64,000 nucleotides of DNA from Paraspadella gotoi (Eukaryota > Animalia > Chaetognatha): positions 1,003,367 through 1,067,366 of the forward strand of contig CM119269.1 of NCBI GenBank assembly GCA_051294375.1, in the 5' to 3' direction. The first letter of the stretch is position 1; each line of letters starts with the position of its first letter. This document shows, piece after piece, positions 1-64,000 of this stretch. The notes under the pieces were generated by a model. It did not search any database and was not told the origin of the DNA. It was given only the letters and a program-made list of their open reading frames with translations. The translations under genes and the position numbers were made by a program.

Positions 1-1140
1 CAAATATCGAATTACTGATTCATCGATTCAATATCCTGGGTGGACGAATAGAGACATCTGATGAAGCCGAATATCTGGGCCCCTCGTCTCTCGTCCTTTA
101 CACACGGGAAAATGGGTGATATGAAATTTGTTCCATGATCTCGCGGGCTGATCAAGACTGCGCGCATCTTTGGATCGGCGGGATCGGGACGCGTGGCCAG
201 CGGGACAAAATTAAGCGAGCGTCGACAGCACTGTTGCTGGTCTCTCTGGAAACACAAAAGATCTCATCTCGGATGTTTTCACTCATCGCGAGTTTTGTTG
301 CGGGTGGCTCAGTCTGGTCGATGCCTTCCCTCCCCGTCTTCTCCGCCCGATGTTTTGCACCCCGTTGTCCTCGATGATCTGGAATCGTATGTGCGCGTTT
401 CGTTGCGCGTGTTAGAGACACTTTTAAGCCTTCAAGCGTGATTCTGCGGCAAGAAGCATCCCTCGAGTCTCTCGTCGCAAATATCCCATTCGACAGGCGA
501 AATCGCCTCTTTCGCTTAATGGTAAAAATATTTCGGTTTTAAAATGGAATTTTTTTTCTCCATGGTGTAATTCGGCCTATAGAGTAACTACAGATGTGGC
601 CGCTGGAAGTATATCCCGCCTGTTTCGTGGGTTGTCATCACTTCGTCGCTGCGGGGTGGGGAAAACAGCCACGTCTGCCTTCAACCGCTGGTCCGCCTAC
701 CGAGGGCGAGCATATCGGATCATCGAGCATCCACGTCTTCAGCCTCGGCGCGAAGAATTATCATCCTTTAACGCAGACGCACGTCATACTTCCCAGTATT
801 GCTCGGGATCCAGATTTCAGGATACCGACTCGATCCTGTCTTGTTTGACGACAACCTGAAGTTGACGGCCTAGTAGCCCCGGCGTTAATCAGAAGGAAGA
901 GGTGCCAGCAGCACGACTCGCTGTCGGCGGCCGCGCGGTTGTCGTGGGACCGATGATAAAATTTTCGATCGCGCAGCGTTGGCTATGTCGTCATCATGTA
1001 GCAAGCAGATATGGATGAGGCTGCACGTAGCAGTGATTCGTCACAACATGAGACATACGGCTGCACAGGGTTCGCGAGCATATGAGGGCTCACTAAGAAT
1101 AGTGGTTCGGCGGACTCCGGTGAGCAGCATGATATGCCAA
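1..1140 (-). mobile_element. Decayed or frameshifted Mutator-like (Kolobok-Hydra-type) DDE transposase
   Basis: Motif remnants in the expected order across frames: GKYDV, SVGG..RRG, ETGGI, ICDE-DS (GDGDS-like), C-x-NH-ATKR, GG..IDQ, IRDEIF, FCPAGHAS, FIRCLYSSTQD-IESMN (RCLxGxTQNxNESxN-like). Recognised by eye. Confidence 0.5.
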
Positions 1141-2109
1141 GTGTGACTCGACCGCCGTTTGAATATTAGTTGGCGAGAGTTGCTGCTTAGGTACGCGGGA
1201 AAGTGTAAAAATAATACGAATACTGCTCAAAGACATACTCTTTGGTGCCATATTTTTTCCATTTTATTTGCTTGCATACCGAAATTCTTTTACAGAGGGC
1301 TTCGCCGAAAAAATGAAAAGAATCTCGTCTTTCTTCCATGTGATTGTTGGCTGGTTTTCAGCCTCGCTCCCCGCTTCGCCGAATTTTCCCTAGGGACTGC
1401 AAACCAAAAAACCTGAAATTCCTGATTAAAATGATTTTTTCAAAAGATTTGAATTTTTTGTTTATTTTATTTTTACTGTTTAAGACAATGGTTTTTTCGA
1501 AACTGTTTTGTTTTGGTAGTATTTTTATTTTTAAAATTATTTTTATTATGTTTAAGTAGACTTGGAAGTAACGGTTTTCAAAAAATATTCTAATTTATTT
1601 TATTTTCGGATTTTCCGTCAAGTGCCAAGCCCCTACGTCTGCGCATAATTTTTTTTGCGTTCAGTGAGTTTGGCAGTAAAAATGAATAATTTTCGAATTA
1701 TTCTCATTTTGTCCAGGAGTGTTTTTTATTTATGTGACGGACTTTCACATTTATAGTAGATCAAAAATGGGAATTTTGAGGTACAGTTGTAATCGTTATT
1801 GCCGATTTTATTATTTCCGCGTTTTACGGTTTTTATCCGTGACGTACTCTCTCGGGTCTGTTATTTTTCGAAATTCGCGATTTTTGGAACTTTTTTTATA
1901 TTGGAAAAAAAGAAAAATTTATTTTTATTATTTTTGCCTTCATTTGTACGGGTTTCAAATAACGGACTGTGGAAGCGTGGTCGCGGTATTGGGTCGCTTC
2001 GTTTTTGTTTTTCCTCCTTTTTTTTCTCGTTTTCCCGGTTTTAGTAGTCCGGTCGCTGTTCCTGTACCCCGCCTGATCATGAGCGGAGGTTTCAAGTGGT
2101 GACGTGGAA

Positions 2110-3050
2110 AGCAAACTTTAAAAAATTTCAAACTTCAAAATGCACAGAGCCTCCGCATCGCTAGTCAGCAGGCGTCAGAGGTGACATGAGGCAACGCTGC
2201 TAAATGTTTGTGCTCACCGCAGACGCTAGGCCGCCAGGGACAAGCTGGCTCCTGTCCAGCAAAACCTGCTGGGTCGATTCGAGTTGAAGACGCGGGGCGG
2301 CAAAAACGGCAGGAATAGACGCCGGCGTGGCTCAAGACGTTTTCCCGTAAATGGCTTTCGCCGCAGCGTGCATTGCTGACAGAAGGGCGGCTAATCAGTC
2401 GGCCAGGAAGCGCCTATTTTGAAAGAACATCTCTGAAAGTCATGCCGACGGCGACCCGCTATTAACACTGGATGCTCGTCGCGGATGGGACGAGACATTT
2501 TGCAGATCAGGAGCATTACGAGCAATGATTGTGCTGCAACCGGAGGGCGGACGAGCGGTGATGAACCCATCGGTGCAAGGTAGGCGAAGCCGTCAGGGGT
2601 GTTTCAGTCCAGCGTGACGCCGACTGTTGAGCCTGGAGCGGGGCGTCGGGAGACATGTGGAAGCGCGTGGGAAGCGGGCTCAAGCCCCTACCGCCCCCAG
2701 TCGGAAGTGAAAAAATAACCCGTTTTATTTGGTGTGACTCCAGAAAGATGTGGACGAAAGGTCGATACAGCGGCTTTGAGGCCGCGACGTCAATTGGTTG
2801 AAGATCGAGGTCGCCGGAGGGGGCTCGTGAGTTTCGACGGCTTTTGGAGCCTCCACGGCTGCGCCCGCCGAAGGGCTGTGCTTCCGCACCCGGGATCGAC
2901 CGAACAGGAGCGTGAAGGACAAGGGCCGTGCGGTCAATCGGTGAGTCCGATCAGCACCTTGTGGGAGGAGCGTTGTGAATTCCCAACTTCCGAGCGCCAC
3001 GCTCTCGTCACTTGTTGTTTTGTTGGCAGCCCTTGGTGTCCGTGGGGTCC
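2110..3050 (+). mobile_element. Second Mutator-like transposase relic (N-terminal catalytic region)
   Basis: VSFDGFWSLHG at 2827-2859 followed in another frame by GCASAPGIDRTG, resembling VSxDGxWxxRG..S..G...I...TGKV. Possible gtgagt donor at 2941. Confidence 0.38.
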
Positions 3051-3734
3051 GGCGGGGGGGAGATATTTGGAGTTTGTTTTTATTTTTTTTNNNNNNNNNN
3101 NNNNNNNNNNNNNNNATCACATGTATTATGAGGAACTAGATGGAAATTGTATGTATATCAGAGAAGTGAACCAGACAAACGTCTTTATGTTGTATTTTAA
3201 TTTATGACACAACGCTGCATCGGAATTCCTCGTTTTTATTCCTTTATATATAGTTGTATGGTTCCTTAAGTGCGCTCGCGCCCAGTTCACTTAGATTTGA
3301 GGTTCAGTACTTCTTGTCTAAACAAATGGGTTTGACTAATTTTTTTAACATAGTAACCGACAAAGCCGGATGAACTGAATAACCGTGACTGCGAACTGAA
3401 ACACAAAAAGTTGACTATAGAGTTCTGCGCGGCGGACAACTAAAAATTGGGGAAGGAATGACCTTCGAGGATGCAGTGGAGGATAAATTGTGCAGAAATT
3501 GGGGTAAGAAAATGAGGTGAAGCGGGGTGGAAAATGTGGTAAGTGATTTTCTGGACGGACGTAATGAAGGAGACGATGCAGACAAAGGCTCAATTTAATG
3601 GTTAGAGGAGGAAGAAAAGAAGGTTAATTGGATGGTGGAGAAAAAATAAATACGAGAAATAAGAAAGAAAATAACACATTCGGGAAAGATCTAGCAGAGT
3701 TTTCTGAGTATGAGGGTTCGAAGAGAATGATAAT

Positions 3735-4050
3735 GAAGAAAGATAAGCAAATAATCCATTAACCATAAGGACTATTAACCATTAACGCTTACCAAGGCTG
3801 TAATCTTTTGATGGTAACAAGGAAGATAAATGAAAAGAAAGCAAATAACCATTAATCCATTAACCAATAACCAAGCTGTAGGCGATGACTTAGAGATGAG
3901 TAAAAGGATGAATAATGAGAAGAGAAAGTGCAAATAACCGATTAACCATTAACACCATTTAACCAAGCTTGTTATTCTTTGATGGGTAAAAGGATGATAA
4001 GAAGAAAGAAAGCAAATAACCATAACCATTAACCAAGCTGTTAATCTTTG
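3735..4050 (+). repeat. Minisatellite, ~85-95 bp unit, about 4 copies
   Basis: Recurring gcaaataaccattaaccattaaccaagctgt..atctttgatgggtaaaaggatgataa. Confidence 0.8.
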
Positions 4051-4761
4051 GGTCGGTGTGCAGAGTTAAGGTAGTCGCCAGAGTAAACCTCTAACCTTGA
4101 TCGCGGCATAAGCGGCTCGTACCGAAATAGTATATCCGTGACGCAAAACGACTTACGCGACCCGTAGCCTGTGGGCCAAGATGGCGGCCAAGAGGGCGGA
4201 AGACTTTCTCGCACCAAGCGCGGCGCGAATTAACGAGCGGTAGAAGTTCGGCGAGGCGTGGCTTTAAAAAGGGGAGGATATCTTGTAACACTGAGAGGTG
4301 TACCGCCCGGTCCTGTTCAATAGAGCGAGGGAACTCCGGTTGTAATGTTCGCTTTATCCTTTCTTGCTAAATGGGACGCTAAAGAAGAAATTGTGAAAAG
4401 AAAAAAAGGAAGGGCTTTTGTTTCGAAACCGTCGTTTTCAAATCGAAGGGCGCTAGGGGCGAGAAGGGGGGAGATTCGCCAACGATTGATTAGACTCTCG
4501 TCCGGCGTGATTGTGAAAATTGAGGCTTTACTCGCGGTTTGATGCCGTTGATGGCGAGAGGGAGAGAGAGAGAAAAGAGAAACGAGACTTTGAATCTTAA
4601 CTTATTGTCATTTCATTTTTGAAGAAAATAGGAAACAATAGGGAAAGCAACTTGGCTTTTATTATCCATCTTGACGAAGGATAACAGATGGTTTGTTTTT
4701 TTTTTTTTATGTTAATTACAGTTTGAGTTTAGTTTTGACAAACGATTTATTTAAATTCAAA

Positions 4762-4808
4762 AAACAGACATGTTTTCGGCTTCATTCAAGCCTTCAATCA
4801 ACAGCATT
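4762..4808 (-). ncRNA. Degenerate inverted copy of the hammerhead motif
   Basis: Reverse complement reads gctgttgattgaaggcttgaatgaagccgaaaacatgtctgtttt. Stem II GGCTT/AAGCC is intact; the core boxes carry insertions. Confidence 0.5.
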
Positions 4809-4887
4809 AGTGAACTTGGAAAATATTTTTTGTGTAAAGGAAAGAGAGAAAGAGAGATAAACACAAAAAATATTCCAAAGTTTCACT

Positions 4888-4933
4888 AAATTGCTGATGA
4901 AGGCTTGAAAAGAAGCCGAAACATGTCTGTTTT
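4888..4933 (+). ncRNA. Minimal type I hammerhead ribozyme motif (Penelope-like element type)
   Basis: CTGATGA (4894-4900), extra A, stem II GGCTT/gaaaag/AAGCC, GAAA, palindromic CATG loop, TC (predicted cut after 4927), then AATAAA at 4935. Stem I is weak (aaattg/tgtttt). Confidence 0.7.
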
Positions 4934-6249
4934 GAATAAATAAAATCGTTGCAAACTAAACTCAACTGTTCTCTAATCGTCCCAAAACAACGAAAAGAAA
5001 GGATTTATATCACAATGTTAATTTTACTGCAACATAATAATGCTCTAAGTTATGATTAAAATATTTCGTTCATGACCTACAAACTAAGTTAATCACTATT
5101 AGTTTAATAAAACAAGTTCATATAAAGGATCAATCGTTTCGTCGAGGGATAATTATTACTGCAGATGTTGTAATACAGATATACATTCCGATCAACAGAT
5201 AATTAAATGGGGGATGTCAATGACCAGAAAAAGGAATTCAATATCAATATCTTCCGATATGGAGGGAAACAAAGCTAAACCAAAAAACTTATCTTTCTTT
5301 GTTAAAACATATTTACTTATTGAAAACTCTTTCTCTGCTTTCAGTTTCAAATTTCCTTGAAATTAAAAGGTCGAGCGAAAAAGGGGAGAGAGGGGGGGAA
5401 TGTGGGGAGGAGGAAGGTGAAGAGGAGGAGGAGGAGGCAGGCAAGAGGAGAAGAGCGCCGGTTTATCACAAATCGTAGATGAAGGAAAGGAAATGCGGAG
5501 TTTTTTTTTGTTTTGTTTTTTTTCAAAATCGAGGGGCATCCAGTCCTATCTTTCTAAATATCATGGATAGCGGAAACAAAGGGGATATTTAATTTCGAAA
5601 TGCCATTTGCCAGAAAATCCAAGTAAAAAAATATAAAAATCAACTCCGGTATATAAAAAAAAACTCAGAGTTAGAAACCGGAATAATTATTTAAAGAGGA
5701 TAACAACAAAATATCTGACTGGGAGAAAAATAACGCGTCGGTGAACATTAAGTGCACTTCAGAGAGACGAATAAATGCGCACAAAGCGAAAATATATAAT
5801 AAACGACGATGTTCTATCAAACTGATATAATCGACATCAAGATGGTCAAGGCAACTAGGAGACTAATAATACAAAAAAAAACAAAACACAGAAAAAAAAC
5901 CACAAAACGACAAGAGACACGAACAGCAGACCAAAGACGTCCGACCCGAAACCAAATTCTTCTTATATTTTTTCTATTAGCTACGCATATAATTTTTTTG
6001 AGTTGCGTTCAATGGTTGAATCCGCGACGTCCGCCTCTTCGTTTCAGCTTGAATGAATAAAAGCTACACCATGAGAGATCGTCCTCGTTGCCCAGCGCGA
6101 GCGGGGTACTCTCACCCTACACTAAAAAACTCCATACCCGCTCCTCCTCACTTCCTTTGTCTCTTCTCTGCCAAACTTGACATCTCAAACCTCTCTAAAC
6201 TACCGTCTCTTCGTACTAGGATTTTTTGGATCAAATCCCGTTGTTTCCC

Positions 6250-6850
6250 TTGTTGTTGTTTAGAGAGTCCACTTATCATTCGTTGTTTATTTCCTCCGTT
6301 CTGCGATTCTCGAAGTGCACATTCGCTTGATGGTGAGGTGTATGTTATGAGCGATGGAGTCGTTGACGAGCCGCCTCCGCCAAAACCGTGCGTCTCAATG
6401 TATCGGGGATACGAGGCTGCGCCACGCCGTTGGTCCAAGGATATGTCAAGCAATGCTGGCATGCCGAGGCAAGTCGATTCCGGCGCTAAAGGGTGGGATA
6501 CGGCGTTGAGTGAGTCGTGGGACAGGCGCACTCACGTCGTAGGCTCTGCGAAGGAAAGTAGAAAACCGAATAATTTCGAGGAGCTCGGGGAACGCTCGTC
6601 CATCTTCCCAACCGTGAGATTCCTCTAATCCATCTCACTGGTACTTGTAACGTAACGACATCCACAACAGCGTTGGCATAAGAAGAAGACTGAGTTATAT
6701 CGATGATTGGGTGTCACAAACGTAAACCAAGCCGGTTGGTTAAAAGTATCTGACGCCAACTGAGGTGTTTTGTCCGAAGCATCTCCGAGCGAACATATCT
6801 CTAAAAAGAGAGCCCACGTTAGCTGGACATCACGGGGCAATCCATGTGTT
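6250..6850 (-). mobile_element. Possible DIRS/Ngaro-type RNase H relic
   Basis: Ordered remnants DVQLTWALFL (DLxWWxxFL-like), KLFGFLLS (EL..I..A-like), HDSLNAV (xDNxxVV-like), HILG-TNGVA (HIPGxxNxxAD-like); heavily degraded. Confidence 0.3.
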
Positions 6851-7772
6851 GTATAGACAATAAGAGAATAGGAAAGGTCTAAGAGATTGAAAGGAAAAAA
6901 AGAGGGATAAGAGTTAAATGCATTGAAAGAGATTAAAAAGAGAGAGAGGAGAAAAGAGAAAAGAAAAAAAGAAGAACAAACAATATAAGAGATATTAAGA
7001 TGAGGGCAAGTACAGCGAAAGCGAAGAATCTAGAAACATACTAAACAAAGAAGAAGAGGGAGAAAAGGAAAGAAAAGAAAGAAACAAAAAATATAAGCCA
7101 AAAAGAATAGAAGTATAAAGAAAGAGAAAAAAGTAGTGGATAAACAGGACTATTTCAGAGAAAAAAAAGAAGATAGATTGCGGAAAACGAGATCATAGGT
7201 TACGATAAAAATGTCAAGATCCGATGATAAACAACGAGAGAGACTATACAGAAAAGAGCACCTAGTACAAGGAAGAGATCATCGACATATTAACCTTCGT
7301 TTGAAAAAACATAAAAGACAAATGAGGCAATGTAAGAAAAACTAGTCCAAACAAAAATAAAAAAAAAAAAAAAGAAAAACAGAAAAATACAATCAAAAAT
7401 AAAAAACGCTGGATCTCTCCTGTCAACTTCCTCCGAAACTCGATCTCGACCTCCGTGATTTACCAACCGCTCTAGTTCCAAGAGACTACAGTTAGAGAAC
7501 GGTGCGTGCAGCCGAAGAGGAGTAATGGACCGATTAAGAGGAGAGAGTAAACCTGAGAGGTGTTTGCCCAAGTGAGTATGTCTTGCCATAGTAGGATGTC
7601 TGCCCATAGCGCCGCCCGCATGTGTGGCCAATACGCGTAAACTCCAAGAGTCATGGATGAGCAATAGTGACTTCGTTATAAAAACGGCCGCCAAAAAAAT
7701 AGTTGTAAAAAAATATAATTTGGTTGTTTTTTATCCGATTAAAGAACAACAAATAACAAATAAAAGCCGCAC

Positions 7773-7905
7773 CTGCTGGCCGTTTTGAGATGGCCGCTGC
7801 TGCCGCGAGCTGCCCAGCGTCGCCAAAAGACGACGCGGCTTGAAGCTCCAGCCGGGCGTCATCGTCGCCGGCAGATGGTGACGGATCAGTACAAACTCCC
7901 GATCG
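7773..7905 (-). CDS. Candidate cytoplasmic-tail exon (noisy)
   Basis: GC-rich island bounded by ctccgacctcag| and CAG|gtgcgg; no recognisable motif. Confidence 0.2.
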
Positions 7906-8307
7906 CTGAGGTCGGAGAAGATTTAGTTGGTGATTGGCTGTGATTTGGTGAATATCGATTTTTTCAAATTATGGCGAGAGAATTAATTGAAATAGCAGTT
8001 GTTCTAAAATTCATATGAAGGGCAAATTGTTCGACCATTGTATTGACTGGGAGTTTAAGAGAATTCTTTACTAAAATAGACCCACATGGTCTGGACTGCT
8101 CCGCATCACGCCACTAGGGAGATTCGAACGGTTGATCACAAGAAATATCGAGGGCGGGAAAAAACAAGAAGTACAATTGCGTTTCAAGAGTATATGTGCA
8201 CTATTTATGAAACTGGCCTTCAAATGCTCGAGTCATGCTTAAGGAAAAAGAGAGAAATACAAGATAAGAATATTTACTATTATCAAAACATCGACAGCTA
8301 TAATTAC

Positions 8308-8522
8308 CCTCACTAGCGATCACGTTAGGCGGCGCCACAGCCACGCCCCTGGCGCCGGATGAAGATCCAGTCTCCGGCGTCGTCCGGGGCGCGCTCTGCG
8401 ACGACATCGCCTTCAACTCTGGACTCGGCGCCGGCAGAAGGATGTCACATGATGATGCCCAGTCAAAGATGGCGCCGAATATAAGCAGGAAGGACCGGCC
8501 CGCCATAACGCCTCGAAAATGT
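8308..8522 (-). CDS. Candidate transmembrane/juxtamembrane exon (frameshifted)
   Basis: Acceptor tgttttcgccgcag, donor GG|gtaatt. GC-rich island giving hydrophobic GVMAG..FLLIFGAI, then in other frames GIIM and basic CRRRVQ, as expected for a single-pass TM segment plus stop-transfer. Confidence 0.42.
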
Positions 8523-8626
8523 CTGCGGCGAAAACACATAATAAAAAAAAGGAATAAAATAAAAGTATGATTATGTAATATTTAAACTTGGATGTGTTCA
8601 TTTGTTATCGACGTCAGTCCACGAAC

Positions 8627-8689
8627 CTTGTCCGTTAGATGCGAATCCCCTTCCCCGTCTTAAGCGAACCGCCTCTTCACAATCGCGCG
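8627..8689 (-). CDS. Candidate short exon (noisy)
   Basis: Acceptor tatttttgcag, donor AAG|gttcgt. The phase-0 reading RAIVKRRFA*DGEGDSHLTDK has a stop; DGEGDS loosely resembles the FN3 A-x-N-x-x-G-x-G-x-S end. Confidence 0.25.
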
Positions 8690-8970
8690 CTGCAAAAATA
8701 GCAAGTCACGAGCGAAAAAACCTAAAGCGATTATCCGAAAAGCAAAGGCGAGAAACTGAATGCTAAATAACTTTTCTTGTCTCTCTCTCTCGTTTCTCCT
8801 CCTCTCTCTCTCTCACTCTCTCTCTCCTCTCTCTCTCTTCTTCTCTCTCTCTCGCTCTCGTCTTTCTCTCTCTCTCTCTCTTCCATTCTCTTTCTTCCTC
8901 TCTCCTCTCACTCTCTTATCTCTCTCTCTCCTCTCTCTCTTTCCTTATCCCCTCTCTCTCTCTCACGAAC

Positions 8971-9149
8971 CTCCAGCGGCCCTGGTCCGGTCCAATCGAT
9001 GGACAGATGCAGGGTCTTGCACTGAGACGCTGGAAATAGGAAGCAATAGACGCTCAACATGTATCGTCGTATCGCGAATGTTGGAATTTGTTGAAAACTG
9101 GCACTTTGCTTATTGACGGGTTCCGTCTCCGAGACCGTCACCATCCCCA
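8971..9149 (-). CDS. Candidate exon of the same gene (possibly N-terminal part of an FN3-like domain)
   Basis: Acceptor tttttcgatccactcag|TG, donor GAG|gttcgt; 179 nt, phase 1 to 0, open: GMVTVSETEPVNKQSASFQQIPTFAIRRYMLSVYCFLFPASQCKTLHLSIDWTGPGPLE. It is a unique-sequence island between AG tracts. The domain call is inference. Confidence 0.5.
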
Positions 9150-11060
9150 CTGAGTGGATCGAAAAAGGAAATGCTGTGGCGATACTTGCTTTGGCGGGAT
9201 TTGATAGAGGTCAAATCTGAAGAGAGAGAGAGAGTCTCACGAGAGTCAGAGAGAGAGAGAGAGACAGATCGAGAGTACGAGAGAAGAGCACGAGAGAGAG
9301 GAGCAGAGAGAGAGAGAGAGAAGAGAGAGAAAGAGAAAAGAATGATGGGCCGCGAATCGGTCGGTTTGAAAAAATGGCGCGTCAACTGCGAGTTCGACTC
9401 GAGATTCGACGTCCCCCTTTCGCCTCTCCCGGGTCTTCTGTCCCCTAGGAAACGTCACAGAATCATTCACGGTCATTCTCGGTTCATTGAGCAAGATGTA
9501 CTCAACGCGGGTTTCTAATTCCTGAGCAAAGAAACTGACTTCGGTTTTTTTTTCTTCTGTGCGAACTCCGACCTTTTCCACACCAACATTTACAGTCTAA
9601 TATTACATTTATTAACACGGAGCAACCTCGAACACTCTCGTCCCACTAACCCCTGGCTCACCCGGTTCTCCTCCTTGTCCTGCTATCCAGTCCATTCTGG
9701 CACGCAATGCTTACGGATTCTCATCGTAACTCTCAAGGAAGTCAAGATCACGGGTCGCAATCCATCCTACGTGATGATCACCCATTCTTTTGCCAGCCAG
9801 TGATGGTAATTGGGCGGCGGTCGTCGCACGGAGAATCGCCGGCCGTTAATCTGGGGAGTGTGGGGATGAGACAGCAGGAATAAAGTCGGGCGCTTGCCCG
9901 TTGAGATCAATTCGTCGGCGTCAACGTCTCTCTGAATTACACTCGAATTTTTTCACAGTTTTTCTTTTTTATAATCTCCTTGCACGCCTTTTCTTTGTTT
10001 CTTTTTTTATTTTTTATTCTTTTTGTCTTCTTTATTTAATCTTTTCTCGTATATTTATATCACTGTTAGAATATTCAGTTTCTTTGTTACGATGATGTAT
10101 AGGTTGTAGAGCGAGTATTCTTTCGAGAGTATAGAGTCTTAGAAATCTTTATCTTCTTCTTACTCGCGCACTTGCATTGAATCTGAGAGAGAGAGTAGAG
10201 AGGCTGAGCAATGTCTTAAGAGAGAGTAGAGATGATCCTTAAGAAGAGAGAGATGATGAGAGATGATTGATGAGAGAGATGAGAGAGAGACTAGAAGAAA
10301 CATTTTACTTGACCAGAAATATATTTTAGAGAAGAGAAGAAGTCAAAAGAGCGAATCCTAATATTAGATTTCATCATCGATTTATTTTTTTTGTTCAAGT
10401 AATATGCCGCATCTATAGCGTTCTAAGACTATGTGGTATCATTCTGTCGCTTGTTCGTGTTGTCCTCTCGTTCGTCGTTCGCTTTCGTTCTATTTCTGTC
10501 GTCGTCCGTTGTCGTCGTCGTCCGTCTGTAGCCAATGATACACCCAATTTTGATAAACGACAATAAATATAAAGTTGAAAACACTCTTGATGTGTCTGTC
10601 GACACGATAATTAAGCCTTAACGAAGCTAATCGATAAAGCTTAACAAAATCATTTACAAATACTATGGTGTCCAACTTGAAAAACTTTGTAGATTAGACG
10701 AAATTGATTGAATTGATATTGATTTTAACAAGTACTTAATTGAGAGCCCACGCGTATAAGAGTTGCGCGAGAGAGACATAGAGTACTAAGAGCGAGATCA
10801 CAGTATAAATTAGATAGAGAATATTCAGTAAATATTACGGCGGATCTGAGATCCCTTGTAATCAGGAGCTAGTTTTCGTGTCCTTAATAGCGATGTTGCG
10901 TTCCATTCATTGTATACTGACAAGCAGATCGACGCGTCGTCTGGTAGTCACTGCTTAAAGTCAGGACGGACTGTATGTAAGTGTGAACTGAAAAGCATTA
11001 CTTAATAGAGAACGTTGGGCCAGGGTCGTTTTGATACGGTTCTTTTTGCTTTTTTTGTAT

Positions 11061-11112
<52 letters not shown>

Positions 11113-11157
11113 CTCCTCTCTCCTCTCTCTCTCTCTCTCTCTCATGTCCGGCCACAC

Positions 11158-11268
11158 CGCAAAGGCAAATGACTTTCGGGTTGTGCAGCAACTTCACAAT
11201 GATCTCTTATTCATAGTTTTTCTTTCCCAATGAGATTTGAGAAGGACGGTTTTGAAGAAATTCTTTTC
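11158..11268 (-). CDS. Probable IgSF exon ending the third domain (contains a frameshifting indel, likely sequencing error)
   Basis: Acceptor cttccctacag|GAA, donor GCG|gtgtgg. Starts EKNFFKTVLL and, after a frame change, ends EIIVKLLHNPKVICLC, echoing the P-x(1-3)-C linkers (KPLC, KPRMIC) of the clean exons. Confidence 0.55.
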
Positions 11269-11558
11269 CTGTAGGGAAGAGAGGCGAGCGAAGAATAGTA
11301 AAAATATGGGCGTTCACTTGTTTTTTAAAACGCCGTTTAGAAGATCGAAGTGCGTTTAATTCGAAAGACTTTGAAGAGGTGAATGAGAATGACGCTTTCT
11401 CTCGCTCGTCTGAAGCCGCTGAATAAAAGATCCGGCGTGTTTGGTTTGAATGAAGGATGATTTGGTTGAACGACGAGAAAGGATCGGACGGAAGTCCTAA
11501 GAGCCTAGATCTGAATTAGAGGCTCGGCGCTCATCTCTCTCTCTCTCTTCCCTCCTCT

Positions 11559-11608
<50 letters not shown>

Positions 11609-12176
11609 CTCTTCTCTCTCTCTCTCACTCTCTCTCTCTCTCTCTCTTTTCTTTTTCGTCATTCTCAGACTCTGATGATTCAGGAAGAAGAATCTCTCTT
11701 TGCCGAGACGGAGAGGGGGGGGTCGTGAATGCGATTACTTCTCTAAATCTCCCGGATGTGAGAGGAAAGAAGAATCACCGGAAGATAAAGACCGACAACA
11801 AGATTCAGCGCCTTGGCAAGTTCGTCTTTTTTTCTTTTTTTTTAAGAACCCGCCCGAGCTAAAAAAAGAGCGATTGTGACTTTTCCCCCCCCAAAATTAA
11901 GATATTGTGGCGGTATATTCACACCGCCTCACATCGTTCAGCCAATCCCATTGGTGAGATGCCCCATACCAATGGGCATCAAAGGCAACCCGGCCGTTTT
12001 ATTCTGCATTACTTCTGTTATACTTTTATTAATTTTACGCTTGCTATAATAATACCTTGACCTTCAAGAAATTAATCAAACCCAGCAAATCTTTGAACAT
12101 AAATAATTGAAATGAGATGTCGCTATCAAAAAACAAACCAAAAAACCAAAAAGAAAACAAGAGAACATCGGCAAAC

Positions 12177-12279
12177 CTGGAGGTAGTCGCGCGGAAGAGA
12201 GAAGTAGAGCCTCCTGCCGAAATCCCGTCGCTTCTCGATCCAAGCTTCGTTCTTCGGGATTCGAGTGTAGACGGAATCG
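12177..12279 (-). CDS. IgSF protein exon, middle of the third Ig-like domain
   Basis: Acceptor ctccactgcag|C, donor CAG|gtttgc; 103 nt, phase 2 to 0, open in the frame required by the previous exon: SDSVYTRIPKNEAWIEKRRDFGRRLYFSLPRDYLQ. Confidence 0.72.
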
Positions 12280-12309
12280 CTGCAGTGGAGGCGTCATAGA
12301 AACAGGCGC

Positions 12310-12522
12310 GTCATTGATCAGGGGTCATAGATCAGCGGGGTTTATAGATCACGGGGGTTCAGAGATAAGGGGTCATTGATCCATGGGGGACAGAGTATCA
12401 GGGTTCATAGATCAGGCGGGTCATAGATCATGAGGGTCAGAATCAGGCGGGTCATAGATCAGCGGCGGGTCATAGATCAGGGGGTCATAGATCAGGGAGT
12501 CAGAGATAAGGTGATCATAGAT
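12310..12522 (+). repeat. Minisatellite, ~15-bp unit ggggtcatagatcag
   Basis: About 13 imperfect tandem copies directly upstream (minus sense) of exon 12177-12279. Confidence 0.85.
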
Positions 12523-13061
12523 CGAGTCTCGCGAGATTAGGATCATTGCACGTTCATTTTATTATCGTCCGCGATCTACTACCGAAAGTCATGACACTGC
12601 GTCAGGATCCTGTTGTCCAGATTGTTTGTCAATTGTCATGTCTCTGTCTGCGTATTACGTAAAGATGGCGCAATGGCTCGTATAAGTCTGTTTCATCAGA
12701 GTTTCCATGGTGACGAAGCGCTAAAGCGATTTTTCGTTTTAGGACGAAAACAGTCTTCATCGATTTTCGCCTCACGTTTCAAACTCTCGAAAAAAAAAGG
12801 GAAAAGAAATCGGAGGTCGTCTCGTCCTTTCGCCGACGCCACCTCGTGACATTTCTTTAAAGAAACGACTCTTTGCCCACGAAGACAGCGCCCATGTCTT
12901 GACTCTGTTCTTTCTCAATTTCTCTTGACATTGATGCAATTTTGCAGCTTAGCTAAAATAAACATATCTGAAGCTATAAACTGTCCTCCTTGTGCTTCTA
13001 CTTTTTACATTTATTTTTCCGGTGAAATCCTTCTTCACTCCTTCGATCCTTTTCTCTTTTC

Positions 13062-13172
<111 letters not shown>

Positions 13173-13658
13173 TTTTCAAGTCGGCCTCACCTTCTTTAAC
13201 CTTGAGTCACTATTTTCCTCACCAACTTCTCCCACTCCCAATTCTTACTCTCACATTTCAACGTCTCTGATGAAAAAAAAACGCAGTTGGTCCTGGTCGC
13301 GAATCACGCCGTGTCACTTCAAGTCATTTCGAGTTATTTTGACTATGAGTCACCCCGAATCACTTCGAATCACTTCGAGTCACTTAGAGTCACTATGAGA
13401 CACTTAGAGTCACTTTGAGTTCATATAATAATCGGTGTCCGTTTTACTTGGATTATCGTTAGTAATGAAATCCCGATATAACAAGTCTCTTGTCATATGA
13501 CCGATTGACCCCGTGGTGGTCACGATGTTTTCAATTGGTTCAGCTTCTTCATGCCCCGATTGCTCGGGACACCTTTGATCATTTCACCCATAATGCGTTT
13601 GTTTACTCCGTGATTAGTAACCTCACCCCGAATGGGATCGACAAGACCCGAAACTCAC

Positions 13659-13759
13659 CTCTCACGCAGTTTGTAGAGAAAGTGATCCAAGTTGAAGGGT
13701 GGGTTGGAATAAACGTCGCAAAAAAGGATCTGTTCTCGGTCGTTGGAGTGAAAGTTCAC
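13659..13759 (-). CDS. IgSF protein exon, N-terminal part of a third Ig-like domain
   Basis: Acceptor tttctcgattccag|GTG, donor GAG AG|gtgagt; 101 nt, phase 0 to 2. Encodes VNFHSNDREQILFCDVYSNPPFNLDHFLYKLRE (L-x-C-x-V-x-S-N-P-P motif). Confidence 0.85.
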
Positions 13760-13819
13760 CTGGAATCGAGAAATGGGAAGAGGGAAGTCGGTGAGAAGGG
13801 GGGGGGGAAAGGGAAATGA

Positions 13820-14390
13820 GGGGGAAGAAAGGAAGAAAAGGAGGAGAAAAAATAAGGGAAGGGACGAGGGAGGGAAAGGAAAGACAGAGAGATAGAAGAA
13901 AGGAAAGGAAAGAGGGAAAGGAGGAGAAAAAATAAGGAAAAGGACGAGGGAGAAAGGAAAGACAGAAGTAGAAGAAAGAAAGGAAAGGAGGAGAAAAAAT
14001 AAGGAAGGACGGGGAGGGAAAGGAAAGACAGAAGTAGAAGAAGGAAAGAAAGGAGGAGAAAAAAATAGGGAAAGGACGAGGAGGGGGAAAGGAAGACAAG
14101 AAGTAGAAGAAAGAAAAGAGAAAGGAGGAGAAAAAAAATAAGGGAAAGGACGAATGGGAGGGGAAAGAAAGACAGATAGTGAAGAAAGGAATAAGAAAGC
14201 GAGGAGAAAAAAAATAAAGGGGAAAGGAACGACGGGAGGGAAAGGAAAACAGAAGTAGAAGAAAGGAACGAAACAGGAGGAAAAGAAAAAAATAAGGAAA
14301 GAAAGAAAAAGGAAAAGAAAAGGAAAGGAGGAGAAAATAAGGGGGATAAGGACGCAGGCGAGGGAAAGGAAGACAGAAGTAAGAGGAAAT
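13820..14390 (+). repeat. Purine-rich minisatellite, ~60-bp unit
   Basis: Recurring aaggaggagaaaaaataaggaaaggacgagggagggaaaggaaagacagaagtagaag. Confidence 0.85.
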
Positions 14391-15078
14391 TATCGAACGT
14401 CAGGAAAAGAAAAAGGAAGCGATGAAACACTTAAGAGATAGAAGAGAGAGAAAGAGAGAGAGAGAGAGAGAGGAGATGAGAGAGAGAGAGACGAGAGAGA
14501 GATAGAGACGAGAAGAAGAGATGAGAGAGAGAGAGAGCTGACGAGAGAGACGAAGAGACGGAGATAAGAGGAGATGAGACGATGAGAGACGGAGAGATGA
14601 GAGAGGAGAGAAGAGGAGAGAGAGAGAAATAAAACCATTTTGGTCAAGAACAGAATAGTTCCGCTCAGTTCCGCCGAACGAAGGGCGAAAAAAGCCCAGA
14701 GAATGAAGGGCGAAAAAAGCCGAGAGATGGCTCGGAATATCAGCGGGCAGATTGCAAAGGAAAGTGGATGGAATCGAAGGGAGAAAAAAGAAAGGAGAGA
14801 ATCAACTTGGACGGTTGCGGCGAGAGAGAGGAGAGATCAAGAGGATTTTTTTTTTATGGTGATCGACTCTGGGCGGAGCGGCTTAAAACGATTATGTAGA
14901 TATACAGCGGATATAGAATTTAACGTCATAGGAAGCGCAAACAGGATCGTCGGGGAAATTGTGGTGAAGAATATCGCTCTGTGCGAAAAAAGATTGGACT
15001 TTGTAGCGAGAGCGAAAGATATTCGGGTATTTTAAGTCTGAGAACTAAATCGAATTCAATTTGATAATTAATTCTTAC

Positions 15079-15180
15079 TTGTTGTGGACAGATCATTCTC
15101 GGTTTGAACTGGATGTTAAGAACCCCGCAAGACGTATAGGGAAATGGGTTGCTTCGATTCCAAAAATCGTGGTGAGTCAC
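15079..15180 (-). CDS. IgSF protein exon, end of the C2-type domain and linker
   Basis: Acceptor ctgcgcag|GTG, donor CAA|gtaaga; 102 nt, phase 0 to 0. Encodes VTHHDFWNRSNPFPYTSCGVLNIQFKPRMICPQQ (C-x-V-x-H across the junction; L-x-I-x-F-x-P domain end). Confidence 0.88.
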
Positions 15181-15597
15181 CTGCGCAGTTTAAATCATAT
15201 TTTTATATATATATATATATATTTTATTTATGAATGTTAGATAAAAGAAGTTACGAAAAGTAATGAATAGAAAATTAGAGCTGTCAACATTTAAGTCCAA
15301 ATTGTGCCGAGAACGAAAATTATTCTCTTTCGCTCAGTCAGCCGCCGCCGACTTATGAAATTACTTGGGCTTGCAAACAAATTGCGCTACAATAACAAAA
15401 GAGCAATCCCCTTAATCTTTATGAGACGTCTACTTCATTTGTAATAAACAATGTTAAACATGTCAATGTTATATAACTTGGGCTATTTACTACCCCGTCG
15501 TAATCGAGCCAACTTGGTAAACGTGAGCGCGTTAGTCGAGCGTGAGGCGCAACAACAACAACAACAACACCGAAATCCCTTCCCCCGTGAGACTCAC

Positions 15598-15704
15598 CTG
15601 GCACGTGAGTGTCTTTCCGTGAAGGCGGTAGGAGGGCGTGATGGCCAAAACGGAAGTCGTTTGGTTCTCGCTCACTTTGGGCAGCGTCATCTTTGCGTCG
15701 TTAC
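15598..15704 (-). CDS. IgSF protein exon, middle of the C2-type Ig domain
   Basis: Acceptor ccgttgccag|GT, donor CAG|gtgagt; 107 nt, phase 1 to 0. Encodes GNDAKMTLPKVSENQTTSVLAITPSYRLHGKTLTCQ, matching the CD80/nephrin-like C2-set motif T-S-x-L-x-I-T-P-x(4)-H-G-x-x-L-T-C. Confidence 0.9.
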
Positions 15705-16599
15705 CTGGCAACGGAGAGTTTTTTTTTGATGACGGGTGGGGAATAGAGCGTGGGATAAGGCGGGTCGGATCGCGCGCGAGATGGGTAAAGATTGACGATG
15801 ATTTAGAGAGAGAGAATCCCCGACTGATGAAGACGCAGAGAGGACATGAAGGGACAGTGATTATCGAGAGGAGAACGAGTCACCGAGAGCCGAGACATGA
15901 CGGCCTAGCATGAGCGAGGAGAAGAAACGGCGCGGACCGAGATACAGTAGGAGAGTCCTGATGAGTTGAGACTGACGACACGCCGCCCCTGCGCGACTGA
16001 CGAGAGAGAGAGGGAGTGGACGAGAGAGGAGACGAAAGGGAGAGAGAGAAGAGAGAGGAGAACGACTCCAAAGCGGAGTTTACGGCCTACTCAGTCTAAG
16101 TAACCAGTTGATTAAAGCTAAGATAAGAGAGAGCTACCGGAGTTGGCTCAACTGAAAGTAGTCATGGATTGAATTTCTTATAGTTGGGTGACTAGCGATG
16201 TAATGCAGAATCGCCCAATACATATATTAAAAGTTTTTGTAATCTAATCAGTCGGGATTGGGCTTATCAGCAGGTATCTTGAGTCTTTAATTTTCACATT
16301 TTGGTCGGTCCGTTGTGTGTCCGCCCCCCCCCCCGAGAGAGAGAGAGCGCCCGAACCCGACGTCAAAGAGAGATGATGGTCGACGGAAGAGGCACGATCA
16401 ATGAGAGATGAATAATCAGTTGCGAATATTATGATCATATGATGACTACTCGGATGAACATCGGAATGATAAATTATATCAAAAAGTAAAGATATCGATG
16501 GATTTCGTTGATCCATACCTCTTTTAAAGGGGAAAGGCACCTAAGAGTTTGGAGGTTCGATTAATCAAAAGTAGCGGCCTGTCGCCGGCGATTTCACGC

Positions 16600-17560
16600 G
16601 CGATCTCCCTGCCCTTGATCCGTATGATAAAAGGCGATCGGTTCTAGTTGATGCACAGGTTGTGACCTCCGCCATGGGCCACCAGGGCTTTGGCGTAGTC
16701 ATGCCTGCAAAGTCCCACCACCTGCGGGCGATCCTCGCCAAAAAAAGTGATTTAAAGCAACAAGTAAATGGCAGAATTATCCCGGTACATTCTCCATTGC
16801 CGCTCAAAGCGCCTAAACCGAGATCTAACGCTGTCCTATATGATTGCGAATCGGACCACCACGAGGAGCCCTCCCCACAACCCCTATCCTAAACCAAAGC
16901 CTTCCGTTATCAACTCTGTGTCTTCCCACTAACCGCGCATACAGACCACACACCAAGCAAGCCGGGGGACCCTCACCAGCGCTAGACATCTCCGTGGCCT
17001 CAACCCTTACAACCCTAACTGCGCTTCATGCAGATCAACCACCGGGGCCTTCCCCAACCCCGAGTCTACCGCTAAACTAAGCCCCCGTGATCAACGCCTC
17101 CATGCCTCCCCCAACCCTAACCCAGAGGCCCAGGCAATTCGCCTCCCGTACATCTCCGTTGCCGTCAAAACCCTAACCCTAACCGCGCATGTACGGGGAG
17201 GCCGAGTAGAAGGCCCAGAAGTGAGGGTAGGAGGCGACGAGGCACTGAGTTGAAACGGCCCGTAGGGGTTGCTTTAGGGTATAGGATGGTTTGGGGAGAG
17301 GAGGAGTCCTTGGTATGGTGTAAGTGTTTCATCAACCTGTGGGAAAGAGTAACGAAAACGATGTAAAGACTAGTGAAATCCGCTGCAGATCATTATATTT
17401 CCCGCATGCCTTTTAATCACTGGCGATCAGCCGCGGTCCGCCAGTCAGATAGCATGGCGACAGGGGACTTTGGCACATCGCAAACACCCCTGGGGCAGTC
17501 GTTTATCGCCCATTTTGGCGGAAGTCGCAGCTTTCACCATACGTGAGATTATCTCATCGT
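16600..17560. repeat. Long degenerate inverted repeat with internal TAACCC-containing subrepeats
   Basis: 16657-16725 is similar to the reverse complement of 17455-17535, and 16856-16905 to the reverse complement of 17260-17315. ccctaaccctaacc-like motifs recur between 16880 and 17185. Confidence 0.5.
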
Positions 17561-17569
17561 CGCTCCTAC

Positions 17570-18130
17570 GCTAACTCCACCTGTAGAGCGCGAAAAAAAC
17601 ACCCATTACTTCATCTTCGTCCTATCTCTGTACTCTCGTCTTTTGCGTCCATATATGGCGAACCGTATGGAATGAGAATTCGGACGGTGTGCAAAAAATT
17701 TAGAGAAACAGGACATTGTCATTGATTTCAAAAAGCCTTGTATTTCTCTATAACCTGTTCTCTTATGTTTCCTATATGATTTATATTTAATATTTGTGCT
17801 GTCCAATTATATCATATCCATTATTTCTCTACATTATTTTTGTTCATGCAACGCTAAGCTGCGACAAAGAAAACGCCAAAAGGTATTTTTTAACTATATC
17901 TCATAATGAATACCTCCGGTAAAAGATATCCAGATACAATATGATGACCAATATCTGTGTAATATTTAAGTCTTTCAAAACAAAAATCCCGACCATAAAT
18001 ATTAAAAATATCTAACCAAAGATTTTGGAATAAAATCCACCCCTTCTTCTGGAAGGATATTCGCTCCATTAGAAGATTTTTCCTGAATCTGACTCTCGTG
18101 GTGAGAATAAAACTTCGATGAGGGAAGTTC
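17570..18130 (-). mobile_element. Possible Merlin/IS1595-like transposase relic, copy 1
   Basis: YLWSGF..LNITQILVIILY, then LDSTNI..K.YRK and YGRKRREYRDRTKMK*WVFF, resembling KLxLxxILxxIYxW ... IDES..KxKYxRGR...WVFG. Nucleotide similarity to 21060-21245. Confidence 0.33.
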
Positions 18131-19309
18131 CAATCACGTAGGTCGTCTTTTAATTAGCAAACGCAAAAAAATATAGAAAAAACGTCAATTCACTTCCTAC
18201 TATACGAACGTACTTTCAATCACGGAGTAATAAAGCATACTAATTAATGTTAAAGTAATAAAAATCTCTAAGCACAAGTTGCCTTCTTCAGACCACTTTG
18301 ACCAAGGATTCCAAAATCGGACGTTCGTCATTTGTATGTTAATTCCAGGAAACCATACCTCTAGTTTCACGCATTTACAGTCAGTGAATTTCTTTCTCAA
18401 GAGAAAAATCCTTTCATTTCTAATGATTAAAAATCAAATAAGTAATTTGTATATGATTATATACGAAAAAAAATTTTCTGTAATGCGTCCAAACGCAATC
18501 TATTTGTTCTTGTCTTACAGCATATTCTACAAAAACACGTGGCCCTTTGGCACTTTTTACAATTCCTACCATATTAATAGTAAGCTTTACTCACCTTCCA
18601 TTCGAATCATGTATCCTCTACTATTAATTTCAAAGGAGCGCGACGATATAATCTGTTCTCTAAATCTCAGTACAAATGGATGCTAGACTGCTTCTCTACA
18701 TTGGTACAAATTCCCACTTCCCACAGTATAGATAGTACAAATCTTTGAGGTGCATAAACACGCTAATCTTGAGTGAGTCAATATCCCGTAAGATTTATAA
18801 GAAGCTGAGTCACAACAAGAGTATAACAATAATCTAATCTCATTAAGTGTACCTTAAAGTACCTAGACCCAAGAAAAAAAAATTTATATCGTGATGGTCT
18901 ATTGAGTGATACAAGTCTTGCTCTTTAAAAAAATATAAGAAATGAATATTGAATAATATGACAGCTTTTAATCAACTTTTTTGGGATTGTAAAGATCTGG
19001 CCACAATCGGACTCTTCTTTGCTCAAGAGAGTTGTCTATCTCCACTTCCGTCTCAGACGACACTGAGCTTCGCGTGCAAATAAGCAACTACAACCAAGCC
19101 AAATCCACAAATTCCAATTTTTTATTACTATTCTAGCAGAACTCGCAAAAAGAAGAGTTACAGGAATGTTTTTGAAATCTATGTACTCCTACATTATGCT
19201 GAAAATTAAGAAACCTGTGCTTGGAATAAATGCTTTAGTGTACATTAAACATTATTATTTATTCTGTTTATAAAAGATTTTGTGTCTTGAGTGGACAGAT
19301 CATATAGAC

Positions 19310-19450
19310 AATATACTCCAAAACCTTTTCCTGTTGCCCCATCGAACATCGAAGCAACACTCCTGGCACACGAGTTTCTCGGCTTTAAGCGCAACCAGGA
19401 AGACTTCAGCCTTCAGCTTCCCCAGGCCAAGTTACGCGCCATCCCGCCAC
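19310..19450 (+). mobile_element. DIRS/Ngaro-type reverse transcriptase C-terminal fragment
   Basis: FPVAPSNIEATLLAHEFLGFKRNQEDFSLQLPQAKLRAI resembles the DIRS RT tail G-x-P-V-A-x-x-K-x-E...F-L-G-x-x-I-D...L-x-L-P-x-x-K-L. Confidence 0.5.
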
Positions 19451-20499
19451 CACTCTTCATCGCAGGCTGCCGGTATAGGACGGTTTAACCATTACGGGGC
19501 AGGATTGGAGAGGGGTACGCTTGCTAAAAGTAAGGTTTAGGACTAGAGAGGTTTTGGGATCAGAGTTTATGAGAATTAGAAGATTAAATGTCAATAGCAG
19601 TGATTTAGTAAGACTAGGATATTTTCTATGGTTATCCATTAGAATGGCTGTTCGCTAAATTAATTCTCTTGTTGAGTATAACAAATATTAGGCTTTTTAA
19701 GTTAGTCATGATTGAGTTAACAGGAATTGGGTGCTGTGTTTTGTGAAAAAGATCAGCCCAAATTGTTATCGTAAAAAATATCTTAGAGTGGGCTAGATAT
19801 TAGCCCGAAAAAATTTATAGTAAGTAATAGTACTTGCCTAGCAACAAAAACTAAGTGATTCCTCTTGCAAATTCTAGGATATACATATGTTTAGTTTAAT
19901 TAAACACTTTTGTATTCTCAGTGAACAGGTTAAAGATGTGCCTTAATATTTATCATACTTCCACGATAGCGTATATCTATTCTGCTAGCTACCAGAAACT
20001 CCACGTTCGATTCGTGGTTTTCTTTGTAAACCATATGGCGTCTTTCATCTATAGTCGTCGTCCCCTCACCCAAAAGGATAGGGGTCGACCCATGGAGGTA
20101 AAACATAGCGTCATCAACTGGTTTCCTCTCCACCACTCCTCTTTTCTTCTCGCACTCGCCATTCCCAATATAGAATCACATCAAATCAATTCTTATACTT
20201 TATCCTTCCTTATCTCTGTTTTTGTGTGTTTACTGTTCACTTTTTTTCACATTACCTTGGAGCAAATCGGTGAAACCCACCTCAATAACTTCTACTTTCA
20301 CTCGGATTTAATTTTTTTCTAATATAATAATAATTCCACATTCTGTTAAAAACTTTTGTTAAACTGACGAACAGCAAGGTGGATAAGATATTTTACCACT
20401 CGACCTTCCCTAGTGCTAATTTTTCTTTTGCTTAGCACATATCTCCCCCCCTATACATTCTCCATACATATTCACTCCTAAAGTTATTAAAAACTGCTC

Positions 20500-21245
20500 A
20501 TGTCACAATCACAAGCCAAGCATCTTTATTTAACCAATCATAACCACAGTATTACATTGAACCTATGCCAGACTATCTGACGCCATTTCTATGTTCCCAG
20601 CTTGTCTGTGATTACCACAAGTATGAAACAATTTGCACTAATAGTGTGAAGTCGTTTTCTATAATAATGGAAAATACAATAAAAAACTTCGTGGTAAAAC
20701 TACGCATACAAATTAGCAACACCAACTCTCCTTATTAGTTATTCTCTGATTCTATCGTTTAGTTGGGCACTTGCATAAGTTCATCTTTGTTATACAAGCA
20801 TATAGACTATCTCTTCTCAGATCCTTACTCCAAGTGTTCTCACTATCCTTTCACACTTTTTTAAAAATTTAATATTCCTTTGCAAAGTCCATTATTATTA
20901 TTAAATATTATTAAAATTTTTGCTTTGGTTCTATCAGTGTCTATAATAGTATAAACTATTTTTTGTACTTAAATAACCCTCTTTATACATCGGATCAAGC
21001 CTTCGACGAAACAAAGCCCTATGTTTCTCTTTAACCCCTATTTTCTCTATATCGGCCCAAGCGTAGATGGATAGCAATATTGTCTTAATATCAAGTTTTC
21101 TCAAAATAAATCCATCCCATAAATAATAGGAAATATTAACCAACAATCTTCCGGTAACTCAAACCCCTCTCTTTGGTCCTATAAGCATTTCTGCCCATTA
21201 GAAGATTTTCCGATGTGGACTCCTCGGTCTGAAAAACTTCGCCGA
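20500..21245 (-). mobile_element. Possible Merlin/IS1595-like transposase relic, copy 2
   Basis: YLWDGFILRKLDIKTILLSIYAW..IEKIGV. Shares ccattagaagatttt..c.ga..t.gactc and downstream similarity with 17940-18120. Confidence 0.33.
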
Positions 21246-22879
21246 TCGGTTAGCTCCTCTTTTTACTTTTACATTTAAAATAAAAAATTTCACCCAAAAT
21301 GGGCTCCCATACTAATTCACTTTACCCCTTATTGATTCGTATTTTTCATATCCAAAATAACCACTTACATACAATATTGTAACNNNNNNNNNNNNNNNNN
21401 NNNNNNNNGAGAGAGAGAGAGAGAAAGAGAGAGAGAGAAAGTGAATAATGATGATGACGATGACGAAGTGAGATGATAACCAAGAGGAGATGGGAAAGGG
21501 GCGGTCCCCTCCTTGATCCGAAAAGACGATCGAGAACCGGAAAAGAGAGGGAGATAGTTAATGGAGGAAAGAGAAAGGAAAGAAAAAAGAGAGAAGTAAT
21601 CGGGAGAGAGGAAAAGAGAAGAAAAGAGAGGAAAGAGAAGCAGTCAGTGTTAATCGGTTTGTCTCTACGTAATCGGCATCTTCGTCCTAATCCTTCTCTT
21701 TCGCTTCGTCATACGAACCGATCGGACGCAAAAGAAAACAGATTTTCTCGCCAAGATTTTTCTTTTCCTTTCATCGCGTGAATATTTATGGGTGAAGATA
21801 GAAAAAAAAAAAGCCTCCAAGAAGATTAATACGGAGTCTATTGATAAAACCTAGTTTTTATAACAGTTAATTCTCAGAGATGAATAGTAATTTTTCTTTG
21901 AAAATTATCGTTCGTCGCCACCATTGAAGTTTATTTAAAGGACGTAAAAATTAAATGCACTTTCCTTACAGATTCCTTTCGTTATAAACATTTATATCCG
22001 TTTATAAGCCTCGATCTCTTCCAAGGTCATGTAGATGGGCATTGCACATGTTGCACAAGTTCACCCCGCCAAACAGCATGACATCTCAGTCGGCTCATGA
22101 CCAAGCATTAGGAACCTGGGGGGTAGAAAATCATGAAATCCAGTTTCAAGCCCAGGAACCGTTCCATGGCTGCTAGAGGGGGTAAAATAAATAGCGGATA
22201 GCATTCTTCAGACCCATAGCGCCAAATCCAAATTCTCTTTTTTTTTAAACCAGGGCATACATGCACTCCAAAGGTTTAAGTCTTTTCAACTGTTTCTTCC
22301 ACCTCCACCCCTTCCAACCCCCTCTTCCTTCTTTATCCTCTTCCTCNNNNNNNNNNNNNNNNNNNNNNNNNNNNNNNNNNNNNNNNNNNNNNNNNNNNNN
22401 NNNNNNNNNNNNNNNNNNNNNNNNNNNNNNNNNNNNNNNNNNNNNNNNNNNNNNNNNNNNNNNNNNNNNNNNNNNNNNNNNNNNNNNNNNNNNNNNNNNN
22501 NNNNNNNNNNNNNNNNNNNNNNNNNNNNNNNNNNNNNNNNNNNNNNNNNNNNNNNNNNNNNNNNNNNNNNNNNNNNNNNNNNNNNNNNNNNNNNNNNNNN
22601 NNNNNNNNNNNNNNNNNNNNNNNNNNNNNNNNNNNNNNNNNNNNNNNNNNNNNNNNNNNNNNNNNNNNNNNNNNNNNNNNNNNNNNNNNNNNNNNNNNNN
22701 NNNNNNNNNNNNNNNNCTTCCTTCTTTATCCTCTTCCTCTTCCGCCTCCCAATCAATCTCTTACCAAATTCTTTCTTTCGAATTTTTCTGCTTCGAGAAT
22801 CTCCGCTCAACCAGAGATTCTTCCTTTTTCGACTGTAAAAAACAGATTTTTCGATCGAGACGGAGAAAGCAACGAGGAA

Positions 22880-23170
22880 GAGGGTGGTTTGAGATGGCAT
22901 TGCGATGAGGATGGTTTGAGATGGTAATTGGATTGGGGATGGTTTGAGATGGTAATTGTATTGGGGATGGTTTGAGATGGCAATGAATTTAGGGTGGTTT
23001 GAGATGGTAATTGCATTGGGGGTGGTTTGAGATGGCAATGTATATGTAGGGTTTGAACTGGCAAGGGATTTAGGGTGGTTTGAGATGGCAATGTATTGGG
23101 GGAAGTTTGAACTGGCAACGAATTTAGGGTACTTTGAGATGGCAATGCATTGGGAGTGGTTTGAAATGGA
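22880..23170 (+). repeat. Minisatellite, ~29-bp unit ggtttgagatggcaatgcattgggg
   Basis: About 10 tandem copies visible. Confidence 0.85.
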
Positions 23171-23952
23171 AAGTCGATATTAATTTCAATTTCAATTTTC
23201 CAAAGTTTTTTCTCAACGTTCCTCAGTTTTCACAAATCAATTCATTCAAATATAATTTCTTTCTTGCTTCATTTTTCATAACATTTCTGATTCTTTATTC
23301 TTTCTAATTCGATACAAATCAAAGCTTAACCTCAGACCGAATCCCTTTGCTTCTCTCTTCTCCCTCGTTCCTCCTCTGACCCCGCGCTCTCCGCAAAAAT
23401 CACCTCCGCCCACAGCGACAATTCTCCTTTGGTCACGTGACGATCACGTGACGTCCACGCGACGTTCACGTGACGATCACGTGACGCCCTCGGGCTCGAG
23501 TTCTTCTCTTAACACTTCGTTTCCTAAGCCAAAGATAAACCCGCCGTTTGAACTAATGAACCTTTGATGGCCTCATCTNNNNNNNNNNNNNNNNNNNNNN
23601 NNNNNNNNNNNNNNNNNNNNNNNNNNNNNNNNNNNNNNNNNNNNNNNNNNNNNNNNNNNNNNNNNNNNNNNNNNNNNNNNNNNNNNNNNNNNNNNNNNNN
23701 NNNNNNNNNNNNNNNNNNNNNNNNNNNNNNNNNNNNNNNNNNNNNNNNNNNNNNNNNNNNNNNNNNNNNNNNNNNNNNNNNNNTCTACTCTGGGGTAATT
23801 TGTTTTTATGACGAGAAGTTAAGTGCGAAAGAAATATGGGATGGATTGCAAAGGTTATGGAGAGAAAGTAAAAACATCAAACGACCGGAAGGTGAAGAAG
23901 AAGAAGAAGAAGAAGAAGAAGAAGAAGAAGAAGAAGAAGAAGAAGAAGAAGA

Positions 23953-23989
<37 letters not shown>

Positions 23990-24815
23990 AAAAATAAGTG
24001 ATGGACAGATAGGAAAAACAAAGACCGGAAGGAACGATAGAATAACGAAGGAAGGGAAAACTGAGGAGGAAGAGAAAAAACAGGAGAGACAAAACAAAGG
24101 AAGGAANNNNNNNNNNNNNNNNNNNNNNNNNNNNNNNNNNNNNNNNNNNNNNNNNNNNNNNNNNNNNNNNNNNNNNNNNNNNNNNNNNNNNNNNNNNNNN
24201 NNNNNNNNNNNNNNNNNNNNNNNNNNNNNNNNNNNNNNNNNNNNNNNNNNNNNNNNNNNNNNNNNNNNNNNNNNNNNNNNNNNNNNNNNNNNNNNNNNNN
24301 NNNNNNNNNNNNNNNNNNNNNNNNNNNNNNNNNNNNNNNNNNNNNNNNNNNNNNNNNNNNNNNNNNNNNNNNNNNNNNNNNNNNNNNNNNNNNNNNNNNN
24401 NNNNNNNNNNNNNNNNNNNNNNNNNNNNNNNNNNNNNNNNNNNNNNNNNNNNNNNNNNNNNNNNNNNNNNNNNNNNNNNNNNNNNNNNNNNNNNNNNNNN
24501 NNNNNNNNNNNNNNNNNNNNNNNNNNNNNNNNNNNNNNNNNNNNNNNNNNNNNNNNNNNNNNNNNNNNNNNNNNNNNNNNNNNNNNNNNNNNNNNNNNNN
24601 NNNNNNNNNNNNNNNNNNNNNNNNNNNNNNNNNNNNNNNNNNNNNNNNNNNNNNNNNNNNNNNNNNNNNNNNNNNNNNNNNNNNNNNNGAGACAAAACAA
24701 AGGAAGGAAGGGGAAACTGAGAAGGAAGGGAAAAAACAGAAGAGACAAAGCCTCTCCGATAGAAATCGACTTAAGATTGGAGCCTAGAGACAGAATCGAA
24801 AAGTCTGGGTGGGGA

Positions 24816-24866
<51 letters not shown>

Positions 24867-25104
24867 GTGTTTGAAAAGCGAATCTTTGATTGAAGGAGAG
24901 AGAGTAAAAAAAAGCATCATCTTTTTCCTCTCATACTTATCTTTCGTCAAAATGGCGCAAAAGAGAAGTAAGAAAAACAGAGTGAGGGAATAAAAGAAAG
25001 GAGAAAGAATTAATGAAAGAAAAATATGAAAGGATTTAGATCGTTTTAAAAAAATTAACAGATGAGAATTTCAAATGAAAGTTTTTAACTGAAGAAGGGG
25101 GGAA

Positions 25105-25137
<33 letters not shown>

Positions 25138-25753
25138 NNNNNNNNNNNNNNNNNNNNNNNNNNNNNNNNNNNNNNNNNNNNNNNNNNNNNNNNNNNNNNN
25201 NNNNNNNNNNNNNNNNNNNNNNNNNNNNNNNNNNNNNNNNNNNNNNNNNNNNNNNNNNNNNNNNNNNNNNNNNNNNNNNNNNNNNNNNNNNNNNNNNNNN
25301 NNNNNNNNNNNNNNNNNNNNNNNNNNNNNNNNNNNNNNNNNNNNNNGAGAGAGAGAGAGAGAGAGAGAGAGAAAGAAAAAAAAGAAGCGTTGATGGAAGA
25401 ATAATGGATGAGTGTTCGATGAGAACGCTCTCTGAGTCTGTCCTCTTCAACGTCTTTCCTTTCAGTCCGAGTCAGAATGTTGAGCGGTTTGGTCATCATC
25501 ATTATCATCGTCGTCATTGTCATCATCGTCATCGACATCTTCATCATTATTATCAAGGTTTTTATCATCATCGTCGTCATAATAATCATAATCAACCTAA
25601 CCAACATTATGATCATCATAATTATCAATTCTTCATTATCATCATTATCATTATCTTTATAATAATAATAAAAATGATCATTTTAATCATCATCATCATC
25701 ATTTACAAATTTTGTTTATTATTAAGTCTTTTTTTCCGCATCTCACTTCCAGC

Positions 25754-26061
25754 GACTTGACTTGACTTGACTTGACTTGACTTGACTTGACTTNNNNNNN
25801 NNNNNNNNNNNNNNNNNNNNNNNNNNNNNNNNNNNNNNNNNNNNNNNNNNNNNNNNNNNNNNNNNNNNNNNNNNNNNNNNNNNNNNNNNNNNNNNNNNNN
25901 NNNNNNNNNNNNNNNNNNNNNNNNNNNNNNNNNNNNNNNNNNNNNNNNNNNNNNNNNNNNNNNNNNNNNNNNNNNNNNNNNNNNNNNNNNNNNNNNNNNN
26001 NNNNNNNNNNNNNNNNNNNNNNNNNNGACTTGACTTGACTTGACTTGACTTGACTTGACTT
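25754..26061 (+). repeat. (GACTT)n pentanucleotide microsatellite spanning a gap
   Basis: Perfect gactt repeats on both sides of an N run. Confidence 0.9.
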
Positions 26062-26147
26062 GTGGAGTGAACGTTTCGAAACTATACTCGGTCTGATCAG
26101 GTTCATCTCACGTTCACAATTTCTCTCTAATCGGTCAAACTGGCCGA

Positions 26148-26279
26148 AAATTCACAGGAGATTCACCAAATCTATGGATTTTGTGGCTTCAAATTCACAG
26201 GAGATTCACCAAATCTATGGATTTTGTGGCTTCAAATTCACAGGAGATTCACCAAATCTATGGATTTTGTGGCTTCAAA
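26148..26279 (+). repeat. Three perfect 43-bp tandem repeats
   Basis: aaattcacaggagattcaccaaatctatggattttgtggcttc x3, without spacers. Confidence 0.92.
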
Positions 26280-26535
26280 AGCAGACATCGTGGACACACG
26301 CTCCAAAAATTGAGTTTTATGATTTCTTCGCCATTAAACATAANNNNNNNNNNNNNNNNNNNNNNNNNNNNNNNNNNNNNNNNNNNNNNNNNNNNNNNNN
26401 NNNNNNNNNNNNNNNNNNNNNNNNNNNNNNNNNNNNNNNNNNNNNNNNNNNNNNNNNNNNNNNNNNNNNNNNNNNNNNNNNNNNNNNNNNNNNNNNNNNN
26501 NNNNNNNNNNNNNNNNNNNNNNNNNNNNNNNNNNN

Positions 26536-26575
<40 letters not shown>

Positions 26576-27230
26576 GTCGGGCGTCAATAAAGAAAGGAAG
26601 ACGAAAAAAGGAAAGAAAATAAAAGGAAGAAAGGAAAAAAGAAAAATAAGGAAAAGAAAGAAAAAAAAGGAGGAAGGGAAAGAAAGAAAAAGGAGGAAGG
26701 GAAAGAAAGATGCCGATAGGGCTGAGAGTACAACGAGAGATTTATGAGAAAAGCCGCAGAGAAGAGAGANNNNNNNNNNNNNNNNNNNNNNNNNNNNNNN
26801 NNNNNNNNNNNNNNNNNNNNNNNNNNNNNNNNNNNNNNNNNNNNNNNNNNNNNNNNNNNNNNNNNNNNNNNNNNNNNNNNNNNNNNNNNNNNNNNNNNNN
26901 NNNNNNNNNNNNNNNNNNNNNNNNNNNNNNNNNNNNNNNNNNNNNNNNNNNNNNNNNNNNNNNNNNNNNNNNNNNNNNNNNNNNNNNNNNNNNNNNNNAA
27001 TCTCAGGTACGTCAAAAGAAAAGGAAAAGCCAAGTGGCAGTCGGAAAAGCACAGACCTCTAACATCCGCTTTTGTTTTCGTTAAAAGGTCAGAAAAAGTA
27101 TAAAAAAGAATAAAACAAAAGGAACAATCGAAAAAAGAAAGGATAGGAACAAGTGGCCAACGATGGCCGGTTGTCCACCGAGGCGCGCGATTGATGGCGT
27201 CGCGGCCTCGATTTCGCACGGATCGAATGG

Positions 27231-27261
<31 letters not shown>

Positions 27262-27263
27262 AG

Positions 27264-27307
<44 letters not shown>

Positions 27308-27359
27308 AGAGAAAGAGAGAGAGAGAGAGAGGAAGAGAGAGAGAGAGAGAGGAGAAAGA

Positions 27360-27410
<51 letters not shown>

Positions 27411-27584
27411 AGGGGGGGAAAGGAAATCGAAATTGTCCCGCATAAAAACTTTTCCTCCAGAATCGATGGAAGATAGTTAAGGACGAACGGGCTTTTATTC
27501 TCCGGAGAGAAGATGGAGGGAAGTGGGTGGGGACCAAGGAACATGGGGGGGGGAAAGGGATAGAGATGAAAAAGAAATTAGAAA

Positions 27585-27965
27585 CGGAGATGGGAGGAGA
27601 TGGTGAGCGGGATGGGAGGAGATGGTGAGCAGAGATGGGAGGAGATGGTGACTGGGGATGGGAGGAGATGCCGAGCGGAATGGGAGGAGATGGTGCAGTG
27701 GGATGGGAGAAGATGGTGAGCGGGGATGGGAGGAGATGGTGGGCGGAGATGGGAGGAGAATGGTGAGCGGGGGATGGGAGGAGATAGCGAGGCGAAAGAT
27801 GGAGTAGATGCTGAGCGGAGATGGAAGGAGATGGTGAGAGGGGATGGGAGGGAGATGGTGCAGCGGGGATGTAGGAGATGGTGAGCGGGGATGGGAGGCA
27901 GATGCGGTGAGCGGTGATGGTGGGAGAGCATGGAGGCAGGAGAGGATGGTAGAAGTAACGAGATG
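27585..27965 (+). repeat. G-rich minisatellite, ~24-bp unit gggatgggaggagatggtgagc
   Basis: About 15 imperfect copies, followed by (GAGAT)n at about 28052-28100. Confidence 0.85.
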
Positions 27966-28267
27966 GAGGACAGTGATCGGTGATGAAATTGACAGAATGG
28001 AAGACAGAGAAGGAGATGAGGATGAGATGAAAATGAGAAGCTGAGATAAGAATGAGATGAGATGAGATGAGATGAGATGAGATTGAGATGAGATGAGATG
28101 AGAAGCTGAGATGGAAACGAGATAACGATGCGATGGCAAAAGAATGGAAATGGGAAAAAGAAAGCGATAACGAAGATCACGAAATGTGAGATTTCGGAAA
28201 AGAAAAAAAAAGAAAGTAAAGAAAGAACGAGAAAAAATCTTAAAAGCAATAGGAATCGAGCTGCTTG

Positions 28268-28530
28268 TTGATGATAACCAAATATTTGATGCGATGAATA
28301 ACCAAATATTTGATGCGATGATAAACCAAATATTGATGCGATGAATAACCGAAGGATTGATGCGATGAATACCAAAATGAATGGATCGGATTATATTCAA
28401 TTCATTGATGCCGTATGATGAATCAATTCATTGATGCGATGATGAGTCCTTCAATTGATGATGATAATCATTATTGATGCGATGATAGTCATTCATTGAT
28501 GCGATGCTAGTCATTCATTGAACGTGATGA
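28268..28530 (+). repeat. Minisatellite, ~23-bp unit with ttgatgcgatga core
   Basis: Recurring ttgatgcgatga in two subtypes (ataaccaaata and agtcattca). Confidence 0.8.
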
Positions 28531-29612
28531 GTTAATTAGAGAGAGAGAAAGAAGAGAGAGAGAGAGAGAGAGAGAGAGGAAGTTTATTGAGAGAGAAATA
28601 TAGAGAGAATAATAAATAATAATAAAAGTTTTTAGAAGGAAAAAAATAAAAATCTGGAAATAAAATTGGAGATTTTATTAAGAAAAAAGTGGCGTGATAA
28701 AAATAAAATTGTTTTATTAGAGTTGGATTAACATCAAATTAACTTCTATTTTTTCAATTGGAATAAGACCTGAAGTCTTTTGTTCATCTAGTTTAAAATG
28801 AGGTTGAAAACCTTTTTTTTGCATATTATGAAATGAATGAGATTGATATTGAATGGTATGAATGAAAACTCTCGCGCTATAGCAGCTAAACTATTTTCAA
28901 TAATAACGGTCAAAAAATTATAATCTCTATTAACAAAATATATAGTTGACAATAATCAGTTAACGACTATAAATATTTTGACTTCCAATATTTTTTTACT
29001 ATTAAAATAATTTTATTTCCTCATCTTAAAATTTTAATCTTGATGAAATTTTAGATTGTTACATTTTTATATATATATTATTTATTAATAAAAAAAAAAT
29101 ATTATTTATATTAACCGCCGCAATTCCCGGATATATAGGCAGGTATCGCAACCTGTCCCACAAGTTGATGTACAATGTGACATTGCCTGTATTATAAGTT
29201 TTTCTTCCCTTTTTCTAAAATGAATTCACGAAAATCTCGGATGTAAATTTGGGATTTTGTATTGAGAAAAAAAATAAATGGCGATAATAAAAGTTTTTAG
29301 AAGGAAACAAATAATAAGAATTTTTCAAAAAACGAACGATCACGCAAGAGATCGTACAGAGAGAGACAGACGCACACAGAGAGAGACAGAGAGAGACAGA
29401 GAGAGACTGAGAGAGACTGAGAAAGACAACGCCTGAAAAAAAAATAGATAATTAAAAAATAAATAAAAGAAAGGCAAAATTTACAATTGGAAATTTTTCC
29501 AATTTTTTCCAATCATAGGTTGTTAACGATTTTATTTTTATTTGTATTAAAATTAAGATATAGCTTTCATTAAAAAGTTATTGAGAGTTCCCATTTTTAT
29601 TACAGATTTAAA

Positions 29613-29717
29613 AAAAAACAAAGTTTTTAATTGTGTTACAACGAATTTAATTAGAGATTAATTAAATAATAATAATTAGATAAATTCGTTGTAACACAAT
29701 TAAAAACTTTGTTTTTT
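29613..29717. repeat. 37-bp perfect inverted repeat related to the hammerhead-element tail
   Basis: aaaaaacaaagtttttaattgtgttacaacgaattta (29613-29649) vs taaattcgttgtaacacaattaaaaactttgtttttt (29681-29717). It shares taaattcgttgta with the tail of the 45447-45492 element. Confidence 0.8.
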
Positions 29718-29756
29718 CTCTAAATCATAACAACAACGAAAACGAAAGGTTTATCG

Positions 29757-29940
29757 CATCAGATTTAAAAAAAAAATTTTGAATTTCATCTTCAATATTA
29801 TATACTGCAATATGTAAATTAGATTAAAGCATTTCTATATACTAATTTGGATATTATAATGAGTACTATAATCTCATTTGCATATTGCAGTAAATCATAA
29901 TGAAGTGGAAATTCAAACAAAAAATACTTAAATCCAGATG
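29757..29940. repeat. Degenerate ~70-bp inverted repeat (MITE/foldback-like)
   Basis: catcagatttaa...tactgcaatatgtaaattagatta vs taatctcatttgcatattgcagta...ttaaatccagatg. Confidence 0.65.
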
Positions 29941-30672
29941 TAATAAGAAAATATCAGAGCTATTTCAAGATGAGAAGCCATATCTAAATTTTTAACTTAC
30001 TATGATCGCACACTTTTATAAAACTTTATCATAATTCATAATAATTTTTATTTAAAAAAAAAGGTAAGTCACAGCCAAACCTATAAAAGCGTAGTAGTTT
30101 TTATATAAAAACAGCGTGACGGACGACGACGACGACGACGACGACGTCACAAAGAAGCTGACCCGAATCAATATCGAGCCTGAACCGGCTTCGCCGGTCA
30201 TGGCTCGATAAAAAAGAAGAAAGAGAAGAAAGAATAAAGAGAAGAAAGAAGAAAGAGGAATCCAAAAGTCAACTTTGAAACGAAACAAAAGACTATAAAT
30301 TGAGCAGAAAAAGTCGCTTCGAACAGAAGTTCTTAATTAAGGCATTGGTTTTATTTTATTATTTTATTTTATTAACATCGTCAAATATCACAAAACTGTT
30401 GAATTGAAACTAAATATATAATATAACACGGAGGCTTATAAAAAAGTGATTAATGAAAATAAATAGAAATAACAAAGAAGATATAAAATGTTACTAATTT
30501 GAAAACTAATATGAAAAGAGAGAAGAGGAAAAAAAAAGGGCAACTGGTAATTTTGCCGGTTAATGGACTGGCGAGGGGCAAAAAAAAAAAAAATAAAGAA
30601 GAGGCCGCGTGATAGAGATAAGTAAATCGGAGAAAGAACGATTCTATTTTTAGCCTTTGCTGGAGAGAAGAG

Positions 30673-30709
<37 letters not shown>

Positions 30710-30743
30710 AATTGGAACCATATGGTCGAGAAGGGAGCCTTAC

Positions 30744-30833
30744 CGATGAACCACATGATTTGTGGTTTTTCGTTCCGACTGCTCGAACGAACGATGCACG
30801 TGAACGAGGCCGGCCTCTCCTCCACCAATTTCC
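30744..30833 (-). CDS. IgSF protein exon, N-terminal part of a C2-type Ig domain
   Basis: Acceptor cattcgtccgtag|GG, donor ATCG|gtaagg; 90 nt, phase 1 to 1, in frame with the 31784-31920 exon. Encodes GKLVEERPASFTCIVRSSSRNEKPQIMWFI (B-strand Cys, C-strand Trp). Confidence 0.88.
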
Positions 30834-30862
30834 CTACGGACGAATGGAAAGGATTTCGTGCG

Positions 30863-31157
30863 TTTTTAGTTGCGCCGCGAGTACTCGCGAAGCATTTTTA
30901 TAAGTCACTTTTCGGTCGGTCTGTCGGTCGGTCGGTCCGTCAGTCTGTCCCACTTTGGTTAAAAATGCCTATAATTCGCTTATAGTTTGCTCATTTGTTA
31001 AGAAAGGAAAAACCTCAAATCTAGGTGACTACTAGCGCCGCCTTCAGGAAATCCTAAAACTATAAAGAATGAAAGACAAGTTTCCAATGCATGTCATAAA
31101 TACATGTGAAAAGAAAGTCACTGCGGCGCGACACATTAGAATTACCGTTCTTTTTTT
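30863..31157 (+). mobile_element. Helentron/DINE-1-like non-autonomous element (HINE)
   Basis: T-run start ttttagttgcgccgcgagtactcgcg (palindromic sub-terminal repeat), GTCG/GTCC microsatellite, 3' actgcggcgc complementary to the 5' repeat, and gaattaccgttc plus T-run end. A homologous copy lies at 33628-34025. Confidence 0.65.
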
Positions 31158-31783
31158 AAGAAAAAAAAACAAAAAAAACAGACACTCCCATTTTGTAAAA
31201 AAGAAAACAAAACGAAAACTAAGAAGGCCAACGAGATCCGCGCGCGCGCAGGCCGCCCAAGTCTGGATCATGAGTCGCAGATTCGCAAAATCGGGAGATT
31301 AATTAATTAATCGCTCGACATTTGCGACGCACAAGTAGTCGACTTCGTTAAAACGAGACGATTTTTTTAATTAAGAAAGATTTCTGGGTCGCGTAATTAA
31401 GATATCGTTCGAAAATGCGCCAGTAACAATAATTGCAAATTAAACTTTCTTATTGTAAATATATGTCAATACTACATATGAAATTGGTTTAAGCAAAAGT
31501 TTTCTCCAAACTAAGGACCTAATACCTGATACATAATACCTAATACCCAATACATACTACCTAATACCCAATACATAATACCTAATACCTCTTACAAGAA
31601 AATAATACTGCAAAACCCTGAAAGTTCTTAATGAAATTTCCTTTTCATTACTACCTGTAGTATTTGTTCCTTATCAATAAGGTTATATGATACATAAATG
31701 TTTTGATCGGATAAAAGACCACTCGGCCGTTAGCAATATTTAAGTCTATAAATGATTAATCAAGCAACGAATCTTCAAATCAC

Positions 31784-31920
31784 CTGAAAACACGCAAAGC
31801 GGCTTCGAGACCACAATGAGAGTCACCATCATGATGTTGCCGCATTTGTAGGAGCCACCGTCTTCCATCTGCACGGAGATGATGACCATGCGGTATTGGT
31901 CTTTACCTTCTTTGGAGAAC
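31784..31920 (-). CDS. IgSF cell-surface protein, exon encoding the C-terminal half of a V/I-type Ig domain
   Basis: Acceptor ttctctctttcccag|G, donor TCAG|gtgatt; 137 nt, phase 2 to 1. Encodes FSKEGKDQYRMVIISVQMEDGGSYKCGNIMMVTLIVVSKPLCVFS, with the Ig E/F-strand signature Y-x-M-x-I-x-x-V-x-x-E-D-x-G-x-Y-x-C. Confidence 0.88.
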
Positions 31921-31964
31921 CTGGGAAAGAGAGAAATGCCGATTGAATGTGAGGTCGACGGAGC

Positions 31965-32033
<69 letters not shown>

Positions 32034-32220
32034 AGAATAAGAAGATCGAGAGAAGGAAGAAAAAACAAAGATATTTCTCAAGATCTTTCCTTTTCGTTGA
32101 ATGTTTTGAGCAGAGATCATATTTGCTATTTTCCTATTTCCTACTTTTCGCTCTCCACGATTTTCCCCTCTATGTTCCGTGACCAATCTCTCTCTCTCTC
32201 TTCGTCTCTCTCTCTCTCTC

Positions 32221-32262
<42 letters not shown>

Positions 32263-32509
32263 CTCCTTTATCACTAACTTTAGTCGCATTGCTTTTATTT
32301 CTTTGCAACGTTCATGCCCCCCCAGAGCACTTTGGCCAATTCCCCAACTGATCTCTCTCGTTTTCACTTATTTTTTTTCTTTCCTCATTCGTCGAGAATT
32401 TTATTTTTTAGTGGGGTTTTTTAAAAGCTTTTTGATTGTTATACTTTTTCGTTATGTATTTTTTGCTATAAGATTTTCCCCGTTTTTCTGAGGAAAAGTG
32501 AGACCTCGC

Positions 32510-32575
32510 CCTGTATATTTCTTCGCTCGCTCTCGGTGAAAGATCTTTTCACCGACCAACTTTAGTATTTGACCA
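32510..32575 (-). CDS. Candidate exon, middle of the V/I-type domain (GC donor or base error)
   Basis: Acceptor gaccag|T; 66 nt, phase 2 to 2. Encodes GQILKLVGEKIFHRERAKKYTG and joins in frame to FSKEGKDQY. The donor reads GG|gcgagg, one base from canonical gtgagg, and the pyrimidine tract is weak. Confidence 0.42.
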
Positions 32576-32748
32576 CTGGTCATTGGTCAATGACGAGTCT
32601 TTTTTAGTTTTTTTCGATAATTCACATCAGATAATAAAACTTTGAAATCTTCATCGCTACTTTTCATTCACGAAATTTCAATGAGATTCAACTAAATATT
32701 CAGACAAAATCTGTGTTAAGCTTGCAAGGAACGGACGACGCTGCAAAC

Positions 32749-32857
<109 letters not shown>

Positions 32858-33627
32858 CAACCCTGCCGAAAGTCGCGCGATCTTGGGAATTTTTCACAAA
32901 CGCCGTCTGGTGAGGAAAAACGTTACGTGGCGGAAATCAAAGTCGCTTCGCCGGTTATGAGCCTCGTAAAGTTCCGAGTTCTTATTTGCATGTTGATGAG
33001 AGAAATGAATCAGCGCCGGTGCCGGGACGGGGCTGCGGCGCCGGTGCCGGGCCGGAGACGACGCCGGGCCGTGACTGCGGCGCCCNNNNNNNNNNCGGAG
33101 GCAAAAATCGTCAACCGACGACTCGTTCGTCGTGGCGAAACGATTCAAGTTTTCTCAGTTCGAAGGGAAAAGTTTCGGGTTCGATTCTTTCCTCGCGACT
33201 CACAACTCACGAAAAGACGATCAATTCGAAAAACGCGGAACATCTGCCGACAACAACAACAACAAAAAACGACAACCATTAAAAATGACGACAACGACGA
33301 CGATAACTGAGTAATTTTCCCGCGAAAAGTTTCTTCCCTTTCGTCAGAAGAAGGGAATCGCGGGGCGGCGGGGCGGCGGGGCGGCGATGGCGGGCGAGGG
33401 GATGAAAGGGAAGAGAAAAAAGCCTTTTACCCCCGGAGAGAAAACTCGCGTTGAAATGAGGAAGCGGGCTGGAGAGAGTTTATTGGGGTGTGGAAGGGGC
33501 TGGAGAGTTTAAAGGGGGTATGGAGGAGGGATGGTGAGGCGCGGCGAAGTTTTTAATATTTCTCTTCTAGATGATGTTCCAGTCGCTTCGCTTCCCTTTC
33601 TCGCCTTTAGAAAATTTCCTACTTTTT

Positions 33628-34025
33628 ATTTTTAGTTGCACCGCGAGTAGTCGCGGAGCAACTCTATAAGTCACTTTTCGGTCGGTCTGTTGGTCGGTAA
33701 GTCTGTCGGTCCGTAGGTTTGTCCTACTTACGTTAATACGTATATAATTTCCCTATAGTTGGTTGCTCTTTTGTTAAGACAAAAAAAATTTAAATCTAAA
33801 TCTAAATCTAAGCGACTGCAAGCGCCGCCTTCAGGAAATCCTAAAACTAAAATAGAATTTTTATTCAGGGCATGTCATAAATACACCGGCTAAGAAAGTT
33901 ATTGTAGTCATGTAGTCATGTTATGTCACGTCTGTTACGTCATGTCATGTTATGTAACGAGAAATACACGAAATAAGGCAGTCACTGCGGCGCAGCACAT
34001 TTGAATTACCGTTCTTGTTTTTTTT
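33628..34025 (+). mobile_element. Helentron/DINE-1-like non-autonomous element, second copy
   Basis: Same 5' end (ttttagttgcaccgcgagtagtcgcggagc...taagtcacttttcggtcggtctgt), same internal block (agcgccgccttcaggaaatcctaaaacta) and same 3' end (gtcactgcggcgc...gaattaccgttcttgtt). Confidence 0.65.
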
Positions 34026-34916
34026 ACAAAAGAAATAAATGTTTCATGGTTTTTAATCGTCAGAGCGGAAATTCGTGCGTGAATACGTGTAAAGGGAACT
34101 AGGATGGCGCAGGGGGGAAAGAGGGAAAGAGAAACTCAGATAGAAAAAAAAACTTAAGATGGAATAAAAAAAATGAAGTACTTATTATTAATTATAATCG
34201 AGGAAAACATTACGACCTGAATTCTGTACAGACAACTGTGAACATGAGGTTTCGAAAACCTTTTGATAACTAAAATATATTTTTTTTTTATTTTATGAAA
34301 TATAAAGAAATAAAGAAAAAGAGAGAAATTCAGTCAGACACAAATGGAAAGTCAAATTGAAAAAAAGCAAAAAAATAGATAAGGAAAAATGGAACGAGAG
34401 AAAGAAAACGAAAAAAGAAAAGAAAAGAAAGGAAATTTCCCTCGGGATCAGAAGAAGAATACGAAATCAGTCTGTCCGTCTTCTTCTTAGCTTCGCCCGT
34501 CCGTCCGTCCGTCTATATGGATTCTCCAAAGCGTCGGTTTTATGGCGAAAATCCAGCGGAACTCTTTCCTCCCTTTCGACCTTCATTTGTCTATTGATGG
34601 GTGACCATTACCGTCGCCGCCTCGGCCCACATTTGGTGGAACCGACTTTTTCGGTTTCCGGAAATCTCGGCCGATTTTCCGGAAACCACAATCGGAAAAA
34701 AAAATGGCCGAGATAATTGGTTACTGGGTTTTTATAAAAAAATAATGATTGTAACAGACATAATTTTACTTTAGTTTTCGCATAGCTTTAGCTTGTTTTT
34801 AGATTGTATAGTTAAAGTAAGTAAGCAGAGTTTTGGATTTCCTAGAAATCCTAAAAAGATTATCGTTTCGTTGAAATTCTCAGTGGAAACGGATCGAAGG
34901 AGATTGGAAACTGCAA

Positions 34917-35001
<85 letters not shown>

Positions 35002-35107
35002 CAACTTCCGCGTGCGCGCGTGCGTTAAACGCGTTTTTGCCGGAAGTGAATAAAGAATCTGGCGCGCGTCAGTGAGTTGAGGAATGCCGTGCGGGACGTG
35101 AAGCCGA

Positions 35108-35201
<94 letters not shown>

Positions 35202-35832
35202 AGAGAGAGAAAGAGAGAAGAGATGAGAAGAAAGAGAGAGAGAGAGAGAGAGGAGAAAAAGCACTTTGGGCTTTTGAAAAGTCAAAAGGTAAAAAGAGTT
35301 TAACGTCAGATCCAATAAAGGAAGCGAAAAGAGAAGAAGAAAGAAAGGAAAGAATAAAAAGATAAGGATAAGGAAAGAGAGAGAGAGACAGAGACAGAGA
35401 AAGAAGAATTTTAGGTTTGGAATCCCATTCAGTTCAAGTTATTATTACCCTCTAAGTCTAAAATAGCTTCGGTCTTCGTTTCTCGAAGTAATTAAGCTGT
35501 CAGAGATAGTGAACCATCTTCTTTATTCATTCATGAAGAAATCCTATTTACATTATTTTCTGTGTTGAAAATTGTTAAAAGATGGACCTCCATGGAATGC
35601 AATACATCAAATAAAACGTTGCAACGCTTTAGTCATAATAAATACATAATTCATTGATTTAAACTTGGTATTAGTTATGGTGATTTTCACTTCTCTTATG
35701 GTGATTCCAAGTTCGCATCTTTTCTGAACGCAGAAGTCAGTAAAGGAAATTCAGTCTTCGTTTTATTCCTAAAAATCTTCGGAGACAAAAAGATTCTTCG
35801 ATATCGAAAAGCGATTCTAACGTCGACGCTTC

Positions 35833-35950
<118 letters not shown>

Positions 35951-36617
35951 AATCGATTGATGTTAGATGAAGACGACATTTTCCGTCGTCGCTTCGAGTC
36001 ACGTGACCTGAAAGAAAAGGAGAAACTCCGTAACGGGTTAATAATTAATAATTAATAATTAATAATTAATAAATAATTGTTGCTCGCATCGATGACGGCG
36101 TCTCGGTAATTAATAACGACGATTTTATTAAAAACTTTGACATTTAACATTTAACATTAACATTAACATTGACATTTAACACAATCGATGCTTTTTTGAA
36201 TAATTCTTTCGTCGCCTGGAATATGATTAAGTTATGTCTGTTATTGTTAGATAGAAAATATACGCGATTGATAATTTAAATCACGTCAAGACACTCAAAA
36301 ATTCAAATTAATCACTTGTAGTATTTTTTTTCCACCCGACTGATTTGGTGTACACCTCGCGTCACACACACAAAAAAAAGATTTTTAAAAAAATAAATAT
36401 AATTAATGAAATCATTATAATCACTGAGACCAGCGGAGTACTATAATTTTTCACATTTCTGACATGCATAACTTTCGCCCAACAACCTTACTTTTATTTC
36501 CCCCTCTTTCGAATCGGATTCTCGTGGACTAGAGATAAAGATATCTGGGGGTTTTTCTCTCCTTCAGTACATGACTCATCCGCGCTCGCGTTTCAGAGTG
36601 GCGTCATTCGAATCCAT

Positions 36618-36757
36618 GTCACGTGACCCCGTTTTTACGTGACCCCGTTTACACGTGACCTCGTCGTCACGTGATCTGAGAACGAAACAAGAATCCAATC
36701 CGACCAATGAGCGTCGTTTTCCCTTAAGAAACAAGAATCCAATCCGACCAATGAGCG
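36618..36757. promoter_or_regulatory. E-box cluster plus duplicated CCAAT-box unit
   Basis: Four (G/A)TCACGTGAC-like sites in 36618-36675, then gaaacaagaatCCAATccgaCCAATgagcg twice (36684-36713 and 36728-36757). Confidence 0.3.
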
Positions 36758-38137
36758 GATGGAATAAAAAAGCAAAACCCAGAATATGAAGAAGAAAACT
36801 GAAGCAAAAGACAACCAAGTATTTGAAGCAGCTGCCGAAAAAAGAAGAAGAAAGGCTCTGGAGCTAATTTCATGACCAATTGTGAGAATTTGTATCGACT
36901 CACGTCCGTCACGTTGGCGTTTGCCACTTTTTCGACCCGGAACCTGAGTGAAAGTCTGAGTGAAAGTCTTCGTCGTATCAACGTTTTCACATCTTTTATC
37001 ACATACGTTTTCATTTCCTTTTTTCTTTTCATTTGTAAAGATTCCGCGCAATTTATGTGCAATTTTCACAAACCCGGATGAAGGATATCGACCTGGAATC
37101 CCGACAAAACCACTTTCAATGTTTTAACATATTTTTACAAATGTGTCAGTGAATTTTTGACGTTATTGTTGAGCCAGGAAATTTTATTTGTCACGGTTCT
37201 ATAATCTTGAGGTTCATTAGCCGTTTTTTTTTTTGCACTGACATTTTTTTGTTTTTCTGTTCGCCAACCAACTTTCAAAATGCTTTTGCCACGCCCTCAC
37301 TTATTTTGTCACGTTGCGTTGCAGTCGCTCGCGGATGTACACGCGCGAGAATTCTGGCTTCTCTCTCAGTTCAACCCTTTCTATCCGAACCCCTTTCCTT
37401 TTTCCCTCTCTCTCTCTCTTCTCTCACCTCGTCTCTCTCTCTCTCTCTCTCTCGTCTCTCTTCTCTCTCTCTTCTTCTCTCTCTCTCTCTCATCTCTATC
37501 TCTCTCATCTCTCTCTCTCTCTTCTTCTCTCTCTCCTTCCCTTCCCCTTCCTCTACTTCCCCCCTCGTCCCTTTCGCATTTTTTTGATTTATGCTTTCCT
37601 ATTGTGTTTTACTGGTGGTCATGTTTTCCCTACAGACCCGAAGTTATGAGACTTTTGGTCTTTGAGAAAGCAAACTTTTGAGAGCCGCGATACCAATCCG
37701 GCGTTTGGGAAAGAAAAAAAAAACTGTTTTCGGATCCTTTCATCGCTGTTTTTTTTTTTCCTTTTTATTTATTTTCTTTCTTTTCCTTTTTTTTCGGTTT
37801 TCCTGTGAGAAGTCGCCGAGAAAAGAAGCGAAGTGGGCCGGTAAAATTTAATGATTAGTATCGTAGAAACAAAATGACCGCTAAATCTTGTCTCTCTCTC
37901 TCTCTCTCTCTCTCTCCTCTCGCATCTGGCTTCGTCCTCGCTCTCTCTCTCTCTCTTGCCTCTCTCTCTTTCTCTCTCTCTGCTCTCATCTTCTCTCTCT
38001 CTCTCTCTTCGTTTTTTTTATTTCCCCTTCTTTCCTTTTTCTGATGTCTGTTCGTTGCTGAACCGTTTCTTTCTGTTCTTTCTTTCGTGTTCTTTCTTGT
38101 CTTGGTCTTGTCTTCTGCTGGCTTCTTTCAATCTGCG

Positions 38138-38177
<40 letters not shown>

Positions 38178-38309
38178 ATCTCTCCTCTCTCATTCTCTCT
38201 CTCTCTCTCCTCTCTCAGCCAACAGGCCCCTCTTGCTCTGAACGTTGCCAATCGGCCAGTTCTGGACGTTGAATGCGGCGAAGAAGACAGTAGAAACTAA
38301 CAAATTTTT

Positions 38310-38520
38310 TAACTACATTGAATGATGATATTGTTTATTGCCAAGGGATTCTTGTAGAAAAAAGGGACACAGTCCTGCCTAATATTGTGTACTATAAGAT
38401 TCTGTGTTTTTAGTATTGGCCCTTCAGCATTATTAGACAAAAGGACCCATTAGCTACTACTCGATACCTGTCTCAGGTCAAGTTAAATCATTTCTATTTC
38501 TATGTTCTATTTCTATTTCT
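38310..38520 (+). mobile_element. Possible LINE/SINE 3' end with (TTTCTA)n tail
   Basis: CpG-poor island ending atttctatttctatgttctatttctatttct and abutting a TC tract; only the tail supports the call. Confidence 0.22.
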
Positions 38521-40091
38521 CTCTCTCTTCTCTCTCTTCTCTCGTCTTCGTCCATCCTCTCTCGTCATTCTCTCATCACTTCTCTCCTCTCCCCTTCTTC
38601 ATCCTCGCAGTCTCTCTCTCCGTCTTTCTCTCCTCTCTCTCGTCGTCGTTCATTCATTTCTCCTCTCTCCTCGGTCTCGCTCGTCCTCTCGTGTCCTCTC
38701 TCGCTCTCTGCTTCTCTCTCCATCTTCTCGTCTCTCTCTTCTCTCCTTCACCATAAGTGAACGGTCAAGTTCGGTTGCAATTCTCGAGACGATTTACTTT
38801 CCAAAAAAAAATATCGGCCTTTCGTTTTTTTAAACAAATTTTCTTTTTTCCTCTCATAGGCGGTCGCCCTTCGTCCTCCCACCCGTGATTCAGTAGCGAT
38901 AGTTTAAATACAAAAAAAAAAATAGACATCCCACACCGATGAATCCGAAGCAAATTTTTCCGCCTTTCGCAAAATGTTCTCTCTCTCTCTCCAGTCCTCC
39001 TCTCTCTCCGAGCTCACTCCTTCTCCTACTCCTCTCGTCCATCCCTCGGCACTCTCTCCTCAACCTTCTCTTCTCCTCCTATCTCTCTCATCCTCTCTCA
39101 GGTCCGCGTCCTTCGTCGCCTCTCCCTCTTTCTTTCTCCCCCTCCCCCTTCCTTCCGCTTCATATTTTTCGGTGCTAGTAAACTAACTCTGTAACTTGTC
39201 AATTACAATAATTCGTTAGTTGACGGGTCAATAAAATTCTTTTTCTGGTAAACCTTGGAGCGGTGATTCGAACACGTAAACACTCATAAAAAAGGGAAAA
39301 AAACAACTTTTCCCAGCGAGAGAGAGAAAAAAGGTAGTGAGAAACTAATAAAGATAAAATTTGCTCTGTTGTGCGGAGAGAGGGAGAGGATTAGAGAAGC
39401 GGATGAGCGAGAGCAGAGAGAGAGAGAAGAAGAGGAGAGAGGAGAGAAGAAGAGAGAGGAGATAAGGAAAGAGAAAGAGAGAGAGAATAGGGTCGAACTT
39501 CGGTCGACTTCATGGGACACTTACTGAGGAAATATGTTATGTGAAGCTACAAAAGAAAAAAATCCAGTAGAGAGAGAGAGAGAAGAGAGAGAGAGACGAG
39601 AGAGAAAGAGAGAGAGAGAGAGACNNNNNNNNNNNNNNNNNNNNNNNNNNNNNNNNNNNNNNNNNNNNNNNNNNNNNNNNNNNNNNNNNNNNNNNNNNNN
39701 NNNNNNNNNNNNNNNNNNNNNNNNTTGTTTGTTTTTATTTCTATTGTTATGCCTCGTTTTCGTTCTTCGATTCGGAAAAATTTTCAAAAGGAACAAAAGA
39801 ACAAAAAAAACAAAAGGAAATCGGGGATGCGGTTTTGCTCTTTTGGGAAGTTTAACGATAACGCTCTCACCCTGGGTGCTAGACATCAAGTTCATTCCCG
39901 GAAAATAATTTAAAGCCCAATAATTATAAGGATTTTCTGTTTGTTTACTTTTTGGCGGTTTCGCTCTTTCGCGGAGAAAAACAACTCGTAAAAATTGCGC
40001 AATATAAATCTGATCGATCCAATTTCTTTAATAATGTTTACTCCCACTCTTTCTTTCTGTCTCCCTTCCTCTCTCTCGCTCTTTAATAGAG

Positions 40092-40170
<79 letters not shown>

Positions 40171-40632
40171 TGAGAGGATAACACAAGAAATTGGCAAGAG
40201 TTGCTGTCAACCCCTTAAAAGGAGGAAAACCTCAAAACAAAACGAGAAGGGGGAAGAAATCTCGCAACACTTTCTTCCCTTCAATAACAGAAATCAAACT
40301 CCTAAGTCACAGATTTTTATCAATCTTAATATTTATTATTTGACTAAGATGTTCAATCTGTTTTTCTATTCGATTTATTAGTTTTTGAATTCTTATTCAA
40401 CATCACTAAACAAGATATTGTAAAAAAAAAAACTAACTATAGTTTCATATTCAAAGCAAAAAAACTTTAGAGTCTCATCAAACGCAAAAAAGCCTTGCTC
40501 GAATTTTCTCTTGAGCAGGTAGCAAACATCTGCAGAAAGAGGACAAACACAAGCTGAAAAAAATAGGAAGAGAAAAGGAAGGTTTTGAAATCATGAATCA
40601 GCAAAAACTTGACGTTGTTTTGATATCGATGA

Positions 40633-40740
<108 letters not shown>

Positions 40741-41086
40741 TGCCGATAAAATACACGCGAAATAAACGGGACTTAAAATGAAAAGAGTTGTTTTGCTTGT
40801 TGCTGCGATTAATTTTATTCATGAATCAAATTTCCCGGTTGGCTGAAACCCAAACTCCGCGTTTGGCGAAACTCATTTCGGACATCTCTTTCCAATCTCT
40901 CGTCGTCGTCGTCGTCGTCTGATTGCGGGAGATTGAAACTGTCGCTATTGGAATTTCGCCAAAAAAAAGAGAGAAAAAAAAAGCTACTTTATCATGGGAT
41001 CGATTTTTTTATTAATTTCTTTTTAAATATTTGCTTTTTTATTATGAAATAGTGATATAGCTTTTAATATTTTGCAACGAGATTTG

Positions 41087-41130
<44 letters not shown>

Positions 41131-42356
41131 GTCATCATAATTATCATCATCATCATCGTCATCATCGTCATCGTCATCATCATCGTCATCATCATCATCG
41201 TCATCGTCATCATCGTCATGACGATCAACGATGATGAATCTAAGAGTCGTGTCATTTCTCAGATTCTCAGATTCGCCTCGGAATGAAATATGAAAAAAAA
41301 AAAAAAAATATCCCCGCCTGGCTAACGAAAAGTGGATGTATCTCATTTGCATATTTGGGTAAACACGTTTTGATCTCGGCGCGAAGAGAAATCCGCCTAT
41401 GGGGTCGCAAATGATTCCCAGCGAGATCGCGGAGGCAAATGCGGGCATGAGCAAGGACGAGAGTAAGAAGAGCATAAGAGAGACAGAGAAGAGACGAGTA
41501 GAGAGCAAGATCGAGAAGATGGACGAGTGGTGACGAAAGATGGAGCAGAGTAGAAATAGCAGGAAGAGAGAGAGGAAAGCGATGGAACTTGAAGATTAAA
41601 TAGGAGGAGACGATGATGATGAAAAAATTCGTTCTACAAGCCGCGAATAACCCGCCTCCCCCTTTTTTTTTAATTCTCATATTTGTTTTGGGTGGATTGC
41701 AGTACTTGATGGTTTTTGCGCGCGATTCACTCTGCACCTGACCCGCCGGACGTCGGGTATCCGTCGGTAGGCAGGGGTGGGCGGGTACGGTTTGGCATTA
41801 GAATTAGCGAGATAGAAGGAAAGGAAAAAGGTGAGCGAAGAATGAATCATTATTTAAATAGAGAATATGCATATGAACGGGAGAAAGGCTAAGGAGGAGA
41901 AAATTAAGAATCGAGAAAGGAGGCAAAAATAATGAAAGGATCGGAAAATGAAAAAAAAAAAGAAAAGAAAAAAAAAAGAAAGAGAAAATAAATGGGAGAG
42001 AAAGGAGAAAAGAAAGGGAAAGGAAAAAGGAAAAAAGGAAAAAAGGAAAAAGGGAAAAGTGGAAAAAAGGAAAAGAGGGAAAAAGGAGAAAGCGGGAAAG
42101 AAAAAAGGAAAAAAAAAGGAAAAAGGAGAGAAAGCGGGAAAGAAAAAAAGGGAAAAGGAGAGAAAGCGGGATGTCGTGAGCGATCGACGCTCCTCCAAAC
42201 GACGAAAAAAAATTAAACTGGACCCCGGGAACAAACAAAGGGGAAAAAAGCTTGGACGAGAAGAGCAAACAGGGAATCAAGAGGATTCGGTACAGATTTG
42301 ACAGAGGGCGGGACTGAGAGGGTCACGTGACTGGAGGAGAGGGGGTCACGTGACGT

Positions 42357-42396
<40 letters not shown>

Positions 42397-43829
42397 TGAG
42401 TCGGAAGGGGATCACGCGGCTGTCAGAATGTCAAATAATATCGACTCGAGCGAATTCGACCGCAAAGTTTCGGCGTCGAACATTCACGAAACGAGGAACT
42501 GACTTTTACCTCCAGAGAAACAAAATAACAAGACGACTTTGAGAGGTTAGACCTACGCGTTGTATTGTTAAAGGGAATACTCAAACAACCAACTGCTGTA
42601 GGCCAATAATGTTTTGAAAATTCTGAAAAAAAGGCCGAAAAAAAAAGATTCTTAATTATAATGTATATATGTTATTGATAATTATAAAGAGACTTTCTAA
42701 TCATTAAAACAAATTGTCAATTATCAATATTCGGATCACGAAGTTAAAAGAGAAAGTCAACAAACGCAATTTTAAATAAATCACGAATTAAAAAAAGTCG
42801 AAATATATCGCTGTGCTCGACTCCATGGAGTAAAGAATTGATAATTATTTCATCTTTCTTTTCGCGCCTAGATTATTTTCATCTCTTCGGATGTAAAATA
42901 TGGAGAATCCTCTCTCTCTCTNNNNNNNNNNNNNNNNNNNNNNNNNNNNNNNNNNNNNNNNNNNNNNNNNNNNNNNNNNNNNNNNNNNNNNNNNNNNNNN
43001 NNNNNNNNNNNNNNNNNNNNNNNNNNNNNNNNNNNNNNNNNNNNNNNNNNNNNNNNNNNNNNNNNNNNNNNNNNNNNNNNNNNNNNNNNNNNNNNNNNNN
43101 NNNNNNNNNNNNNNNNNNNNNNNNNNNNNNNNNNNNNNNNNNNNNNNNNNNNNNNNNNNNNNNNNNNNNNNNNNNNNNTGGCGATGCAATTGCGTTATGG
43201 GGTGTTGACGGAAAGATAGATGCGTTCGATTTAAAGGTGGAATAAAAAAAATATAGATTCATTCAAAGAAGGATGAAAAATATTTTATGACGGGCCGAAA
43301 GTAAATTTTACGGATTTTTATTCAATAAAACAACATAAAGAAACTCAGAAATGTTAAAATTTTAATTTAATTTTGATTATTTTCCGGAAGACGACCAACG
43401 CGAAGCCGCCTGCTTATCGTTTTTCTTGCGTCAAAGGNNNNNNNNNNNNNNNNNNNNNNNNNNNNNNNNNNNNNNNNNNNNNNNNNNNNNNNNNNNNNNN
43501 NNNNNNNNNNNNNNNNNNNNNNNNNNNNNNNNNNNNNNNNNNNNNNNNNNNNNNNNNNNNNNNNNNNNNNNNNNNNNNNNNNNNNNNNNNNNNNNNNNNN
43601 NNNNNNNNNNNNNNNNNNNNNNNNNNNNNNNNNNNNNNNNNNNNNNNNNNNNNNNNNNNNNNNNNNNNNNNNNNNNNNNNNNNNNNNNNNNNNNNNNNNN
43701 NNNGCTTCAATGTATAATTTGCTGTCGTGGAAAGGTATTGTATACCACGAATGGATCCAGGCTCGGGGGAGGGGAATTGTGTATTCTGAAGGACGGGCGT
43801 CGCTCCGAGTTTGTTCAGAGTGTTGACAA

Positions 43830-43881
<52 letters not shown>

Positions 43882-45446
43882 GTTTATCAATATCGCAGTC
43901 ACAGATGTCGCTCTTGTCAAATGAGGACGTTGTCCTCTCGCCAGTGTCGTTACTGATATTTTTTTTCTTATTTCGTTATACGCAGAATTATTGTCTATAT
44001 TCCCCACAACCGGATCTCGATATTCCGATTATGCCTGACCTAGTAGTATTTAACAATTACTTCGGCTTCATCTTTTTGTGCAATATCGGTTGCAAAACGA
44101 TTCCAATATATTAACAGTATATTAACATCGTTCGGCCAATCCCATTGGCTCACAGGGGGAACACACCATCCCAGGCGTTGTGTTCCATCCACAGTCCAAA
44201 CGACTTCCCTCTACATTGGAAAAGCGAGACCCTCCTAGGGTAACCTAGCCAATGTCCTATTATTTCTCAATTCTTTAATGTCATATATGTCATTTATGTT
44301 GTATATTTTCATGTGATCATCATCCCCGGCATCAGCCCTGTCACTGAAAAAAGGGTGTCACTGTCATCAATGTCGAATCCGCGTTGCTTCGTCGTCCTCA
44401 TTCCCTTTGTCATTGGCTTCCTTCGTCGCTGTTTTCTCATCACTGTCTTCATTTATCCTTTTATTTGATATTCTTCCCTTTATTAACCTTTTCGACAAGT
44501 TCGCCGACATAATCATGAGAAAATTAAGGTGGTTAAATATGTCATTCTTTATTTGTCAATATGTTGATTTTTTTCGTCCTGGCGGTCGTCGTTGAAATCC
44601 TGCTTCATCGTCCTTTGTCGTCATCATTCATTGTCAACGTTTGTCATCATCTGTCATCGTGTCGACGTCGCCTTTTCGTCGTCGCTCTCGATTCTGTCAT
44701 TCCGCTTGATCGTTTCCCGACACGACGTGTCTCCACTCTTGTTGTCGTCGTCGTCGTCGTCGTCGTCGTCGTCTAGTGTTTTTTTTTCTCTTTAAAAATT
44801 ATTGATTTCCCGTCGCCGAGTTCTCGACGTTGATGTTTGATCAAAACCCAAACTTTTGTTTGAAAAGAATGAGGGCGAATAAAGAGGGCGCGATCGTGGT
44901 TTGTCGAAGATCGCGTCGGGTCGCATCAGTACGACACTGACTTGTCAGAAAATTCTTTGAGCTTTTTTTAATTGAAAATCTTTCAATAATTTAACCGTTT
45001 CTATGTTAATGTTATGTTATGTTAATGCTTGGCGTGTTACTACTTGATCTGAAATTAATTTTCTATCCGGAGTCATCTTCAGCTACAGCGACCTAGATGC
45101 GACCTAGATGAGGCTCTAGTATGTTACATTAACATTTGAGTCTTGACGATTTAAGCACAGTTGATATTGCTTACATTACTTGTTTAAATAGCGTTTTGAA
45201 AGTTTTTGCTCGATAAATGAAAATGAAACTGCAATATTTTTACAACACTCTAAGCAAGTGAAGAAAAACTGGAGAAGCCCAAAGGCCCAGCTGTGTGAAA
45301 TGCTGTAAATAGCAAAGAAAATTAAATATGAGCTAAATGTGCATGTATGAAGAATATATTATCAGATTTAGATTTAGATATGATGTAAACTGATTACAAA
45401 GTTGTAAGTTTAAATTTGTATTGTACAACGAATTTAATGATTATTA

Positions 45447-45492
45447 ATTTGGGACATGTTTCGGTCTTTCATTCAGACCTTCATCAGCAAAT
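45447..45492 (-). ncRNA. Minimal type I hammerhead ribozyme motif (Penelope-like element type)
   Basis: Reverse complement ATTTG-CTGATGA-A-GGTCT-gaatgaa-AGACC-GAAA-CATG-TC-c-CAAAT: intact core, 5-bp stem II, palindromic tetraloop, and a 5-bp stem I if one C of the CCC run is surplus. Confidence 0.8.
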
Positions 45493-45791
45493 GTGAGATT
45501 GTGACAATTTAGGAAATATTGAGAGAGAGAAACAGAGAGAGAGAGAGAGAGAGAGAGAGGGTAAAGTTAACAAATTTAAAACTTACCAACTTAGTATATT
45601 CAATTAACATACAAACAACGACAAAAGCAAAGGAAAAGATTACAAAGATATGATGTAATTAAATTGTTATCAAATTTACAATTTCGTCTTTTTTTTGGGG
45701 TCGAGTCACCTCGTTTGGGAAAAAAATCAGATATCCGACGGTCCGAAGTGGCATTGATGAGAGATGGACCGAGTGCACTGCACTGAGGGGG

Positions 45792-45844
<53 letters not shown>

Positions 45845-46699
45845 TAGGGAAACGAGGCGCAACAAACATAGACGTTTGCGGTTAACCTCTTGAACTCTGA
45901 GGAATTGCTTTTTCTCCCCTTCCCTCCCACCTCGTCCCGTGCCAGTGATTTTTAGTTCTGATATCAATTTGTTGCCTTGCCTTGCCTCTTCGATGCAAAA
46001 ATTAATATTACCGTACGATCAATTCGAAGAGGGGTCGCACAAATATTACTCATTCTTTAAATGTAGATCCCAAACATTCCGGGAAAACTTCCTTCCGCAC
46101 GAATCGATCATTAATTGATTTATTTTTTTTCCCCAAGTCGTCCTGGCCATATAATTTGAATTTGTATATATTAAATATATTTTTTTTTAATATTTAAGAA
46201 TTTTTAAAAATGATTTATATTTTATATTAACTTTTGAAGAGGAATTTAAATCTGCCAACAAAATTAAGAAAAGCCTATTTTTAACGTCGCTGGCGAGGTT
46301 AATTCAGATTCGTCACAATTTTCACAAAGAACTAAAGAAAATTCCAAATTTTCAATACGATTCTTTTTCATACTAGAAATGACCTTTTAAATTTGTTGCT
46401 TAACGTTTTAAGGAGTTAATCTTCAGAAATTTGATTTAAAAATTCTAATGAATTTGCTACATTATCTGGCGTTTTTTTGCGTGGTTGGTTCCATTCCCAG
46501 AGGAGGTATGAAGAAAAAACATTTAAAAAAAAAAATATTAATCCCATCTTCAAGTAATAAATGTAAATGATAACGTCCCACATTTGACCTGCACTGTGTA
46601 GCACATGAAATAATAATTATTTTATAAACAAGAATGGTCCTTCCAATGCGTTGGGCCACAATTATTATTTTTTGACTGAGTGATAAGCCTTTTTAACGT

Positions 46700-46790
46700 G
46701 AGACAGACCAACGTACAGACATACCGACCGACCGAAAATTGACTTATTTAGTTATTGAGTTATTGAGTTGCTCCGCGGCGCAACAAAAAG
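46700..46790 (-). mobile_element. 5' fragment of the same HINE family
   Basis: Reverse complement ttttgttgcgccgcggagcaactc...taagtcaattttcggtcggtcggtatgtctgt; repeated at about 56140-56230. Confidence 0.5.
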
Positions 46791-47059
46791 ACCGTTTAGA
46801 AAAGACGAGGTTCATCTCTCGCTCGCCGCAACACAACGCATCCCTATGATTTTAATTCTTGTAATTTAAGTAATTTTGTTTCGTACAGATTTTAGAGAAA
46901 TTCCATGCAAAACAAACGAAGAATGTCAAGAAAAAGCACAAAAACCCTCTGCGCTTTGCTGTCAGGAAGTTTCATGTAAACATATAAAAACTAAACCCTG
47001 AAAAAAAGATATTAAACTAAATTTAAAAGTTTTCTCTGATTAATACCAACATTATTTAC

Positions 47060-48456
47060 TTAGCGCTGGATAATCGAAACGCCTGCGCCGCCGACTGCGA
47101 TTTTTGCAAAAAAGGAGGCGGAAGATGCGCCGATTTATCATCGGGAAACAGAATCGGGAACGTCTCGCCTCTTTTCTTTGCAACGGTCTTCGGAATGGCT
47201 GTCCTCGCTACCGCTACACAGTTTTGAAACGAAAGTTTCCGCGCCCATTAACGTTTACCACGTTCGGTTGAATTTTGTTCCTATTTTGTCTTATATATGT
47301 TGAAATAAGATAGAAGTTTTATGAAAATAAAAGAAATACATTAAGACTTTAAGTTGATTAACGGACCTCACCTCAGTAACGGGGACTCGTACGGACTCCG
47401 GAGGGAGCTCGAACGTCGATCGTCACAGCAGCTAACAACAGATTCCCGTACTATAATTCACTTTGTCGGTCCGTCGGTCATCCCCCAAAATCATGTCGGT
47501 AAGTCACTTATATCATCTCAGAATATCGAATTATAAAAAAATTATGCTAAGAAATCGATGACCGTCCGGCCGTACGTCCGTTCGTCTGTCTCTCCCTCCG
47601 TCCGTTCCCCCTTAGCTTTAAACGCCAATTAGTCCGTCCGTCCGTCCGTCTGTCCCCCTGTCCGTCCGTCCGTCCCCCTTAGATTTCAACGCCAAATAGT
47701 TCGTCCGTCCGTCCTTCCGTCCGTCCGTCCGTTCGTCCGTCTGTCCGTCTGTCCCTCCTTAGCTTTGAACGCCAATTAGTCCGTCCGTCCGTCCGTCCGC
47801 CAATTAATACTACTATATACTTCCCACTTCATGGATTCGTCGTCGGATCAAAAATGTCAACACGATTTGATGATGCGATTAGAATTAACGTTGATGAAAG
47901 AAAACGACTTAGAAAACGACAAGAAAACGACAAGAAAACGACAAGAAAACGACTAAGAAAACGACAAGAAAACGACAAGAAAACGACAAGAAAATGACAA
48001 AGACAAAGACGAGATATCGTGAATGTCAAACTTTGCAACAGCGACCGACAGGAAGAAGAGATTGACGAGTCTGAAAGAGTCTGTCGAATTTTGGCGTCGC
48101 GAGCCTCGTTTTCGAACCGGAAGTGACGTCACGTCGCGGAAACAAACATTTTTTTTTTCGCGCGAAAGTGAAAATCGTCAAGGTGAGGATTTTGGTGGGA
48201 GAAGTTGGGTTACGTCGTTGTGGATAAGAGAGCGGGTGATAGTGATAGTGATAGTGAAAAGTCAACCCTTATCAAAATGTGCATATACTTTTTTGTCTAA
48301 AATCGTTTTTCATTCCTACACATTTTTTGTCCTGGTTTTTCTTCCTTCCAAGATTCAGGTTTGGTTTGAGGCGAGAAAAAAAAGGAAAAAAAATGGTCTT
48401 ACACCGCTTGCTATCTCGATAGACTCTTCCAAGAATAAATCCCTCTTTCTGAACCC

Positions 48457-48511
<55 letters not shown>

Positions 48512-48701
48512 CTCTCTCTTCCTCTCTCTCTCCCTCTCTCCCATTCTGTCTCTCTCTCTCTCTCTCGCATTTTGGATCTTTCATTCCTTTTCGTCTTTTC
48601 TTTTCTCTTTTTTACTGCTCTTCTTTTCTCTGACTCGTTCATGGAACATAAAAATATTCTAAAAGTGCTTCTACCTGATCGCCTACATACTCTCCTCTCT
48701 C

Positions 48702-48734
<33 letters not shown>

Positions 48735-48745
48735 TCTCTTCCCTC

Positions 48746-48776
<31 letters not shown>

Positions 48777-49400
48777 TCCCACCGCGCGAAGTCACAGGAA
48801 AAGCTTCACCTGAAATTTGCTTTCAGAAATGGAAAGAGTTTGTGAAGCCTAAAACCGGAAACAAAGAAAGAAAAGCGAGTCGAGGAAAAAGGGATTCACG
48901 TGAATAGAAATGAGGAATTCTTTGAAATCGAGCGACGTCTGGGCGGAGTAGTGAAAGAGGACGACGACTGCCGGGACGACGACGACGACGACAATGACGA
49001 TGAAATATCTACCTCTACCGAACTGACGCAATTCTAAAATATTTATTGAAAGAGAATTGGTTTTTATCGAATTATCTTTAGTAATTACAAATTGTCGCCA
49101 AGAATGAATAAAAGATTGAGAATCTATACCGTTCAACGAACAACAAACAAACAACAAACAAACGACGACGACGACCACAAAGACGACGATGAACCTTGGA
49201 TCGAGTTTCATCTTCTCGGCGGAGCAGCGGCGAGCCATACTTCGGCATAGCGGCTCCATGGCGAACCAGACTGAGGAGCCGCGGCGCCGTGACGAACCAG
49301 ACTGAGAAGCGGCGGCGCCGGAGCGCGCCGGGAGGCTTCGACAAGCGCCGAAAGGTCGTCGACGTCCGAGTCGACGCGAAGTCATTAGTGATGATTCATT
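47060..49400 (-). CDS. Cluster of noisy candidate upstream Ig-like exons (duplicated at about 56505-58880)
   Basis: Splice-bounded islands read PKTVAKKRGETF (~47060-47212; the second copy reads GETFRFC), VTIDVRAP-ESVRVPVTE|gtgagg (~47371-47430), TNSLSINILELRQFGR (~49012-49123) and a GC-rich LLIVCVRHGAA-like stretch (~49195-49400). Frames differ between the two copies. Confidence 0.3.
47560..48003 (+). repeat. Compound repeat: ~65-bp units with (GTCC)n and ttagctttaaacgccaattag, then (AAAACGACAAG)n
   Basis: Three ccttagctttRaacgccaattagtccgtcc-like units, then an 11-bp repeat at 47900-48003; duplicated at about 57005-57460. Confidence 0.8.
48117..48190 (+). promoter_or_regulatory. Promoter-like cluster: overlapping ETS-CRE site, palindromic E2F-like site, then splice donor
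   Basis: CCGGAAGTGACGTCAC at 48117-48132, TTTCGCGCGAAA near 48156-48167, AAG|gtgagg near 48183. Confidence 0.35.
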
Positions 49401-51139
49401 GAGCAATTTCTGGTCCCGATTTAGTCATGACGGAACCCGCGAAGAGAAAGGGGGGGCGTGGCGGAGGAAGGGGAAGGTAAGGCGGGGTAAGGTCCTCTTT
49501 TTTTTCCGCTTCGTCGAAGTCTTTTCGTTTGGTTTTTTTTCCCGGAGGAGAGCGGGTGATCGGATGGTGATTAGATCCAGGGAAGGGATTTTGGAAGTTG
49601 GGCGAGTGATTGGTTTTTTTTTCTCTTGGTAAACGATTGGATATTTTTTCTTTCTTGGGTTCGTATAGGATCGACGGTTTCCTTTTGCTTTGGTGGTTTT
49701 AGTCACTGGACGGAGATTTCTGTTGTCATTGGGGTGACAAACTTTTATTAATTTTACGGTTCCGAAAGTGATGAAGATTTTTTCTTACAATATCCAAATT
49801 TTGGCAAAAAGGTTTTTTTTTTGTTGTCCCATTGTCTGCAATTTACATTACGGGAGAAAATAATCAGGATAAGCGGATGGGAAGTCAATCCCAAGAGGAT
49901 GGAAGCCAAACGAGGATCAAATTTTTAAGAGAAGCCAAGTTATCAGAAAGCCGATGGCAGATGGCAGATGGCAGATGGCAGATGGCAGATAGTTTCTGCC
50001 TCGTAGCATCTATTTTCTTCAGTCGAGTTTCTTTATTTTGTTTATTTGTTTTTTGTTGATTCAAGTTACTCGAATTAACTCAAATGTATTTATTTGTATT
50101 TTTACGTAATACTGAATCTGATTTTCAGGATTTTTTTTATCATTAAATTAATGAATCTTCGTTGTTCAGCTAAATTCTCTCATGCACTCGTATTTCTCTC
50201 TTCAATAGCTTTCGTTCTCCTTTCTCTTTCTCTCTCTCTCTTCTCTCTCTCTTCTCTCTCTCTCTTCTCTCTCTCTTTCTCTCTCTCTTCCTCTCTCTCT
50301 CATCTCTCTCTCTCCCTCGCCAAATCTGACGCCAACCGGCGCCAAAAATGACGCAGAGAAATTTTAATTAAAATTCGGACAAAGAATCGAGACGCGATCT
50401 TTGCCCTTCGACGGCCGTAAATTTCGAGGCTTAGCCGAACGTTTGTGAACGAGTCGGGCGATAAACCACCTCCGCTGGTTACTATAGCAACCGATCTCGT
50501 ACGAGTTGAAGGAAATTCAATCTCAATGAGATGTTAAAGCTGAACTAAGATCTGTCACGACTTAACGTAAATTTTGTTGTTGTTTTGACATCGACTTTTG
50601 GAGGAATTTGAATAATTTGTAATTCGCAATATCATAGTGAAGTAGGCAACGCCAGTATAATAATTTTTTCCTTTTTTTTGCCTTTTCCATTATGAAAATA
50701 CAATTATCTATAAAAATAAAGAACTTTATTATGTTTATACGTATATATTAAGTTCTTTCGTGAGTAAAAATAACTGTATCTTAACCCGTCGATTTTCCCT
50801 TCAAGTTTTGACGTCTGATGGCGACGGAGAATCGCGCGCCATCTGTCCGCGCGGATTCTAGGGATAAATAAACTATTAGAGGAAAAAAAAAGAGACGGTG
50901 GCACGCAGCGACGTGGAGGTGTGGAGNNNNNNNNNNNNNNNNNNNNNNNNNGTGGAGGGGAACGGGAAAGGGGAGAGAGAGAGAGAGAAGAGAAAGGAGA
51001 GAGAGAGAGAGAGAGAAGAGAGAGAGGAGAAGAGGAAGAAGAGAAGAGAGAGATAAAGAGAGAGAAAGAGAGAGATAAGAGAGAGAGAGAAGAGAGAGAG
51101 AGAGAGAAGAGAGGAGAGAGAGAGAGGAACAAAACCAGA

Positions 51140-51530
51140 GAGAGTCAGTTTTTCCCAAGCTGTCATCATGAAGATCAGTTTTCTTCCAAGCTGTCATCAA
51201 TCAAGGTCTATTAAGAGTTTTCTAAGAATCGAAAAGATGGCGCCAATTTTTCTTGCGTCATAGTCGTCGTTGCGCTCGGAAGTCGTCATTGTCGTCGTCA
51301 TTGTCGTCGTCATTGTCGTTCGTCATTGTCGTCGTATATTCGTCGTCATTGTCGACGTCATTGTCGTCGTCAATATTCGTTGTCATTGTGTCGTCATTGT
51401 CGTCGTCATATTCTCGTCATTTTCGTCGTCATATTCGTCGTCAATTGTCGTCGTCATTTGTCGTCGTCATTGTCGTAAGAAATGTTTCTCTCGTCGATTT
51501 TTTTTCTCGTCGGAATAGTCGTCGTCATTA
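51140..51530 (+). repeat. Repeat block: agtttttccaagctgtcatcatca doublet plus (GTCGTCATTGTC)n 12-mer array
   Basis: Present three times: about 51140-51530, 54560-55028 and 60603-60990. Confidence 0.85.
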
Positions 51531-51979
51531 GCTTTCAACTTGGCTAAATTATTAATAATGTTTTTGGCTCTGACGCCAGAAGCGTTTTCCTTAAATTATT
51601 TTTTTTTTGAAAAACAAATAAAACTTGAAGAAATCCATTATTTATCAGTTGTACCTTATCGTTTGGACGAGTCATCGCCATTCGCACAATGGAGGTCACA
51701 TGTACTACTCATGTCACTCTTTTTTTTTTCTGGTAATTGAGATGCTTTCAGTTGAAAAGGATCATAAAAGCCCGTTTTTTAAAGAAGTTTCCTAGTTGAG
51801 AGCCAAAATGTATTGCAAATGGTAAGCAAGTGTAGCAAGCTTTCCATGCTCAAAGACATTTTTTACGCTTTTTTTTCTGCTTTAGCCTAACGGAACCGGA
51901 AACCGACAAATAATTATAAGTGTTAAAAATAGCTAATAAAAAAACAACAGACAAAAAAAAAAAAAAAAAAAAAAAAAAT

Positions 51980-54065
51980 CAACGATGACGACCGTAAGCA
52001 ATGACGACCTCAAAGAACGACGACGACCACGCGACGACGACGACACGACGACGACCGTAACGCATGACGATCTAAAAGACGACGACGAACCACGACGACG
52101 ACGACGAAACGACGACGACGACCCGTAAACGCATGACGACCTCAAAGAGACGACGACCAACGAACGGAACGACCAACGACGACGACGACGACGACGACGA
52201 ACGACCGAACGAACCCGAACGCATGACGACCTTCAAAGACGAACGACGACGACGAACGACCCGTAACGCATGACGACTCAAGACGACGACGACGACGACC
52301 ACGACGACGACGAAACGACCGACGAACGACGACGACGACGACCCCGTAACCGCATGACGACCTCAAAGACGACGAGACCAGAACAGACGACCACGACGAC
52401 GACGACGACGACGACGACCCGTAACGCATGGACGACCTAAAGACGTAACGACGACGACGAGACGAACCCGTAAACGCATGAAAAACGACCTCAAGACGAC
52501 GACGACGAAACGACGACGACCCGTAGCTGACGACCTCAAAGACGACGACCGACGACGACGACGAAACGACGACGACCCGTAACCATGACGACCTCCAAAG
52601 ACCGACGACGACGACGACGGACGACCCGTAACGCATGACGACCTCAAAGACGACGACGACGACGACGACGACGACGACCCCTAACGCATGACGACCATCA
52701 AAGACGACGACGAGACGACGACGACGACCCGTAACGCATGACGACCTCAAAAGACGACGAACGACGACACGACCGACCGCGACGACCGTAACGCATGACG
52801 ACCTCAAAGAAGAACGACGACGACGACGACGACAGACCGTAACGCATGAACGACCTAAAAGACGGCGACGACGGACGACGACGAACGACGCCGCGTACGC
52901 AATGACGACCCTCAAAGACGACGACGACGACGAGACGACGAAACCCGTAACGCATGAGACCTCAAAGAACGACGCGACGACGACGACGCGACCCGTAACG
53001 CATGACGACCTCAAAGACGACGACGAACGACGACGACGACGACCCGTAACGCATGAACGACCTCAAGACGACGACGACGACGACGACGAACGACGGACAC
53101 CGTAACGCATGACGAACCTAAGACGAGAGACGACGACGACAGAGACGACCGACCCGTCGCATGACTACCTCAAGGACGACGCGACCCGTAATGCATGACG
53201 ACCCTCAAGACGGACGACGACGACGAGATCGACGGACGAGACCCGTAACGCATTGACGATTCAAAGGAGACAGCGGACGCACTCGGACGACGACGACGAC
53301 GACCCGTAACCGCATGACGACCTCAAAGACGCAGCAGAGACGAGACGACCGTAACGCATGACGACCTCAAAGACGGACGACGACGAACGACGACGCCGTA
53401 ACGCAATGACGACCTCAAAGACGACGACGAGACGACGACGACGCACCCAGTAACGCATGACGACCTCAAGACGTGACTGACGACGACGACGACGACGACC
53501 CGTAACGAGCATGACGACCTCAAAAACGACGCGGGACGAGACGGACGACGACGACCCGTAAACGCATGAACGACCTCAAAACGACGAGACACGAACGACG
53601 ACGACGACGACGAACCCGTAAGCATGACGCCTAAGACGAGAACGACGACGGACGACGACGGACCGACGACCCGTAACGCATGACGACATCAAAAGAACGG
53701 ACGAGACGACACGACCCGTAACACATGACTGACTCAAAGACGACGACGACGCGACGAACGACGACGACGACCGCGTAACGCAATGACGACCCCTCAAAGA
53801 CGACGACGAACGACGACGACGAACGACCGTAACGCATGACGACTACAAAGACGACGACGACGACGACGAGGATGACGACGACACCGTAACGCATGAGTCA
53901 AAGACGACGACGACGAAACGACGTCGACGACGACCCCGTAACGCATGACGACCTCAAAGACGACGACGACCACGACGAGGACGGGAGCGACGACGACGAA
54001 AACGGACGACGGACGACGACGAACAACTACGGGGATTGACGAAGGACGCGTAACGCACTCAAGAA
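51980..54065 (+). repeat. Satellite array: constant CCGTAACGCATGACGACCTCAAA plus variable-length (GAC)n
   Basis: Roughly 40-50 noisy units of about 35-60 bp over 2.1 kb. Confidence 0.92.
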
Positions 54066-55053
54066 AAAACCGCGAGGCGAAAAACATCTAATCGAGTTTT
54101 AATATAAGATGGCAGGGCGGGGGAACGACGACAGACGACGACGACGAAGAGAGAACGAAGGCGAAGACAAAAAAAACGACCGAAGACACCACGAACGAAA
54201 CGAGAACGACGACGAAAAACGAACGGGACGACGGAAAAACGAACGGACGATGCACGACGAACGGAGGACGAAATGGACGAGCCCTTAAGTGATATTGTTC
54301 TCACACTAACGCAGCTGTATTAGGAGCGGCAGATATCGCGCGAGGGGAATGTTGCGGGTGCCGGAGCTTCCCTTCTCGCTTACCCGCCATAGTGATATGA
54401 GTCCAATATAAACTTTCAGGGACGCTATCGAGACGACGAACGAGACGACCGGACGCACGGTGGACGAGCGACGATAGACCAAATCGACGTGCGGATAGAA
54501 ATTAAAAATATAGTTTGGACACGACGACTTTGGCTGCTTTTATATAATTTTACATCATCAAGAGTCAGTTTTTCCAAGCTGTCATCATCAAGTGTCAGTT
54601 TTTCCAAGCTGTCATCATCAAGGTCTATAAGAGTTTTCTAAAATCGAAAGATGGCGCAATTTTTCTTGCGTCATAGTCGTCGTTGCGCTCGTAGTCGTCA
54701 TTGTCGTCGTCATATTCGTCGTCATTGTNNNNNNNNNNNNNNNNNNNNNNNNNNNNNNNNNNNNNNNNNNNNNNNNNNNNNNNNNNNNNNNNNNNNNNNN
54801 NNNNNNNNNNNNNNNNNNNNNNNNNNNNNNNNNNNNNNNNNNNNNNNNNNNNNNNNNNNNNNNNNNNNNNNNNNNNNNNNNNNNNNNNNNNNNNNNNNNN
54901 NNNNNNNNNNNNNNNNNNNNNNNNNNNNNNNNNNNNNNNNNNNNNNTCATTGTCGTCGTCATTGTCGTCGTCATTGTCGTCGTCATATTCGTCGTCATTG
55001 TCGTCGTCATTGTCGTCGTCATTGTCGTNNNNNNNNNNNNNNNNNNNNNNNNN

Positions 55054-55196
55054 ATGATGTAATTAATTGTTATCAAATTTACAATTTCGTCTTTTTTTGG
55101 GGTCAGAGTCACTCGTTTGGGAAAAAAATCAGATATCGACGGTCCGAAGTTGGATTGATTGAGAGATGGACCGATGCACTGACTGAGGGGGAGAGA

Positions 55197-55235
<39 letters not shown>

Positions 55236-57905
55236 AGAAGTGATAGGGAAACGAGGGCGCACAAACATAGACGTTTGCGGTTTAAACCTCCTTGAATCTG
55301 AGGAATTGGCTTTTTCTCCCCTTACCCTCCCACCTCGTCTCCGTGCCAGTGATTTTAGTTCTGAATCAATTTGTTGCAATTGCTTGCCCTCTTCGATGCA
55401 AAATTAATATTACCGTACGATCAATTCGAAAGAGGGGGTCGCACAAATATACTCCATTTTTAAATGTAGATCCCAAACATTCCGGGAAAAACTTCCTTCC
55501 GCACGAATCGATCATTAATTTATTTATTTTTTTTCCCCAGTCGTCCTGGCCCATATAATTTGAATTGTATATATTAAATATATTTTTTTTAATATTTTAA
55601 GAATTTTTTAAAAAATGATTTATATTTTATATTAACTTTTGAAGAAGGAAATTTAATCTGGCCAACTAAATTAAGAAAAGCACTATTTTAGCGTCGCTCG
55701 TGCGAGGTTAATTCAGATTCGTCAACAATTTTTCAAAACAAAAGAACTAAAGAAAATTCCAAATTTTCAATACGATTCTTTTTCATACTAGAAATGACGC
55801 TTTTAAAATTTTGTTGCTTAACGTTTTTAAAGGAGTTTTTTAAAATCCTTTGTTCCAGAAAATTTGATTTAAAAATTCTAATGAATTTGCTACATTATTG
55901 GCGTTTTTTTGGCGTGGTTGGTTCCATTCCCAGAGGAGGTATGAAGAAAAAACATTTAAAAAAAAAAAAATTTATCCCATGCTTAAGTAATAAATGTAAA
56001 TGATAACGTCGCCACATTTGACCTGCACTGTGTAGCACATGAAATAATAATTATTTTATAAACAAGAATGGTCCTTCCAATGCGTGTGGGGCCACAATTA
56101 TTATTTTTTGACTGAGTGATACCTTTTTTAACGTGAAGACAGCACCAACGTACAGACATACCGAACGACCGAAATTGACTTTATTTAGTTTATTGAGTTA
56201 TTGAAGTTGCTCGCGCGGCGCAACAAAAAGACCGTTTGAAAAGACAGGTTCATCTCTCGCTCGCCGCAACACAACGCATCCCTATGATTTTAATTCTTGT
56301 AATTTAAGTAATTTGTTTCGTACAGATTTTAGAGAAAATTCCATTTTTGCAAAACAAACGAAGAATGTCAAGAAAAAGCAACAAAAAACCCTCTGGCGCT
56401 TTGCTGTCAGGAAGTTTCATGTAAACATATAAAAACCTAAACCCTGAAAAAAAGATATTATCTAAATTTAAAAGTTTTCTCCTGATTATTACCAACATTA
56501 TTTACTTAGCGCTGGATTTAATCGAAAACGCTGCGCCGCCGACTGCCGATTTTTGCAAGGAGGCGGAAGTATGCGCGATTTATCATCGGAAACAGAATCG
56601 GAACGTCTCGCCTCTTTTCTTTGCAACGGTTCTTCGGAATGGCTGTTTCCTCGCTACCGCTACACATTTTGAAACGAAAGTTTTCCGCGCCCATTAACGT
56701 TTACGCAAGCGTTCGGTTGAAATTTTTTTGTTCCTATTTTGTCTTATATATGTTGAAATAAGATAGAATTTTATGAAAAAAGAAACATTAAGGACTTTAA
56801 TTGATACGGACGGCTCACCTCAGTAAAGGGGACTCGTACGGACTCCGGAGGGCTCGAACGTCGATCGTACAGCAGCTAACAACAGATTCCCGTACTATAA
56901 ATTCACTTTGTCGGTCCGTCGGTCATCCCCCAAAATCATGTCGGTAAGTCACTTATATCATCTCAGAATATCGAATTATAAAAAATTATGCTAAAGAAAT
57001 CGATGACGTCCGGCCGTACGTCCGTTCGTCTGTCTGCTCTCCCTCCGATCCGTTCCCCTTAGCTTTAAACGCCAATTAGTCCCGTCCGTCGCGTCGTCTG
57101 TCCCCCTGTCCGTCCGTCCCGTCCCCTAGATTTCAACGCCAAATAGTTCGTTACCGTCGTCCTTCCGTCGTCCGTCCGTTCGTCGCGTCTGTCCGTCTGT
57201 CCTCCTTACTTTGAACGCCAATTAAGTCCGTCCGTCGTCCGTTCCCAATTAATACTACTATATACTTCCTTACCAATGATTCGTCGTCCCGATCAAAAAA
57301 TTTCAACACGATTTGATGATGCGATTTAGATATAACGTTGATGAAAGAAAACGACTTAGAAAACGACAAGAAAACGACAAGAAAACGACAAGAAAACGAA
57401 CTTAAGAAAACGACAAGAAAAACGACAAAGAAAAACGACAAGAAATGACAAAGACAAAGACGAGATATGCGTGAATGTCAACTTGCAACAAGCGAACCGA
57501 CAGAGAAGAGATTGACGAAGTCTGAAAAGAGTCTGTCGAATTTTGGCGTCGCGAGCCTCGTTTTCGAACCGGAAGTGACGTCAACGATCGCGAAACAAAC
57601 ATTTTTTTTTTCGCGCGAAAGTGAAAATCGTCAAGGTGAAGGAAATTTTGGTGGGGAATTGGGTTACGTCGTTGTGGATAAGAGAGCGGGTGATAGTGAT
57701 AGTGATAGTGAACAGTCAACCCTTAATCAAAATGTGCATATACTTTGTCTATCGTTTTTCATTCCTACACAATTTTTTGTCCTGGTTTTTCTTCCTTCCA
57801 AGATTCAGGTTTGGTTTGAGGCGAGAAAAAAAAGGAAAAAATGGTCTTACACCGCTTGCTATTCTCGATAGACTCTTCCAAGAATAAATCCCTCTTTCTG
57901 AACCC

Positions 57906-57968
<63 letters not shown>

Positions 57969-58187
57969 CTCTCTCCCCTCTCTCCCATTCTTCTCTTCTC
58001 TCTCTCTCGCATTTTGGATCTTTCATTCCTTCTTCGCTTTTCTTTTCTCTTTTTTACTGCTCTTCTTTTCTCTGACTTCGTTCATGGAACATAAAAATAT
58101 TCAAAAGTGCTTCTACTGATCGCTCTCATCTTCTCTCTCTCTCTTCTCTTCTCTCTCTCTCTCATCTCTCTCTCTCTCTCTCTTCTC

Positions 58188-58218
<31 letters not shown>

Positions 58219-61174
58219 TCCCAAGCGCGAAGTCACAGGAAAAGCTTCACCTGAAATTTGCTTTCAGAAATGGAAAGAAGTTTGTGAAGCTAAAACCGGA
58301 AACAAAGAAAGAAAAGCGAGTCGAGGAAAAAAGGGATTCAGTGAATAGAAAATGAGGATTCTTTGAAATCGATCAGCGACGTCTGGGCGGAGTAGTGAAA
58401 AGAGGACGACGACTGCCGGGACGAAAACGACGTCGACCGACAATGGACGATGAATATCTACCTCTACCGAACTGACGCAATCTAAAATATTTATTGAAAG
58501 AGAATTGGTTTTTTTAATCGAATTATCTTTAGTAATTACAATTGTCGCCAAGAATGAATAAAAGAATTGAGAATCTATACCGTTTCAACGAAACAACAAA
58601 CAAACACAAAACAAAACGACGACGACCGACCACAAAAGACGACGAGAACCTTGGATGAGTTCATCTTCTCGGCGGAGCAGCGGCGAGCCATACTTCGGCA
58701 TAAGCGGCTCCATGGCGAACGCAGACGATGAGGAGCGGCCGCGGCGGCCGTGGACGAACGCAGTACTGATTTTAAAGCGGCGGCGCCGGAGCGCGCCGGG
58801 AGGCTTCGACAAGCGCCGAAAGGTCGTCGACGGGGTCCGAGTCGACGCGAAGTCATTAGTGATGATTCATTGAGCCAATTTCTGGTCCCGATTTAGTCAT
58901 GACCGGAACCCGCGAAGAGAAAGGGGGGGCGTGGCGGAGGAAGGGGAAGGTAAGGCGGGGTAAGGTCCTCTTTTTTTTTTTCCGCTTCGTCGAAGTCTTT
59001 TCGTTTGGTTTTTTTTCCCGGAGGAGAGCGGGTTGATCGGATGGTGTATTAGATTCCAGGAAAGGGATTTTGGAAGTTGGGCGAGTGATTTGTTTTTTTT
59101 TCTCTTGGTAAACGAATTGGATATTTATTTCTTTCTTGGGTTTCGTATGGGATCGACGGTTTCCTTTTGCTTTTGGTGGTTTTAGTCACTGACGGAGATT
59201 TCTGTTGTATTGGGGTGACAAACTTTTATTAATTTTACGGGTTCCGAAGTGATGAAGATAATTTTTCTTACAAGATCCAAATTTTTTGGCAAAAAGGTTT
59301 TTTTTTTTGTTGTCCCATTGTCCTGGCAATTTACATTACGGGAGAAAATAATCAGGATAAGCGATGGGAAGTCAATCCCAATGAGGATGGGAAGCCCAAA
59401 CGAGGATCAAAATTTTTAAGAAGAAGCCAAGTTTCAGAAAGCCGGATGGCAGATGGCAGATGGCAGATGGCTGATGGCAGATAGTTTCTGCCTCGGTAGC
59501 AGTCTATTTTCTTCAGTCTGAGTTTTCTTTTATTTTGGTTTTTTTGTTTTTTTGTTGATTCAGTTACTCGATTAACTCAATGTATTTATTTGTATTTTTA
59601 CGTAATACTGAATCTGAATTTCAGGATTTTTTTTTTATCATTAAATTAATGAATCTATCTTCGGTTGTTTCCAGGCTAAATTCTCTATGCCTCGTATTTT
59701 CTCTCTTCAATAGCCTTTCCGTTCCCCTTTCTCCTTCTCTTTCTCTCTCTCTCTCTCTCCTCTCTCTCTCTTCTCTCTCTCTCTCTCTCTCTCCTCCTCC
59801 TCGCCAAATTCTGACGCAACCGGCGCCAAAAATGACGCAGAGAAATTTTTAAAATTAAAATTCGGACAAAAGAATCGAGCGCGGATCTTTGCCCGCGAAC
59901 AGCCGTAAATTTCGAGCTTAGCCGAACGTTTTTGTGGAACGAGTCGGGCGATAAACCACCTCGCTGGTTACTATAGCAACCGATCTGTACGAGTTGAAGG
60001 AAATTCAAATGCTCAATTGAAGATGTTAAAGCTGAACTAAGATGCTGTCACGACTTAACGTAAATTTTTGTTGTTGTTTTGAACATCGACTTTTGAGGAA
60101 TTTGAATAATTTGATAATTTTCGGTAATATCAACGCCATTTTAGTATAATAATTGTTTCCTTTTTTTTGCCCTTTTCCATTATGAAAATATAATTATCTA
60201 TAAAAATAAGAACTTTTATTATGTTTATACGTATATATTAAGTTTCTTTCGTGAGTAAAAATAAACTGGTTATCTTAACCCGTCGGATTTCCCTTCAAGT
60301 TTTGACGTCTGATTGGCGGACGGGAATCGCGCGCCATCTGTCCGCGCGGATTCTAGGGATAAATAAACTATTAGAGGAAAAAAAGAGACGGTGGCACGCA
60401 GCGACGTGGAGGTGGTGGAGGGGAACGGGAAAGGGGAGAGAGAGAGAGAGAAGAGAAAGGAGAGAGAGAGAGAGAGAGAAGAGAGAGAGGAGAAGAGGAA
60501 GAAGAGAAGAGAGAGATAAAGAGAGAGAAAGAGAGAGATAAGAGAGAGAGAGAAGAGAGAGAGAGAGAGAAGAGAGGAGAGAGAGAGAGGAACAAAACCA
60601 GAGAGAGTCAGTTTTTCCCAAGCTGTCATCATGAAGATCAGTTTTCTTCCAAGCTGTCATCAATCAAGGTCTATTAAGAGTTTTCTAAGAATCGAAAAGA
60701 TGGCGCCAATTTTTCTTGCGTCATAGTCGTCGTTGCGCTCGGAAGTCGTCATTGTCGTCGTCATTGTCGTCGTCATTGTCGTTCGTCATTGTCGTCGTAT
60801 ATTCGTCGTCATTGTCGACGTCATTGTCGTCGTCAATATTCGTTGTCATTGTGTCGTCATTGTCGTCGTCATATTCTCGTCATTTTCGTCGTCATATTCG
60901 TCGTCAATTGTCGTCGTCATTGTCGTCGTCATTGTCGTAGAAATGTTCTCTCGTCGATTTTTTTCTCGTCGGAATAGTCGTCGTCATTAGCTTTCAACTT
61001 GGCTAAATTATTAATAATGTTTTGGCTCTGACGCCAGAAGCGTTTTCCTTAAATTATTTTTTTTTGAAAACAATAAAACTTGAGAATCCATTATTATAGT
61101 ATTATTATTATTATATCGTTTGGACGAGCTCATCGCCGCTCCACAATGGAGTCCACATGTCACTCTTTTTTTTT
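55054..61174 (+). repeat. Segmental direct duplication, copy 2 (probable assembly artefact)
   Basis: Bounded by N gaps on both sides; colinear with 45650-51730. Confidence 0.93.
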
Positions 61175-61498
61175 NNNNNNNNNNNNNNNNNNNNNNNNNN
61201 NNNNNNNNNNNNNNNNNNNNNNNNNNNNNNNNNNNNNNNNNNNNNNNNNNNNNNNNNNNNNNNNNNNNNNNNNNNNNNNNNNNNNNNNNNNNNNNNNNNN
61301 NNNNNNNNNNNNNNNNNNNNNNNNNNNNNNNNNNNNNNNNNNNNNNNNNNNNNNNNNNNNNNNNNNNNNNNNNNNNNNNNNNNNNNNNNNNNNNNNNNNN
61401 NNNNNNNNNNNNNNNNNNNNNNNNNNNNNNNNNNNNNNNNNNNNNNNNNNNNNNNNNNNNNNNNNNNNNNNNNNNNNNNNNNNNNNNNNNNNNNNNNN

Positions 61499-61532
<34 letters not shown>

Positions 61533-62117
61533 TGAAACATGACGCGGAGAAATATCGACTTTATGAAAAGAAAATGGATGAAGACGACGACTTCCTCCGC
61601 GAAATTAGGATTATGATTAAAGCGCCCTCTATTGGACTGAAGCGACCGTAATTGAAGTAGGAAACGTTAATTCTGAAAATGTCACGACGGATGACGGATG
61701 ACAAAAGACGCTGTCTCCCTGACAACGACGAGGACAGATTAGTTTTAATGTTGTTTAAAGAAATTGAGATGATGAGAACTTTGGGGTCGGGACGAGACGA
61801 AGATCGCAAAGACAAAAGATGGCGACGAACACGACGAAGACGCCAGCGTGTAATGCCTAATGGGCGTCCCCAGAGAAGGTTGCGACTCATTCCCTGAAAA
61901 AATTCTTTTTAACTCGANNNNNNNNNNNNNNNNNNNNNNNNNNNNNNNNNNNNNNNNNNNNNNNNNNNNNNNNNNNNNNNNNNNNNNNNNNNNNNNNNNN
62001 NNNNNNNNNNNNNNNNNNNNNNNNNNNNNNNNNNNNNNNNNNNNNNNNNNNNNNNNNNNNNNNNNNNNNNNNNNNNNNNNNNNNNNNNNNNNNNNNNNNN
62101 NNNNNNNNNNNNNNNNN

Positions 62118-62152
<35 letters not shown>

Positions 62153-64000
62153 GAAAGGTGATGGAGAGAAGTAAAAGTATTGTCGTTAAAATTCCTACTT
62201 TTTTAGCGACAACCGCTTTTCAGTTTAGATTTTTACGCACAAAATATTATTTCCTACACGAACTAAAATGCCCTGCGGCTTTTTAATTCAGCACCTTTCT
62301 TAGCCAACAGCACCCTTCTCAGCAAGCAGCACCCTTCTCAGCAAGNNNNNNNNNNNNNNNNNNNNNNNNNNNNNNNNNNNNNNNNNNNNNNNNNNNNNNN
62401 NNNNNNNNNNNNNNNNNNNNNNNNNNNNNNNNNNNNNNNNNNNNNNNNNNNNNNNNNNNNNNNNNNNNNNNNNNNNNNNNNNNNNNNNNNNNNNNNNNNN
62501 NNNNNNNNNNNNNNNNNNNNNNNNNNNNNNNNNNNNNNNNNNNNNNNNNNNNNNNNNNNNNNNNNNNNNNNNNNNNNNNNNNNNNNNNNNNNNNNNNNNN
62601 NNNNNNNNNNNCAGTAGAAGGCTTTATGACGGTCTTTTTTCCCCTTTCCTTTTTAATTTCTTTTACTTTTTTCTTTCATTTCTTTTTTCTTATTTTTCTT
62701 TTTTAATCTTATTTTAATTCCTTCCAAAAAACCTTTTTTTTTTAAATCTCCTTTCTCCTGTCTTCTAATCTATCATCATCATGATTTTCTTTACTCTTTT
62801 CTATCCTTTTCCTTTTACTTTCATTATGAAGACTTTCTAAACTCTTCTTCCTTTTCTCTCTTTTTATTTTCTTCCCGATGTCTTTCCTTTTTCCTCCCTT
62901 ATTTTTCCCATTTGAAAATTTGCTGAAAATCCACAATCGACTTTAATTATGCGAATCTTCGATAATCGTCTNNNNNNNNNNNNNNNNNNNNNNNNNNNNN
63001 NNNNNNNNNNNNNNNNNNNNNNNNNNNNNNNNNNNNNNNNNNNNNNNNNNNNNNNNNNNNNNNNNNNNNNNNNNNNNNNNNNNNNNNNNNNNNNNNNNNN
63101 NNNNNNNNNNNNNNNNNNNNNNNNNNNNNNNNNNNNNNNNNNNNNNNNNNNNNNNNNNNNNNNNNNNNNNNNNNNNNNNNNNNNNNNNNNNNNNNNNNNN
63201 NNNNNNNNNNNNNNNNNNNNNNNNNNNCCCCCCTTTTTGGTTTTAATTAATTCTGATTAAAAAAGAAAAGAAAAATCGTTGATGAACCAATTTTAAATGA
63301 AGTCTCGATCGAACCGCAGCTGACGCCATCAAAAATAGACAAAAAAATTAATTACTTTTCATTTAATTAATTTTTTTTCCTGAAAAGTTCGAAAACAAAT
63401 CTACTGATATTATTTAGATTTTGATTTTCTAAAACAATAAATAGTATAAATAAATAATAATAAATAATTGACTACATTTTTCTCGTTTACTTCAGGAAAG
63501 CAAGTATATATAGTGATCCTGCAGTCGCTGCCGAAATGAAATCGCCGAAAAAAAATGTTTTTTTATTATATTCACTTAATTTTCGAAAAACTCATTCGTC
63601 ATAATTGGAAGGAAGTAAAAAGTAAGGCCTGGTCGATAGCGCGCCCGAGGTGAGGTTTTCCGATAAAAAAAAAAACAAATGACTGCAAAATAGGAATTCG
63701 ACATCTTCGTTGTGTAGAATACTTTAGTTTATCCCTGAAATAAAACATGAAGCGACACCTGTGTTCGATACACGGAATCTTCTCGAATTCACGATTGTCA
63801 ACGAATTTCGCTTTCTTATTTCCTGAAAAGAAATTTTTCAGAGTTTTTAACCAAAAACTTCCGTAACGATTTTTCCAATTTGAGAAACTCGCTCCATGGA
63901 AATTGGCCCGAGTCATCAGCGAATTTCAGTTTCTTCCCAATCAAGATTTTACGGTCCTTAATCTCTCTCTCTTTCTCTCTTTCTCTCTCTCTCTCTCTCT

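What the first reader, a model, noticed from the sequence alone, without database searches (positions are those of the whole stretch)
45399..45592. Second hammerhead subfamily member with compensatory stem II changes and the same architecture
Seen: minus-strand ATTTG-CTGATGA-A-GGTCT/AGACC-GAAA-CATG-TC-cCAAAT. Stem II differs from the 4.9 kb copy (GGCTT/AAGCC) at two positions on both strands with pairing preserved, which is covariation. It again sits next to an (AG)n tract (45520-45560), and a partial inverted copy of its tail lies on the far side (45399-45419 vs 45570-45592). Inference: the structure is under selection, and the family may target or generate AG microsatellites, which are very abundant here.
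Basis: partly seen in the sequence, partly recalled or inferred. Interest (0 to 1): 0.78.

Follow-up and report, generated by a model that had tools for sequence, protein, structure and literature searches.

The report
Penelope-type hammerhead insertion carrying AG tract
A hammerhead-ribozyme motif sits in a short, much-repeated insertion whose inverted arms, one-sided tail and flanking direct repeat make it a likely remnant of a Penelope-like retrotransposon, a known kind; its AG repeat lies inside the insertion, so it is likely carried along rather than targeted.

Summary
The motif is real: a minimal type I hammerhead core (minus strand 45453-45487) whose stem II differs from the 4.9-kb copy by two compensatory pairs. 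It sits in a 257-bp unit: 13-bp direct repeat, inverted arm with the hammerhead, AG tract, short arm with a 36-nt extra tail, repeat again. The 4.9-kb copy and a third, hammerhead-less copy at 29.6 kb share this layout (9- and 16-bp repeats), as do 5 of 9 assessable metagenome loci with the same core; one further locus has the core behind a GIY-YIG frame. This is the published anatomy of Penelope-like element (PLE) insertions. The AG tract is inside the duplicated target, the targets are AT-rich, the third copy has no AG, and only 1 of 97 AG/CT tracts in the window lies in a family insert: targeting is not supported. Reads keep CCC, and every listed contig over the 5' side has nine extra bases there, so stem I is weak and this copy is probably a poor ribozyme. 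New member of a known kind; the AG-at-junction link is the open point.

The parts
45376..45388 (+). left copy of 13-bp direct repeat (likely target-site duplication), AT-rich
   Evidence: sister copies stop matching at 45384-45391
45389..45520 (-). long arm: element 3' end without the tail, read leftwards; carries the hammerhead
45453..45487 (-). minimal type I hammerhead core: CUGAUGA, extra A, 5-bp stem II (45475-45479 with 45463-45467), GAAA, palindromic ACAUGU helix III; predicted cut after C at 45453
45447..45452 (-). 3' strand of stem I with the extra C; imperfect in the catalytic register
45521..45560 (+). (AG)n tract at the junction of the two arms, inside the insertion; contigs show (AT)n before it
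45561..45609 (+). short arm: 5'-truncated inverted copy of the element 3' end
45610..45645 (+). one-sided AC-rich tail, homologous to the tails at 4970-5014 and 29714-29759
45646..45658 (+). right copy of the 13-bp direct repeat
4709..5023 (.). second family insertion: 9-bp repeats 4709-4717 and 5015-5023, left arm 4718-4835 (-), purine-rich centre 4836-4861, right arm 4862-4969 (+, core 4894-4927), tail 4970-5014
29603..29775 (.). third family insertion, both arms cut off 3' of the hammerhead: 16-bp repeats 29603-29618 and 29760-29775, arms 29619-29653 (-) and 29679-29713 (+), AT-rich centre without AG tract, tail to 29759

Best explanation
The unit at 45376-45658 is a short insertion of two head-to-head arms, one with a hammerhead motif and one with an extra tail, between 13-bp direct repeats, and it is likely a 5'-truncated product of a Penelope/Poseidon-type retrotransposon's terminal repeat (pLTR). 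Shown: the core, stem II covariation, the arms, tail, flanking repeats, three such units in the window and a high copy number. Inferred from published PLE biochemistry: the element's GIY-YIG endonuclease cut AT-rich DNA on both strands with a stagger (the direct repeat); its reverse transcriptase extended both ends, starting at two nearby sites of the RNA (the tail is the stretch between them); the two cDNAs stopped at different points and were joined head to head. Inferred here: the CT/AG tract is part of the element's sequence about 35-45 nt upstream of the hammerhead, so it appears only where an arm reaches that far, and it then lengthens by slippage. The hammerhead would cleave only as a dimer through the palindromic helix III, probably with protein help; this copy, with an extra C in stem I, is predicted to be weak or dead. 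Selection acted on the source elements.
For: Direct repeats bound 3 of 3 window units at the arm ends (9, 13, 16 bp); a match under matching rules occurs at 232 of 4867, 109 of 4942 and 106 of 5131 control positions. Read data put the ends at 4718, about 5018 and 45384-45391 independently. Tails of 36-46 nt on one arm only. Same core in 110 metagenome loci: 16 of 110 have an inverted copy, 14 of these upstream (head to head); of 12 examined, 9 had flank, and 5 of the 9 show a 9-13-bp repeat at one arm end and 10-43 nt beyond the other. L079 has the core at the 3' end of a same-strand 307-aa frame with a GIY-YIG match (E 5e-4, below Pfam's cut-off) and Atlas neighbours carrying GIY-YIG and HTH_animal at 0.95-0.97. 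Stems covary in 65 distinct stem combinations: stem II positions 2-5 pair in 51, 56, 45 and 40 of 65 against shuffle means 28.5, 19.5, 21.9 and 16.3, 0 of 2000 shuffles reaching them. 429, 78, 109 and 96 contigs lie on the 4.6-5.1-kb stretch in four runs, summed depth 142,568 at the core against 66 in the flank in X1 (not a copy number). Literature: PMC4209133 (extra base after A9, G10.1-C11.1, palindromic helix III, dimers, motifs on opposite strands 100-700 bp apart), PMC8557442 (inverted 5'-truncated copy, 30-40-bp tail), PMC3846280 (inverted pLTRs in 8-10-bp TSDs), PMC11167929 (AT-rich cuts on both strands, two RT starts, protein-assisted hammerhead).
Against: No RT or endonuclease frame for this family was seen: none in the window (tblastn with the L079 protein; 0 Pfam hits in the 100 longest of 190 candidate frames) and no genome is held. 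Only 1 of 110 metagenome loci has an intact GIY-YIG frame and one more a fragment. 4 of 9 assessable head-to-head loci show no repeat at an arm end. Three arms end at nearly the same 5' point, which random truncation would not give. The search pattern was taken from the window's own core, so the core match to those loci and the model hits are circular; only the stems, tails and repeats are independent. No empty allele was seen. The window is noisy at 4.6-4.7 kb (2 other letters and 4 gaps in 104 against X1).
Confidence: 0.8

Rival explanations
1. The template is a short non-coding RNA with a fixed 5' end (a retrozyme-like, non-autonomous element) that a PLE enzyme copies in trans; the AG or AT letters at the junction are added or picked up when the enzyme runs off that end.
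For: Both arms at 4.9 kb end at the same base and the 45.4-kb arm and its sister end within about 10 nt of it; very high depth over a unit of only about 130-170 bp; the centre letters differ between copies (imperfect purine run, (AG)n, (AT)n then (AG)n).
Against: No tandem arrangement, which defines non-LTR retrozymes (PMC7229834 passages); arms at 29.6 kb and 45561 are truncated at other points; a microsatellite inside the template would also make arms appear to end together; a 4821-4871 motif recurs at high depth with the same imperfect pattern, which fits a templated tract.
Confidence: 0.1
2. The family targets AG microsatellites, as Naiad, Neptune and Chlamys PLEs favour (TA)n or (CA)n.
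For: Both hammerhead-bearing window units and a sister copy touch a dinucleotide tract; 12% (4 or more units) to 21% (3 or more) of non-tract bases lie within 50 nt of an AG/CT tract, so two of two is about 0.03 by chance. Microsatellite bias is published for other PLE clades (PMC8557442).
Against: The tract touches the 5' ends of the arms, whereas target priming joins 3' ends to the target; it lies inside the direct repeats; none of the six outer flanks is AG; the third unit has no AG.
Confidence: 0.05
3. A foldback or MITE-type DNA transposon whose terminal inverted repeats captured a hammerhead.
For: Short unit, inverted arms, flanking direct repeat, high copy number.
Against: Repeat length varies (9, 13, 16 bp), one arm always has an extra tail, inner ends vary, and the same layout goes with a PLE-like frame elsewhere.
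Confidence: 0.05

Closest known systems
Minimal type I hammerheads of metazoan Penelope-like elements (Cervera and De la Pena 2014, PMC4209133)
   Same: Core CUGAUGA / GAAA / UC, one extra base between A9 and G10.1, G10.1-C11.1, small palindromic helix III needing a dimer, many dispersed variable copies, pairs on opposite strands 100-700 bp apart.
   Different: Helix II is 5 bp (7-8 bp in the Schistosoma families, 6 bp in Drosophila virilis); helix I of this copy is imperfect; no parent element shown in this genome.
Penelope/Poseidon insertions with inverted pLTR, tail and TSD (PMC3846280, PMC8557442, PMC11167929)
   Same: Head-to-head 5'-truncated copies, a 36-46-nt tail on one side, AT-rich target, direct repeat of variable length.
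   Different: No coding sequence left; a dinucleotide tract at the inversion junction in the copies that reach past the hammerhead, which 0 of 15 metagenome head-to-head loci show as AG/CT (2 have four TA units).
Non-LTR retrozymes (PMC7229834; bioRxiv 10.64898/2026.07.22.740005)
   Same: Small, non-coding, type I hammerhead, proposed to use PLE enzymes.
   Different: Retrozymes are head-to-tail tandem repeats with canonical hammerheads; these units are single inverted pairs.
Naiad, Neptune and Chlamys PLEs with microsatellite insertion bias (PMC8557442)
   Same: PLE anatomy next to microsatellites.
   Different: There the microsatellite is the target and hides the TSD, and Naiads and most Chlamys lack canonical hammerheads; here it is inside a clear direct repeat.

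Membership tests
PLE minimal type I hammerhead | conserved catalytic core (CUGANGA, GAAA, UH) | tested here: met
PLE minimal type I hammerhead | extra base between positions 9 and 10.1, and G10.1-C11.1 pair | tested here: met
   feature list from PMC4209133
PLE minimal type I hammerhead | palindromic helix III, unstable as monomer | tested here: met
   ACAUGU self-duplex -4.6 kcal/mol; closing the monomer pair costs 6.5 kcal/mol
PLE minimal type I hammerhead | helix I of 2-5 bp next to the core | tested here: inconclusive
   window form: catalytic register -3.5 against shifted register -6.6 kcal/mol; read-supported form pairs only the first base next to the core by eye and was not folded
PLE minimal type I hammerhead | self-cleavage as dimer or with protein | not testable with these tools
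   needs an in vitro assay
Penelope/Poseidon PLE insertion | inverted 5'-truncated copy, head to head | tested here: met
   3 of 3 window units
Penelope/Poseidon PLE insertion | 30-40-bp tail on one end only | tested here: met
   36, 45 and 46 nt; high depth over 4974-5024
Penelope/Poseidon PLE insertion | short target-site duplication at an AT-rich site | tested here: met
   9, 13, 16 bp with controls; empty allele not seen
Penelope/Poseidon PLE insertion | RT plus C-terminal GIY-YIG reading frame ending in this repeat, in the same genome | tested here: inconclusive
   none in the window, genome not held; seen for the same core in L079 from another source
Non-LTR retrozyme | head-to-tail tandem units of 150-450 bp each with a hammerhead | tested here: not met
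   three hammerhead arms only, none tandem
Rfam hammerhead families | match to a curated covariance model | tested here: not met
   no hammerhead family among 18 hits at E up to 1 or 4 hits at E up to 10 on 45420-45520
MITE / TIR DNA transposon | fixed-length TSD and symmetric termini | tested here: not met
   9, 13, 16 bp and one-sided tail

The most novel reading that the evidence does not exclude
The PLE reverse transcriptase, a sister of telomerase, writes dinucleotide repeats itself: on reaching the fixed 5' end of a short hammerhead RNA it adds (AG)n or (AT)n by reiterative copying before the two cDNAs are joined, so each full-length insertion seeds a new microsatellite at its centre.
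Probability: 0.07. Interest if true: 0.75.

Novelty: new member of a known kind. Interest (0 to 1): 0.3.

Why it matters
As it stands it adds one more high-copy PLE hammerhead family and a clean set of miniature insertions whose double priming, tail and target duplication can be read directly, matching the in vitro Poseidon mechanism. It corrects the idea of AG targeting. It would matter more if the dinucleotide tract at the junction proved to be untemplated, since that would show telomerase-like repeat synthesis by a PLE enzyme and a route by which microsatellites are born; hundreds of copies in this genome make that directly testable.

Tried and rejected
Whole-genome copy collection and R-scape-type test: no genome held. 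Rfam: no hammerhead hit. Plain folding: z-scores -1.3 to +0.1, uninformative; in the whole 257-nt insert stem II has pair probability 0.07. Two copies co-folded pair through the 5' side, not through helix III, so the dimer is not the predicted minimum. Covariance model R1 ranks only 45445-45495, 4886-4935 and 4767-4796 under E 0.01 of 12 hits, but its core is circular. The 92% against 61% pairing comes from 44 of 61 listed loci that I picked mostly for visible stems, on all 110 rows reduced to 65, is the fair count; there stem I position 5 is not above shuffles (503 of 2000) and position 1 only just (6 of 2000). No RNA holder listed; X9 is only guessed to be RNA, so expression is untested. Three look-ups in earlier findings returned nothing. 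Host taxon not determined (0 Pfam hits); an animal is inferred from the element type. A small inversion as cause of the stem II swap was rejected by eye: the inverted loop does not give the other copy. Half cores at 58-111 and 45060-45087 lack the second half. Paper searches listed nothing on a dinucleotide tract at the PLE inversion junction; this is listing and passage level, and supplements of the cited papers were not read and may bear on it.

Full report
Observation. The minus strand at 45453-45487 holds a complete hammerhead core with one extra A before a 5-bp stem II and the palindrome ACATGT as helix III. A scan for core halves finds this site and 4894-4927 as the only complete ones, plus a damaged third on the minus strand at 4767-4800. 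Stem II pairs 3 and 4 differ between the two on both sides and stay paired. All 18 core positions outside stem II and its loop are identical while the flanks match at 21 of 33 and 35 of 64. The AG tract (45521-45560) and the partial inverted copy are there; the latter spans 45384-45426 against 45561-45609 and beats 500 of 500 shuffles. Rfam has no matching model.

Reads. Nine runs hold the region, all Logan contigs, none on record as RNA. Laid on 45000-45522 (X1 and X2 are one sample), contigs identical to the window cross CCC without a gap, as do contigs of a sister copy with another flank before 45391, so the extra C is real. Depth over 45504-45521 in X1 and X2 equals that of one listed contig each, which carries nine extra bases behind 45487 (in X1 it runs on into (AT)n); X5 and X9 show the same form, and nothing covers 45522. 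The window may therefore have lost nine bases in a noisy fill, or its form was filtered out; contigs show presence, not absence. Either way stem I is poor: in the window form the catalytic register is 3.1 kcal/mol worse than a register that leaves an extra C beside the cut; in the read form only the first base next to the core pairs, by eye. Laid on 4600-5100, the core draws most of the 78-429 contigs per run with a summed depth about 2000 times the flank in X1 (a rough sign of many copies, not a count). Listed insertions within the core fall at 4907-4912, at and in loop II, and the only listed substitution, T to C at 4928 (37, 20, 19 and 20 contigs), turns the first stem I pair from G-U to G-C.

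Anatomy. Each unit is bounded by an exact direct repeat: 13 bp at 45376 and 45646, 9 bp at 4709 and 5015. A profile of the arms finds a third unit at 29603-29775 with a 16-bp repeat. In all three the arms face head to head and only the right arm carries a 36-46-nt AC-rich tail. Control rates for such repeats are 2-5% per site, much of it from the window's tandem repeats. The AG tract therefore lies inside the insertion, at the 5' ends of the arms. The third unit, whose arms stop 3' of the hammerhead, has an AT-rich centre with no AG tract. Only 1 of 97 merged AG/CT tracts of four or more units in the window lies in a family insert.

Relatives. The pattern CTGATGAAG-N12-24-CGAAACATGTC gave 110 metagenome loci from 18 of 64 parts of the collection. 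Their stems, which the pattern does not specify beyond the first pair, covary: in 65 distinct combinations stem II positions 2-5 and stem I positions 2-4 exceed all 2000 shuffles (kinship is not controlled, but slid partners drop from 92% to 22-46% paired in the selected set). Sixteen of 110 have an inverted copy, 14 of them upstream. Of 12 examined (L004, L073 and L053 left out), 3 lacked flank; 5 of the other 9 have a 9-13-bp repeat at one arm end and 10-43 nt past the other. None of 15 head-to-head loci has an AG/CT tract upstream. L079 has the core at the end of a same-strand GIY-YIG frame, and L067 has an inverted fragment of such a frame upstream.

Mechanism. Shown: the parts above. Taken from papers: PLE hammerheads have the extra base, G10.1-C11.1 and palindromic helix III, and cleave weakly and only as dimers (PMC4209133; I read parts 1-2 of 4: abstract, results, discussion); PLE insertions often have an inverted 5'-truncated copy and a 30-40-bp tail, and some clades favour microsatellite targets (PMC8557442, passages); inverted pLTRs sit in 8-10-bp TSDs (PMC3846280, passages); the anole Poseidon protein cuts AT-rich DNA on both strands, starts reverse transcription at two nearby sites in an AC-rich stem-loop whose spacing is the tail, needs no hammerhead cleavage in vitro, and assists that cleavage (PMC11167929, parts 1-2 of 4: main text). 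Inferred: both cut ends were extended on element RNA from the two start sites and the truncated cDNAs were joined. For the AG tract the simplest reading is a pyrimidine tract in the element upstream of the hammerhead, copied when an arm is long enough and lengthened by slippage; a motif at 4821-4871 recurring at high depth fits this but was not linked to the core. The common 5' end of several arms leaves open a short RNA with a fixed end and untemplated additions.

Known or new. It works like a Penelope/Poseidon pLTR insertion and meets every DNA-level feature that could be tested; the parent reading frame and cleavage could not be. It fails the tandem test for non-LTR retrozymes (PMC7229834 passages; bioRxiv 10.64898/2026.07.22.740005, part 1 of 5) and the fixed-TSD test for MITEs; PMC8969392 (passages) describes inverted pLTRs and 3' extensions as routine. 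Verdict: new member of a known kind, interest 0.3; the dinucleotide tract at the junction is the one feature not found in the searches run.

Noticed in passing
window 29603-29775: Third family insertion without hammerhead; its left flanking repeat resembles the element's own sequence at the matching place, which hints at microhomology at that junction (in vitro Poseidon priming was reported to need none).
   Followed up: partly
window 45060-45087 (-) and 58-111 (+): Hammerhead half cores (CTGAAGATGAC..., CTGATGAAGCC...) without a matching second half; possibly decayed copies of other families.
   Followed up: no
window about 48000-51200 and 57400-60700: Near-duplicate stretches differing by many small indels (same translated letters): segmental duplication or redundant assembly.
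   Followed up: no
window 31965-32258 and 40043-40176: (AG)n and (CT)n tracts facing each other form long hairpins and give sub-threshold microRNA-model hits; likely chance products of microsatellite density.
   Followed up: no
window 4821-4871: The imperfect purine-rich centre of the 4.9-kb unit recurs at 10,000-17,000 summed depth in X1 with a shared one-base difference at 4841, so it is itself a repeated motif.
   Followed up: partly
L053:1501-1827: Two complete cores head to head in a near-perfect palindrome with no microsatellite at the centre.
   Followed up: partly
L003, L006: Inverted copies downstream of the hammerhead (tail to tail), the rarer arrangement, 2 of 16.
   Followed up: no
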